Made by a program: the position numbers and the translations under genes. 64,000 bases of DNA. Source: Diplonema japonicum (Eukaryota; Protista; Euglenozoa: Diplonemea). The notes under the pieces were generated by a model. That model saw only the letters and a list, made by a program, of their open reading frames with translations. It was not told the origin of the DNA and did not search any database. Location: positions 434,001 through 498,000 of the forward strand of contig OZ025667.1 of the NCBI GenBank assembly GCA_964019335.1, read 5' to 3'. Within the stretch, counting starts at the first letter, position 1, and the number at the start of each line of letters is the position of its first letter. Of the stretch, positions 1 through 64,000 are shown in pieces.

Positions 1-7
1 ATAGATT

Positions 8-1882
8 TCATGAGGAAAGTGAATAATAACCGATACGGTGGACTAACGGGGTTTTGATGGGGTGGCCCTTTGCACTGCCGTGTAGGATGTCAAGACACCT
101 CTTGCATATGTACGAAGCCACAGCCACGTGTTGGCTGTTGGACATCAAGAATTCAGCACAGTTTCCCATGCACAACTCACATTTCACAACTGGGATCGGA
201 GCAGTGAAGAGACACCGCGGCATCGGTATTGCTGTGTCTAGATCCTGCGACAGCCGCACAACTTGCATTCTGTGGTCACATTTCCCATGGTGTCGATAGA
301 GCAGGGTCTCGCCGAGACCAACCTTGAGCTCGCTCCAGCAGCTGCTCAAGGCTGCTCTGTTCTTTTCCTGCCACTTACTACTGCTGGCTATAATTGGTGC
401 AACGTAGTCAACACAGCCTTCTTCTTCATTCGAGTAAAAAGTGTTGCCAGCATAAAGGAAGCCAGTAGCATCTCTCCCGTGGACCGTCTCCTGCATATCT
501 CTCAATGGACAGCTGAGTGTGCGTAACAGTATTTTCAACTCTTGATTAGACCTTGCTTCATAAACTCGCGCCACCTTACCAGTCACTTGACAATAGACGG
601 CAATCTCTAAGATGAACGCCGTCGGCGCATTATCTTCAGCGCATTTTAAGTATTCCGTCGCAGCAGGCAAGGGATGGACAGGCAAGGGATGGACACCTGC
701 AAAGGTGGCCATTTTTGTCATGTTAGACTTTTGCTTATGGACTTCGAGGACGGCCTCCACGGTCGGTGTTGGGAACTTTTTGTACTGCCATTCATAGAAC
801 GTATGCCCTGTTTTCTGTGCATTTAAAGCTTTGCTTTGCTTGTCCGATAGCCGCTGCTCTGCGAGATAGTCCTCTCCTGTCGCAGGCACAAGTACTGGGG
901 TCATGACATCTAAGATATCTTGTACTTCTTCGTCATCCGTCACAAAGTCTTGAAGGTTGATACCATCCGTGAGTTCGTTCCAGTAAGCTGCCAATGTATG
1001 TGTTTCCTCAAAAGAAGGAAATGCAGTAGCTGGCTCGTCCGAGTGTGCGAGCAAAGGTGAGGGAAGGCCAGGTGATCGCAGTGCCTCATGAGGTACCCTT
1101 GCCATGGCGGCGAGCGGAGATCCGATTGGACCAAGCAACCCATTCATACCCACAGCAGGCGAGGGAAGAACAGGCGCTTCTCCTGGGGATGCAAGTGGTT
1201 CATGCGCTGGTGAATTGAATGCAGGTGGTAATTGTGGAGCGCCTGTATTAGGCGATCCTATGGTGCCAACAGGTGGCTCTTCACCTGTGGTAGGTGATCC
1301 GATCGCATCGCAAGGTGTAGCAACAGATGGCCCCAGCGGGGATGCAAGTGGTGAAGTAAGAGCAGGTGGGTCAAGAGCTGTACCTGTGGCATCCTGGTGA
1401 AACGGTAGGTCATCAGAATCATCGGCTGATAGCTCGTCCACTGATGAGTCATCACTCAAGTCTCCAAAGAACTGCTGGGCGAATTCCCGCCCTACGGGTG
1501 TCAACTCCTCTTGCAGCTCTTGCTGCACAGCTGGGGTTGCTGGAAGCTCCGGGGGCATTTGTGGTAGAGGAGTCTGCGCGCTGCTCACTCTGCGTGTGGG
1601 CCGCCTCCTTGCTGTTGATTTGGTCAACGGGGCAGGTTGAGTCACTTCCTGAGGAGTTAATTCTGCTTCTTGCATCTCTTGTGTAACTATCACTTCAGCC
1701 CTTTCAGGCGTGGAAGCCTTAACTACCTTCCTCCTCTTGACCACTGGCTGTGTCACATCTTCAGCGGTGTCAACGGCCGTACCGTCATGAACAATGTCAT
1801 CCTCTTCCTCCCTATCTTCTTTGAGCAGTGCTTCTAAACGACAGAATACACCCCCGTTCCTGCTGTCGTCATCTTCTTGCAT
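8..1882 (-). CDS. SNAPC3: snRNA-activating protein complex subunit 3 (SNAP50) with long acidic/Pro-rich N-terminal extension
   Basis: C-terminal motifs GFLYAGNTFY, VDY-x-APII, LLYRHHGKCDHRM, CELC...CKRCLDILH match the SNAP50 C-terminal zinc-finger region. Start placed at MQEDDD (ATG 1882), just after a CAG acceptor. Confidence 0.8.
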   Translation of the reverse strand: MQEDDDSRNGGVFCRLEALLKEDREEEDDIVHDGTAVDTAEDVTQPVVKRRKVVKASTPERAEVIVTQEMQEAELTPQEVTQPAPLTKSTARRRPTRRVSSAQTPLPQMPPELPATPAVQQELQEELTPVGREFAQQFFGDLSDDSSVDELSADDSDDLPFHQDATGTALDPPALTSPLASPLGPSVATPCDAIGSPTTGEEPPVGTIGSPNTGAPQLPPAFNSPAHEPLASPGEAPVLPSPAVGMNGLLGPIGSPLAAMARVPHEALRSPGLPSPLLAHSDEPATAFPSFEETHTLAAYWNELTDGINLQDFVTDDEEVQDILDVMTPVLVPATGEDYLAEQRLSDKQSKALNAQKTGHTFYEWQYKKFPTPTVEAVLEVHKQKSNMTKMATFAGVHPLPVHPLPAATEYLKCAEDNAPTAFILEIAVYCQVTGKVARVYEARSNQELKILLRTLSCPLRDMQETVHGRDATGFLYAGNTFYSNEEEGCVDYVAPIIASSSKWQEKNRAALSSCWSELKVGLGETLLYRHHGKCDHRMQVVRLSQDLDTAIPMPRCLFTAPIPVVKCELCMGNCAEFLMSNSQHVAVASYICKRCLDILHGSAKGHPIKTPLVHRIGYYSLSS

Positions 1883-1968
1883 CTCAAACTGAGTGGTTAA
1901 ATTAGGGACATAGGGACATAGCATCGAAATAGACTAAGTAGTGTAAACAGCCTAATACTAAAGATCAA

Positions 1969-2784
1969 TTATAATATAGTACACGTGTTGCAGTGTTTTT
2001 CTTGCTCGTACTCTTCGTCTTTTTTCCGCAACTGGTTTATTTCTGTTTTCAGAGTGCTCATCTGGTCCCGCAACTCTTCCTCTTGTTCCAACGACTGTTT
2101 CAGCGAGGACATGCGTGTGTCTTGCCTCAGCAGGTCGCATCTGAGGGTCTCATAATCTGACAGCAGCGCTTCGTACTTGCGTGCCAAAGTGTTTACATGT
2201 GCCCGTTTGGACCGCATCACTGATGACTGCGCCTGCATCTCAGCATACAACTTCGTAAGATCTTTTCGGAGTAGCACAACGTCAGCGGGACCATCCACGT
2301 TATCGAAGCTCTGGTTCATGCTCTTGCCAGACAGCGATCCCAGCAGCAAAGGAGGCACAACAGGAGTGGAGGTGCAATTTACGATGGAAGGAGATCCCAG
2401 AGCATGTGACCTAGTCATGATGAAAGCGGTTTTGAGATACGACTTCGGAAAGTTAGCTGCCTTGATATGTAGTTTTCCCGTCTTCTTCTTACCCTCCAAT
2501 CTCTCTTCGTACTCTAATGGCCACAGCAGCTTTTTCACTACGCCATGCTCTTTTTCGATTACTTTCAGAGATATGGCTCTTTCCTTCTTTTCCTCGCCCG
2601 GGCCTCCCACCTGCACGCCTCGTATCTGTGTCTCGTGACCCCAATGGACTGTGTTGTTGACCACATCTTTCCACTTCGTTGTGCCGCTCTCTTTTTTGTA
2701 GCCCCACTCGATGCGGTACTGCGACCCACCACTTACTCCTTCGACAAACAGTTCCTTAATCAACAGCACGACATCTACTTGCAT
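1969..2784 (-). CDS. NT-type C2 domain protein with coiled coil and C-terminal CaaX (EEIG1/EHBP1-like)
   Basis: N-terminal YRIEW...SGTT...VNNTVHW pattern of NT-C2, then a heptad-rich C-terminal half. Ends in CTIL (geranylgeranylation-type CaaX). Confidence 0.6.
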   Translation of the reverse strand: MQVDVVLLIKELFVEGVSGGSQYRIEWGYKKESGTTKWKDVVNNTVHWGHETQIRGVQVGGPGEEKKERAISLKVIEKEHGVVKKLLWPLEYEERLEGKKKTGKLHIKAANFPKSYLKTAFIMTRSHALGSPSIVNCTSTPVVPPLLLGSLSGKSMNQSFDNVDGPADVVLLRKDLTKLYAEMQAQSSVMRSKRAHVNTLARKYEALLSDYETLRCDLLRQDTRMSSLKQSLEQEEELRDQMSTLKTEINQLRKKDEEYEQEKHCNTCTIL

Positions 2785-3280
2785 GGTGTACTGGTGGTGT
2801 CAGGTGTAAGAAGGAGAAAAGGTACAAAAGACACTAAACTGGGCAGTGAATGCAAAGAGCAGAAGAATTAGCATTCCCGACATTACTTGATACAGGGGCC
2901 CACCCGTCTCTTGCTTGTTTCTTAACAAAAATCAAACCTTTGCAAACCACAGGAAATAAGCAACAGGGTGTGCTCATAATGAGCCACTTAATATCTAGAT
3001 TACTCAGCCCACCATCGCTACTGAGATGAAGGGAAGGGATCTTAGCCCAGTTGGGCATCAATAACTGAACAGAACAGAACAGAACATGGATCAAGAACGA
3101 AATCATGCACCACCACCTGTGGTTAACAGGAACACTCAATACGATATGCTTTAAGAGAAAGGTCAACTTTATCGCCAAAAGACAATAGCAATACCCGAGG
3201 TATATCGGCAACAGCATTAAGCGTGCAAGGCATGAAGCACCAGTGACACGATGGAATACTCCAAAGTGGATGAAGTTAGC

Positions 3281-4276
3281 CTACTTCCTCTTGTTCATGG
3301 ACCCTGCCCAGGCAAGGTATGTCGCAAATGCTTGGAATCCCGAGAAGGGGTGCCGAAAGCACAGTTGGCATATGTTAGGTGATTCGTACGCGATAGTAAG
3401 GGAGGGTGTCGAAGCGGAGGTGTGGAAACTAACTGCTGTCGAGGGTTTGCGCGGGGGCACTGGGAGGTCAAAGGGCGACGTAGATGACGTGGCACGTACT
3501 ACTCCAGCTGGGAGAGGGGTATTGGTGTCAAGGTACTTATCAAGATCAACTGCACCACCTACCTGGCGGTCGGTACCAATGAATACAATGACATCTCCAG
3601 CCGCCGACATCGTACCGATCCGTGTGTTCTTCTTTGCGTGCTTCTTTACGTCAATAAGCTGTCGTTTTCCAGAATACCATTCTTCGTCAAGCACCATGGG
3701 AACCAGCTGCGGGTCGGCGAGGTTCTCAGGACCACTGCTGACAACATATGACTTTTGAAAGCAGCATCCGCCGCGTGCTTTCCAAGCATGACAAAGAAAC
3801 GAAAGGTTCGAAGCCAGCCGGAGGACCAGTCTCTCGCCACACACATCGACCTGGCACCGCACCCATTCACATGTCGCAGGAGGTGCTACGTTCATATAAT
3901 TTTTTTTATCGTTACTCTCCAGCCAGTCTATATTCCCAGACGTCTCGAGAGTCGGGCTCGAGACTTCTTTGTATGATTCAGGCGGCCCAGGTGGAGTAGG
4001 CTTCCCACTGGGTGGTATTCCATTCCTCCAGAGCCTCACGCTTTCTCTTTTCTGCAGCCTACTCGCGGTGTTTAAGTCAGTGTTAACAGAATACAGAGCA
4101 CCATCCTTACCCATTTCCTCGTATTGCAACTGCGCTAGAGTGTCTTCTCTTAGCAAGACACCAGAACCTTCCGTGGGTCCTAATACCGGGTCATCTTGCT
4201 TCACATCGTCCTCATCTTTTTCAGTACCGCATGTCACGGTGCGCATGCTCTCCGCATCTCTGTCGGGGTTCTCCAT
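3281..4276 (-). CDS. Divergent Tubby C-terminal domain-like protein
   Basis: Terminal FRHPFSGFQAFATYLAW resembles the Tubby signature FRYPLSPLQAFAICL. Start MENPD lies after TCACAG. Confidence 0.5.
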   Translation of the reverse strand: MENPDRDAESMRTVTCGTEKDEDDVKQDDPVLGPTEGSGVLLREDTLAQLQYEEMGKDGALYSVNTDLNTASRLQKRESVRLWRNGIPPSGKPTPPGPPESYKEVSSPTLETSGNIDWLESNDKKNYMNVAPPATCEWVRCQVDVCGERLVLRLASNLSFLCHAWKARGGCCFQKSYVVSSGPENLADPQLVPMVLDEEWYSGKRQLIDVKKHAKKNTRIGTMSAAGDVIVFIGTDRQVGGAVDLDKYLDTNTPLPAGVVRATSSTSPFDLPVPPRKPSTAVSFHTSASTPSLTIAYESPNICQLCFRHPFSGFQAFATYLAWAGSMNKRK

Positions 4277-4357
4277 CTTGTCCTGTGATGGGTGGGAAGG
4301 AATCAGTTTAAAGTGGATATCCTGTAATAGATTGAAGTGACTTATCAAAGCCACATT

Positions 4358-6127
4358 TTACGAGATGTGCCAAGGGATTCGTGCTGGCATGCTTACTTGC
4401 CTGTCAGTACACTGGGTGGCATTCGCCTGGGGAGTGCCGCCAATGTGTTCGGCCAGCATGCGAACTTCTTGCGGGGTTTTGGGATCATTGGTCAACTTAC
4501 GTAAGAAATTTACCTGTGTCTTATCAAGCTTCTTGTCATGGGGTTTTACGAGTGTTGCCAGGTGAGTACACAACTCAGACGGGTAGCTGGATAGTTGGCA
4601 AAGACACCTGAGGATTGACACGGTTACGTCTGGAGAAGTAGTCATAGGCAGAGTACAGGCCTTGCTGTGCAATGCTATGGGAGGCTGTACGCGCACATGA
4701 ACAAAGGATTTATACAACTGCACAATCTGTCCGGGCGACATGTGCGTGTCACTGATTCTAGCGCATGTCTTCTCCAGCAACTGTTTGTAAGCTGTAGAGG
4801 AAAGCCCCGTAAGTCCTTTTAACAGCTCGAGGCATACTGTGAAGTCCCTGTCGTCGACATGCTGGACAAGCTCTATAAAGAAGCTGTCTGGGTACACGAA
4901 ACCGCTTTTTTTGATAGTTTTGATCAACAGCACAAGATCATCTTTGCTGAACTTGCCTGCAGTAATGGCTTGCTGAAGCAGCTCTCGAGCATTTTTGGTG
5001 AAGGCTCCGTTGCCATACTCCAGCAGCAGCCACGCGGTGTCAACCATATCTGCACTTGCTTTCACGTACTGAAGGAGTGCTTCAATTAACTCCCGGGAGA
5101 GATAACCCGTGATACCGAAAGTTTTGATAATTGCCGCAAGCTTGTTGTAGGGCAAGCTGACCTTGCCACTATTCAGCTGAGCGATGGTGAAATCACGTAT
5201 ACGTTGGTAGTCAGAGGCGGCGCCGACACGCACCATGCCGTACATGGCTGAAACCATGAACAAGTCCAAAGAAGGCCTAGTGCTGGGAAATAGCTCTTTG
5301 TTGACTCGTGCCTGGACAGAAGGCCCTAAGCTAACAGACCTCAGCAAAGGAAGTACATCCAGCAGCCTGAGCAGCTCGTTTTTCTTCATGGAAGAGGCTA
5401 ACCTCTCAAATAAATCAAGCAGCACCTGTGCATGGACACTGTGTTGTATTTGTGAGCAAACCCAGAGCGACTTCAGCAATGCGTCTACAGAACGCGCTAC
5501 AGGTCTAGTGTTGCGGAATGTCTGTTCTTGAAGAGCGTGCGTGTAGCTCCTCAGGACAGCCAAGCTCCATGTGCATCGCGAGTAGTCTGTGAATAGCAGA
5601 GCACGTTGCGTGATGATGCGGGTCTTCAAGTGGTTCACTAAAGATGGTGAATGGACCTTGAGCGTGGCAGCAGCCCACGCCAGATTAGAGGCAACAGTCG
5701 CATCACTGGAGTAGATATGCGTGCTTGTGGCCTTGGCAACCCATTGCCAAGACACAGTGGCGTCAGCCCTTAGAAACACCAATGCCCATGCTACGTTACT
5801 CAAATGCGTTGTCTCGATTTTATGCGTTAGATACTGCTTGTGGTGGTTCATCAGGCCGTCAACATCGACCTTCAGCCGTAGTTTCCCTGCGCTCCACAGC
5901 AGCCTGGCAGCACCTTCAAAGCCTATCGTTTTGTCGTTTTTTGCAATTTCGAATAACGATCCCACATCCCCCCGATGCTCTTGCTTGGCTAAGGCACAAA
6001 GAGCATCCACCGCAAGAGCCCCGTTTCCTTTCTGCACCTTTAACTTAATTCTTTCTAAAATATTTTGTGCATTTCTCTTAAGGCGCTGCTTCGCGAGGTC
6101 TTTGATGAGCAGCTGAACTTTAGCCAT
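4358..6127 (-). CDS. Helical-repeat (OPR/HPR/FASTK-like) protein, probably organellar RNA-binding
   Basis: Repeated LSNVAWAL / ASNLAWAA / SRCTWSLA / LKSLWVC motifs at ~36-38 aa spacing in a ~590-aa ORF. Confidence 0.55.
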   Translation of the reverse strand: MAKVQLLIKDLAKQRLKRNAQNILERIKLKVQKGNGALAVDALCALAKQEHRGDVGSLFEIAKNDKTIGFEGAARLLWSAGKLRLKVDVDGLMNHHKQYLTHKIETTHLSNVAWALVFLRADATVSWQWVAKATSTHIYSSDATVASNLAWAAATLKVHSPSLVNHLKTRIITQRALLFTDYSRCTWSLAVLRSYTHALQEQTFRNTRPVARSVDALLKSLWVCSQIQHSVHAQVLLDLFERLASSMKKNELLRLLDVLPLLRSVSLGPSVQARVNKELFPSTRPSLDLFMVSAMYGMVRVGAASDYQRIRDFTIAQLNSGKVSLPYNKLAAIIKTFGITGYLSRELIEALLQYVKASADMVDTAWLLLEYGNGAFTKNARELLQQAITAGKFSKDDLVLLIKTIKKSGFVYPDSFFIELVQHVDDRDFTVCLELLKGLTGLSSTAYKQLLEKTCARISDTHMSPGQIVQLYKSFVHVRVQPPIALHSKACTLPMTTSPDVTVSILRCLCQLSSYPSELCTHLATLVKPHDKKLDKTQVNFLRKLTNDPKTPQEVRMLAEHIGGTPQANATQCTDRQVSMPARIPWHIS

Positions 6128-6239
6128 GAGCTGTAGTGCATACAGGAAAGAATGCTTACGCGGCAAATAAGCATAAGCAGCAGAACACAGAATAATAGAA
6201 GTAAAAAAGGAAAGAAAAAAAAGGAAACAAATAAGAACT

Positions 6240-7568
6240 TCAATCTATAATCCGCATCAAGAGGGCTGCATTGGGGACGAGGTTAGCCCCTTCCAGGGTT
6301 TGGGAGTCGTCGGTAAAGGTGATGCGAGGGTAGGCGGTGAGGAGCTCGAAGGTTTTGTGTGCGTGAGGGGCTTTGAGGTGTTTTGATACGATGGCCCTTA
6401 CCTCGCCAATGGTCGATGTTGGATGAAGCTTGGCCACAACCTTCCCACCACCTACTATGCGCACCTGCAATGTGACTGTGCCTTGCTCGGTTCCTTCTTC
6501 GATGTCCTCCACCTCACCTGCGTCACCGGCCAGCACTTTCTTCACGTTCTCTCTCGGGTTTACTACCTTCCCCGCCGCTGTGATAACCTGTTTGGGGAGC
6601 TTATTCAGGAACGTCTCCTTTGACACAACTCTGTATCCTTCGCAGCCCTCCAGACCCTGCACCTGCGTGCTGGTCTCCGATGGCTTGGGTGTGCTCGTTT
6701 TGTCGACTGCCTTCAGTAGCATGCCAGCAGGGTATTTCTCATGATACTCATAAGGGAAATATCCATCAAGGACGTCGTCAACAAAGGCACGGCAAAGGGA
6801 CCAGTTGTAAGGTCGGAAGATGCCTCTGTCCACACATATGCCGTCCGAGTACAACACCACCTCCACTGCGTCGGGGTCTTTCAGCCTGCTCACGGCCCTC
6901 CCATCCGCCAGACGCTCTTCCGCGACGATGACCTTCTCGCCCGCAATCAGATTGAGTTCGGCCACCCGTTCCATGAACCTCTTGACAGAGAAGTAAATGT
7001 CACCCTCTTTGGGAGGTGAGGGAGGCGAATGTGTGACTACAGTTGTTTGCCACTGGAAAGTATCATCACCGTCACCCAGCAGAGACAGCTTCTTCTCGAT
7101 TTTTTCACCTTTTCCATTCTCGTCTCGCTGTGCTTTTGGCGAAGTTGCAGGCGAAGGCGAAGCGGACCCATTCTGCACAAGGGGGGATACTCGCCCGCTC
7201 CCCACCCACTGCAAACCTTGCTCTTTCAAGTATTGCGTCATCTCAATCACTTGAAGGGCTAGTTTAGAGTTTTGGATTTTGAGAACCTCCACCTCGTCAT
7301 TTTGTTCCGCTTGTCTTTTAAGCTTCAGTAACTCCTTGTCCTTAGTTGCCAGCTCTCTTCTGAACTCTAAATTAATCGTTTCTGCTTGCTTCAGCCTCTT
7401 AGCCATGCTCTGCAGCAAATCATCATCTGTGGAAGAGTCTCGTTGCGGTAGCTTTCCAGCGCCTCCAGCACCCTTTAGATCGCCATAAACAGCAGCCATG
7501 AGGTTGTCCAACTCATTCTGTCCAATCCCACCCCTGGACAGAAAGGGTTGAGGGTTGTATTTTGCCAT
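6240..7568 (-). CDS. UBXN11: UBX domain protein 11-like (coiled coil + SEP + UBX; p97 adaptor)
   Basis: EMTQYLKEQGLQWVG, LYSDGI...FRPY...DVLDGYFPYE, FLNKLPKQVI, and a C-terminal UBX (FELLTAYP...TLEGANLVPNAALL). Confidence 0.85.
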   Translation of the reverse strand: MAKYNPQPFLSRGGIGQNELDNLMAAVYGDLKGAGGAGKLPQRDSSTDDDLLQSMAKRLKQAETINLEFRRELATKDKELLKLKRQAEQNDEVEVLKIQNSKLALQVIEMTQYLKEQGLQWVGSGRVSPLVQNGSASPSPATSPKAQRDENGKGEKIEKKLSLLGDGDDTFQWQTTVVTHSPPSPPKEGDIYFSVKRFMERVAELNLIAGEKVIVAEERLADGRAVSRLKDPDAVEVVLYSDGICVDRGIFRPYNWSLCRAFVDDVLDGYFPYEYHEKYPAGMLLKAVDKTSTPKPSETSTQVQGLEGCEGYRVVSKETFLNKLPKQVITAAGKVVNPRENVKKVLAGDAGEVEDIEEGTEQGTVTLQVRIVGGGKVVAKLHPTSTIGEVRAIVSKHLKAPHAHKTFELLTAYPRITFTDDSQTLEGANLVPNAALLMRIID

Positions 7569-7682
7569 GTGTATGCCTATGGTGCGTGTTGATATGGTAC
7601 GAAGAGAGGGATGAACACTACAGTTACTGAGATAAGGGACGTGGGGACAGAGCTTAACTTATCGGCTGTCACTACTCTGATC

Positions 7683-8403
7683 TCATGCATCAGCAACTCC
7701 ACAGTCAGTGATTCTGATGTGCTCTACAGGCCTGTCGTTGTGGTCGGTCCCCTGCTGCTCAATCATTGTGACCACATCGATACCATTCACTACTTTTCCT
7801 ATCGCCACACACTTCCCTTGAAGGTGCGGTGCGGGCGCTGTTGTTATGAAGAATTGCGAAGCGTTGCGGTTTGGTGCCTCGACGGCCATTCCTGCAGTGT
7901 CCATTACCATAATACAAATACATACCCACTACACCCGCTTCGTCGAAGGGGAGCTCGTATGACTCATCCTCGAAGTACTTGTACCCAGAGAAGACACACC
8001 AGCCCCCTGTGCCGTCGTAGTGCTCGTTGTCACCGCCTTGGATCAGGAAACCCGGCAGCACGCGATGGAAGTTCGTATCTTTGTAATGCAAATTTCCAAC
8101 TTTCAAGCTCCTCTTTCTTGTCGCTGCTCCAGACACACCAAACGTTGAGTAGGTCCCTTTGCATAATGCCACAAAATTCTCAGCCGCTTTCGGTGTCACC
8201 TCTGAGTTCAACTGGATCACTATCTTCCCCAACGGGTTGCCCTTCCCTGCCTCTACATCTAGAAACACTTTCGGATTCGGGTTCATGCTCTGCAACAAGG
8301 GCGTCTCAGACGCTTCTAGCAGCTCCTCACCACCACCCCACAACGATACCCATCGCGTCTGCCTCTGCAGCAGCAGAGGGGCACTCAGTCTTCGCAGCAA
8401 CAT
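7683..8403 (-). CDS. Cyclophilin-type peptidyl-prolyl isomerase, probably mitochondrial; 2 exons
   Basis: VFLD, TPKAAENF, FHRVLPGFLIQGGD, NASQFFITT motifs. A 34-nt GTATG...CAG intron at 7892-7925 joins two ORFs (AGVVG|MAVEAPNRNASQFF). N-terminus is presequence-like. Confidence 0.92.
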
Positions 8404-8465
8404 CTACCTGTGTGAGTTCAAGTGAGGAAACGTGTCAAAAAAGAAGCCTCGGAATTGATACTAAA

Positions 8466-9722
8466 CTACTTCGATAAGTAAGGTATTTTCCCGTCACGGT
8501 ATGCACCCAGCTTCTTACCTTCCGGTGAATAGGTATCAGTGATGCTGTCGTCTACGCGCCACGTGTCGTATCCCTCGGGCACTGCGTCGGGCCGCGGGGG
8601 CAGGGCTTCGAGGCTCGTTGCCAATTCAAGATCTGAGATCTTTTGAGGGCTCTCGAATCTCGCGTACAAAGACACGTCTTCATTAAGTGCTTTTGTGATG
8701 TTGCTGGGGTACGAAGGCCCCTCGAAAGACTTCTTATCGGGGGGGTTGAAGGCCAGCCTAGATTGCCTGGAGCCAAGGTGCTCCGGAGAATAGTAGTCCA
8801 AGAGGACATCGTGCTCCTTTAGGTTCGGCACTGCCTCAATGAACTGTGAAAAAGACACAAGACCACCAGTGGTGTACATAGCATGACTAACAAGGTGCAG
8901 CAGAGCGAGGATCTCAGTGGAGTTGAACCATGATTCGGCATCATGCTTCCTGAGGTAACTAAGCGCCCCTCCTAACAAAATGTCGGCCGATCTGTTCCGT
9001 CCGTACTTTCTTGTATACCACCATGCGAGCACCAATTTTGCCTCGTGCCCCCAGTCCTCGGGAAGTAGTGTTTTCTCTCGGAAAGCATCAATCAGCAACT
9101 GCTCATTCATCAATATCGACGACACAGCCAGGGGCTCCGTGTATTTTGCTTCCGCGGAGATGACAGACTCCGTCTCGCCTATCACCATGTACTTGGAGGG
9201 TGTGATCTGAGTGACGCTGTTGACGTTCACAGCTATTGCAGTTGACCAGCTCCGGACTTCGTTCAAATTGTAGTCCTCCTGAGGCCACACGCCTGTCCGC
9301 GTCTGGGGCTCTCCTGAATCTGTAAAATAACGCTCCGTGGTGTGATAAGCAATGTGTGATGCTGCGGTGGGCAGCAGGTGCACCACAAGCTTATTCTTCA
9401 TCGGCGAGTAGGGCAGGGTGAAGCTGCATATCTTACGTGACGCGGTCGCCCTGCCCGCCTCCATGAAACCCTCCATGACACCCGTGCTGGAGTCACCAAT
9501 CAGCGAAAAATCCGGCACCGTACACTCTCTGCAGCCACTTTCGCTAACACCGCTTACAACGCTCACTGTCTGCTTCAAAGGAGCAAAGCTCCCCACTGCA
9601 CCTGGCAAATCTAATACAGAACTCCCATTTATACCCTGCCCTTTCGGCACTACCAGGCTCGTCCTGTCTGTTTGTATCGACGAGTAGACGAATCTCCTGC
9701 CAAACTTGTGTAGTGATCTCAT
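8466..9722 (-). CDS. Hypothetical protein, likely mitochondrial
   Basis: 418-aa ORF with a presequence-like start (MRSLHKFGRRF). The C-terminal helical domain ends YYS-x3-L-x-S-x3-R-x2-F-x-PPD. Confidence 0.7.
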   Translation of the reverse strand: MRSLHKFGRRFVYSSIQTDRTSLVVPKGQGINGSSVLDLPGAVGSFAPLKQTVSVVSGVSESGCRECTVPDFSLIGDSSTGVMEGFMEAGRATASRKICSFTLPYSPMKNKLVVHLLPTAASHIAYHTTERYFTDSGEPQTRTGVWPQEDYNLNEVRSWSTAIAVNVNSVTQITPSKYMVIGETESVISAEAKYTEPLAVSSILMNEQLLIDAFREKTLLPEDWGHEAKLVLAWWYTRKYGRNRSADILLGGALSYLRKHDAESWFNSTEILALLHLVSHAMYTTGGLVSFSQFIEAVPNLKEHDVLLDYYSPEHLGSRQSRLAFNPPDKKSFEGPSYPSNITKALNEDVSLYARFESPQKISDLELATSLEALPPRPDAVPEGYDTWRVDDSITDTYSPEGKKLGAYRDGKIPYLSK

Positions 9723-9794
9723 GTTACCTGTGTATTAAATAAGAGTATAGTATAGTAGTATATAATAGTAAAAGACTCAATGCAACAAAGCAAA

Positions 9795-12575
9795 CTACAG
9801 CTCATCGCTGTGCACGTTTCGTTCTTCTTCCACACGTTGGATGCCCTCGACGAATTCCCTTTCGCTGATGCCTCTGTCCCCGTTTTTGTCGAATGATCGG
9901 AACACTTCTTCAAACGATTCCTTTGTGGTCTCCGTGGTGCGGGCCGGAAGGCCGAGCAGCCGTTGCAACTCGGTGTCCCGCTCCAACGCCTTCAACAGCT
10001 CGTTCCTGTTGACAACTTTGTCACCGTTTATATTTATTTTGGCGAAAGCTGTGTTCTCCGTGTCTTCCCTCACGAGTCCCAGCATGGATCTTACTTGGTA
10101 GTCCACGCGAACCCCTTCACCGTCGGGCGTGTTTATGTCGAATCCGAGCTTCATGAGCTCTGAGCAGATTTTAACATTCTTGGCTTTGACAGCAATATGC
10201 AGGGCTGTCGTATCTTTGTTGGTAAGAATGTCTCCAAGTTGTACTAGTGCCTTCAATAAATCAGCATCACCTTTGCCGGCTGCCATCATTGCTGGTGTCC
10301 AACCAGGAGCATTTTTTGTGCCTCCAAGCACAACACCCTTGGACACCAGGTACTTCACAACCTGAACCCTGTCTTGTCGGGGAGGGTTTGCCGACACCAA
10401 GGCATGCACCGCACCGTATCCATCTGCACGCGTGTGCTTTACGTCAGAGATGTCGATTGCATACTTCACAAGCTGTGGGGGTGCTGTTGAAGACAGGATT
10501 GTCAGGAGGGGTATGTTGCCTTCCTTGTCCCGCGTGTTTGTTGTGGCTCCAGCACTCACAAGCTTCTCCGCAAGCTCCAACGTCCTCGTCACATGCAGGG
10601 GGGAAACACCTTCTGAGTTCACCTTATTTGGGTTAGCACCTGCCTCAAGTAGCCTGATTGCGACGCCTGTGTGGCTCCGCTCACACGCTACGAATAAGGG
10701 TGTCACATGGATCTTGTGCAAAGCAGCGTCGGGCTGTGCCCCATGTTCAAGAAGCACTTCAACAACTGCAAGATGACCGCTCTGAGCAGCAAGGTACAAA
10801 GGTGTTGCCCAGTACATGCTTCTGCCCCCTTTCGCGTCAACTGAGGCACCTCTGCCAAGCAACATCTTCACAAGGCTTGCACGTCCATCCTTAGCAGCGA
10901 GCATCAGTGGGGTGGCCTTCGAGGACTTTACTTTCCCGTTTATGTCGGCACCCTTTTTGATGAGTGCTTCCGCCAACTTGATGTTACCTTCCATGCAGGC
11001 TGTGTGTAGTGCCGTAGTATCCCCGGGTTGCGCATCGATGTCACCCTTTGTGAGTTTGAGTATCAAAGAGATGCAGTGTTGGTTGCCTCCCTTGATGGCG
11101 GCCTGCAGCATTGTGTAGCTATCACGGAGGACAAGGTTAGGATCAGCACCAGCACGGATGAGGAAGGTTGTGAGCTCATGGTCGCCGATATGCAGCGCGT
11201 GGCTCAGCGCGTTTAAGCCCTGCTTTGTAACTAAGCTAAGATCACCGCCCACAGCCAGGATCTTGGCTATGACGTCGTAGTATCTGAAGCCTATCGCAGC
11301 GAACAGCGGGAACACGCCGTCTTGCGGTGTTTGATCGTTCACCCTGCAGCCCTCCTTGTCCTCAAGCAGCCTTAGCGCTATTTTAGGGTGGCGATACTGG
11401 ATCGCAATCAAAAGTGGCGACGCTCCCTCCATCGAAGTGCTCTGCACGGCTCCATTCTTCAGCAAAATGTCAACTACACCCAGGTGCCCGTTCTCAGCTG
11501 CAGCGTGCAATACAGTAGCGCCGTTTCCTATTTCGGTATTCTTCTCTCCGTAATAACCTCCTGTGTCACCGCTTGTCTGGAGTTCCATTTTAAATTTCCC
11601 TCTCGGCATCACAAAGTTCACGTTAGCGCCATTGTCAATCAGCGTCTGCACCACACCATTGAAGCCTCGTTGCGCTGCAAGGTATAAAGGTGTCGTATCT
11701 CCCATCAGCAGGACGTCCGTCTTTACATTGCAGTAATTAATGAGAACGGCAACCGCTTCAGAGTGGTTAGTGTCTGCCGCTGTGTGGAGCGTGTTGCCAC
11801 CTGTCTTCTTCTTAATGTTGGGATCCGCCTTAGCGTCGCAAAGGGACTTTAGAACCTCCACCCTTCCCATCTCTGCAGCAAAGTGCATAGCAGTGGTACC
11901 TGCAAAAGGGTGTTGCTGGTCCTTGTCTATGTCTTCGGCTTTCAAAAGCTCCTTGGTCCCTTCGACGCACCCGATCGAGGCGGCCATCATGAGGGGTGTT
12001 GCTCCGGAGCGAGCTGCACGGTTTGGGTCAGCGCCGTGTGAAAGTAATTCAGCAATCACCTTTGCTTGACACATAGTTGCAGCAGCATGCAGTGCGGTCG
12101 TCTGGTCGGTCACCTTCTCTTCGTCAACGTCGTTGCCGTCTGTAAGCAGTTTCTTAACTAAGCCAAGATCCCCCATGGCAGCAGCCAGGTACAGGGGGTG
12201 CCCACCCGATTGGATGGACGGGATCATCCCGAACGTGATCAGAAACCTAGCGCTGTCCAAAACACCATCACGCCCTGCCTTGTAGTGGTGCCAAGCCTCC
12301 TCCGATGTGAGGGCGCTCGATGCGAGGTGTGCTTGCTTAGGGTCTACGAGCCCTTCCTGATGGTGCTCTACAACAGCATCCCACGCTCCCTGCACATGTT
12401 CGAATAGCGTCGCAGGATCTGCAATGGCGTGCTCTCCTTCCTTGGGAACCAACACTTGCATCTCTACATCCCCGTCACCAGCAGGTGCTGTTATCCCCAC
12501 AGGGGTGTACTTTACGACGTCCTCACCTCCCATGCTCTGCACCACCACCACCAGCACTGCAACTAACCGCATCAT
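9795..12575 (-). CDS. Secretory-pathway ankyrin-repeat protein with C-terminal EF-hand pair and SDEL ER-retrieval signal
   Basis: Signal peptide MMRLVAVLVVVVQS, about 20 TPL/TALH ankyrin repeats, EF loops NINGDKVVNRNE and DKNGDRGISERE, ends HSDEL. Confidence 0.85.
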   Translation of the reverse strand: MMRLVAVLVVVVQSMGGEDVVKYTPVGITAPAGDGDVEMQVLVPKEGEHAIADPATLFEHVQGAWDAVVEHHQEGLVDPKQAHLASSALTSEEAWHHYKAGRDGVLDSARFLITFGMIPSIQSGGHPLYLAAAMGDLGLVKKLLTDGNDVDEEKVTDQTTALHAAATMCQAKVIAELLSHGADPNRAARSGATPLMMAASIGCVEGTKELLKAEDIDKDQQHPFAGTTAMHFAAEMGRVEVLKSLCDAKADPNIKKKTGGNTLHTAADTNHSEAVAVLINYCNVKTDVLLMGDTTPLYLAAQRGFNGVVQTLIDNGANVNFVMPRGKFKMELQTSGDTGGYYGEKNTEIGNGATVLHAAAENGHLGVVDILLKNGAVQSTSMEGASPLLIAIQYRHPKIALRLLEDKEGCRVNDQTPQDGVFPLFAAIGFRYYDVIAKILAVGGDLSLVTKQGLNALSHALHIGDHELTTFLIRAGADPNLVLRDSYTMLQAAIKGGNQHCISLILKLTKGDIDAQPGDTTALHTACMEGNIKLAEALIKKGADINGKVKSSKATPLMLAAKDGRASLVKMLLGRGASVDAKGGRSMYWATPLYLAAQSGHLAVVEVLLEHGAQPDAALHKIHVTPLFVACERSHTGVAIRLLEAGANPNKVNSEGVSPLHVTRTLELAEKLVSAGATTNTRDKEGNIPLLTILSSTAPPQLVKYAIDISDVKHTRADGYGAVHALVSANPPRQDRVQVVKYLVSKGVVLGGTKNAPGWTPAMMAAGKGDADLLKALVQLGDILTNKDTTALHIAVKAKNVKICSELMKLGFDINTPDGEGVRVDYQVRSMLGLVREDTENTAFAKININGDKVVNRNELLKALERDTELQRLLGLPARTTETTKESFEEVFRSFDKNGDRGISEREFVEGIQRVEEERNVHSDEL

Positions 12576-13873
12576 ACCTGTGACGTGCTGTTGGAAGAAG
12601 GTAATTACTGTATAAAAGTGAGAAAGAAAAAACAAAAAGCAAACAAAAACAAGAACAAAAAAGAAAAAAGGAGAAGTAGAAAGGGGGGTAAGGCCGTTGT
12701 TGCGTAAAAGTTATAAAAAGCTTGTTTAAATGTGAAATACAACCTGATTTTCTTTTTTGTTCGGAAATGTAGTTGAATGTGAAACAATAGGTGCTGCACT
12801 CCGCCCTGGCAGAACGTCTGACACGATAAAAGTACAGTCTATTGGACAAATGTTGGTTTTCTTCTTCTTTTTTCAATTTTTTTTTTTTTGAAATTCGAGG
12901 TTCAAGTCAATTTACAATTTTCCAAACGGCCTGGGGGGAACGACACAGGAAAAAAGAATAAAGAGAATAAATAAATTCTTGGGGATACCGAACCAGAATA
13001 AGGGAGGTTGCAAGGGACAAGCGTGAGGTACTTGGCTTGGAAGCACTGCTGTAGACCTGTTTTGGTTGCTAGTTAGCACCCAGCAGGATGTAGATAAAAG
13101 CCTTGCCGCAAACCTCATCACCACTTGCCCTTGTTAATTACGTGGGATTATGTGTAAATGGGAACAAATATAAGTGATGGGAACATGTGGGCTTCTTTCA
13201 TTACTGTTTCTTTCTTTCCGTTTGGTTTCGCTTTTTTTCTTTTTTTTTTTTTTTTTAAGTTCACTCTGAGTTTTTTTTTTTTCTTCTTTTTTTTTTCCTT
13301 TTCATTCTTAAACACTGTGTAAGTACCAGAGCCCTGCCCACGGAAGAGAAACGATAATAACTGAAGACCGCATTTCCCCGCAAAAGGGGCAAAAGAGGAC
13401 AAAAAACTGCCTCCTGCAGTGTGCAGTGTGGGTTTGTATGATACCAACCACCTTTGCAGTGAGGTTGGAGGGCAACAACACCAAATGTACATGACCGACT
13501 TGTAACAGGGGGGGGGGGGGGGGGGGGGGGGGAGGAGGGAGGGAAAAGAACAACTGGGTATGCAGAATCCAGGCAGGACGGGAAAGCAGGAGTACATATG
13601 TACTACCCCTGAATTCACGACACCTGGCACACGGCACTTGGCGCAACATTGCGAAACGTTTTGCTAAGGCATGCGAATTGATGCAGAGGGCAAACTGGTG
13701 GGATTCGTAAAGGCAGGCTGCCTTATAGTCAGGTTTGCCATTACGCGGTTTCTTTATACTTCCCTCCTTTTTTTTTTTTTTTTTCCCCTTCTTTCTTCAT
13801 TAAAAATATCATTCAGGGGGGGGGGGGGGGTGAAAGGGCTTTGCAGATTTATGGCAACGTACCAGTAGAGCCT

Positions 13874-14320
13874 CTAGAAACTGTCACACCTCTTGAGAGA
13901 CGAGCTCATGGCCAGGAGATCGATTTCATCCATCTCGCTTTGCGTGTCGTAATCGACGAAGGAGAGACACGGCGGTGCCGAGAGTGGTCGGAACTTTTCG
14001 TCTGAGGGCTGCAGACCTTCTGTCGTCTGGCTGCTCACACAGCTGATAATCTCTTGACACAGACCATCATGCTCTATGCACTGTGGCTCTTCCCACATTG
14101 CACACTCAGGCACATCGACTTCGCACACAACCTTCTTCTTCTTCCTCCTTTTTCTTTTCTTCTTTTTTTTACACGCCCCGTTCTCACTCTCACTTTCGCT
14201 CTCACTGTCCAGCACAGACGCCACATTTTTCTCCCTTGCATACAGCTCCCTTCTTATGTAAAATGCACCCAGCGCAATTAACAGTAATAGCACGCTGCAC
14301 TGCAGCACATCTTGGTACAT
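13874..14320 (-). CDS. Small hypothetical protein with N-terminal TM helix and Lys-rich tract
   Basis: ORF MYQDVLQCSVLLLLIALGAFYIRR, preceded by a TAG acceptor, in cluster orientation. Confidence 0.55.
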   Translation of the reverse strand: MYQDVLQCSVLLLLIALGAFYIRRELYAREKNVASVLDSESESESENGACKKKKKRKRRKKKKVVCEVDVPECAMWEEPQCIEHDGLCQEIISCVSSQTTEGLQPSDEKFRPLSAPPCLSFVDYDTQSEMDEIDLLAMSSSLKRCDSF

Positions 14321-14385
14321 GGCACCTACGAAGAAGTTGTGAGCAGATGTCAAACAGGAAAAAGAAAATAACAAAGTACATCTAT

Positions 14386-16404
14386 CTACCGTCTGAACGT
14401 CTGGTGCCCTTCATTGGGCCTTTTCTTTTTCAAAAGTGTTCTGGTGGACGCCAAAGTCGCGTGGATAAGCATGGGGTGCATCTCTGTCTGCTGCTCCTTC
14501 GCGATCACATCACGCATGGTGGCCTCTTGTGTTAGAAGGGTTGCTGCCTTGTAAGACACCAGCTCGTGGGCTGACCGCGCAGCGTGTTCTCTCAACAGCT
14601 CCATTTGTTTGACATGCTCTGCAGCGACATAGACCGCACTCTGCTTGAGCCGGTGCACCTCTTGTCGCAGAGTCTCCTCCCTGGCCCACGTAGTGCTTTT
14701 GAGTGATGCATGGTCTGCTTCCAAACTCTGCAACAACCTTCCCGTGTTCTCTGCATTTTTCCTTTCTGCACTGACGGCGGCATCATAGGCTTTCATCTCT
14801 TCCGATACCTGCCGCTGCTCCCACTGGAGCCCCCTGTCCCTTCGCAATGATGCTTGGATGTGCTCCTCTTGCTGGTCCAGTTGGCTTAGCAGTGACGCCT
14901 GGTTCCTTTCTGCCTCCTCTCGCTCGGCAGCAAGCTGCCTGATAAGATTCTCATTCGTAGCATTGCACTTCACGTGTTCAACACTAGTGTCATGCAGCTC
15001 TTCACTGAGCATTCGTAGTTCTTCTCGAGTTTTCTCCAACTCCGTTTCGTGTCTGTGCAAGTTTTCTTTGTCTGCCGCTGCTTCAACACACAAAGTGTCA
15101 TGTGCCGCTTGCAGCTTCGTGATAGTCTGGTCCGCCCTTCGTGCCTCTTCTTTTGCAGCTTGTTCTCCTTCTTCTGCCGCCATCGAAGCAGCGGTCAAGT
15201 TCTCCACTGTCCGTTTCAAGTGCTGACACTCAGCCTGCATTGCTTCAGTGTGAGCCTGGCTATCTTGGATCTGTATTTCGAGGCTCCTTCGCTCAGCAAG
15301 ACTATGCTCATAGTTGGAGAGGGCATCTTGAGTATACTTCTGGTATTGGTTGCGTTCTGCCTCCAGCTGCTGTGATTGCAAGGAGAATCTGCTCTCGAGT
15401 TCGGACAACTTCAGTCGTGCTTGCACTTCCGCCTCACGCATAGTGTCCAAGGCTTGTCGTGTAGTGCCTAAGTCACCCCGCAATACGTCCCTTTCAGCTT
15501 GTGTGGAAGCCTCACGAATCTTGAGTCCGTCGCATGTCCGTACAAGGGCAGCATGGTCCTCCTCAAGATGTCTGTACTGAGAAAGCTGCATTGTGAGGCT
15601 ATCTATTTTAGTCATTGCGACATTGTGCTGTGCTTGTAGTGTCTCGTTCAGGTTTGTAAGGACAGCGTTGCCTTGCTTGATACTATCAAACGCCACTTCT
15701 CTCTCCACCCGGTACGTTTCGTAGGCATCTTGCAGTTCCCTGTGTCTGTTTAATAGTGCTTTATTTTCTTCATCGGCCGCCGCAAGCATTTTATCATGGA
15801 CTCTGCATTCATACTGCCGCAGGGAGGCCTCCCTTGTTGTCGTTGGTTGGTCTGTGTCACGCTCTTCTATGAGAGCTTCAATGTTCTGCACTAAAGTGTC
15901 CACTGCCTGCTGTTCATTTTTGATCTTGTTCCCTATAGAACTCTGATCGCTGAGGCTTTCTTGCGGTGTGGAAAAACGGCGGAACGGCGCTGGCGGGGAG
16001 GAGGGGGCAGGTGACAGGGAGTCGGGACACTCTACTGCTTCATCTTCGAAATCTATCAATGACAGGTCCCCATTCGGACTGGCGCCAGGAAAGTCACTGC
16101 TCTGCTCTACTTCCACATATTTGTCTTCGGTATCTTTTTGTTCCATCTTATCTTCTTTTTCTTCTTCCTTTTGGTTTTCCTCTCGTACTTCCTCTTTTTC
16201 ACTTTGTTCTATCTTTGCTTTTTGTATGCTGCCCATCTCTTGTTTCCTCACATCCTCTTCGAGCTCTTGCAGTGCCATCAGAGCCTTTCTCAATCCAGTG
16301 CACTCTTTATGCAGGTGCGTCAGTCTATCGTCACTACCGCCAGCACCCGTGTCCACCAGCCTGTTGAGCAGAAGTTCGACCTCCGTTTCCATGTAAGGGT
16401 CCAT
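14386..16404 (-). CDS. Long coiled-coil protein
   Basis: ~670-aa ORF rich in E/Q/A/L/R heptads. Start MDPYME follows CAACAG. Confidence 0.75.
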   Translation of the reverse strand: MDPYMETEVELLLNRLVDTGAGGSDDRLTHLHKECTGLRKALMALQELEEDVRKQEMGSIQKAKIEQSEKEEVREENQKEEEKEDKMEQKDTEDKYVEVEQSSDFPGASPNGDLSLIDFEDEAVECPDSLSPAPSSPPAPFRRFSTPQESLSDQSSIGNKIKNEQQAVDTLVQNIEALIEERDTDQPTTTREASLRQYECRVHDKMLAAADEENKALLNRHRELQDAYETYRVEREVAFDSIKQGNAVLTNLNETLQAQHNVAMTKIDSLTMQLSQYRHLEEDHAALVRTCDGLKIREASTQAERDVLRGDLGTTRQALDTMREAEVQARLKLSELESRFSLQSQQLEAERNQYQKYTQDALSNYEHSLAERRSLEIQIQDSQAHTEAMQAECQHLKRTVENLTAASMAAEEGEQAAKEEARRADQTITKLQAAHDTLCVEAAADKENLHRHETELEKTREELRMLSEELHDTSVEHVKCNATNENLIRQLAAEREEAERNQASLLSQLDQQEEHIQASLRRDRGLQWEQRQVSEEMKAYDAAVSAERKNAENTGRLLQSLEADHASLKSTTWAREETLRQEVHRLKQSAVYVAAEHVKQMELLREHAARSAHELVSYKAATLLTQEATMRDVIAKEQQTEMHPMLIHATLASTRTLLKKKRPNEGHQTFRR

Positions 16405-16466
16405 GTCCTGTTGTGGTTGAGTGTGTGACAAAGGGCGGGGGAAATCAACACTTGATACTGATGTGG

Positions 16467-17595
16467 CTATAAGTAATCTTCTTTGGAGGGGTCAGTGCTC
16501 TCTGTGAATGTGGTGGGCCATGCATGTTTTGCTTCATTCGAAAGGTGGCGGAGGTGGGAAGAGAATGCATTCATTGCCCTGGGGAGGAGCTGTGCAGCAC
16601 GGTAGACGCCTACCGACTCAACGTGGAACTCAAAGCCGTGTTTATGAAGACCCAGTTCCACGTTGCCTGCCCCCATGGGGAGGTCGGACCTGATGCACTC
16701 TCTGCACATGGTGCACTGCTTCGGGCGTGCAGCAACAAGGGCCCCACTATCCTCAATGTCGAAGACTTCACCAGGGCATCGCTTCTTTAGATATCTCGCC
16801 TCCTCTCCTTTCACTTTCTTGCTCACCCGCACAATGGGCAGCGGCTTGTATGTCACACACCCCGCAGGCGACCACTTTGCGTGTTGCGAACCTTTCCCCT
16901 TGATAGCAAACAGGGTGAGCTTTATCCTGGACCCTTTCATTAATTTTGCAAGCATGATTTTTTTATGCACGGGTTTAGGCTCCGTTGGCAACGACGGTGC
17001 GTCCTCCAAAGGTGTGTATTTGATATCAGAGGAGTATACTTGGTAGTTGTCTCGGTCTGCCTTCACGTCAAGAACAAATCTGAGGACGCTCTTGGGGTCG
17101 GGTGACGCTGTGTTGATGTCGCCCACGGTGTACGAGAATTGATCAGCATCTACGTCCAGTGGCACAAGCCCCAACCTGTGCGACAAGGCCTCGTCGAAGA
17201 CTGCACCGTCGTTCTCGTGAATGAGTACAACGTCGATGGCCATCGTGGCCACATCCATCATCATGGTCCGGCGATACAAGTTAGCAACTGCTGGGCTGAT
17301 GTCTGTGGTGCATGATGTGGGTGCCGTGATGTGAGCATACCTTCCACTTCAAAATCTATTTCATCCTCCTTCTGACCCACATCACTGCGGGTCTCGTCTC
17401 GCCATTGTCGCAGTATCGTTATCTGCAGCGTTTGCTACGTGTGCGCCAACATACCTTCGGCTTGTCTCTCAAAACAACCTGCCCGCCCTTACCCGTCTCG
17501 GTATAGGGTGACTCGAGCGTCTCCACATCCTTGCACCCATGTTCCATCACAATGATCTCATTGGGATTGTATTTACGCTTCCCTTCTGCGCCCAT
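16467..17595 (-). CDS. POLR1C: RNA polymerase I/III shared subunit AC40 (RPAC1/RPC40); 3 exons
   Basis: ISPAVANLYRRTMM, DEALSHRLGLVPL, KGKGSQHAKWSP, CP-x2-VFDIED, CTMCRECIR, FHVESVG. Introns at 17423-17454 (32 nt) and 17303-17340 (38 nt) restore a continuous frame from ATG 17595. Confidence 0.93.
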
Positions 17596-17659
17596 TTTTT
17601 GTTATTCGTGTCCCCCACCTATGATGCCTGAAAATCACGTCATTGCATGAATTGAACTA

Positions 17660-17836
17660 TCACTTTTTGTGGACAAAGGCTTGCATCCCTGCTCTTAGGT
17701 TCTTCCGCGCACTTTTAAGGTTCCATAAAACAGATCCTGCCATGGAATCCAGAGGCAGGACCGTAGCGTCAGTAACTAACTTTTTCTTGTGCGTGGTGTC
17801 AATGAGGTTTGTTCCCACAAGGTCCCCAAAGCACAT
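17660..17836 (-). CDS. Possible 58-aa small protein
   Basis: MCFGDLVGTNLIDTTHKKKLVTDATVLPLDSMAGSVLWNLKSARKNLRAGMQAFVHKK*, with a pyrimidine tract plus CCTACAG acceptor 8 nt before the ATG, in cluster orientation. Confidence 0.35.
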   Translation of the reverse strand: MCFGDLVGTNLIDTTHKKKLVTDATVLPLDSMAGSVLWNLKSARKNLRAGMQAFVHKK

Positions 17837-18470
17837 GGTGTAATCTGTAGGCGTGACAAGAGAAGAGGACGCGGAAAATAAATGGAAGAACAGCTCTTTG
17901 AAACAATTAAGTAAATAAAGATACTCTGTCCTTCAATCGAATGGCAGCTACGCTCGTGACCTCGCACTGCACCACAAAGATGAGGAGTATGACTAAAACT
18001 AAACGTAAAACCAAACCAACAACCCAAGAGGCAGGATGACCTACAGCTTGTCATGGGTGCACATAAGTAAACAACAGCAAAGAGCCTCGGGGCTACAGCA
18101 CGGGCTTCGTGGCGTGCCCGCCTCAGCTCCTCTCACGGCGTATCGCACAAGTATGACGGTGATCGGCACTATGTTAATCTCGCCCTTCGGGGTAGCAGAT
18201 GGTTCTAGCCATCCTCTAGGCCAACGAGCCACAAGTGCGAGGCCATCACCTTATCAAGATTCTTTTATTTCATTTCTGTTTTATTAGTCAGTTGACAACC
18301 ATCATGGTTGGAAGGAGTTGGGATGATTGATGCAGAGTTGTTTCGTTCGTTGATTGCGCACGGTTACGTGGGATTGGAGATGTCCGTCTAGATGAGGACG
18401 GACTTGCAAGTACGACGCAAAGGGTGGGAGGTGCTTGGCTGTAGATGGCCAAGTCCTATGGCACAAGCTA

Positions 18471-21400
18471 CTACTTCCGTGCTGCACTATTTACTCGACG
18501 CTTGTCTATAGACAGCGGCCTTCTGTGGTGTATGGGAACTGGCGTGCGCGCGGGTGTAAAGAGAGGAGCGGACAAGGGACCGGGGAATGTGAAGGTGCTC
18601 AATGTGGGTTGCAAGGGCGCCTTCTGGGAGGGTATAGGTGATGGCGTGGAAGCAATCCTGACCCTCCCACGCAGTACCGGGGATCCGCAGTCATCAGATC
18701 CCGAAGGGCTTGCGCTCATCAGGCTGCTTATAGAGCTCCTTCTTAGCTCTAGTTCTGTTGCATGCAATGGGCTAAGTCTCCTGCGATCGTCCTGTTCCGT
18801 CTCTACATAAAGCGAGTTCCGTCTTTTGCACTCTTCGCCCGTCTCCTGTTGATGTTAGTTGTGCAAATACTTCATACCAACAACAATGCGTCATGTTGCA
18901 CACTCGCATCCGACTTCTGCACCTCTACCTGCAAGCCTTTCTCTTCCTTGACAATATCTGTTTGTGGTGTAGTGGAGTTGGTGCAGCACACCTGTGGAGT
19001 CATAGTACTTTGAAAGGTTCTTAACAGGCAAGGTCATCTGGCCGCCTTTGTAATCCACGAGTACCTCCTCAGCTCCCTTCCAACCGGCCACATAGGCTAC
19101 CTCTCCATTGAGGCTGTGCACGCTGCTAGTGATGTACACCTGTCGGTCATCATGGAGTGCCATCAAGACTTTCTCATGGTGCTGCAGGTGATTCAAGTAG
19201 TTCGAACCGTTTCCACGAGGGGCTAGGTTGACTTGAGTGTGGACTTCCTTGCACGCCTGCTTCACTGCTCGAGCAGCAGCCTGTCTCCACACTGTACGCA
19301 CCCATCTGGGTTCCTTCTCTTTTAGTACAGAAGATACTGTGCTCGGTACTTGATCCACTTTCTGCGGCTGCACTGCGGGTCCTTCTTGGGTTTCCTTTGG
19401 GGTAGATGTTGCGAACGTCGGCGATGACGGTGCTGTGGGGGATGCTAGCGAGATTTTGCGGGGACTGGACACCCAGCAGTCAGGGCGAGTTTTGAATTCA
19501 ATAGGAAGCAGGGAGAACAGACTCTCATTCCTTGCTATTCCTTTGAGAGACTTGCTCCCGTGGCAGGACAAAAAAATATTGTCATCAGGCAATGCACCGC
19601 ACCTGTGGAGGTGTCGGAAAGCAGCACCGCCGATCACGATCTCCCCGCCGTACCCAATACCCGCAATCCTAGCTGCCAAGTTAACCATGGGACCAAAGTA
19701 GTCCATTCTCCCCGTCACAGGGTCCTGCTCGCAGTCGGGCTCGCCGGTGTGAAAACCCATCCTTACCCTAAGACCTCGCAATACAACGTTGCCCTCGTTG
19801 TCTGTTTGCACGCCAGCCTCTTCATGACGTAGAAGGTCTTCGGGCCACTTCGTGTTCATCAGTTCCCTCTGCGACTCGATGCACCAATGAAGTGCTGACT
19901 CCGTGCGTTGGAAGGCAACCATGAAAGCATCTCCTTCAGTCTTGACCTCGTAGCCCCTGTATTTCTCAATTAGCCTTCTTAAGATTTTGTTATGTTGCGC
20001 AAGGGCCACCTTCATCCCCTCTGCGCTGTTATCCCACAACGTTGTCGAAGACTGCACATCTGTGAACACCAATGTCACCAGCCCCTTAGGCGGTGGTCTC
20101 TTTAGGGATCTATCTTGTGCAGACATCATATCACCCTCGAGAGACCTTAGGATCCTTAACACAGGGGCTGGCGTCACTGAAAGGGGATCTTCTGAAAGTC
20201 TCGGGTCCTTTCTTGTAATCGGGAAAACTTCTACTCTGCAGTTCTGAGATCCGTAGAACATGACGTACGGTATCAGTGTGTGAGGACATGGGAAAGGCAT
20301 CGAGTGCACGAGATCGCTGTTCAGATAGAGCTTCACGTAGCCGTTGGTGTTATTCTTCACTCGCAGCTTGATGATGTCGCCAGTAGCATACTTAGCGGTG
20401 GTGCCGATGGGAACAATGCTGCCAGCGTTGTACAATGTGCCGTCTGGTTTCCAGAATACCCCGCTTCGCCCTGTCGTATCTTTGTCGAAGCATGCCATCC
20501 CAGGAGGGCCTACCCCCAGGTACGTCCCTTCGCCACACTTCACAATTCTGTACTTCAACGTTACCGAAGTAGCAGCGTTGTCAGGGATCTCCTCTTTCCC
20601 CAGCGCCACAGTCTCGTGCCTGGTGGTCGCGTAGCACACAGCGTCTTCTTTTTCAAACCCCACGCGCCCACTTCGTAGGCGCGATGACGGATGCACTGCT
20701 TCCCACCCGTGCGCACCCACCCACTGCGTGCCTTTCTCTGTCATTTTGCCAGTCGAATTACTCACACGCAGCTCAGCCATCACCTCATTAATAGCTGTCG
20801 ATATCTCCTTACAGATGTAGTGCTCCGTGCATGGTACTTTTTTCATTACATCATCCAGAGCTGTGAACTTCCTGCCATTTTCAGCGTCCTTGTTCTGTAT
20901 GACAGCTATCAAGCTCTTCACACCATCAATAAGACCGCTCATCATGTTCCGCAGCATCTCCAACTCTTTGGGCAACCCATCTTCGGAGGCTGCTGAATCC
21001 CACAGGGACTTCATCAAGTTCTGCTGTGAGCGCTTCTTCTTTAGGTGCCGCAAAGAGTTCTCCTTTATGGTGGCCCTTGTTGCTGCTGCCGTTTGGCTTT
21101 GCTTCCAGGCCACTTCCTTTTCTACTTCTTTCTTGTGTTTGGTCCGTTCCCAGTTAACAACGAGCTTCTTCACTTGTAAATCGCTTCCCTTCCTTACATT
21201 GTACTCGTTGTAGTCTTCAGAAACCTGTCTGCTGTGCCCCAAGGGGTCCCCCGGTATGTACATGCTTCCTGTACGCGTCTTAGGCAACATCTCTTCATCA
21301 CTCGAGTCGATGACCTCAAGTATCTCCTCCGGAAGATTGTTGTCGATATGCTGCTGGATGGCCACACCACGCAAGGCTTGCAATGTGCTGTACAACAAAT

Positions 21401-22448
21401 GCTTGGGTATTTTCAGTAAGAAGTGCTCCGGCTCTATCACCAATGTGGTAGGGTTGTTGGTGGTGCGGATGCTTGAGATCTGGAATGCCTTTCCTTCTAG
21501 AGGGACTTCACACAGGACACCATCGTCATTTGTGATAAAAGTTACCTGCAGCTTGTCAGCAGTCTCAAAGGACAACTGAGTCTTAAAGTTGCTAGGTGGC
21601 AGAGAGACTTTCTTGCGGAAGATTCGTTGGATGTCGAGCTTCAAGTGTTTTGCCCTTGCGGCGTCAAGATGTTTTTCGAAGCCCCCATCCTTGTCCCATC
21701 CGTACTCTCTGCCAGTTGCCTCCAGCTTCAAACCCACCCGAGAGCTCATTGCCCACAACATTACTGACTCTACCTCCTCCTGCAGCACCCTTCCCCTGCT
21801 CATCTCAGTAAGGATCACAGTCAGTTGTTTTACAACTTCATCTTCAAATGTGTTCACCACGCCCTCCAACTCACCCGACACCCTCGCTTCCTTCACAATC
21901 TTGAACCATCTCTTCTTCCTCTCGCACAGTTCTTTGAAAGCCGTCACGCTCATCTCCGTGAAAGTATGTTCGTGGTGCGCCCACGCCTTAAAGCATGCCC
22001 TGCACAGGTCGACCTTTTCTGCGGTGCACTGGTTGCACCTGAACCAGTTTGTATCACTTATGTAATCCCTGAAACAATGTGAGCATGTTGCGGCATGAAA
22101 CAGACAAGCCTCGTGCCTCCCAACCGTCATAGGGTGCCTGCCCTTTCCCATTCCTTGCTTGAGTACAATACAAAGCTTGAAAACTCTTCTAAGCATCTCC
22201 CATTTTTTCATCCCCATTGTTATGATGCTGATGAACGAACCCCTCCGCCGTCTGGCGCTTGCGCTGCTTGCGGGTGTCTGAGGAATAACCCCAGGGCTTA
22301 AGGGCGGTGAGTCACGAAGAGGGTTCAGCAGGATTCCCCTGCGCTGTCGCTGCACGTTGCTAGACGAACCATGCCTTCTGAGAAGGGACGTAGACGAGTT
22401 GGACTTCTTGAGCTGGAACCGTGGCCCTTTCCCGTCCAGGTTTGCCAT
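18471..22448 (-). CDS. Soluble class III adenylate cyclase with ZZ zinc finger and SPRY domain; spliced 3' end
   Basis: ZZ-type CSHC..CNQC..DLCRACF..HHEH and a SPRY-like beta region. Catalytic motifs are intact: VFTDVQSST, YEVKTEGDAFMVAF, RVRMGFHTG, DYFGPMVNLAARI. Introns 18958-18991 (34 nt) and 18846-18877 (32 nt) join the 18471-18767 ORF. A possible further intron at 18456-18494 would extend it to 18288. Confidence 0.88.
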
Positions 22449-22516
22449 ATTGTCCTGTGTAGTGTGATTGTGATTGAATAGAAGTAAACACTTGATGTTC
22501 TACGTAAACCTGGCGC

Positions 22517-22855
22517 TTAGTCAAAGAGACCAAAGTCGCCCATGTCCTCTTCGGATTCTTCAGCAGGCGCAGCGGCGGCGGCGGCGGGCTTAGCGGCGGC
22601 CGCGGCAGCAGGGGCAGCACCACCGGCAGGGGCCGCACCACCACCGAAGCTGAGGTTCCCGAACATGCTGCCCATGTCCTGCTTCTCGAGCATACCAGCA
22701 ATGACCTTGGAGTACGCGGCGGGTACCGTCAGGCCCGCGGCCTTGCAGGCCTCCTGCAGGTTCTCGGAAGACATGTCAACACCACAGTCATGGCACAGCA
22801 GTGCCGAGTACATGCAGGCAACTTCGTTGCGCTGGGAAACAGTAAGCTCAACCAT
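22517..22855 (-). CDS. RPLP1: 60S acidic ribosomal protein P1
   Basis: EVACMYSALLCHD, Ala/Pro hinge, C-terminal EESEEDMGDFGLFD. Confidence 0.92.
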   Translation of the reverse strand: MVELTVSQRNEVACMYSALLCHDCGVDMSSENLQEACKAAGLTVPAAYSKVIAGMLEKQDMGSMFGNLSFGGGAAPAGGAAPAAAAAAKPAAAAAAPAEESEEDMGDFGLFD

Positions 22856-22978
22856 CTTGATGTCTGTCACCACCTGTATGAAAGATTGGGCTGAAGAAAC
22901 ATCGAAGAAACAAGAAAAGGAACTTAACGAAAAATACTGTGAAAGAGACGAATCAAAACAATGAAACAGGAGGCAAAC

Positions 22979-23956
22979 TTAATATTCTTCATCAAGAATC
23001 TTCTCTACAGTCTTTTCCCAACAAGCTGTATTCGTTCGTGTCATCTGCAGCAGCAAGATATCATCCTCAGATAAACGCAGCCTGAAGCGCTTCCATGCCC
23101 TGGTGCGCACGAACGTCGTAGGCTTCGGTGAAGGCAGCCACCTTGCGTTGAGCCATTTGTCGAGAGTCCCTGCTCCAGGCCAATGCACTGCATACTGCCA
23201 TCCTTGGGGATCTGTTCTCTTGGAGCGCTCGACCACCCAAGGAGTGACCCAGTGGTAGGATCCGTTGGGGCATCGTATGCTGTGCTTCCCCTTGGGCTTG
23301 TTTGACCCGTCAGGAAGGCTCCACGCACCCTTGAAGTCAGAAAATAGCAAATTCTCTTTGCCGAACTTTCCAGCCCAACTACGCCTTTCGTTCTGTTGTA
23401 TAGTATCCACGTGATAGGTGAGGATGTTGGTCGACTCCACATCGACTGTGAGCTGCTTTGACAGTGTCGTCTTAAAGGGTCGGTTGGGGGTCTCCATGGA
23501 CTGCACCACCTTCATGTGCAGCACACTAGGGTGCAGGCACACGGTGCACATCACAAGCCCAGGTAGGAGCTCCCGTGCTTTCAACCCAAAAAAATCTTTG
23601 TTTATGAAAATGCGGATGCACTCTAATGCACACTTCTCGAGGCACACAGAACAGTGCCAGTGGTCAATGTGCCCACACATCAGAAACGCCCCGTTTCTGC
23701 TTTCTGTTATTCCCCCGCAACCCAAGCATGTACTGAACTCCTTCCCGCTTCCTTGGTACGCACCTAGCGAGTTGATCACCCCGTCCAGGTCGGTCCCCGT
23801 GCTCACACCGCTCCCTCGTTCGTCCATGCTTTCTCGTTCCTTCCCTTCTTTTTCCTTCTTCACATCCACTTCAATGTCCCATGTGTCGCACCACAAGTCC
23901 ATCGCAGCATTACGCCGTCTGGTGTCCTGCTCCAGAACGCTTTGCCATTGCTGCAT
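22979..23956 (-). CDS. RING-type zinc finger + dysferlin (DysF/Pex24-like) domain protein
   Basis: CLGC..CGH..HC-x2-C..CTVC RING-like pattern, then QQNERR, HWVTPWVV, TDPQGWQYAVHW and FVRTRAWKR DysF motifs. Confidence 0.75.
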   Translation of the reverse strand: MQQWQSVLEQDTRRRNAAMDLWCDTWDIEVDVKKEKEGKERESMDERGSGVSTGTDLDGVINSLGAYQGSGKEFSTCLGCGGITESRNGAFLMCGHIDHWHCSVCLEKCALECIRIFINKDFFGLKARELLPGLVMCTVCLHPSVLHMKVVQSMETPNRPFKTTLSKQLTVDVESTNILTYHVDTIQQNERRSWAGKFGKENLLFSDFKGAWSLPDGSNKPKGKHSIRCPNGSYHWVTPWVVERSKRTDPQGWQYAVHWPGAGTLDKWLNARWLPSPKPTTFVRTRAWKRFRLRLSEDDILLLQMTRTNTACWEKTVEKILDEEY

Positions 23957-25191
23957 ACCTGTGTGTAGTGTTGGTATAAACAGACAAGATAGCAGCAGAA
24001 GCCTGTCACGTGTTGCGAGTGCGAAGGGCCAAGTGAGAAGAAAATGGAGGAGCGGTTACAATCCTTGAGCGATACGTGCGGTGTACAGTCTGATATCAGA
24101 GTGTCCTCTTCATCCTCTCATTGTACGCGTGTGCATTGCAGTCTCTTGTATGCTAATTAGTGATGGTATGGGGTGAGAACAAAATAAGTAGATGAAGAGA
24201 AATAAGGAAAAAGAAGGAAAATATAGCAGTAAACTGTTTCATTATTTCTCCCCGCTACAACAGGTTTGAAGAAAAGAAAAGGACATGAGAGGGGAGGGGT
24301 GAGGGGGGGCGAGACGGGGGGGGGGGGGGGGTACAAATCTGGTGGGCTTCTTTGCCTTCCGTTCCTCGCAATTTACTTCATTAACCATTCTCTCCTAAGA
24401 CTTCCAAAAAAAAAAAAAAAAAAAAAAAGACAAACCCTTGTTCACGAACCTACTAGCCAACCCTACCTTTCTTGTAAATGCATCTTGCTATAAAAAAGGG
24501 GGAGGGGTCGTCACAACAGTAACGATTCCCCGTGCCTCCGAAGCGCGTGAGAATTCAACCAATAAAGCGCTTGCCGTATCTCACTAGTGGGTTCGTCTTA
24601 AGGAAATAATATAAATAATAATAATAAAAAAAATAGAACACATCATATCTCATATTTCTAAAGCTTGCTTTTGACCAAAGACCAAGAACAAAGGCACGGG
24701 ACAACCTCCGATCGGAGATTGATATGAGCACGTCTGGGGGAATTGTCCACAATTTCTTTAGGGGTCCAAAAATTTCTTGTTTCGCATATTTAAGCAAAAA
24801 AAAGGGGGGGGGGGCAGCATGCAACCACAGGAAGATGACATATAAGGTACCACTAGCCATGAGGGCGGCAGGCTTTGCAAAAAGAAGAAGAAGAAAAGGA
24901 ATAGGATGCAACGCTATATCATGAACCATGAAGCCCCTTGTCTTTCGTTAAATAATAATAAACGAGAAACCCAAGGGAGGCACAACAGGGGTTCGGTATT
25001 TTCGTCCAGACCAGCTCATGTCCTTGTGCGAGGTCACCAATGGTGGTATTGGATTTGGAAGAAGGGGGGGGGGGGGGGTAAAGTCGGTATTGTTGCTTGT
25101 GCAAATTGGGTACTTTTTTGTAAGAACCCCAATGTCTGTTCTTTTTCTCAGCTTTGACAATCATTGTTAACCGCAAGAGAAAAGAAAAAAG

Positions 25192-25231
25192 AATTCACTA
25201 TGATAGGAACGAAGTGGTAGCAACGATCCGC
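25192..25231 (+). repeat. Dispersed ~40-nt motif A, copy 1
   Basis: AATTCACTATGATAGGAACGAAGTGGTAGCAACGATCCGC, with similar copies at 28466 (+) and 53411 (-). Confidence 0.8.
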
Positions 25232-25978
25232 AAAAAGAAAGGAAAAGAAAGAAAAAAAACAGCCATTTGTACTATTTTTTACTCATTTGTTTTGTCCCCC
25301 CTGTTTTTTTTTTCCCGCTCACTTACTCTTTTTCTACCCCCCTCTTTTCTTCCATTGTTTATTTAATGCACTCTAGTAGTGAAAGATAAGCCGCTAGTCC
25401 ATTATCAGCATCCTAGCAACCGTTGGGTCATGAGCTAGAATGGAGCTCTTTTTTTTTTTTCTTCTTCTTCTTTCTTAATTTTTTTATTGTCACTCGCTAT
25501 GCTAATATGAAAGAAAAAAAGAAGCGAAAAAAGAGAAAAAAAGGAAAATCAAGACACCCGGCTTGTTGTGACCAGTGACTCTTTTTCTTCTTTTTTTCTT
25601 TGTTTTACTTCCCATATTCCTTTCTCTCCCATCTGCCTGTGTTGCTTAAACGCGAATCCCAAAAGTGAGTGCCACCCACAAAACTGATGCCGCGCCATAA
25701 GGCGGCTTTAACAAATAGTTTTTGTCCTACACAAATTATGAAATGAAATGGGGCTTTAGCTGCATATTGCGAAGCACAACCTCCTCCACTGGGCACAAGG
25801 GACCTGTTCATTGGAAAAAGCTTTCTGGTAGAAGGGATTCAGTCTAAACCACAAGGCCCTAGGGGAAGGACTGGACAACTTATTAAGGTTTAGAAGATAA
25901 ACGAATTTAATGACAATGAAAAAAAGGGGGGTAAACCATATTATGACTATTATGTCTTGCTGTTTCTTTTTTTTTTTA

Positions 25979-26550
25979 CGCGCTATATTCGCTAAGTGAC
26001 CCACCAGAACCCCTGAGCTGTAGGTACCCTCTCATCAGGGGAGTTTGCCCGGTCCGGAGTCGTATGATCTGGACCTCGTCCCTCCTACAGAGGGGAGGGA
26101 GTGGGAGACTGTCGCCATTCGTAACGAGGCTGTGATGGCCTGGAGCGTCGTTGCCGTACCTCGCGCGCGTTGCTCCCCTCAGCCATGCCTTCGGCCGCTT
26201 TGTGGACTATGCCTTCGAAAATATTTTCGGCTGAACTACTGGTCAGGAAGATGCTGGCTTCTGGGATCGAACCCTGTTAACCATGTTTTTCAAAGGGAAA
26301 AGTGCCCAGTTGCAAAAGTTTGGCAAAAATGGCCAAAACCCAAAATGGCGACTTCCAAGGTCATTTTGGTTGGCCCCCAATATTTTTTTTTTGGAACTTT
26401 CTTGGAACTCACCGTTCTTTCATGTTCGACATATGGATTTTTTGAAAAAAAAAATTCAATGAACCTTTGGGCATTTTTGACATTTTTTCCCCTATAGCCC
26501 CCTATAACCCCTTTGGGACATAGGGCGGGTCACTTAGCGAATATGGAGCG
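25979..26550. mobile_element. MITE / non-autonomous DNA transposon (~570 bp)
   Basis: Perfect 18-bp inverted repeat ATATTCGCTAAGTGACCC (25985-26002) / GGGTCACTTAGCGAATAT (26527-26544), extending imperfectly outwards. Flanks are TTTA and TTAA. No transposase ORF. Confidence 0.75.
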
Positions 26551-28465
26551 TTAAAAATTGCTCGGCACAAGTTGCATAATAATCTTTTTTGAAAGAAAAA
26601 AAAAACAAGCTTTGTAGAAAAAAAAGGGGGGGGGGAAGGTAAGACATGTGCTTTACACGTTTGTGCACTCTCGATCTGCCTTTCATCTTTTTTTATGTTC
26701 TTACGGGGGGGGGGGGGGGGGGGAAATCATGTTTATGAATATTTGAGTTTATCTCAACGACAACTTTTTAAAAAGAAAAAAAAAACCCCCCCAGAGGAAC
26801 CCACCAAACATCTTGAGCACTAATCTCAAGACATGCTTTATTTTTTATACCCTCAGCCAAGCACATGTTGTACTGTGACACAACGGAGGGGGATAAGCTA
26901 CATTTACTTTCATTCTGATCAACAGTATGGGGACACACCGGAACTTGTACTGGAAGGATGGCGAGTCGAAGGGGAAGAAGAAGCATGGCTTCCTTTTGAA
27001 AACTGGCGCCAGCATCTTAGATTCCGACTTTATGGGCAGCACATCACTGAGGGGAAAAGAGCGTCTGGACACCGCCTCCCTCGTGAGGCCGCATAATGCA
27101 TGCCGCCTACCATTTCTTTTTCTTATTTATTTCCTCTCTAGCTTGTCTTTACCATTCTTAAAAGAAGAAAGGTGAAGGGGCCGTGAAATATGTATTCATA
27201 GAATGCCTGGCAAACTATTCAAGAGGAGTGCATTCCTTACATCTGTACTAGTGTTCCACATAACGAAGAGGCTCAGGACAGTTGCCAGCACAGTTGTCTT
27301 TAATGAAAGATCTGTCTGCAACGAAAGAGGAGAAGAAGAAAAAGAAAAGGAAAGAATAAGAAGGCTTTACTTGACCTTGGGGCAGGCTAAAAGGGGCTGT
27401 GAGAGACAAATCCATATGAAGCAAAGAATAAAAAACAGGGTGGATGGAGTTTAAAAAAAAAGGGGGGGGGGCAGCCTCCGTATGAAGATCAGGAAATTCT
27501 AGATTCACCCCTTTCCATGAGTGACACGAGTTGATTCTCTTTGGGAAGGGGAAAAAAAAGAGAAAAAAAGCCTAAAGGGCCAAGTGAAGTTAAAAAAAAA
27601 AAAGGAGAGATGCAAACTGCTGGGCCCATGAAAAGAAACAATATCTTGGTAGGAAAGAAACAAGACGTACATCCTGGGGAGCGAGAAAAAAAGGTGAAAA
27701 AAAGGAAGGATCCTTCCAGATGCATTCGTGTATGAGACAAGAGGGTGTGGCTGCATAAGCAGGAGATGCCTCATGAGTGCTTTATGATAAGAGCCCCCAA
27801 CACAGGCAACACAAAAAATATTTGCTTTCCGAAATCGAAACCCGGTGTCAAGTTACCGCCAAAAATGAGACATTATTTTGTTTGCTGGTTATGCTTTCCC
27901 CCCCCCCCCCCCGTTTCCTCTAGTCCCAAGTAAGATATGTCGCATAGACCGCATTCATCATGGGCCCATTGTTAAAACTGGCCCTCCGCGTCTGCCTTGA
28001 TGGATAAGTCCATGTGGCATGTGGACATACGCTTGTAATGTGCCCCAAGTGAGAAAAGTATTGAACGACATGGAGATGATTGAATAAAAGGGGGAAGGGG
28101 GGGGACACTAAAACCCCAAAGAGAAAGAGGGAGTGAGCAGGTTAAGAGGGTACAGAGTTGCTATTTCCGTCCTCAACATTTTTCTTCTTCTTCCTTTGGT
28201 CTTACAAAAAGGGGAAGGTTGGCAACGTACGGGTTATAAACTTCTCCAGGTTTCTACCGGCACATACAACAACCGGTCCCTGATTTTTTTTTGGTCCTTT
28301 ATCGATTGGCAGGCGTAGTAGAGGCATGTTGACATTACTGGCTGTCGAGAGACCCTATTTCTCTCTTTATTTAGTCCTAAGGTATGGGGGAGGGCCGAAA
28401 GTGAAACAGTCCTGGGGGGCTTTTCCCGAAGGCCACAACAGAAAAACTTCCCAAAAATGAAAAAA

Positions 28466-28506
28466 AATCACTATGATAGGAATGAAGTGGTTAGCAACGG
28501 TCCGCC
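28466..28506 (+). repeat. Dispersed ~40-nt motif A, copy 2
   Basis: AATCACTATGATAGGAATGAAGTGGTTAGCAACGGTCCGCC. Confidence 0.8.
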
Positions 28507-28658
28507 AAAAAAATGAAGGATGACGAGAGAAAAAAAAGCTGGCGGGAAACAGCACCTCTGCACCTGCACCTGTTGCTTACCATAACCGTAAGGGACTGAG
28601 AAGTAGAATTTCATTTAAAAAAAAAAATTAATCCTCAATCTGCTGCAGGGAAAAAAAA

Positions 28659-28700
28659 AGACATTTAAGGGTACCTGCGGTATGTGGCAGGACGCCTTGA
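28659..28700 (+). repeat. Dispersed ~42-nt hairpin motif B, copy 1
   Basis: AGACATTTAAGGGTACCTGCGGTATGTGGCAGGACGCCTTGA between A-tracts, with copies at 42034 (+) and 63208 (-). Confidence 0.85.
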
Positions 28701-29563
28701 AAAAAAACGACACGGTTCAGAGTGCAACGCTTTTGCTGCTATTTACACATGGCTTAGGGCTGCCCTAACCGACACAAGCACAGACGACCGAGGGCAGCTT
28801 CTCGCAGCCCGGGGTGCCAAAGTAAAAAGGTTTAAAGAAAAAAGTTTGGTGGACTTCGTGACTCAACATAACTAATTATAACTGAAAGAACAATGATGAG
28901 GGAAGGAGGGGGAGGGGGTGATGGGTGGCAGAATACTGCGTCTTAACTTACACGTCGTGTGGCGTGTCTGCCAAGTGGCACCTAAAAAAGATGTCAGTGC
29001 ACTTGAAAAAAGAAAAAAGAGGACTCTCGCTAAATTTCTTTTTGTTCCCTTACTGACTACCGCCTGACCACAGCGACAGCGGCCCTTCTGAAACTCAATA
29101 GTCGACGAGACGCAAAACGAGTCGCTTGCTCTATCGCATAACCACCACCGTTCCCCGTGCTGCGGCAAAGAACAGATGCCTTAAAGACATGCGCCGCATC
29201 TGCGACAGGGCAGGGAGGTCCAACTCGGCAGGGAGCAAGTGAATGAGAGGAATGAATGTCTGTCGTCACCGTTGCTACCCTCTTGCCATGTGCAGATTGC
29301 AAAGGACGTGGGATGCTGTCGTGAACGCAGCTGCTGAGAGCAGCATCACTGACAGTACGCTCAACTCAATGACTACCAAGGCCCTAGCAAGGCCAAGGTG
29401 CTAGGCAGTCTTTCGACGCGCCATGTCATTAAAAGGAGTGTTATGTTGACAACTCTTGCGATCACTGCTAGGCACAGGGTGGAAAAATGAAAGCACCTTG
29501 AGGTGCAACTCATTGTGTGTTTTGTTTTCTCTTTTTTTTTCTCTCTCTCTTTTCACTTACATA

Positions 29564-30122
29564 TTATCCGGAAAAACCACTGGTGTGTGGGTTTGCGACG
29601 ACTGGTGCTGTGGTTGCGGGTACAGTGTTGCTGGGGTTGCATACCCAGCTTGTTGAGGGGACGGAGCCCAAGTCTGTTGCGACAGAGCACGTCGAGGACC
29701 CCTCGTACCCTGGTCGGAAGTAGGCATCTGGGGGTAGGTCGTCGTCACTATCACTGTCGTTGCTAGCTTCGCTTACGGAGACCATTACGGGTGCACTCCG
29801 GGCCTTTTGTATTGGTTTTTGGACCATAGGCGCAGGGAAAATAGCTGACTTCACAGGCCTGTAAGCAAGGATAGGAGAGTATTCTTCTTCAGATAAGCAC
29901 GTTTTTTCTATTCCTTTGTGGTACTGCTGACCTCCCCCATCTCTGCAGGTGTTAATTACATTTACGTGTACATTATGAAACATACTGTCTCACTTCCGAT
30001 ATCCGCACTAGCCCATCAACCGACTTTCGTGTCAACATATCCTCATCAACACAAATGGACACTGCCTTCCGTGGCACACTCTCACCATGTGCCACGCGCG
30101 TCGTATCACTCTGCTTCGCCAT
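29564..30122 (-). CDS. Hypothetical protein; 2 exons
   Basis: A 43-nt GTATG...CTGCAG intron at 29943-29985 joins MAKQSDTT...SEVRQ to DGGGQQYHKG... in frame. Confidence 0.55.
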
Positions 30123-30285
30123 ATCGCCGTCACATCCCTGACTGAGGTCAGCAACGGAGGGTTTATTAACTGTGCTCCTTATTTTACAGCGTTGCCTGTG
30201 TTGGGTAGTTGAAATGTGAGCAGTGGGAAACAGAATACAATCTACTAACAAGTGTCTAGAATAACAAATCTAATGTCAAGCAAGC

Positions 30286-31457
30286 CTACCCCCAACTATC
30301 CAGAGGGTTTGTCAGAATTGGCTGCTTAGCACGTGGCTGCGCCTCTCCGAAGGGCAGACCGAGAGCCACATCGATGTTAGCCATTGTGTTCCTTGTGAAA
30401 GACGAATGGTGCCTTGTGTGTCCTGCAGATCTGCTCCGGTAGGACGCCGCGAGGTTCTTGACCCTAGACTCTGCTAAGGGGCTCAGCAGGGGAGAAGGTG
30501 TGCGTGCAGACTCTGTGAAAGACTGCTGCAGTGTTGGCTTCGGGACATGACTGTACTTGGACATCTCATGCTCGACAGACACGACACGTGTCGGGCTGGA
30601 CACTCTGAGCACAGGTCTCGTGGTGAGCTCGTTCTCCAATCGCAAGGCTTTTGTCTCGATATGCTTGAGTCTCTCAACTTCGGCAAACAGTAGCTGCGAC
30701 TCTTCTTTTTCCCTTTCAATCTCACCGCAGAGTTTTGCGTTTTCCCCTGCCAGCCTTCTTGCACTCCTTTCAGCATCACCTTTTCCCGTTACCTCGCCCT
30801 GCACTACTTGCAAGTCATGCAGCATCCTTGTGATCTCGCGTTCATGGCCAGTGTGCAGATTTGCCAACTTACTTTTCAGCCGCGAATTTTCTTTCTCTAA
30901 AGTCTTAACATCGGATGCTTTCTGCTCATGCGCTTCGTATAAGGATATCTCCTTGCTCCTGCTTTGTATTAGCTTTGACCTTAATGACTCGAGTTCTGCC
31001 GCAGTTGCTCTGTCTTCTTTCGCCACGCTAAGCTCGCGTACGGGTTCCGATCGCTGGCTCAGCAAGTTGTGCAATCTTTGAACTTCTGCCTCAAGAGTAG
31101 TCTCCCTACTTTTACCCCGCGCCAGTTCTTCCTGTAGTTGTTCCTTTATCCCATTGTTCTCCCGTTCCACTTCCCTCGCTTGTTCGTTGTTCTTGCTCTC
31201 GTCAGTGCGGATGTAGACGGGGTCTGCACTAATGGTGACCCGGTGGCTCTGCTGTTGCACTTCTGTGTCAGGCACCGACACTGTGCCGCTCTTCGATCTT
31301 TCAAAATTGTCATCTTTTCCAATGCACCTCCTGCCCCTTGACCGCATCAACATGATGACATTCAGAATCACGGACAGCTGTTGCAGTGGTTTCATTCTTG
31401 TTGCCATACCGCAAGGAATGCTGATAGCAAACCGATCGCAACCTGCTCCCCCGTCAT
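30286..31457 (-). CDS. N-terminally membrane-anchored coiled-coil protein; 2 exons
   Basis: A 32-nt intron at 31378-31409 gives MTGEQVAIGLLSAFLA|LSVILNVIMLMRSRG (TM helix), followed by heptads. Confidence 0.65.
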
Positions 31458-31524
31458 TTTGTATCTGTGATGTTGATAACTTGCGTTGTGTAGTCTTAAG
31501 CAAACTATACAACTGTCATTCCCA

Positions 31525-33036
31525 TCAGTTTGAGGAAAGGGACTCTTTGAGGCCCCCCCAACCAGTCTCTTGGTAACTTGTTACTTTCAGATGCCTTGCA
31601 TCGACCTCCTGTCGCGCTGCACGGATTTCGTTGTGTGTGATGTATTGGTAGCTGACCTTCCGCCAGTCGCCATACAGAGTAGTGAGGTAAGCGTCTGTGT
31701 CGTGGGGGGCGGGCAGCGTGTAAGGCGGGAGTTGTGTTGTTGCCAACGGGAACACTGCAGAAATATCCCACGACTTCTGCCTTTCAATGTACTGCCCTGT
31801 TGGTAGCTTGTGGATTGTGTACCTTAACACTGCTGCCCCATCGGCACTCCTTTTAAAAGGTACAATATCCATGTGCACGGCCCTGTAAGGCTCCTTCCGT
31901 AGCATCTCTTGAGGCAGTATCTTAGGTGTCTTTATCGACAACACGTGTATGTTGCCCTGTCGTGACACAGTGAAGCTGTATCCTGCCTTCGCGAAAGCCG
32001 TTTTCATATCTACTGCTATCTGGCAACCGTACAAAACTTGTTCCTGTCCACTTTCCACCAAGTACCCTAGGTCAATGTCATCCTCCCACGGCAGGATACC
32101 GTTGTGGCGCACACTGCCAAGCAGGGATCCACCATCTATCCATACCTTGTACCCCAATGAACTGAAAATAGATGCTGCAGTAGAGGCCATCCGGGCCATA
32201 GCCTCGGCACAACACGGTGGAGTGTTGATCCCCAGCATATCAACGTAATTATGGACGAAGCACGGCACAGATGCGTTGTGGCATTTACGCCACCTGAGTC
32301 CCTCACGTGTCACGACCAGCGGGGACGGTGTCATCATGCCTAGGTATCGCCTGCTGTACTCCTCAATGTCAACGCCTTGGAGCTCTGCCTGTTTATACAG
32401 CACGTCTGAACTATAACTATTTAAGGCCACGGTACTTATCTTTGCGCTCGTGAGGAATAGTCTAGTTTCCATTAAGAGAACAGCCCCACAGAAGACTCCC
32501 GCTGCCTCGGTACCCCACCGCCAAGCAGAACCAGCAACACAGCACAACGCACTTAAGTATACTGCACCGGGGTGATGATATTTGGCCCAGTGATTCTCAC
32601 TTTTCATGATGTCTGTCAGTGACCTTGTGCTTGTCGGGTCAGACAGCCTACACGAGCCCTTTGTGCTGCTGTACAGCATGCACCACAGGGATGCTGCCTG
32701 GGTGGCTACGGAGACGATGTTACCACCAAGTGACCCAAGACATTGCCCCACAGTGATACATAGCCATGCCCTCAAGGGCCGTACCCTTGGTGTGCCATCT
32801 TCTTCAGTAACTCCAATGCACAAATACTCCTTGTACCCTAGGATATAACTACAAGCTACAGCTGCATTGAACATGGCCTGCTGGTATTTGTTTAGCGGAA
32901 GTTTGCTTGTCAACACAGCACATGCAGCGCCCGGCAAGCTACTCCCTAGCATCGCACGCAAGTAGACACTGTGCACCTCTTTGAACGGCGGCCATTTCTG
33001 ATCCTTAAGCTCTTTCAGCCTCCACACAGTAGCCAT
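31525..33036 (-). CDS. LicD/fukutin-related (FKRP-like) nucleotidyltransferase with multi-TM N-terminus
   Basis: TPPCCAEAM and WIDGGSLLGSVRHNGILPWEDDIDLG, VHMDIVPF, VFPL...PAPHDTDAYLTTLYGDW. Confidence 0.85.
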   Translation of the reverse strand: MATVWRLKELKDQKWPPFKEVHSVYLRAMLGSSLPGAACAVLTSKLPLNKYQQAMFNAAVACSYILGYKEYLCIGVTEEDGTPRVRPLRAWLCITVGQCLGSLGGNIVSVATQAASLWCMLYSSTKGSCRLSDPTSTRSLTDIMKSENHWAKYHHPGAVYLSALCCVAGSAWRWGTEAAGVFCGAVLLMETRLFLTSAKISTVALNSYSSDVLYKQAELQGVDIEEYSRRYLGMMTPSPLVVTREGLRWRKCHNASVPCFVHNYVDMLGINTPPCCAEAMARMASTAASIFSSLGYKVWIDGGSLLGSVRHNGILPWEDDIDLGYLVESGQEQVLYGCQIAVDMKTAFAKAGYSFTVSRQGNIHVLSIKTPKILPQEMLRKEPYRAVHMDIVPFKRSADGAAVLRYTIHKLPTGQYIERQKSWDISAVFPLATTQLPPYTLPAPHDTDAYLTTLYGDWRKVSYQYITHNEIRAARQEVDARHLKVTSYQETGWGGLKESLSSN

Positions 33037-33175
33037 GGTACCTGTGCGAATGCTTGTTGGTAAAAAAAAAAAATATATATAACTTAAGAATCCCCCGCAC
33101 TGCCGAGCAATGCGATGGTTACAAATTACAGTAAGTGTTCTATGAGGCCGCGTCGGTGTCTACAGACACTCGATA

Positions 33176-35665
33176 CTAAGCTTGTGAAAAGGTGACGTAG
33201 TACTCGTTCAGGCAAGAGCCTAGAACTTGGTAGATGCCGCAGCAGTTCGTGAGGCCACACCCTGCCGCATAATCGATAAGGGTCTTTGGTTCGCAAAGGT
33301 CAGTCACTTCATAGCCAGCTGCCTTGTTTACAGCAGTACAGTTCTCAAGGACAAACTCCTTGCGTTTTTTCAAGGACTCGGAGGTGAGCCGTGTGTAGTC
33401 AACGGGTGTTGGGCTGCACTCCTTGACTATCAAGATACCGTTGGCGGTGAGCATTGCGGCAGCCTGCTCGATCTCCCTACGCGCTTCATCTTTTTTGACC
33501 GTAGACAAGACGTCCACCAAGCAGATCACGTTGTACGCCTGTTCACCCTCACTTTTAGTAGGCCGGCCTACTGTGATGTCAACACCTTCTATCTCTGGAA
33601 TGTCAGCAGAGGGCCGCAGTTGGTGTTTAAGCCTCCTCGAAAGTTTGTTACTCATGGCAGGGACACCACGCCTCCATACTAACACCGAGCTGAGATCAGC
33701 TTTACTCTTTTTCCTCTTCTCTGTCGCAGGCGTAAAGTTTGCATAAACAACCCTAGGGTCCGGTAAACCAAGCTCCTTGTAGTTTACGGCAGCATCCTCC
33801 GTCTGGTAGTCGAACATGTCGTTGGAAGCCCATGTGGACAGTTTGGCCTTGCCGTAAATACCTTCCCCCTTGTCACGCAGTGCTTTCAGTTTATCGACAC
33901 GTGCTTTCCTTTCCTTGATATACTCTTCAGAGTAGTCCTTGCTATACCTCGTACCACCAAACTCGTAATCCTTCAGCTTGACATTCAACTTCTGTAACGT
34001 GACGTAGGTTAAGGGTATGTTCAGCTCATGTAGGCACACACGAATCAGGTGCACAGCAAAGCCAAGCCACCAGCTCTCCCTGTCGGAGGAAGGACAGTCA
34101 GACATAGACTCAACTCCGTTCTTTGCTTCAAACATTGCAGCGGACACATCGCAAAGGTTGGTAAAGGCCTCTTGCAGAAGCCCCGAGTTGTTCCAGCATA
34201 GCCTTGCTTCTGCACGAGTTTTTGTTTTTCTTGTTACTTTCCAAGCCTTGTCAATTTGATCCAACCAATTTTGTTTCACAGCCACCCACTCCACGATCAG
34301 ATCCTCGCCGAACACTTTGCGCAGAACTAGCAAATCACATAGCCCATCATCTTTCTTTTTTTGGACTTCTTCCTCGAGGCTTTGGATCATCTGCAACGAA
34401 AAACCACCGCTGTACTTGTGACCGGACTCTCTTGCCTTCATTTTTATCGCCGCTATGTCGAAGTACTCCCTCGCTTCCTCATACTCTTTCTCGTCGCGGA
34501 CATCACATTGTTTCGGGTCGTAGTCCTTGAACTCCAGAATGCTGAGGATGCTTTCGCTGTTCTCAGCCAGTCCAGTCGCGATCGGCAGCATGTTGGGGCG
34601 TGCTTCCGCCCAGCCCAGAATCATACTCACGACGTCCATCTTCGGTGGGTTGTAGCGGTTCCTTTCGTTGACGCTTTCTAGAGAGTCGTCCACGGTGCCG
34701 ATCTTCTGTTTCTTGTTCGCATCGTTGCGCTTCTTTCTGTCCTGGTAGAGATCCATGCACGTCGCCTCGCCTAATCTGAATCTGTAGTACAAAACACACG
34801 TTAGTCTGTTCCAGTTGCCCTTGATAGGTTCCACTTCTGTGTTTGCATGCTGGCAGTGCGTGTCGAAGAGCAAGAAGTCACCTGGTCTCAGGTCAACACA
34901 GACGCGTGCCTCAGGCAAACCAAGCATCACACCATTGTAGTGTCCATCAATCACTGTAATGAGCCCAAAGCCGTGATCAAAGTCCCCACAGTCAGTGTGT
35001 GCAGCAGTCCTGAAGTCCCTGTTCACAGTCATCGTAGAAAAGACAGATTTTCTAATGCGCACGGGGTCTGGGATCGCCTTGTTTTGTAGCTTCCACTTTC
35101 CCGGCAGTGCTTTCTTGTAGAATTCGTTTGCATACTCCACCAAAGGGAAACACTTCACCCAGTCCTTGAAATGGTCGTGTGTGAATGACGTCTTCCTGCA
35201 TTTGTAAATCTGCGGTGTCCCAGCATAGTCGTAGTAACCGCTAATCCCGCTCTGCGGCGGGCGTCCACCATTGGTGAATGACCTCAGATCCGAAGACTTA
35301 GGAACCTTAGAGAGGATCTCTTTGGCTGTGGAACAGACCTTGTCGGGCACAGCATTCTTAATGAACACAGCTAATAAGTTGCCATCTGCATCTCTGATGT
35401 GGTGGTCCGACGTAATAACAGCTTTGTAGTGCAGTTTGTCGTAATAAGGGTGCTTGGTGGTTGCTTCTTCCCATGGAATGTATGATCTCACTGTGCGCTT
35501 AGTTCCTGCTTTGCTTTCCTTATTTTCTGTCTTCTGTACCTTTGGCGGAGGTTCGAAGGACTTCAAGAGCTCCCCATCCACCACCTCAGGCAACGTGCGC
35601 TGTCTTTTTGCTTCTTTCCTTCTCTCTAGCTCCTCCTTAGCCTTCTTTCCTTGCTTGCTAGACAT
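33176..35665 (-). CDS. JBP1: J-binding protein 1: thymidine hydroxylase (TET/JBP 2OG-Fe) + J-binding domain
   Basis: SGISGYYDY, CRKTSFT, FSTMTVNRDFRTAAHTDCGD (HxD), HANTE, RLTCVLYYR. The J-binding helix KLNVKLKDYEFGGTRY retains the Asp equivalent to Leishmania D525. Start is MSSKQ (ATG 35665); the upstream ORF part is poly(A)-derived. Confidence 0.95.
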   Translation of the reverse strand: MSSKQGKKAKEELERRKEAKRQRTLPEVVDGELLKSFEPPPKVQKTENKESKAGTKRTVRSYIPWEEATTKHPYYDKLHYKAVITSDHHIRDADGNLLAVFIKNAVPDKVCSTAKEILSKVPKSSDLRSFTNGGRPPQSGISGYYDYAGTPQIYKCRKTSFTHDHFKDWVKCFPLVEYANEFYKKALPGKWKLQNKAIPDPVRIRKSVFSTMTVNRDFRTAAHTDCGDFDHGFGLITVIDGHYNGVMLGLPEARVCVDLRPGDFLLFDTHCQHANTEVEPIKGNWNRLTCVLYYRFRLGEATCMDLYQDRKKRNDANKKQKIGTVDDSLESVNERNRYNPPKMDVVSMILGWAEARPNMLPIATGLAENSESILSILEFKDYDPKQCDVRDEKEYEEAREYFDIAAIKMKARESGHKYSGGFSLQMIQSLEEEVQKKKDDGLCDLLVLRKVFGEDLIVEWVAVKQNWLDQIDKAWKVTRKTKTRAEARLCWNNSGLLQEAFTNLCDVSAAMFEAKNGVESMSDCPSSDRESWWLGFAVHLIRVCLHELNIPLTYVTLQKLNVKLKDYEFGGTRYSKDYSEEYIKERKARVDKLKALRDKGEGIYGKAKLSTWASNDMFDYQTEDAAVNYKELGLPDPRVVYANFTPATEKRKKSKADLSSVLVWRRGVPAMSNKLSRRLKHQLRPSADIPEIEGVDITVGRPTKSEGEQAYNVICLVDVLSTVKKDEARREIEQAAAMLTANGILIVKECSPTPVDYTRLTSESLKKRKEFVLENCTAVNKAAGYEVTDLCEPKTLIDYAAGCGLTNCCGIYQVLGSCLNEYYVTFSQA

Positions 35666-35720
35666 TGTTGACCTGTATGAGGTTGCAATAGTAATGAAGT
35701 CGGAAATCAAATCAAGTGAT

Positions 35721-35762
<42 letters not shown>

Positions 35763-35767
<5 letters not shown>

Positions 35768-36515
35768 AATTGTTCTTCTTCTTTTTTGCAGGCTGGGAAC
35801 TACTTGCCTCAATAGCGCGTTTCTTCTGTCTTTTCTTCCGTGCTTTCTCGTCCCTTTTCTCTTGTGCTTTTACGGACCTCCCCGACTTTCTGAACTTCGG
35901 CTGGACTTCCATATCAATATCGCCTTCCGCGTCACCGTCCTTTCCCTCGCCCTTGTCCTCTGTTGTTTGTTTCTCCTCTTTTGTAACCTTCTTCTTTAAT
36001 ATTCGTGACGGGTCATATGGATCGCCGGGTTGCAGCTCTGCTGGCTGTCTCGTGAGTCCATGTCGTGGGTCTTTTACACCTGGCGCACTTTTCCGCATGT
36101 TCGTTATGAGATGGCCTATGAAGCCTGGCTTTCTGCAGGTGTATGCGGTGTGACCTTCGGTGGCGCAGAGTGTGCAATGCTGAAGGCCATCTGACCACCA
36201 GTCCTTCTCACCTTCGTACTTCAGAGGTTTGCACGACAGGTGCGAGCAGGAGCCACATGTTGAACATAACGATATTTCGTTCCCATGGAATACGTCATCA
36301 GAAACTTCACTTCCATTGTACAAGTCTCCTAAACAGGCCCCTTCACGGTGCCGTCCCAAACAGGTCCAACAGCTCTCCGCTTTTTTCCTCGTCTCACACC
36401 TTGCATGACCCACCTCATGACACGACGTGCACACCCTGTTCGGGCAATCTCGTTTTACATGGCTGCCCCCACACAAATAGCACAGTGCACCATCGTCCGC
36501 TCGGAAGTACCTCAT
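35763..36515 (-). CDS. CCHC zinc-knuckle protein, Air1/ZCCHC7-like (TRAMP component)
   Basis: RYF followed by about five C-x2-C-x3-4-H-x3-4-C knuckles and a basic C-terminus. Confidence 0.65.
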
Positions 36516-36596
36516 CTCAACCTGTTTAGTGCAGTGCGATGAAAAATATGAAATAAAACTGAAATACATATCAAAGGGAATTCGCTGTAAAGCAAC

Positions 36597-39500
36597 TTAA
36601 AACGTTTTTCGTTTTTCGCTCTTAGGATCTTTCATCCTCAGATCAACGAGTTTAACCTTTGGGTCAAGATCAGCATATTGCCGCAGGACGTTGCTCTTCA
36701 CGGGCTTCCTTACAGGCGGGAGCTGCGAACGGGGCTGTTTTTGAGGCAATGAAGGGTTTACTTCTTTATAAGGTTTCGCTTTCACTTTTGGCCTATGGGT
36801 GTGGGGGGGCAAATCCTTCACTGAGAAGCTTAAACAATGGCTGGACGGTGGTGGTTTGTTCAGGTATTCCTCAAAAAGGCACACCATATAATGTCCAGGG
36901 TCGAGAGGCGCCCTCAGTTGGTCCGTGAGCATCCCTCTAGGGAGTTTGGCTTTCCAGCCCCTGTACCGAGCAACTGGACTGCCGCCATCTTCAGAACGTG
37001 AGAATACGAGGAAGTGTGCATGTTCTCTTCTGGTGTGTGGATCTGGATACCGCCACATCACCGGAAGGCTCTCATTTGGGGCATAAGTTGTTTGGTTAGA
37101 TTTAAAGCACAGCTTGAAGGAGCTTGTCATCAAATATCGCTGTGACACCGCGTGCGTTAGTGCTGCAATTGAGCGCTTTGCGGCAAATCTTGTGTCATGC
37201 GGAACATCTGCGACACAAGCTGCCTCGTCCTCCACTTGTTTCGTTGGCTCTTCGGAGAGAAAAGTTTTCAAGCTTTTTCGACCTCGCACGTTATTCCTTT
37301 TGGCATCAAAAGCTTCGGTGACTCTGTTCAACCTATGGAAGTAGAATGTGGACTCCTCGGCAGTCCCCCATACTTTACTAATGCTGTAAGCAGCACTTAA
37401 TGTGTCCATGCGCTCTCTCAGTTTCAGAATTGCCACTTGTGACGGCAGCTCCTCTACTGTATTGATAATATCCCAGAAATCAATGAGCAGCCTCTTGTCA
37501 GTGCTTGAGAACTGCAGCGCGGTGACAGGGTCGCTGAACTCCGCTGTCAAAACACGTGCGACGTTTCTCTTCAGGAGCCACATCGTTGTCTTTGTGGAGG
37601 ACTCGCCGCTCCCAATCACCATCCTGCGTATGAGGCCCACCATGTCTTTGTCCCTCGAGGGCTGAACGAGTATGGTTGCCACCACGTTGAGGTCCAGGTC
37701 TTCGCAACCAGTAAGGAGCAATTGCAGTTCGCTACGGTAGCACTCGCCCGCCGCAAACAGGTGCTGCCGCCTCTCAGTTTCGTCAAGGCTTGTTTTTGCG
37801 AGCTTGACATGACAAGCTGCAAGAGGTCGCAGTGTGTGTATCAAGAACGGAGTTTTGGCTCCTATTTTCAGGAAAACGTAATCCTTCACTTGCTGGTGTA
37901 GAGCGAGATACTGGATGGGTTCAAAGTACGGACCTGCTTCTGCAAGGTACACCAATGCATAAAGAGCAGGACGCAAATCGGTGTCGCACCACTCACTTAG
38001 TGGTAGTTTAGAGTTGATAGTGTCGATGGTTCTCTTTAACCATGTGATGAATAGCTCCGCTGCTCTTCTGATATCTTGTTGGCTTTGTTGTAACGCGAGC
38101 TTTCCGTAACTAAACATCATGCTGCAGAATATACCACAGTTCCTTGGGAGAATCTTCTCCAACACGGGCAGCAACCTTGCCAGCAGTGACGGCTTTCGCC
38201 TCAGGGTTGCTAACTGCCACAACAGTCGTATATACTCAGGGTGTGTCTCTGACAGCTCGCTGCGCACCGTCCTGAGAGCATCAATGTACACATCCTCGTT
38301 CTTCCACTCTGCTTGCGACACAAGATCTGCGTAGTCAGACTTCAGCTCTGCCAGTCTCAAGCCTTTCCGGGCTCGCAGCTTGATAGCAGTTTCAAATACA
38401 TCATCTGATTCAACATGCATCGGAATGTGCTCCAGCACAGTCACTGCCATAGCACTCACAGCTTCAACATGCGGTAAGCTCCCCTCACCGAAATCTTCCC
38501 CCGCTTTCTCGACAACACTGCTCAGCAGTGTACCTGACTCGCGAACGCTTTCATGCTTTGCGAGCTTTCCAAGTGAAGTTGAATACCGCAGTATCTGCAA
38601 TGTGTTGCAGTTCGGGTTGTCTTTAGAATTCCCCCTAAGCTCAAGCGCTTTCTTCAGCGTGCTTGTTGCGTTGGGGTCACCCGTGGCAAGTTGTATCTGG
38701 ATCATCGCATCGTAAAAAGGGAGAAGCCTGCCCACCTGATCTGTGATAACACTTGGGCCTGTGCGCACCCCTGCCAAGGTAAGCCTCTTGCGTTGCGTAA
38801 TCCGTTTCATACAGCTCTGCAAGTCACCTTGCACAGCATAGACTCTAGGGGGAAGGTTCAGTGCAGGCACGACGCTCTTCGTACGTATTACTTCTGTGCA
38901 GTTAACACTAAGAGCGAGAGAAGGATCCCGAAAGAGTTTAATACACAGTAAAGCACACGCTCTTTTACGTAGTAGTAGGCTGTCCGTTGGTGATATGTGT
39001 TCCTCTACAACTTCCTTGCCCTTCATAGGCACATTATTAGGATCAAGGAGATTCAATGAATCACTGTTTTTTTTTATGTGAAGCAAATCTGACCTTTTAA
39101 AGGGTTTTGCACCAAATTTGTTCATCAGTTTCGGAGCAATGACTTCTTCCCAAAATGCGGTGTCGCTGTTGTTAAGACGACTCAAACCAGCGCCGAGGAA
39201 CTTTGCCAATAAGTCTATCGCAATGCTAGAGTACCTCTCAGAATGGTGCCTGCACCATAGTGGTATCTCCCCTTTGCGCTGCTGCTCTCTCACAGCTTCT
39301 TTAAGACATCTTGACGCCATCTCGACTCTGACAACATCAAGCTGCACTGATTCAGGGCCCAATGCAGCTTCAAGCACTGAGGCAACACGTCCCAGACACT
39401 TCATTCCCACCCCTGCAGTGTGCATAAAAGTGCGAAGCCCGTTTGGACTTATGTCGTTACTGTTTGCCCATTCCAAAGCTGACTGGTGGATGTTCACCGT

Positions 39501-40532
39501 AAAGAAGACAGACAAAGATGTGAGCAGCTCATCAGACCTCAGCTCAGCCTCAGGAGATTTACACCAAGCAGTGTGTGCATCAGAACTGAGTGGCACCTCA
39601 CTCATAGCCCACATGAACTCAGGTCGTATACGTTGTGTGATTACACCTGTCTTGAGGGCCATGCGTTTTGCCCGCCCAGCTAAGTTCTTTGCATCAACAA
39701 CAGGATCGTTTGATGGTGGTAAGTATCTCAACCCTTCTTGGAATTCCGACCAAAGGGAACACGGAAATAAACCTGATACTCGTCTGATATAAAGCCTGTC
39801 GTCAACAGGAGACTTATGGCATTCGATGGTGTGGCACCCACCAGAGACATCAGCACCTGAACACCCAGTCCGCAGGCCTAATTTCTCAGCAAGCAATCGA
39901 ATAAGCATACGCATCTCTTCTGTGCCCTGCAAGCACTCAGGAGGTGTTCCCACCACAACAGTGGCCTCATTTGTAGCACCATACACAAGTGTCTCATGAC
40001 CAAGGCCAACATCACACTCCACATGAAACACATGCCCTTGGAAGTAGATGAGACATGTTAGAGGCACATGGACATGTTCTACAGACACAGACACCACAGC
40101 TCGCAGAGACAACAGATCCATAGTACTGGTTTGTTCTGCAGCCATATGTGATCCAAAAGCCTGTACTCTCTGAGGGCTATTAATTGCAGTGAACCACATA
40201 CCCTTTTCTAACAGTCTGTCAGGAACACTTGACATGCACTCCTTGCTTGCCCACCTCCGATAAATATCAGGTATGTTGTTGACAGCAAGTGTGCTGAAGT
40301 CTGCAGCAACCTTTTCATCCCATCCTGTACCATCACCTACACACATTTGAAAAGCCTCATTGTATTGTCGAGCATCTTGACACCCAGGTGACCACCCCAA
40401 TGCAGGGTGAATATACTTGGGAAGGCACTCATCCCCAGTAAGTGGTATCCTGAAATCCTTAACCACTGAACTCAAGTCGCTCACATCAGATTGCATCAGT
40501 GCCACTTTTCTAAAAAGATTATTTTCAGACAT
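36597..40532 (-). CDS. Clu (clustered mitochondria)-domain/TPR-like protein
   Basis: IECHKSPVDDRLYI..SGLFP, RIRPEF, PLSSDAHT, MHTAGVGMKCLGRV, VEMASRCLK resemble CLU/CLU-central motifs, followed by a helical C-terminal region. Start set at MSENN (40532) because the upstream ORF part lies in a repeat. Confidence 0.7.
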   Translation of the reverse strand: MSENNLFRKVALMQSDVSDLSSVVKDFRIPLTGDECLPKYIHPALGWSPGCQDARQYNEAFQMCVGDGTGWDEKVAADFSTLAVNNIPDIYRRWASKECMSSVPDRLLEKGMWFTAINSPQRVQAFGSHMAAEQTSTMDLLSLRAVVSVSVEHVHVPLTCLIYFQGHVFHVECDVGLGHETLVYGATNEATVVVGTPPECLQGTEEMRMLIRLLAEKLGLRTGCSGADVSGGCHTIECHKSPVDDRLYIRRVSGLFPCSLWSEFQEGLRYLPPSNDPVVDAKNLAGRAKRMALKTGVITQRIRPEFMWAMSEVPLSSDAHTAWCKSPEAELRSDELLTSLSVFFTVNIHQSALEWANSNDISPNGLRTFMHTAGVGMKCLGRVASVLEAALGPESVQLDVVRVEMASRCLKEAVREQQRKGEIPLWCRHHSERYSSIAIDLLAKFLGAGLSRLNNSDTAFWEEVIAPKLMNKFGAKPFKRSDLLHIKKNSDSLNLLDPNNVPMKGKEVVEEHISPTDSLLLRKRACALLCIKLFRDPSLALSVNCTEVIRTKSVVPALNLPPRVYAVQGDLQSCMKRITQRKRLTLAGVRTGPSVITDQVGRLLPFYDAMIQIQLATGDPNATSTLKKALELRGNSKDNPNCNTLQILRYSTSLGKLAKHESVRESGTLLSSVVEKAGEDFGEGSLPHVEAVSAMAVTVLEHIPMHVESDDVFETAIKLRARKGLRLAELKSDYADLVSQAEWKNEDVYIDALRTVRSELSETHPEYIRLLWQLATLRRKPSLLARLLPVLEKILPRNCGIFCSMMFSYGKLALQQSQQDIRRAAELFITWLKRTIDTINSKLPLSEWCDTDLRPALYALVYLAEAGPYFEPIQYLALHQQVKDYVFLKIGAKTPFLIHTLRPLAACHVKLAKTSLDETERRQHLFAAGECYRSELQLLLTGCEDLDLNVVATILVQPSRDKDMVGLIRRMVIGSGESSTKTTMWLLKRNVARVLTAEFSDPVTALQFSSTDKRLLIDFWDIINTVEELPSQVAILKLRERMDTLSAAYSISKVWGTAEESTFYFHRLNRVTEAFDAKRNNVRGRKSLKTFLSEEPTKQVEDEAACVADVPHDTRFAAKRSIAALTHAVSQRYLMTSSFKLCFKSNQTTYAPNESLPVMWRYPDPHTRREHAHFLVFSRSEDGGSPVARYRGWKAKLPRGMLTDQLRAPLDPGHYMVCLFEEYLNKPPPSSHCLSFSVKDLPPHTHRPKVKAKPYKEVNPSLPQKQPRSQLPPVRKPVKSNVLRQYADLDPKVKLVDLRMKDPKSEKRKTF

Positions 40533-40574
40533 ATTGGGACCATCTGTAAGTAGTGTAAACAAAAAGGGAAAGAC

Positions 40575-40900
40575 AAATATATGAGTTAAAGGAGGCTGGT
40601 GTTGGTGGCACTCTGCACAAGAACTGTCTACTTGATTACAGGGGGTGTGCCACGGCCGAGTTGTAGCTTCTTCTGCATTCCACGTCGTGTCCTTAATGCG
40701 TGCAGTGTACAGCTCAACCCCAGCCGGTGCATCCCAGGTAACCAAGATTCTGCACTTGTGCAGTTTGCTGCCTGTTTGTCACCCTGAGCATCTGCATTAT
40801 GTTCTTCCATTTGGGCACTACCAGTGATGACCGACGAGGAGGTCAACAGCAAACAACACATCTGATGTTTTTCTTATATTTTCATGCTATCCCCACCACC
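40575..40900. repeat. Dispersed repeat family C, with partial copies at 42425-42575 (inverted) and 46845-47128 (permuted)
   Basis: Shared ATATGAGTTAAAGGAGGCTGGTGTTGG...CTTCTGCATTC and CAGCTCAACCCC...TTTTCATG-x-TATCCCCACCACC segments. Confidence 0.85.
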
Positions 40901-40952
40901 AATACAATTGTTGGAGAACTACCTTAGGGTACTACAATATATGAGTTCCACT

Positions 40953-41492
40953 TCATCCACACAATTTAGGTCTGGGAAATGGTGAGGGGCCTAGAAACCA
41001 GTACACAATGCAAGCAGTATAAAGAGCAACAGGTATGAAGTTGACCACTTTAGGTTTTTGAGCTGGAGGGTCATCATTGAGTAACTGCTCTGGTGCTGAT
41101 GATTTGTATTCACGTGAGACACGCAAAAACAAGTAAAAGGGCACTGTGACAGAAATGGCAACACTGAATGAAAGGATGAGGAAGGCAGTATAGGTGTAGA
41201 TTGAGAACCCCATTTGGAAAAAGTCATTACCCATCCATATAAGAATGGCAACTCCACAAAACAGTAAGTCGAAGGAGAAGCTAGAAGATGATGTTGATGC
41301 AAAGAGGTCACAGAAGAAGCTACCAGATGCATAGTAGTAGTACAGGTGTGTGCTAACATAGCCACCAATCCACATAAGAAGGTACATAGTCATCTTCAGC
41401 TTTCCCCAGAAGTCAACACCCACCAGGAATTCACATGGGTCACTAAACATTGGATCAACTCCAACACGCAATGAGTACCACTTTACTGCCAT
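40953..41492 (-). CDS. DUF2834-like small integral membrane protein
   Basis: FFCDLFAS...FSFDLL...SVAISVTVPFYLFLR pattern with several hydrophobic helices. Surviving CpGs are mostly in Arg codons, which supports real coding. Confidence 0.6.
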   Translation of the reverse strand: MAVKWYSLRVGVDPMFSDPCEFLVGVDFWGKLKMTMYLLMWIGGYVSTHLYYYYASGSFFCDLFASTSSSSFSFDLLFCGVAILIWMGNDFFQMGFSIYTYTAFLILSFSVAISVTVPFYLFLRVSREYKSSAPEQLLNDDPPAQKPKVVNFIPVALYTACIVYWFLGPSPFPRPKLCG

Positions 41493-41717
41493 TACTTTAT
41501 ATTGAGGGTTATCTGCTTATTGATTAGGTGTAAGAATGTGAAAACAAGACAATACCAATTAATAAATAATAACTATTGATTTATGAAAAATAAAGTGGAC
41601 TTTATTTCCATGGCTGATAATCTGTCCCAAGGGGGTGATAACAAGGCAGCTGAAGCAATGCAGAAGCCTGAAGTAATAGTCCTGACTCATCCCAACAATC
41701 ACAACTACGTCTCAAAG

Positions 41718-42317
41718 CAGTGTTGGTCCAGACCCTTGAGGGACTCAGGTGACTCCAAGGGACAGGACAGGAGTCCCCTGAAATTTTCAGGGGTCTGGAG
41801 GGGACTGGAGGGACTCAAGGGACTCAGGGGTCTGGGGGGGACTCTTGGGACCAAAAAATTTCTTTGTGTTTTTTGTGTCACAAAGGCCCAAATTTAGGCT
41901 GGGGCTTGCACTTTTTTGGTACTTTTGGTTTCAAAGGTTCAAAAAAAGAGGTCCTAGGTTTGGGTGGGATGTGAGGCAAGGCTCATACTACCTTGTTGTG
42001 ACTATGTATAAAAAAAAAAAAAAAAAAAAAAAAGAGACATTTAAGGGTACCTGTGGTATGTGACAGGATGCCTGAAGAGTCTCAATCTATCTTTTGATTG
42101 AACCTTTCTGTTGTGGTGTGGCCTTCAGCCCCTTGTTCACCCTCCTCAGTACCTTAGGTATGAAACCCTCAACCGAGTTGGTAAGGACACAATAGTTGTA
42201 CAGTTGTTTCTCAAGGATGTGGCAGGTTGCCAGGGAGGTGAATACCAGTCTAGAGGAGTAGCCCCTTATAGAGACTGGTGGTCTGAGGGGTCTGGCCCAC
42301 AAACCACCCCAACACTG
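41718..42317. mobile_element. Degenerate hAT-like non-autonomous element
   Basis: Ends CAGTGTTGG / CCAACACTG with subterminal GGGACTC/GGGGTCTG repeats. The right part is an inverted match to 47500-47665. No TSD seen. Confidence 0.45.
42034..42075 (+). repeat. Dispersed hairpin motif B, copy 2 (CpG-decayed)
   Basis: GAGACATTTAAGGGTACCTGTGGTATGTGACAGGATGCCTGA after a long A-tract. Both CGs of the other copies are TG here. Confidence 0.85.
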
Positions 42318-43591
42318 CAAATTTTCGACACACATGATGTATGCAACACAGGGTGCACAACAGCACATGCATGGGGGTGCTGACTGTTGGTAAAATAAAA
42401 AAAAAAAAAAAACTTTTATCTTCTTTTTCAGGTGGTGGGGATAACATGAAAATATAAGAAAAACATCAGATGTGTTGTTCACTGTTGACCTCCTCATCTG
42501 TCATCACTGAGCAAACCACACAAGTGCAGAATCTTAGTTACCTGGGGCACCCTGGCTGGGGTTAAGCTGAACACCACAATGGCCTGTTTTCCATGAAGTA
42601 ATAGGGGGTTTCCATTAAATAATATGCCTTGGTAGGCCAATTTTTTCCTTGGTTCAGTTCCCAGTGGGGCTACTTTTTCCTCTCAGTTTGCTAATTTCCC
42701 CCCAGGTTCAGCTCAATTGGCCAACTTTTGCCTCAGCTCAGTTCCAAGTTGGACTACTTTTTCCTCCCAATTTGCCCACTTTTGGCTAGGCCTTGTTCCC
42801 AGTTTCTGGGGTAACTCTTCTGTGGGTAAGGGTAACTTAGCAGCTTACCCAAGCTCCCCAAATGACTTCAAAATACCAAAGCAGCAGAAAAAAAGGAGCC
42901 AGTGGCCATGCCAGGTATGGGAAGGCCTGATTAGAGATGGTGACAGTGGCAATGCCAAGGAGGAAAACAACTTGTATTGTAACCTTTGTAACCCCTCTCT
43001 TGTTGTACCCCTTGTCACCCTGTTGTGCCCTTCATGGTGAAGTAATTTCAGAGTGTTATGAAATAAAACCACTTACCTACTGCCAAGTAATGCTTTACCA
43101 ACCTTGAGGTAATGGTAAAGTCATTACTTGTTGGTAAATAGCTTTTATTTCACTCTTCATCATTTTCTTCTCACTCACTAGGGGCCTCATTATTTAATGC
43201 GAAATGGCCATTATTTAACTAGTTAAAAAAAAAGAATAAATGTAACCCAAGGTAAAACTTGTAGATAAAGACCCTGCAAATGTGAGTTGCTCACCCCCCT
43301 ACCCAAAAGTGAGCAAAGTGTCTGTTAAAGAAAAGCAAGCCAGGATAGACTTGTGTACCCTTTTTTTGCTCCTCTTCACATTCACCCACCCAGGCCCCAC
43401 CCACCCCTACCCCTACCTGAGGCTAGGGAGGGAGAAAAAGAAAGGAGAGGGCTTGGCCAGCCAAAAAAAAAAGAGGTTTATTTAAAATAAAAAAAAAAAA
43501 TGAGATTTTGCAGTTAAATAATGGCCCTTCAGAGTGAAAAAATGGGTCTTGTCATAGAAAAAAATGCACCCAACCCCTTGAAAAATTTTTT

Positions 43592-44850
43592 TGGGGTGGG
43601 GGTATTTTGACTATTTTTGGTCATCTGAGGCCATTCCAGCCCTTAAAAGTGGGAATAAGTGCTTTTCTTCCCCTTTAAATGCCATGGAAAAATAACTACC
43701 CTGTATTACCTTAGGAAAATCCCCAAAAAGCTGACCTGTGTGAAAAAAAACAGCAGTGAAAGCAGGAAGAGTGAGTGACAATTCAATTAGGTAACCACAG
43801 CTGGGAGACCTACCTAGACCTATTAAAAACACCTTAAAAACCCATTTCTGCAAACCAAAAAGTTCAGAAAGGTGTTTAGGTGGAATACACATCTCTAAAC
43901 TATATTCTGAAGTAAAAAGTAAGTAAAAATCCAAAAATTTCAGGGGGGCAACTCATTCTCATAACAACACTGGGAGGGTAAAAAAATAACTTTTTTTGAA
44001 CACCCAATTTGGTCCTGAAAATGGAATTCTGAACAGCAATCACATTGGCGGCCTCCCAGTTGTCCCTGCTGCCCCTCTCTAGGGCCTGCAGGTGGATGAT
44101 GGCTTGCTCAGTGAGGCAGACAAGTTGAGTTTCATTGATTGAGCTCCACTGGGTCTTGACAGCCAATGGCCATTACGATCTCCTGCAGGTCCTTGACCCA
44201 CATGCCTGCCTCCCAAGCATGGGGCCCAATGGTCAGATGCCTGTACTGCATGGTGATGTTGGCCACCACCATGGGGTGCTTGCCCGGCTCTAACCACACC
44301 CACTTCAATGGCTCTAAGGCTTGCAGACCCCATAGTGGTGGGGAGTCTGCTGAGTGTCAGGGTTGTCCTGTGGTGAGTCATCAGCACTTGGCTTGTTGCC
44401 CTCCGAGTCTGTGGAAGACTGTGAGGCTAGGTGTCTGTGCCTTCTGTTGTGGATTCTGGGGAGGTTGACCCTAGTCATACCCTCAGTGCTTGGCCCTTGA
44501 TCAGCTCAGTTGGCTGAGAGTTCCAGCTGATGTCCCAACCCAAGGTGTGAACTCTCCACCTGGTCCCTAACCGTGGGGAGCAGCTTAGAGATGGCCCTTT
44601 GAACAGCCTGCTCAACAAGCCAGTCAACCCTGGTTCTCTTAGGGGTTGCCTCACTCCAGCCTGGCATCACTCTTCACTGCTTTCACTGCTGTTTTTTTTC
44701 ACACAGGTCAGCTTTTTGGGGATTTTCCTAAGGTAATACAGGGTAGCTATTTCACCATGGCATTTAAAGGGGAAGTAAGGCACTTATTCCCACTTTTAAG
44801 GGCTGGAATGGCCTCAGATGGCCAAAAATAGTCAAAATACCCCCACCCCA
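43592..44850. mobile_element. Element bounded by ~185-bp inverted repeats enclosing a decayed GC-rich coding remnant
   Basis: 43592-43774 is the near-identical reverse complement of 44667-44850. The interior 44030-44660 is GC-rich with broken reading frames. Confidence 0.65.
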
Positions 44851-46376
44851 CAGTGTTGTTACAGGAAAAAACCCAGGGGGGTGGGGGGGCAGGGCAGTGT
44901 TGTTACGGGAAAAAACCTGGGGGTGTGGTCACCTAATCGAATTTTTTTTCTCTTCAAGGAATCAACTTTCTTCCAAAAATTTAAGATTCATATCATTCTA
45001 GCACCTTATAACTCACTTTTCAGGAAACACACAATTTCACACACATTTATTCTTTAGTTTTTTTCTGAACCTATTTAATTTTTAAACCTAATAAAGAGTA
45101 AATCTCCTAATCAAAACTTTTTAGTCCCAGTGTTGCCAAAATGGGTTGAAAATTAAAGTACCCAGCTGTGGTTACTTAATCAAAAAAGAATTTAATAGCC
45201 CATTTAACCTATGTATTCAAACCTTTTACCTCTTACTTGCTTTTTTTTTTTTCTTGGAATTTATTTCACTTTTTTGGTTCTTTGCCCAGCAATAGCAGTT
45301 GGTCTTTCTTCTTGGCTGCAATCTCCTTCACCTCCAGTGCTTTGCCAACAATAGCAGTGTGTCAGTGGTGGCACCTTCTTCACCTCAATCCTGGGACCTT
45401 TCAACCCTAATATTGCCAGCCATGCCCCCATTCCACCCAAGGTAGGCTATCAGGTAGTCTTTTCTGACAGATTTTCTGGTTCTATTGGGGTGTTTTGTTG
45501 GGTTAGGTTATTTTTTAAAACAACCTGCCAATAAAGTACAGTAAAAACAGGGGGGGGAAATACAAAGAATGAGAAAGGTAAGTTATAAAGGAAAGAAAAA
45601 TGACAGATGGACCATTACTAGGCCAAGTACAGGTGCCCTTTGTGAAAAAAATCTTATTTTCTGAGGTAAAATATCACTTTTCAGGTGTTTTTGACAATTT
45701 TTTTTGTGAGGAAAAAAATTCTTTGGGCCCTTTTTTTTTGACCCATGACCATCTCACTTTCACTATTAGCCTCATTAAGGTCTAGAATAGGTATTTTTGA
45801 GGGAAAAAAAATTATTTTTTGAGAAAAAATCAATTTAAGGGTTTAAGGGTTTTTGGCCACTTTTTTTGGGAGGAAAAACAATTTTTTTGGACACCTTTTT
45901 TTTTTTTTTCCAGCACCCCATGCACCCAATAAAGTACAGTAAAAAAAGGGGGGTAAATACAAAGAATGAGAAGGGTAAGTCATAAAGGAGAGAAAACCAA
46001 CAGATAGACCATTATTAGGCCTGATATAGGTACCCTTATGGAAAAAAATCAATTTTTCTGAGGTAAAAAACCACTTTTCAGGTGTTTTTGACCACTTGTT
46101 CATGTGAAAAATAATTTTTTTTGGGCACCTTTTTTTTTGACCCCCCAAACATCTCACTTTCACCCCACTTCACTAAAAGCCTCTATTAAGGCCTAGGATA
46201 GGTACTTTTGAGAAAAAAAATCAATTTTTGGGTGTCTTTGACAACTTTTTTTGGGTGGAAAAAAATTTTTTTTGGACACTATAAAAAAATTTTTTTTTTG
46301 CCCCCCCACCCCCTGGATTTGCCCCCCAAAGTAAATGAAAATCTCAGGGGGGCAACCCATTCTCGTAACAACACTG
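44851..46376. mobile_element. hAT-like non-autonomous element with CAGTGTTGTTAC(G) termini and internal ~400-bp tandem duplication
   Basis: CAGTGTTGTTAC at 44851 and 44895, CGTAACAACACTG ending at 46376. Internal units start CCAATAAAGTACAGTAAAAA at 45528 and 45926. Confidence 0.6.
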
Positions 46377-46542
46377 GTTGGTCAGTCCCATCCCATCCCC
46401 TAAAACGGAATACAGGCCTGGATGGGACTCATGGGACTCACAGGACTCATGGGACTCTCCCCAACACTTGTCATTATTTTTGATAGTTTTGCAACTTTTT
46501 TTTTTTTTTTTTTTTTTTTCCCTTTCAACCATGGGCCTTTGG

Positions 46543-46576
<34 letters not shown>

Positions 46577-47308
46577 TGGAAAAAAAAAAGAGAAAAAAAT
46601 CCTTGATTTTTTTTTGACATACATGATGTGTTTACCTTTTTTTTTTTTTTTTTTTTTTTTTTTCCTTCTTTTTTTCTTGTCTTCTCACATTTTTTCACAC
46701 ACCTAAGCCAAGCTGTTGTTTCTGCTTTCCACATCAAATGTTGTATTTGGATGTAATAGAAAAGGGGGGAAATAATAAATAATATGTACAAGAGGGGGGT
46801 ATGTTTATACAACCTGTGTAAACAGATCGGTTCCTTGCTTTCAGCACCATGCCCCTAATGTGCAATGTACAGCTCAACCCCTGCATTGCACTGCCTGTTT
46901 GTTGCACATATTTTCATGTTTTCCCCCCCCCACCTGAAAATAATAGAAAGGAGATAAATATATGAGTTAAAGGAGGCTGGTGTTGGCAGCACCCTGCACA
47001 AGAACTGTCTACTTGATTACAGGGGGTGCACCACAGCCGAGTTGTAGCTTCTTCTGCATTCTGTGTCATTTCCTTAATCACCATGGCCAGGATGTAGCTT
47101 CTTCTGCATTCCACATCATGCCCTTAATCAGTGTTGTTATGAGCAGTGTTGTTACGAGAATGGGTTGCCCCCCTGAGATTTTCAGGGGGGCATGGGGGGG
47201 CAAATCAGGGGGGTGGGGGGGGCAGGGGGGCAAAAAAATTTTTTTTTATAGTGTCCAAAAAATTTTTTTTTCCACCCAAAAAAAGTTGTCAAAGACACCC
47301 AAAAATTG
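46222..47308. repeat. ~160-bp inverted pair (two ends of the CAGTGTTGTTACG element facing each other)
   Basis: 46222-46376 is the reverse complement of 47144-47308. A third, shorter end lies at 43935-43972. Confidence 0.8.
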
Positions 47309-48353
47309 GATGAAGTAAAAAAAAATTCAATTAGGAAACCATGGCTAGGACCCCTATTTCTAGAGGGATCGACTTCTTTAAGGGTGATTTTTACCCCCCT
47401 TTTTTTTTCTAGGTTTTAAGTTTTAGCTATTCCTATGTCAATTTCACCCATTTTCCCTGTGCAGCATAGTGGTACATGTTATAACACGTGTTATAACACA
47501 TGCTGTGTTGTGCACCCTGTGTTGCATACATTGTGTGGAACATCAGGTATGTGAAATATGATGTAAAATATGTCACACACCACATGGTGTGGTCGAAAAT
47601 TCACAGTGTTGGGATGGTTTGTGGGCCAGACCTGCCAGACCCCTCAGACCCCTCAGACCAGTCGTTTTTTTACCAGGTTCCAGACTGGTCTGGTCCAGAC
47701 CCCTCAGACCCCTACTGTCCACCTGAGCACCCTCAAAACCGACTTTTTTGAATTTTTTAAAAATCATTGAATCAATTTTTGTGAATGAAAAAGGGGTTGT
47801 GAAAATTTAAGCCACTTGGAAAACTCTTGTTTTTATTTTCTTTCCCTTTCTTTCACTTTTGAACCTAAAGGTTTAAAAAAAGATTTTCAAGTCCCCAGGT
47901 CCCAGGGACCTTGCCAACAGGAGGTGCCATGTGAAGGCAATGAGTTGGTTTTCCTTTCCGATCCTAAATATAATAGCCACTTATTCAATAGTCTAAAGCA
48001 GCCAATCTGACATCAGGTTCAAGTGCTGAGTAGATCACCTATCAGGTTGTTGACATGTGGTGAAGTGATTGTGGGGAGGATGTGGTGCTGGGATAAGTCA
48101 CTAATCCAAAGAGGGTGAGAGTCCTGTACATCCAGCAAGCCATTGTCTGTATCTTCACTGTTTGCAAGCCACGTTCTGTATGGATGGAGTTTAGAGGGTC
48201 TCTTGTGTGATAGTGACATTATAGATGCAGACTTTGACTCACATTGCTAAAGTGCTATCTTGACATGTGTGTATTTCTCACAACCAATACCATTTCATTT
48301 CATCAGAAACTGCACGCCTTTTACATCAACTATCATACAATAGTAAAGCTCAA

Positions 48354-49448
48354 ATGAAATGGTCGATGTTATTAATGTTCCTGGCATTTTGCTTACTTGC
48401 TAGTGCTGAGGAATCATGTATAAATAATGAGCTTGAAAGTCGGCTTGTAGTGCAGTACCCAGGGGAGGCTGGTGAAGAAGCAGTGGGAGATGAATTGCAG
48501 CGTGCCAGGCAGTATGCCTTAGCACTGCAGTACCACAAGCGTGTGCACAAGAGGGAAGGCACAGTACTGTCATTGATCTCAGTTGCAACTGACCTGAAAG
48601 GACTAGGGGAATACAACAAGGCTTTGGAGCTGCTGCAGCAGCTACCTCTGACTGTGCGCAGTGTAAGGCAGCTAGCTTTATTCCGAGCTTCTCTCTACGA
48701 CTGCAGCGGCAATCACAAAGCAGCCTACAATATCATGAAAAAGGTCCCTGACAAGGACCTCCATGAAAAGCTCACCGTTCTTGACTATCTTAGCAGAGTG
48801 AAGGCAAAGGGATATGCAGAGAAGCATGAGGCCTTACGATCAGAGATCATAAGGGAATATGAACTAGATGGAGACCAACTCGTGCCAAACTACATCAAGG
48901 GACTTGCAGCTTCACCTTCACACGACTGGCCAACAGAGTACCCTTTTATGGGATCTGCAGTGGAGATTATGAGACGCTACTCTTCAAGGTTATTCGCAGA
49001 ATTCCGACAGCTTGAGAAGAAGGGGCTCTTAGAAACAGACGAAGAATGCCTGTCGTCGGTGTGGAGAAGATACGAAGTCTCTCCTGGGTGGAGACGGATC
49101 GCAGATTGCAAGGAATCGCAAGCCGTGGTTGCTTGTAATATGCTGCAAGAGATAGCAGTTCTCAACACGATCAGAGTAATACGTGGAAGCTACAGCAGCA
49201 TAGAGCCAAATGCGCACATCGCACCGCACTATGGCTGGACGAACGGGCAGCTTAAATTTCACATCGGGCTTCGCATTCCTGGGCCATGTGCAAGCATCAG
49301 GGTACACGATAGGTACCTCAACTGGGTAGAGGGCGATGTGATTTTGATCGACGATTCCTTCAACCACGAAGCATGGAACAACTGCACAGAGACTCGCACC
49401 GTGTTCCAGGTTGTGGTACAACACCCTGATGTTGGCATGCCACACTGA
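48354..49448 (+). CDS. Secretory aspartyl/asparaginyl beta-hydroxylase-family 2OG-Fe dioxygenase with TPR-like region
   Basis: Signal peptide MKWSMLLMFLAFCLLASA. Motifs SSIEPNAHIAPHYG, LKFHIGL-x-IP, WVEGDVILIDDSFNHEAWN, R-x-VF. Confidence 0.88.
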   Translation: MKWSMLLMFLAFCLLASAEESCINNELESRLVVQYPGEAGEEAVGDELQRARQYALALQYHKRVHKREGTVLSLISVATDLKGLGEYNKALELLQQLPLTVRSVRQLALFRASLYDCSGNHKAAYNIMKKVPDKDLHEKLTVLDYLSRVKAKGYAEKHEALRSEIIREYELDGDQLVPNYIKGLAASPSHDWPTEYPFMGSAVEIMRRYSSRLFAEFRQLEKKGLLETDEECLSSVWRRYEVSPGWRRIADCKESQAVVACNMLQEIAVLNTIRVIRGSYSSIEPNAHIAPHYGWTNGQLKFHIGLRIPGPCASIRVHDRYLNWVEGDVILIDDSFNHEAWNNCTETRTVFQVVVQHPDVGMPH

Positions 49449-49517
49449 AGAGTTCTGGTTACCCACTTAGTATACCACCTTAATATTGCACAATAAAATA
49501 CCACCACCATAGGAGAC

Positions 49518-50195
49518 ATGGAAGTTCTGGTGCCTACCCCACTACGCGGGACGGCCTGTCATGAAGTAGGTGACTCGCTCTTGATGATGTTAGATACAAG
49601 TATACGTGAGGCTGTGGTGGGGATGTTAAGAACGAGAGAGCAAGAGATAGACATACTAAGGCAGGAAGTGGTAGAGTTACGGGGTGAACTGTCAGCGGTA
49701 AAGGAAGACAGGGACAACCAAAACGGTCGCGTTGGGAACACAATGGCGTCCTGGCTGTCGGAGAGCACGGCAACAAACAGGGTACTGATTGAGAAGAGCG
49801 AGCAACTGGAGAGGCAGATCGTGAATATGAATACAAACAGAAAGAGTTACGAAAAAGAAATGAAACACCTTGAGAACGACATAGTCCATCTGAGGTCGGA
49901 AAACCAACAACTCTTGAGCAGCATAGAGAACTACGTCACACAAAATGCACCATCCGACGTAACGCTGCTGGTGGCCGCTTACAAGTCACAACTCGAGGCG
50001 TCTATGTCCAAGATTCAGAATCTCCGGCAACATGTCACATCATTGAATCACGAGTGCAAGTCGCTTGATTCTGAGAACATAACGCTCTCCAACCTAATAT
50101 GCAAATCTAGAGACATATCTGGCATACCCCTTCCAAGTCTTGCCGACATACCCCCGGCCTCTCCACCAGAGCGGCACTGGGTTTTCGGTTTGTAA
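49518..50195 (+). CDS. Coiled-coil hypothetical protein
   Basis: 225-aa heptad-rich ORF after a CCATAG acceptor. Confidence 0.65.
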   Translation: MEVLVPTPLRGTACHEVGDSLLMMLDTSIREAVVGMLRTREQEIDILRQEVVELRGELSAVKEDRDNQNGRVGNTMASWLSESTATNRVLIEKSEQLERQIVNMNTNRKSYEKEMKHLENDIVHLRSENQQLLSSIENYVTQNAPSDVTLLVAAYKSQLEASMSKIQNLRQHVTSLNHECKSLDSENITLSNLICKSRDISGIPLPSLADIPPASPPERHWVFGL

Positions 50196-50302
50196 TCTGG
50201 TCTTTGTATTTACTATGTAGTTACCATCTTATAGAGCCCCCCCCCCTTTTATTTCTTTTTCCTTCCGGTCACCGCTGAATGCATTTTTTCACAGGAAGCA
50301 CC

Positions 50303-52897
50303 ATGAGGATCTCATTCCGTCTGCTCTCCATGCTGTTCAGCAGCTTGATGATTATAGTGACAAGTGTGGTTGTTGTCGCCATTCTTGTGAACAGTAGCAA
50401 CAACACTATCCAGTCTACAAAACAAGCAGGGTCCAGCGGAGTGAACGTGTGCCTGGATGGGGGCACAAAGAGCGTAAGCGACCTCACTTCTAAGCTTTTG
50501 AGCAGAATTGTGAAACAGGTTGCTATCCAGCTGTTGAGTGTGGTAGAGGCACCGCACAGACATGCACGGGATATGAAGAGCGTGCTAGAGTCATATGACG
50601 TAGATGAGATCGGTGACCCAACAACACTACGGCATGTAATCAAGCGGAACCTGCTGGGGAAATTAAAAGCATCAGTGTCTGTTGGGGTCTCTGTCATCGC
50701 GTTGCAGATGGAAGGGACCACTCCCAAGGCATATGCCACAGGACACGACCCACAACCGGCGGGGGATGGCAGGTGGGGCGGGATCACTGTCGTCATGGCA
50801 GAGGGTACCAACCAAAGCCTGTACTGCGCAGAGACATTCGACCGGAATGGCCACCACTACGGCCGCCCGACTGACATCGGGTTTGGTAGTGTGATTGACA
50901 GCAAGGGCACCGTTGACACCAGCTCTCCGTGCCGTGACATCCAGAACGGGAAGCTTACAACTGGTCTTTGCGTGTTCCCCGAGACGTACATCTTCAACTT
51001 TGGGATCAAGCAGGTCTATGCACGCTCCTTCGTCCAAGAGAAGAATGTAGTGCACATCTCACCAGCAGTCCCAACTGTGAATCACATAACTATATTCTCT
51101 TATTTAGAGCTATCAAACGTAAACATGAAGAACATCTTTAACAAGCAAGGTATCCTTGTTGTAGGCACCCGTCTGGAGCAGATCGTGTCTGTCTTCTCAT
51201 CCATCAACGCTTCTATACCAGACAACGCGGTGCTCTATGGCGTAGAGCAAAACCCATGGACAGGCGAGATCGCCACCATGATCGGCACTAATGTGGGCCC
51301 CGTTGTGAATAAAAGTGAAAACCCCGCTATCCCGTCAGTCGCTGCCGACATAAAGAACTACGAGCATCCGATCATCAGGGAGCACTACTTGCAAGTGATC
51401 AAGACAGAAGGCAATTACACATCACTTTCGCAGTCCCAGAGCCTGCAAGTCCTAGCCGTCTCTAATGACAACGGCACTGTTTCCTATTACGCGAAGATCG
51501 AAAAGATTGATTTCCACGAGCTCACGTGGTATGTGTCGCTCGTTGTACCACGCGAGTCTGTGATGGGTGAGATCGACGAGACAGTTGCCTCTGTGAAGGC
51601 ACAGTTTGCTAAAAGCAACGTCGAAGTCGACTCAGACAAGGAACGTGACTTTGCTGTCGCGTTGGGTGCTGTGTGCGGAGTGGTGTTGGCATCTGTAGCA
51701 GTTGCTGTGGTTGCTACCTCGAAGATTGTTGAACCGCTGCTGACGTTGGAGAACGAAATGAACGCGGTGGCTGACATGAAGCTTGAGGCGGTGGACGAGA
51801 CGAGTTCCATTTCTCGACTCAAAGAGATTGGCCAGATGCAGACCTCCTTCAAAAAGATGGTATATAACCTGCTGGAGTATCGCAACTATATGCCTCAGAG
51901 CGTGCTGTGCGAGACTTCCGACGACGAGATGACACAGATGAATAGCGGCGTGTGCAGCAACAGCGAGAGAACCAGCGCCGTGGACGACACCTCGACAGCC
52001 TTGTCGGGGTCCTTGGGCATGAGCAGATCAGCGGTGAGCCCGAGTGGGTACACGAAGAGCGACCAGCCTTATACCTATAGCAGTGCTCTGAAGCAGAATT
52101 CCGATCTGAAAAAGAAAAATGTCACCTTCGTTGCATTCAACGTCGTCGGCTTCCATGATGCAGTGCGCACCATGCACTCCGGGGACTGCCAGGTCTACCA
52201 CGCAGAGATCATACAACAACTGACCTTAGCGGTGAGCAGCTTCAAAGGAATGGCCGAAACCTTCTCTGGCGACAGACTGCTTGCCTCCTACAACGCTTTG
52301 CGACAGGTCTCCACACACAGGAACTCTGCTTGCTCTGCCGTGTGCTACTTCACTGCCAGTCTCAAGAAGTCTGTCATCACTCAATCGACGAACATCACTG
52401 CGGCAATAGCCTGTGGAGAGGCAAGGGTGGGGAACATGGGGTGTCAAGGGATGAAGAAATACGCGCTTCTATCAGAGACACTCTCATGGTGCTATGGCCT
52501 GGAGAGGTTTTCCCGCCACAAGATGGGGAGGGGCTGCGTCCTCGACGAGTCAGTGCAACACGAAGCGGAGCTGACATACGAATGCTGCATCGTTGGCGGG
52601 GTGACCTTCCCCAAGCTTCACGCTCACAGGACATTTATAATTTACAAACTGGGACACGCCAAAACAGCCAAAGACGAGGAGTGGATGTACCAGATGGAAG
52701 ACGCACGGGAGAACTCTATTTACGCCGCATGGAACACGACGCTGAAGTCTGCCTTCAAGCAAGACTGGGCCAAGGCACGTGTGAACCTTGCTGCTATCCC
52801 TCCTGCACAGCTGGAAGGCGATCTGAGTGATATGGTGAACATAAGAGAGTGGATTCGTACCGAGACCGTTGCCGCAACGGGACTCACTTATCATTAG
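50303..52897 (+). CDS. Receptor-type nucleotide cyclase-like protein (TM-extracellular-TM-HAMP-degenerate class III cyclase)
   Basis: Two TM helices, HAMP-like IVEPL..L..EM..VA.M...EIGQMQTSFKKMV, YRNYMPQSV, and cyclase-like VTFVAFNVVGFH, FSGDRLLASYN, GEARVGNMG. Confidence 0.8.
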   Translation: MRISFRLLSMLFSSLMIIVTSVVVVAILVNSSNNTIQSTKQAGSSGVNVCLDGGTKSVSDLTSKLLSRIVKQVAIQLLSVVEAPHRHARDMKSVLESYDVDEIGDPTTLRHVIKRNLLGKLKASVSVGVSVIALQMEGTTPKAYATGHDPQPAGDGRWGGITVVMAEGTNQSLYCAETFDRNGHHYGRPTDIGFGSVIDSKGTVDTSSPCRDIQNGKLTTGLCVFPETYIFNFGIKQVYARSFVQEKNVVHISPAVPTVNHITIFSYLELSNVNMKNIFNKQGILVVGTRLEQIVSVFSSINASIPDNAVLYGVEQNPWTGEIATMIGTNVGPVVNKSENPAIPSVAADIKNYEHPIIREHYLQVIKTEGNYTSLSQSQSLQVLAVSNDNGTVSYYAKIEKIDFHELTWYVSLVVPRESVMGEIDETVASVKAQFAKSNVEVDSDKERDFAVALGAVCGVVLASVAVAVVATSKIVEPLLTLENEMNAVADMKLEAVDETSSISRLKEIGQMQTSFKKMVYNLLEYRNYMPQSVLCETSDDEMTQMNSGVCSNSERTSAVDDTSTALSGSLGMSRSAVSPSGYTKSDQPYTYSSALKQNSDLKKKNVTFVAFNVVGFHDAVRTMHSGDCQVYHAEIIQQLTLAVSSFKGMAETFSGDRLLASYNALRQVSTHRNSACSAVCYFTASLKKSVITQSTNITAAIACGEARVGNMGCQGMKKYALLSETLSWCYGLERFSRHKMGRGCVLDESVQHEAELTYECCIVGGVTFPKLHAHRTFIIYKLGHAKTAKDEEWMYQMEDARENSIYAAWNTTLKSAFKQDWAKARVNLAAIPPAQLEGDLSDMVNIREWIRTETVAATGLTYH

Positions 52898-53410
52898 CTT
52901 TACCCTTCCCCCCCTTTCCCTAGTTATCAATCCATATCCATGGATTATGGCAGCCTTCTGCCCCGCCATTCTGCCCTGCCTTGACCGGCAGTGTGCGACT
53001 CGAAAGAAAAATGCTGTTAAGCATTTACTAGCATACCATTCACATGTGGGACTTCTCTGTTTCTTTGTTCTCGGACTTTCAGATGACGCAACCCATCCGG
53101 CCTGCTTGCACCACACCAGTGCTGCATTATTAAAATAGGCTATGCAATAAACCACCTAGAAGGGAGAGAGAGGAAAAAAGGGGGAAATAGCACCCATTTT
53201 CTATTCTTTTTTCACTCCCCCCTTTTTACCCCCCCTAAGTGTAGCAATTGTCTCTTTTTTCTTCTTCTTTTCTTGGCGTCATGTGTTGGACGCAAAAGAA
53301 AGGACAAAAGAGACGATAACCCCTGAGTAGTTAATTTAAGTACTGGTGTTATCATTCGTGGCAATACCTGTTTCATTTCAGGAACTATTTGCTTAGGTAG
53401 GCACGCCACC

Positions 53411-53452
53411 GCGGTGGGCCGTTGCTAACCACTTCGTTTCCTATAGTGAATT
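53411..53452 (-). repeat. Dispersed ~40-nt motif A, copy 3
   Basis: Reverse complement reads AATTCACTATAGGAAACGAAGTGGTTAGCAACGGCCCACCGC. Confidence 0.75.
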
Positions 53453-53472
53453 TATTTTTGAACAAACAAGAT

Positions 53473-53516
<44 letters not shown>

Positions 53517-56119
53517 CAAACAACAACCATGCCTCTATGCGCAAGAATTATGTGTTTTTAGGTTAGCCTTCCTGTCCCCCCTACCCTCCCTCCCCCCTCT
53601 TCAGTCACCGCTGTCAGTAATTGTGCGTGAATAAATCAGCGAAAAAGAAAAGAAAAAACTGAGGGAATACAAGTGAGTTTTGAGCATAGAGGCATGGGCT
53701 ATGTGCGAGCGGAAGGAAAATATGTTACAACTCTAGCAGGCCGCTATGGGTTTCTCTTTTTTTTAATGTTAACAATGAAACATAGGTATTCAGGCAGAGG
53801 GTCTTTCAATTGCTTTCAGTTTTTAAATTGCCGTCAATCGGGAGAGCTTCTTATGATCTTCTATTCGTCCCGGACCCCCCCAGATACACAAGGCCCACCC
53901 CCTAGAACATCGAAACAAAAAGCTGTTTCTTCCCTGTTTTTGGCTAGTTTTAAATAAGTACAAGTCAATATGTAGATCATTCGCGACCAAGGGTTTCATA
54001 AGGACCGATCGACACCCGTCGGTAAGCTGGTATGATCTGATATCGAAAATTGCTCGGTGGGTGGTGAACCCGGGATACTATGATGAAACATTTTAATTAA
54101 AATAAAATAAAAAGAGGTTCTGGTGCGCCAGACAAAATGCTTCGCACTATGCAGAACTCTTTTCTTTTAGCATTAATTGTCAATACATGCCATGTCATGG
54201 CTTCCCACGAGAAAAAAAAAAGAAAAAAAGAAGAAAGTGTGGGCCCAAGTGGTATCGTTGTAACCGTAAAGAAAACAGAACCAGGTAGTTCTTCTTGTGG
54301 CAATTATGCCCAAAGATCCGAAATTACGCTTTTTTTCTCCCCTTCCCTCCCCTCCCCTTCCCTCCCAATACTACATTTCTTTTCACCAGTCTATTAACTT
54401 TTTTCTTTTTGCAACCCAGCTTCACGATCAGGATACAAAAAAGAATCTCGGTGGCAAGAAAAAAAAAAAAGAAAAAAAAAAGAAAGAACCTTGAAGGACA
54501 CGAGCCTCAAGTAGGACAAATCCATAATTCATAACAACCAAGTTGCGCTGGCCGTAAGTTGACCATGCTGTCGAGGTCTCTTGATCCTTTTTTTTTCCCC
54601 GATGAACAGATGATAAGCACTTGTTTGTGTAGTATTGAAAAAGAAGAAAAAAATATTGACAGCGTAATGTGTGATGCAAAAGTTTTTTTATTTGGTAAAC
54701 GTTAAAAAGAAGAGAAAAAAAAAGAAAAATAAAAAGACTCTTCTCTTTTTTTTTTTGTAGAGCATAAGGATAACTAGAACTAGTCATCCTTTATGCCGAT
54801 GCTTGTGCAGATAATTACATTCATCCCCCACTACTTTTTGAAAGAGATTAAAATTCTTAGACTGCCGCGAATGGAAGTTTTCTTCACGTTGAAAGAGAAC
54901 AAAGGTTTTCTAGAAACGGGACAGCTGCTCAAAACAAGAGAAGAAGTGCTGAACTAAGTTCACTACAAGGCTCTCGTCTTTCTTTTTTCACACCAGCGAG
55001 AACCCTTTTCTCTCTTTTAAATGTCTTTTTTTCTCTTTTTTTATATGTCCGAAACTGAGAGATGCTTAGTACTGACCATACCCCCTCCCCTTCTTCTAGG
55101 GGCCTGCGGCTCTCGCGCGGAGTTTGCATGTGACATCGGCTTTTTTTTTTCTTCGAATTTCTACTTGAACAGAGCTCCCCATGCACACTGAAACTTTATC
55201 GAATTTTTTTTAAATTCACTGTTCCTTTTTTTACTTCACGACTCAAGGTCTATTTAAGAAACAGAAAGAAGGGCGCATGTAAACACGTCCTTTTGCCCTT
55301 CGTGAAGTTTTGAAACATGAAATAAAACCATCCACTGCTACGAAACTGACTTCACAGTGTAGGTAGCTATGAAAGAGTTCTATTGGGGAAATATCCTCTT
55401 ATGAAAGATTTTTCAATCCTTCCCAAGTACGCTTTTGGTACCGATAGAATATGTATAACAAGCCCTTCCTTATGGAAAGCTTGAAACATTCTTTTTTTGT
55501 CTCTTTGTCTACCGTATTCTTGTTATCTATACTACTCCCCCCTCCCTTCTTCACACAAGCAGGCGTTGCCCGGAGATTGTCTACTTTTAGATTTATACAA
55601 TTATGCTGAACAGAGAATCTCTCGGTCCCCGTCCTCTTGCCTATTCTTTTTACTTCTTATTTTTCTTCTTCTTTGTTGTTGATGTCGCGAGAAATCGGTG
55701 CGCCACACCTACACCCTGTCCACCTCTTACCCCCCTTTTATGTTTCAACACGGCAGGTGGCTTCAGTGCCAGTTTCGTTGCAGTTGGAATAACAGCTCTC
55801 TTCCTTTTCCCCTTTTTTGTTTCGTTTCAAAGGCCCAGTGGCCATACAGAGTCTTCCTTCCCTATGCTGCAAGGAGCGGTCTACAGGTCTTGATGCATGT
55901 TTGGCCTAGCGGACATCTTCCTGTCGGTAACCTGTGGAGTAGAAACCTTTTGTCTCGGATGACACTATAAATAGTATCTGGCAAAAGGGGACTTACAGGA
56001 ATTCGTTATGCTGTGATCTTTCTCTCTTGTTGCCATCTGTCAATGCTTTCTGTGCTTGTGGTGCTTTTGTTGGTTTATTTCCCTTCTTTTCTTGTCTTTC
56101 ACACCAGTAACTCAGCAAC

Positions 56120-57145
56120 ATGGGTCTTAAGGAGTACCTGAGGCTTACGGACGAGCAGATAGCCAGCGCGGAGATATGCACAAACAGCCTCAAGGGTGTG
56201 GCTGTGATTGACGTGACAGAGCTAATGAATGCTGAGAAGGTCACGATGGACACAAAAGGTGTCCGCGAGATCGCACAGGCATGCTCGGAGTGGGGCTTCT
56301 TTCAGATTATGGGGCACGGGTTGTCTGTAGAGTACATTGACAATGCTGAGGCAAGTGCCATGCAGTTCTTCAACCTGCCGAGAGACATGAAGAACAGCGT
56401 CAAGCGCGCATCCGACAACAGCAAGGGCTACTTCGACGACGAGTTCACGAAGCAGAAGCGAGACTGGAAGGAAGGCTTCGACTACGGGATGCAAGAGGGG
56501 CAGATGGACATCAAGGGGCTCGATGGTGTCAACCAATGGCCGAAGAAGGACCTCGTCCCGGACTTCGAGAGGACGATGAAGCACTATCTTTACTCCCTGC
56601 GTGTCATTGCTAGGAAACTCGTGCAGGCCATGAGCGTGGGGCTTGGCTGTCCCCAGAACGAGTTTGATAGGCACTTTGTCAAGGACAGCAGCTTCATGAG
56701 GCTCAACCACTACCCGAAGTGCCCGAACCCCGAGTCCCACTGGTCTATCAGCCACCACACAGACGCAGGTGCTGTGACAGTGCTGTACCAGTCGATGGTG
56801 AAGTCCTTGCAGGTCTTCAACCATGAAGACTTCAAATGGTACGAAGTGACGCCCATCAGGGGCGCCTTCGTCATCAACACCGGCGACATCATGCAGGTCT
56901 GGTCCAACGACCGCTACATCGCACCGCTCCATCGTGTCAAAGCGCGTGCCGACACTGCTAGATACTCAAGCCCCTTGTTCTACAACCCTTCGTACTCCAC
57001 TGTGTACAGCCCCGTCCTGTCGCCGCCTGCGTACAAGCCCATCAACTGGGGCGAGTTCAGAATGGCCCGCTTTGGGGGTGACTATGCAAATGTGGGTACG
57101 GAGAACCAGATATCCCACTTCAGAATCGAGGAGGCCAAACTATGA
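56120..57145 (+). CDS. IPNS/DIOX-like 2-oxoglutarate-Fe(II) dioxygenase
   Basis: ACSEWGFFQIMGHG, RDWKEGFD, GVNQWP, RLNHYPKCP, HHTDAG (HxD), VINTGD..QVWSND, LHRV, RYS. Confidence 0.93.
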   Translation: MGLKEYLRLTDEQIASAEICTNSLKGVAVIDVTELMNAEKVTMDTKGVREIAQACSEWGFFQIMGHGLSVEYIDNAEASAMQFFNLPRDMKNSVKRASDNSKGYFDDEFTKQKRDWKEGFDYGMQEGQMDIKGLDGVNQWPKKDLVPDFERTMKHYLYSLRVIARKLVQAMSVGLGCPQNEFDRHFVKDSSFMRLNHYPKCPNPESHWSISHHTDAGAVTVLYQSMVKSLQVFNHEDFKWYEVTPIRGAFVINTGDIMQVWSNDRYIAPLHRVKARADTARYSSPLFYNPSYSTVYSPVLSPPAYKPINWGEFRMARFGGDYANVGTENQISHFRIEEAKL

Positions 57146-57368
57146 GTTCAAATTGTTGGCGCAGCATGTTGCTTGTAATGGGCGCACACTGAGCTATTGT
57201 CCTACACTGGTCGGGTCAGCAAGACCTTTCGAGTGCGAGACAAAAGCTCTCTCACGAGTCCACTTGCGACATGAAGTAGTAGTTTTCGTGTGTTTGACTT
57301 TCCTCACACCGCTGCCGGGTTGCATGTAATGTTACACTTATAATGGTCACCCTCAGGAATGATCTCAC

Positions 57369-58574
57369 ATGCAAGCCGGTAACCGATTCAGACAGGTGCG
57401 AGCATACAAGATCGCACCAGTCCAACTTCCTTTGGAGAAGGCCAAACCACGGACTGTGTCCTTCAAAATCGAAGCGAATGCCGGGAAGAAGTGGCACGAC
57501 ATAGTACGGTTTGACGATTTGAAGGGACGAGGTGACGGGGATGCTGCAGAGCACCTTAGGGACGTGTTTGTGACAGGAAGGAGCACAAAAGTGCTAACCT
57601 CTGAGTGGGATAACGAGTTGCAGTGCCTGAGGGCTGCAAAATGTGAGCTGGGAGAGAAGGTGTACGAGGTAGGCGTCGAGGTGTCTTACGCGCAAAGAAA
57701 GTCCTATTTGATGAAAGCCCTCCACGATGAGATGCGCATAGCATGTATTGTGCCCACTGTCAGAGTTTATCAGCTTACATTCAAATTCTACTCGCGCAAG
57801 GCCGATCTTGTCTCGTTTAAGTCTCACCTTGCTGCCTTCAGGATTCACTATCCACACCTTGCCTCAACTGACCAAACCCTTTATGTGTCTTCGCTCATCT
57901 TGCTTTCAAGACTTCCCAAAGACTCTGTTGAGCGCAGTAAGCAAGGACTAGCTATTTGGCGATACATGACAAGCAGCAACATCCCGATCCCTCCTTTCGG
58001 CTACGCTGCTCTTATCAAGTGCTGCAGCAGCAAAGAGGAAGCGCTCTCCATCATGACACTAATGCAGGAAAGTAGTGTGACGGTCGTTGCCATCCATTAT
58101 GAAGCGGTCCTCGCGTCTTTTAGGTATTCAGGCACAATCCCGGAAGCGAGGAAATACCTCCTCTCCTGCCCCGTGATCAGCCTGGGCATGCTAGACACCT
58201 TTGCTGAACTGCACGACCAGCTCAGCCACCACTGCGACGTTCCTTACATCAGATCGGTTATTGCGCTTTACAACAGGCATAATCACGCACCAACAGCGAG
58301 ATCCTTCACCATTCTGCTGAAGTGGATCTTGTCCTTCTCAACAGCTCCTGAGTCCCTTTACAACACCCTCGCGAAAAAACTGTTTGCCAGAACCATCGAA
58401 AGGGGTCTCGCCACAATGCATGTGATCTCCGTGTTACTGAACCACTACTGCAGCACGGGAGACAGGAAGAGTGCGGTGGAGGTATATGATTACATGATAC
58501 GGTCTAATAAAACAGCACACGCGGATGTGCTGCAAAAGGCAAGACACTTCATTGGGGTTAAGTCCCAACGTTGA
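57369..58574 (+). CDS. PPR-like repeat protein
   Basis: ~35-aa spaced motifs PFGYAALIKCC, AIHYEAVLASF, ARSFTILLKW, VISVLLNHYCSTGDRKSAVEVYDYM. Confidence 0.55.
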   Translation: MQAGNRFRQVRAYKIAPVQLPLEKAKPRTVSFKIEANAGKKWHDIVRFDDLKGRGDGDAAEHLRDVFVTGRSTKVLTSEWDNELQCLRAAKCELGEKVYEVGVEVSYAQRKSYLMKALHDEMRIACIVPTVRVYQLTFKFYSRKADLVSFKSHLAAFRIHYPHLASTDQTLYVSSLILLSRLPKDSVERSKQGLAIWRYMTSSNIPIPPFGYAALIKCCSSKEEALSIMTLMQESSVTVVAIHYEAVLASFRYSGTIPEARKYLLSCPVISLGMLDTFAELHDQLSHHCDVPYIRSVIALYNRHNHAPTARSFTILLKWILSFSTAPESLYNTLAKKLFARTIERGLATMHVISVLLNHYCSTGDRKSAVEVYDYMIRSNKTAHADVLQKARHFIGVKSQR

Positions 58575-58708
58575 TATCTGAATCCCCCCCCCCCCCCCCC
58601 CCATTGCATAGCCTACTTAACTATTACCACAGGGAAGAGGTCCTGTTAGACACCCTCCCTCCTCCTCCCTTGCGAAGAAGGGAGTGACCACAAACAAAAA
58701 GATATAAA

Positions 58709-60090
58709 ATGTCGAAGGACCAAAGAGAAATAGACCCCCATGTGCTGAAGCGGTATCAAATAATCCAAATGCTTGGGAAGGGGGCTTATGGTATTGTGTG
58801 GCTGGCAATGGACACTAAGAAGAAAGAGAAGGTTGCGCTGAAGAAGATTTTTGATGCGTTTCAGAACGCAACGGACGCACAGAGGTACGCATCACATCAC
58901 ATCACATCACATCACATCACACTACATAAACAGGACCTTCCGTGAGATCATGTTCCTGCAATCTGTCAAACACGAGAACATCATCACCATGAAGAATGTC
59001 CACAAGGCCGACAACGACAAGGACATCTACCTCACGTTCGAGTACATGGAGACAGACCTCCACGCCGTCATCAGGGCGGGCATATTAGAAGACATCCACA
59101 AATCTTACATCATTTACCAGCTACTGAAAACCCTGAAGTACCTGCACAGGTATCCCGTCAACACCATTGACAAAAAACAAAAAAAAAAAAAAAAAAAAAA
59201 ACAAAACAAAAAAAAAACACCACCACTCTAGTGGCGAGCTTCTGCACAGAGATATCAAGCCTGCCAATCTCCTGCTGAACGCTGAGTGCCATGTGAAGGT
59301 TGCCGATTTTGGGTTGGCACGCAGCATTGCGAACCTTGACAAGGACCAGGCCGCGAAGCCTGTGCTCACGGACTACATCGCAACAAGGTATGAAATGGTA
59401 CCATGACACAATACCTTCGCAGGTGGTACCGTGCGCCAGAGATCCTGCTTGGGTCCACGAAGTACACGAAGGGAGTGGACATGTGGAGCATAGGATGCAT
59501 TCTTGGAGAGCTTCTTGCTGGGAAGCCGATGTTCCCTGGTACGAGCACAATGAACCAGCTCGAGAGGATCATCGCAGTGACGGGGATCCCGACCAAGGGC
59601 GACATTGCCTCTATTGGGTCATCCTTCACAGAGAGCATGCTTGAGAACCTGTCGCCAGTTGCGACGAAGTCTCTGACTGACATGTACCCCAAAGCATCTC
59701 CTGAAGCCATCGACCTCATGAAGAAGCTGCTCTGCTTCAACCCCTCCAGGCGATTGACCGCTGACGACGCACTGAGGCACCCCTTCGTGTCCATGTTCCA
59801 CGATGCTTCGCAAGAGCCTGTCTGCCCGGGGCCCATCACCATACCTTTCGACGACTACACCAAGTACACAGTCCACGAGTACAGGGATAAGCTTTACTAC
59901 GAGGTGTCCAAGAGGAAGAGAGAGTTAAAGAGGGACAAGTATGCAACGGTAAACAGTATCTTTCACCTGGCACAGGGCGCACCGTGACAGAGACCGTCGT
60001 GAGTCCCGTGAGCACCACGGTGACAGACGTGCTTCTAGTAAAACAGAAGGGCACGGGCACAGAGCTCACCGTAGCAGTGCTGCGAATTAG
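58709..60090 (+). CDS. MAPK15: ERK7/ERK8 (MAPK15)-type MAP kinase, TDY activation loop; 5 exons
   Basis: [57 protein letters not shown]. Introns at 58885-58933, 59150-59231, 59388-59422 and 59939-59975 give one continuous frame to TAG at 60090. Confidence 0.93.
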
Positions 60091-61947
60091 GACGGGAAAA
60101 AGAAAAGATAAGCAATACAACATTAGAGACAAAGCAACAAGAGAACAATCTCAAAAGACATGTATACTCCCCTTTTTTTTTCCCCCCCTACCCATTATAA
60201 TTTCTGTTTTTGTTTTTGCGATCTTCTTCTTCCTGCTGTGTCCTTTTTTTTTCTTTTTATGAGAAAAAAAAATGGGAGGAAGGGGAGGGGGGGAAAGGGA
60301 GTGAGTTTCCTCCCCCCCAAACATTAACAAGAAACAAAAAAAAAAAAAAGAAGCAGAAAAAGAGGAAAAAAGAAAAGAAAAAGATGGAAAGACGAAAAAG
60401 AAAAAAAAAACAAGAAAAAAAAAAGGAAGCGCCTGCTTTGTTCTCTAGGATTCCTTTCACCACCCCGTCCCCTTCCCTTTGTTTTAGAAACTGTCCCCTC
60501 CCCATCCCTTCTAATTTTCTTGTTCTTTTTTTATTATGTTTCAAGTGTTCTGTTTCTTTCCCCCTTCCGCCCAAAAAAAAGAAACTTTTTCCAATTTTGG
60601 AAGTCCCCTCCCCCTGCCTTTACATTTACCCCCCCCTTTTTTTTCTTTGAGAAGTGGATGTAGTAGGAGGGGCGTCTTCCGGTTTATACTCTTTTTCTTT
60701 TCTTTTTTTTGATGAGGTCTTCTCCCCGCCCCCCCACCATTCACCTTTCTTCTTATCCATTTTTTTTTTCTCCCCGTCTTTTCTTCTCCCCTGCTAGATT
60801 TTGGAGAGGTGCCAAGCAGGTTGCATAGCGGTCAGTGTTGATTCTTTATTTATTGCCCCCTCGAGTTATTTCTTCTTTACCCACTTCTCTCCACTAATGT
60901 GACATAGCCCCTCCACACACACACACACACACACACATGACAATCCCCCTTCTTTTCTTTTCTTCTTCTCCCGGGCTTGGTAGTGTTTTGTCACTTTCCC
61001 CACTCTGTGTCTTCACCTTTCAGCGTGGTTACCTCCTTTTTTTTTTTTTTTTTTTTTTGTAAATATGAAAAGTCGAGACGTCAAAGAAAAAAAGAAAAAG
61101 AAAAAAAAAAGAGGGCGAAGTAAATTCTGGATAGCATGAGGAAAAAAAAAAAGAAAAAAAAAGAAAGAAAGAAGGGAAAAAAAAAGAAGAAGATCTGGAA
61201 ATGAGTGCAAGGATACCAAAAGAATTTAAAAAGGATGAAAACAAATTGCCCCCCCCCCCCCCAACACACACACACACACATCCCTTCTTATTTCTCTCCC
61301 CTATTACCCCACCCCACCCTTTTTTATAGTGATGTTACATGTGGTTGGTTGACTGTATTTCTCCTTTTTTATTACCGTGTGTGCGCCTTAAGGCTCCCCT
61401 CCCTTCCCCTTTTTTTTCTTACAATGAGTTCTGTTTCTTTGGCAAATTTTTGTATTTTTTTTTTGTCTTTGGTGGGGGTGGGAAGGGGGAGGGGTGCCAC
61501 ATTTATATAGTTTTACAAAACCATTTTTTTTTCAAACCCCACCGAATGCAATACATTCATTGCAATTCATAAAAAAATAAAGGCCCCTCCCCTTCTTTTC
61601 TTCTGTTTTTTCCTAATGTAATATCAGGATCTCCAAACTCACTTGTCCTCCCTCTTTATCGGGCGCGATGAAGAGGAAGGGGAAAAAGAAGAAGAAGAAG
61701 AAGGCAAAAAAGAATAACATACAGCGACGTCCCTCCCTTCTTGCATCTTTTACCATTGGTACCTTTGCTTTCAGCTCTTACCCTTTTATGTCTCTTCCCT
61801 GCCGTGCCTGCACCCCGCACCCCGAAGACCTCATCCGCAGACGTAGCTTTGACCCCTTCTATTGTTTTGTTGCAACGCAGCCTTCCTGGCAATACACTCA
61901 GGCCTCCAGGTTATTTACATTTGTTTTCGAGAAAAAAGAAGAAGAAA

Positions 61948-62886
61948 ATGAGTCTGTTTCCGCGTGTGAAGGGCCAGCCCCGCCCCCAGTATCCTTCATG
62001 GGTGAGTATGCTGAAGAACTTTCTCGTTTTCATCACGAGGGTCCCCCTTGTCCTCACGGTGCTGACCTACTTCCTGCAGCCCTACTGGCTGATGCTCGTG
62101 CAGTGCTTCCGCGAGTTGGGGCTCAACGATGCAGGCATCTTGACCGTGTCCCTGACGCTGCTGCACTCCGTCACGTACTGCATCTGCAACGGGTTCTATT
62201 ACTTCCTCGACACTCACAAGTACCTCCAGCAGTACAAGATGCACAGAATACTTGCCATGGAGCACTCTGGCGACCAGTTCAAGCACACCCTGGCTGCGGC
62301 ACTCGTCTCGCACGTCCTTGTGACGCCCCTCGTCATCTACAGCAGCTACAACCTTGTTATCAAAGACTACTTCATGGTCCCCGATGAGGAGCTCACTGAC
62401 TTCACGATACTGTTTTTCGGTTATGCGACCGCCAAGGTTGTGAACAGCATGGGCTTCTACTGGGCACATAGAGCCGTGCACCACCCTGCCCTGTACTGGA
62501 TCCACAAGCAGCACCACTCGTACGTGGGCACCATCGGTGTCAGTGCTGAGTACGCTCACCCCATCGAGCAGCTTGTTGCGAACCAGCTGCCTATAGCGCT
62601 AAGCGTCCTGCCACTGCTGCACCCCCTTCCCACCATCATCTGGTTGTGGGAGCGTCTGGAACAGTCGTACCAGGTCCACTCTGGATATGCCTTTGTGGGC
62701 ACCCTTCCTCACAAGCTTGGTCTTACCCACGCCTCAGGGGCTGCTTTCCACGACTTCCATCACACCATCAACAGCGGTAACTTCTCGGAGCCCTGGATCG
62801 ACTGGTTGTTTGGAACCATGGACCCCTGGTTGGTGCAGGGTAGTGAGGAGGGCTACCTGGCCAGGAAGGACAAGAGCGAGAACTAA
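61948..62886 (+). CDS. Sterol desaturase/fatty-acid hydroxylase superfamily (C4-methylsterol oxidase-like), paralog 1
   Basis: His boxes FYWAHRAVHH, IHKQHH, EYAHPIE, HSGY, FHDFHH, and C-terminal WIDWLFGT. Confidence 0.9.
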   Translation: MSLFPRVKGQPRPQYPSWVSMLKNFLVFITRVPLVLTVLTYFLQPYWLMLVQCFRELGLNDAGILTVSLTLLHSVTYCICNGFYYFLDTHKYLQQYKMHRILAMEHSGDQFKHTLAAALVSHVLVTPLVIYSSYNLVIKDYFMVPDEELTDFTILFFGYATAKVVNSMGFYWAHRAVHHPALYWIHKQHHSYVGTIGVSAEYAHPIEQLVANQLPIALSVLPLLHPLPTIIWLWERLEQSYQVHSGYAFVGTLPHKLGLTHASGAAFHDFHHTINSGNFSEPWIDWLFGTMDPWLVQGSEEGYLARKDKSEN

Positions 62887-63207
62887 AGCTGCTGTTTGGG
62901 GGTCGTACTCTTCGTTCGTCTTACTCTTGCTCCTTTTTTTAAAAAAAATTAAAATCGTTTTCCTTACTACAAGATTGGTTACCATTGCGCGAGAGAAGAA
63001 GAAAAAATCGCCACAGCTTCATCGTCACAGCTTCATTGATACATAGCTTTTTTCTTCTTTTTTTTTCCTGCGCTGACAAATGTTTCTTTATTTCTCCTTT
63101 CCCCACCTCCCTCCCTCCCTCCTTCCTTCCTTCATCTAAAGACAAGAACCTGCACAACAATTTTAATTTGATCCACTGACAACACAGTTGCCTGATACTT
63201 CTTTTTG

Positions 63208-63248
63208 TCAGGCGTCCTGCCACATCCGCAGGTACCCTTAAATGTCTC
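63208..63248 (-). repeat. Dispersed hairpin motif B, copy 3
   Basis: TCAGGCGTCCTGCCACATCCGCAGGTACCCTTAAATGTCTC followed by a T-tract. Confidence 0.85.
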
Positions 63249-63574
63249 TTTTTTTTTTTCTTTTCTGCTTCTTGTTCCCGTTCTTATTCCTATACTTCGG
63301 AAGTACTTCTGATACCGATTGTACATTACATTCATGTCTCTCTCTCCTTTGCCTGGTGAACGAAGTAAGACGTTTTCGTTGCCTTACTTCTCACTGCGAT
63401 AACTGCTTGGCATGTCCAGCATTCAAGTGCTTACCAATCACAGAAGGCCCAATTGTGTGTTTCTTCGTGTGCTGCGAAACCTTTCTTGATTTTTTATCTC
63501 ACCCTCTCTGTTCCCTTCCCCTCTTGATAGCACGCTTGCTAACGTGATGCACAATACTACAGATACTAATCAAA

Positions 63575-64000
63575 ATGTCCGGCTTCGGAGGCGCATCGTT
63601 CTCGCCACGTGTGAAGGGCCAGCCCCGCCCGGAGTATCCTCCAACAACGAGCATGCTGAAGGATTTATTCTTGTCTAGCACGAGAGTCCCCCTTGTCCTC
63701 ACAGTGCTGACCTACTTCCTGCAGCCCTACTGGCTGATGCTCGTGCAGTGCTTCCGCGAGTTGGGGCTCAACGACTCCGGCATCTTCACTGTGTCGACAA
63801 TGGCAACACACACCATCACGTACTGCATCTGCAACGGGTTCTATTACTTCCTCGACACTCACAAGTACCTCCAGCAGTACAAGATGCACAGAACACCTGC
63901 CATGGAGCACTCTGGCGACCAGTTCAAGCACACCTTGCGTGAGGCCTTCGTCAGCCAGATACTCCTCGCGCCTTTTATTGTCTACTTCGCCTTCGACATC
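63575..64000 (+). CDS. Sterol desaturase-family paralog 2 (5' part; runs off window)
   Basis: MSGFGGASFSPRVKGQPRP...; long blocks are nucleotide-identical to 61948-62290. Confidence 0.88.
   Translation, partial: MSGFGGASFSPRVKGQPRPEYPPTTSMLKDLFLSSTRVPLVLTVLTYFLQPYWLMLVQCFRELGLNDSGIFTVSTMATHTITYCICNGFYYFLDTHKYLQQYKMHRTPAMEHSGDQFKHTLREAFVSQILLAPFIVYFAFDI

Follow-up and report, generated by a model that had tools for sequence, protein, structure and literature searches.

In the diplonemid Diplonema japonicum, about 90% of CG dinucleotides have been lost to TG or CA across 9 kb of DNA that separates two diverging gene arrays. The domain lies within a 64,000-nucleotide stretch of contig OZ025667.1, which we refer to as the window and whose coordinates are used throughout; features given without a strand have none assigned. 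The loss is a CpG-specific decay of C to T and G to A that occurred in place, is confined to the domain, and tracks position independently of repeat family. We infer that 5-methylcytosine (5mC) is the probable cause of this decay, that the genome's DNMT5 is the likely enzyme, and that the domain may well be methylated today.

Extent of the CpG-depleted domain

The CpG-decay domain, here called the desert, spans positions 39900 to 48900 and has a core at 41.0–47.5 kb. CpG observed/expected (o/e) falls from ∼0.75 in the surroundings to 0.02–0.25 within 39.9–48.9 kb, and the value for the entire window is 0.66. In 1-kb steps, CpG o/e is 0.31 at 39.5–40.5 kb, 0.02–0.14 at 41–47.5 kb, 0.31 at 48–49 kb and 0.84 at 49–50 kb. 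A left transition zone (39000–39899) has CpG o/e values of 0.38–0.68. When 300-bp steps are used, the left edge is abrupt, with 12 CpGs in 39600–39899 versus 2 in 39900–40199, and at the right edge CpG climbs across 48.3–48.9 kb. The sequence-only reading of this DNA had described a sharply localised depletion on the divergent strand switch, and the counts agree: 45 CpGs are present in 39900–48600, whereas the 9-kb flanks have 422 and 401.

CpG o/e was also expected to lie below that of GC-matched DNA, and it does. Among 43 one-kb control windows with GC ≤0.47 from the rest of the 244 kb scanned, the mean o/e is 0.68 and the minimum is 0.37, whereas the one-kb windows of the desert have a mean of 0.10 and a maximum of 0.23. 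For DNA outside open reading frames, o/e is 0.083 in the desert (GC 0.417) versus 0.695 outside it (GC 0.434), with 25 CpGs observed in the desert versus 209 expected (Poisson P ∼1e-58). No second such desert was found within the 244 kb scanned of this 728-kb contig, and the desert sits on the sole divergent strand switch in those 244 kb, the one divergent switch that was checked directly. The convergent switch at C20 397–401 kb has normal CpG, but it adjoins a 200-N scaffold gap at 401538 and may be a scaffolding join, so it serves as a negative control with that caveat only. Four public sequencing runs, all of them contigs, were compared; the unique parts are identical in three and thus offer no polymorphisms usable for dating the decay; the variant letters in this comparison are paralogous repeat copies.

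The depletion enters the first gene of each flanking array, with a reach of 0.6–1.2 kb where about 1–2 kb had been proposed. On the left, the CLU-domain gene (36597–40532, minus strand, likely ATG at 40532) is the minus-strand array's first long gene, and its 5′ 630 nt lie within the desert. In this part, CpGs in NCG codons or in NNC followed by G number 1 versus 22 expected, and arginine CGN codons number 4 versus 8. The interval 39961–40500 has exactly four CGs, three of them in arginine codons, as had been noted. The DUF2834 gene (40953–41492, minus strand, 179 aa) is entirely within the desert, with 1 synonymous-context CpG versus 20 expected and 3 arginine CGN codons versus 5. On the right, the Asp/Asn beta-hydroxylase-domain gene (48267–49448, plus strand), for which a homologue search yielded one relative only, is the first gene of the plus-strand array and has its 5′ 430 nt within the desert. 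There, synonymous-context CpGs number 1 versus 14.5 expected and arginine CGN codons 6 versus 6.2; CpG has recovered by 48.9 kb, so that the depletion fades inside this gene as earlier described. For all desert coding DNA, 3 synonymous-context CpGs remain versus ∼57 expected, and 13 arginine CGN codons versus 20. Arginine CGN codons are the sole sites of CpG retention in this coding DNA. The loss of synonymous CpGs and the retention of arginine codons indicate a mutation pressure filtered by selection.

Substitution spectrum in the repeat nest

The core of the strand switch (41493–48266) is gene-free; it is a nest in which fragments of four or more repeat families lie together. Neither a tRNA gene nor an Rfam family above its gathering threshold was found in this interval; sub-threshold matches fall only on an A/T homopolymer hairpin. 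The most informative fragment is a 630-bp piece of a tyrosine recombinase-encoding element (44040–44669, plus strand). Six copies of it elsewhere, 99–100% identical, keep all 62 CpGs, whereas in the desert copy 57 of the 62 are now TG or CA and five survive. Of its 70 substitutions, 57 are CpG to TpG or CpA; a further 4 are non-CpG C to T and 8 are of other kinds. This amounts to 92% of CpGs gone at a background (non-CpG) divergence of 2.4%. The TG (30) and CA (24) products are interspersed, with both strands affected. Changes are concentrated at ancestral CGs, as had been predicted for repeat copies: 57 of 122 CpG positions changed, compared with 4 of 291 non-CpG C or G positions (Fisher P 1e-30). 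The ratio of CpG to non-CpG substitution rates in the desert is ∼50-fold.

Other repeats in the nest have the same pattern. In copies of a left-edge fragment (40556–40902) at C20 308.8, 314.2 and 320.7 kb the CpGs are retained, and the fragment is partly duplicated at 46952–47133 with reciprocal TG/CA differences. Such reciprocal differences between two copies within the desert indicate that decay occurred after duplication. The reciprocal pairs reported in the sequence-only reading (GGTGGC/GGCAGC, GTGTGCC/GTGCACC and CAGCAAAC/CAGTGAAC) are indeed present. One copy of a ∼600-bp high-copy family (42578–43150) is 90–91% identical to >35 copies elsewhere, and its listed differences from them are mostly CA or TG where the others have CG. 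A 280-bp MITE-like element (43500–43780, plus strand) is 96% identical to at least 40 genomic copies and has decayed CpGs. A second, inverted copy (44667–44850, minus strand) is 98–99% identical to genomic copies and yet has no CpG; all three of its inferred differences from the family are CG to TG, so this young copy has already lost all of its CpGs. An AT-rich element of 1.08 kb (45300–46377, GC about 0.35) completes the nest.

Comparisons with paralogues establish the direction of change. Between the desert and paralogues on the same contig, CpG decay runs one way at 61 of 82 sites and the opposite way at 2 of 19. Other genomic copies carry G or C where the desert carries A or T, and 21 of 29 listed transitions are in CpG context. 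Repeats have a CpG o/e of 0.88 outside the desert versus 0.13 inside, and a 28.6-kb internally repetitive tract has a value of 0.9. Earlier observations on single elements also held: "motif B" at 42.02–42.07 kb has lost to decay both of the CGs present in its copies at 28.65 and 63.2 kb, and the CG-rich element at ∼26 kb, where o/e is 0.69, ends in 34-nt terminal inverted repeats that carry CG. Because the same transposon families have their CpGs intact elsewhere, decay tracks position rather than family. A second decayed copy, on C77, matches the direction of the desert copy at only 17 of 32 sites, which indicates that it decayed independently at another locus. Judged from this mutational footprint, the target appears to be CpG alone, with both strands hit symmetrically.

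Candidate enzymes and explanations for the decay

The genome holds candidate cytosine methyltransferases, as had been predicted. Five loci match PF00145 above the cut-off (a sixth, weak match was left out): one DNMT5, one M.HhaI-like and three DNMT2-like. DNMT5 is encoded on G000:C108 by a 2098-aa ORF with PF00145, PF00176 and PF00271, that is, a C5-methylase followed by an SNF2 ATPase, and its best named matches are fungal and algal DNMT5 proteins (E down to 1e-231). The DNMT5-type motif I (MCSGTE), the catalytic Cys in AGTxC, ENV, and the Walker A (GYGKT) and Walker B (DE(Y/F)T) motifs are conserved; by these motifs the enzyme appears intact. A domain search found no chromodomain in DNMT5, and the genome has four chromodomain loci. 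Six-frame searches of the genome gave no match to Pre-SET (SUV39-type) or MBD profiles, which are also without a match in 14 of 14 control genomes and hence uninformative, and a weak six-frame search gave no match to SRA (UHRF1-type), whose profile matched 1 of 14 control genomes. From these weak negatives, the targeting route used in Cryptococcus is not evident here.

The pattern is probably explained by a heritably CpG-methylated domain that is defined by position and decays through deamination of 5mC to thymine. The domain would comprise the 9 kb between the diverging arrays, with the transposon nest, the small DUF2834 gene and the 5′ portion of each flanking gene. The CpGs of both its strands would carry a methyl mark that is renewed at every division, now or until very recently, probably by DNMT5 as an ATP-dependent, CpG-specific methylase. 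The M.HhaI-like enzyme is a candidate for establishing the mark. Conversion of 5mC to T would then let CG to TG and CA changes accumulate ∼50-fold faster than other substitutions, until every CpG without amino-acid selection to protect it was lost. Such a mark would follow position, sparing members of the same transposon families that reside elsewhere. In mammals, the excess of the CpG over the non-CpG rate is ∼10–15-fold, and the larger ratio measured here leaves room for a contribution beyond spontaneous deamination. Speculatively, the reason for methylation may be that polycistronic transcription leaves few stretches uncrossed and this domain is one of them. The domain spans the presumed start of two gene arrays, which is notable given the usually repressive role of 5mC.

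The large rate ratio, and the MITE-like copy that lost all CpGs with no other change, would also be expected of enzyme-driven hypermutation, for example by a C5-methyltransferase that deaminates its CpG target in a process like RIP but specific to CpG. We consider this unlikely. Repeats as such are spared, including the six intact recombinase copies and the repetitive tract, whereas unique coding DNA within the domain is affected, and TG and CA products do not form strand-coherent blocks. Under RIP, duplicates are mutated wherever they are located, and TpA/ApT is raised and (CpA+TpG)/(ApC+GpT) lowered. In the desert these indices are 0.85 (flanks 0.80–0.87) and 1.36 (flanks 1.20–1.22), which led us to reject RIP of the Neurospora type, and the five PF00145 loci above the cut-off include no gene of the RID/DNMT4 type. 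A formerly methylated domain from which the mark is now gone is less probable still. Sequence footprints record history only, and few CpGs (45 in 8.7 kb) are left to bear a mark. However, CpGs have also been lost from the most recent insertions in the nest, which are MITE copies with 96–99% identity to their family, and selection would not be expected to maintain a 2098-aa enzyme with conserved catalytic motifs and no substrate. The lower GC of the core (0.35–0.45) fits foreign or AT-rich DNA in which CpGs were always missing, but the GC-matched controls, the paralogues in which ancestral CGs are revealed beneath TG or CA, and the decay of native coding sequence cause us to reject a compositional or foreign origin, to which we assign a negligible probability.

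A centromere, or centromere-like heterochromatin, would add to the methylated-domain explanation, with methylation and transposons as its consequences. Trypanosome centromeres lie at strand switches with degenerate retroelements, and here a gene-free transposon nest sits exactly on a strand switch, as the sole desert in the 244 kb scanned. The AT-rich element of the nest and the MITE also occur within a few kb of each other on C82, C66, C18, C77 and C9, and Dnmt5-dependent 5mC marks Cryptococcus centromeres (10.1101/149385). We regard this reading as unlikely. Of 165 first-look candidates for further copies of the AT-rich element, 40 were scored as matches; they fall on 37 other contigs, and several of the matches lie beside other nest repeats or near contig ends, but 40 matches placed at random on 132 contigs would reach ∼35 contigs by chance. 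For this reason, the occurrence of a single AT-rich element on each contig was rejected as uninformative about centromeres. Strand switch, transposon nest and possible centromere coincide at this domain and are inseparable here.

Comparison with other methylation systems

The sequence-only reading had proposed a locus-defined CpG methylation system. The footprint on which it relied, CpG-specific C to T change on two strands that is bounded and position-dependent, is upheld, and the contrast it drew with trypanosomatids without CpG methylation is inapplicable because the DNA comes from a diplonemid rather than from a trypanosomatid. The JBP1 gene (window 33179–35812, minus strand), which lies 4 kb from the desert, encodes a protein whose closest named relative is JBP1 of Diplonema papillatum (39%), with a 64% match to a EukProt transcriptome protein. 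Its Tet_JBP and DB_JBP1 domains indicate that base-J machinery is present. Bulk 5mC in Diplonema DNA is credited to van Leeuwen 1998 in the supplement of PMC10161547, and DNMT5 in euglenozoans has been reported (PMC12344493). The position of the mark is not in those papers, and no euglenozoan methylome was found in the literature searched.

The closest parallel is Cryptococcus neoformans, in which centromeres and subtelomeres rich in transposons keep their CG methylation through Dnmt5 (Huff and Zilberman 2014; Catania et al., 10.1101/149385). Both systems have a DNMT5 that joins a C5-methylase to an SNF2 ATPase, and both appear to have a symmetric, CpG-only target and discrete gene-poor blocks of transposon relics with genes elsewhere unaffected, although for the diplonemid these features are read from the footprint. 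In contrast to Cryptococcus, a chromodomain was not detected in the diplonemid DNMT5, neither SUV39-type Pre-SET nor SRA was found in the genome, and the block lies at a divergent switch of polycistronic arrays where it takes in the 5′ end of each array's first gene. Vertebrate CpG depletion likewise involves reciprocal CG to TG and CA change, an excess of TG and CA, and CpGs kept only under selection. Unlike vertebrates, D. japonicum has a 9-kb depleted island in a CpG-replete genome (o/e ∼0.75), the inverse of CpG islands, and the apparent rate excess is larger. RIP in Neurospora and other fungi resembles this case in that transposon copies undergo C to T hypermutation that leaks somewhat into adjacent unique DNA, but differs in that repeats elsewhere are intact here, the context is CpG rather than CpA, the indices are negative and a RID-type gene was not found. 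Trypanosomatids share polycistronic arrays, base-J machinery such as the JBP1 near this domain, and degenerate transposons that fill the switch; their strand switches are marked by base J, H3.V and H2A.Z, and those of Trypanosoma cruzi include centromeres. The diplonemid differs in carrying the footprint of a modified C in CpG rather than a modified T, whereas published surveys of trypanosomatids report DNMT6 only and little or no 5mC.

The footprint provides a map, drawn from sequence, of where CpG methylation would have acted in a diplonemid: a sharply bounded block that heads two polycistronic arrays, rather than transposons generally or gene bodies. A broader proposal, which we put forward tentatively as a minority view, is that CpG methylation in diplonemids is a positional mark, with DNMT5-methylated blocks defining divergent strand switches, whether as boundaries or start platforms for polycistronic transcription units or as centromeres. 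If this is true, then 5mC would do the job that the sister kinetoplastids, after loss of DNMT5, do by base J and histone variants. If the pattern is genome-wide, it becomes testable how a DNMT5 system is targeted without its usual H3K9me and UHRF1 partners, how a repressive mark coexists with presumed transcription start regions, and whether such blocks are centromeres. CpG o/e could also be used as an annotation aid for strand-switch cores and silent domains.

CpG depletion at a divergent strand switch

In a sliding count, CpG o/e (observed/expected) lies between 0.6 and 0.9 nearly throughout the 64-kb window and drops to 0.31 at 39.5–40.5 kb and to 0.02–0.14 across 41–47.5 kb. On the right side, the value is 0.31 at 48–49 kb and then 0.84 at 49–50 kb. 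When counted in 300-bp steps, the left edge of this desert is abrupt (12 CpGs in 39600–39899, 2 in 39900–40199) and the right edge is gradual, with CpG increasing across 48.3–48.9 kb. The interval 39900–48600 (473.9–482.6 kb of the contig, C20) holds 45 CpGs, whereas there are 422 and 401 in the flanking 9-kb stretches. At the desert edges, TpG and CpA o/e values increase to about 1.55–1.59. The window was joined to the 180 kb upstream (C20:254001–434000) and the resulting 244 kb were scanned in 2-kb windows; all windows with an o/e <0.4 fall in the desert block.

GC content does not explain the depletion, since GC-matched and non-ORF DNA elsewhere keeps an o/e of ∼0.68–0.695. Outside the block, the 43 one-kb windows with GC ≤0.47 have a mean o/e of 0.68 and a minimum of 0.37, whereas one-kb windows within the block have a mean of 0.10 and a maximum of 0.23. 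Likewise, non-ORF DNA has an o/e of 0.083 within the desert (GC 0.417) versus 0.695 outside (GC 0.434), and its 25 desert CpGs compare with 209 expected (P about 1e-58). The localized depletion described in a sequence-only reading of this DNA is therefore upheld, and each sequence detail listed there was confirmed.

Long ORFs occupy the minus strand as far as 41492 and the plus strand from 48267 on, and the block therefore sits on a divergent strand switch, which is the sole one in the 244 kb scanned. This ORF orientation, together with the presence of a single desert in the same 244 kb, agrees with the proposal that the footprint is centered on the switch. Spread into flanking genes was put at about 1–2 kb; the depletion does reach the first gene on each side, but its extent is 0.6–1.2 kb. 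A DUF2834 gene (179 aa) and a CLU-domain gene lie on the minus side of the switch, both on the minus strand, and an Asp/Asn beta-hydroxylase-domain gene lies on the plus side and strand. Neither tRNA genes nor credible Rfam matches were found at the switch core. A homopolymer quasi-palindrome at 46468–46700, with flanking T and A runs of about 25–32, gives spurious sub-threshold Rfam matches. Elsewhere in the window, AT-rich intergenic DNA with normal CpG (25050–27480) carries G runs of 10–18 bases (at 25064, 26626, 26706, and 27462).

A convergent switch at C20:397–401 kb has normal CpG. However, it is a weak control because a 200-N scaffold gap adjoins it (at 401538), and the switch may be a scaffolding join. 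Another 200-N gap on C20 lies at 272335.

Substitution spectrum of the desert

The alignments indicate that the loss is CpG-specific decay that occurred in place. A 630-bp fragment of an element encoding a tyrosine recombinase (44040–44669, plus strand) was aligned to six genomic copies that share 99–100% identity and whose consensus served as the reference. The fragment keeps 5 CpGs versus 62 in the consensus. Most of its substitutions (57 of 70) are CG>TG or CG>CA, whereas only 4 of 291 non-CpG C/G positions show C>T or G>A (Fisher P 1e-30), as anticipated if substitutions are enriched at ancestral CG. The TG (n = 30) and CA (n = 24) outcomes are interspersed along the fragment, and therefore both strands were struck many times independently.

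Other comparisons give the same direction of change. Relative to paralogous fragments on C20, the desert copy has TG or CA at 61 of 82 CpGs, and the reverse holds for 2 of 19. Four public runs, all as contigs, were compared over 38–44 kb. These contigs have G/C where the desert has A/T (26–30 A>G and 26–29 T>C, with 1–3 in the reverse direction), and 21 of the 29 such differences listed have CG in the run contigs where the desert has CA or TG. One fragment is present in two copies within the desert that differ by reciprocal TG/CA pairs, which places the decay later than the duplication. The 630-bp element has another decayed copy at 440.7 kb of a different contig, C77, where the surrounding DNA has an o/e of 0.33. 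The C77 and window copies have changed in the same direction at just 17 of 32 doubly decayed sites, which is the prediction of independent decay at another locus. The C77 locus thus offers partial independent evidence, from its sequence, for what may be a second domain.

Coding DNA within the desert has been affected selectively. The desert parts of three genes retain 3 synonymously changeable CpGs (NCG, NNC|G) versus about 57 expected, and 13 Arg CGN codons versus 20 expected. Either transition in an Arg CGN codon alters the amino acid. Control genes in the window have 0.6–0.9 of expectation in all three CpG contexts. The loss of synonymous CpGs and the retention of most Arg CGN codons therefore imply that the genes are under selection and that the depletion reflects mutation pressure.

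The 630-bp copy has a non-CpG divergence of 2.4%, yet 92% of its CpGs are gone, which implies a ∼50-fold excess in per-site rate. With a ratio this high, an enzyme may also have contributed to the decay. An inverted MITE copy at 44667–44850 is CpG-free, although it is 98–99% identical to its family across 184 bp. Its three differences from the family letters, as inferred from run contigs that match the partner arm, are all CG>TG. The CpG loss in this near-identical copy indicates that the process acted on recent insertions.

Repeats and genomic position

The 6.8-kb core without genes is a nest of repeat fragments. It includes an inverted pair of 280-bp MITE-like elements, the 630-bp tyrosine-recombinase piece, a high-copy family of roughly 600 bp, an AT-rich 1.08-kb element (45300–46377), and pieces duplicated internally. 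The AT-rich element has 40 scored matches (of 165 first-look candidates) at 88–97% identity on 37 other contigs. Several matches are a few kb from contig ends (C86, C88, C19, C92, C60, C35), and several are beside other nest repeats (C82, C66, C18, C77, C9). Intact tyrosine-recombinase elements (loci L008–L013; e.g., L010:1840–3303, plus strand) are CpG-rich and encode a Phage_integrase domain (E 5e-9). Six copies are 99–100% identical across 627 bp, and by this sequence similarity the element, which may be of the DIRS, Crypton, or VIPER type, looks recently active.

CpG loss follows genomic location and not repetitiveness. A mutator triggered by repeats is disfavored because repeats elsewhere keep their CpGs and classical RIP indices are negative in the desert. 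Repeats have an o/e of 0.88 outside the desert versus 0.13 inside. A 28.6-kb internally repetitive tract on the minus-strand array (C20:401738–430317; L031–L034) has an o/e of 0.9 and a GC content of 0.58; a giant repetitive gene and a tandem gene family are candidate natures of this tract. When the genome was queried with the intact 630-bp segment, seven copies were recovered at 98–100% identity, along with a few at 78–93% on C25, C77, C15, and C45; the window copy is at 87%. A compositional or foreign origin of the low CpG is excluded.

Methylation enzymes and a proposed domain

The D. japonicum genome searched comprises 62.5 Mb in 132 contigs; the published YPF1604 assembly has 62.30 Mb in 118 pseudomolecules (PMC13598402). 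A six-frame search with PF00145 identified five loci above the cut-off, among which are the cytosine methyltransferases that the methylation proposal called for. One encodes a 2098-aa DNMT5 in which a C5-methylase domain is combined with SNF2 and Helicase_C domains. Among named proteins, its best relatives are the DNMT5s of fungi, chytrids, pelagophytes, and diatoms, and its DNMT5-type and ATPase motifs are intact. Another, in CpG-rich nuclear DNA (L001, G000:C74:153156–157004; ORF 1063–2550, plus strand), encodes a C5-methylase of 495 aa that has a 146-aa N-terminal extension and, among solved relatives, is closest to bacterial M.HhaI (E 3e-38). By sequence, it is a candidate de novo methylase, or a candidate for horizontal acquisition as suggested for D. 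papillatum. The remaining three loci encode DNMT2-like proteins. No SRA, Pre-SET, or MBD domains were found in the six-frame genome search (weak negatives); chromodomains occur at four loci and UDG-superfamily domains at two.

In D. papillatum, genes form co-oriented arrays, transcripts undergo SL trans-splicing, and the genome encodes five DNMT homologs (PMC10161547), and Diplonema DNA contains 5mC and base J according to van Leeuwen 1998, as cited in that paper and its supplement. Euglenozoan DNMT5 orthologs have an SNF2 domain, as described in a paper without a euglenozoan methylome (PMC12344493). The D. japonicum genome note is silent on methylation, strand switches, and centromeres (PMC13598402), and no description of CpG-decay domains in diplonemids was found in the literature searched.

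The best-supported explanation is that the block is a heritably CpG-methylated domain defined by position. DNMT5 would maintain its CpG methylation, and deamination of 5mC would produce the CpG loss. At the block, the strand switch overlaps the transposon nest and possibly a centromere, and any of these could define the domain. More speculatively, in a genome covered nearly completely by polycistronic transcription, methylation would settle on the few stretches not crossed by Pol II, which are taken to be the cores of divergent switches and the subtelomeres.

An intact JBP1 gene with Tet_JBP and DB_JBP1 domains lies on the minus strand at 33176–35812, about 4 kb left of the desert edge. Its product is a JBP1-type thymine dioxygenase that is 64% identical to a EukProt transcriptome protein. 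The trypanosomatid setting against which the sequence-only reading placed this locus does not apply, as the organism is a diplonemid, and the best named relative of the JBP1 protein is ‘base J-binding protein 1 A’ of Diplonema papillatum (39% identity).
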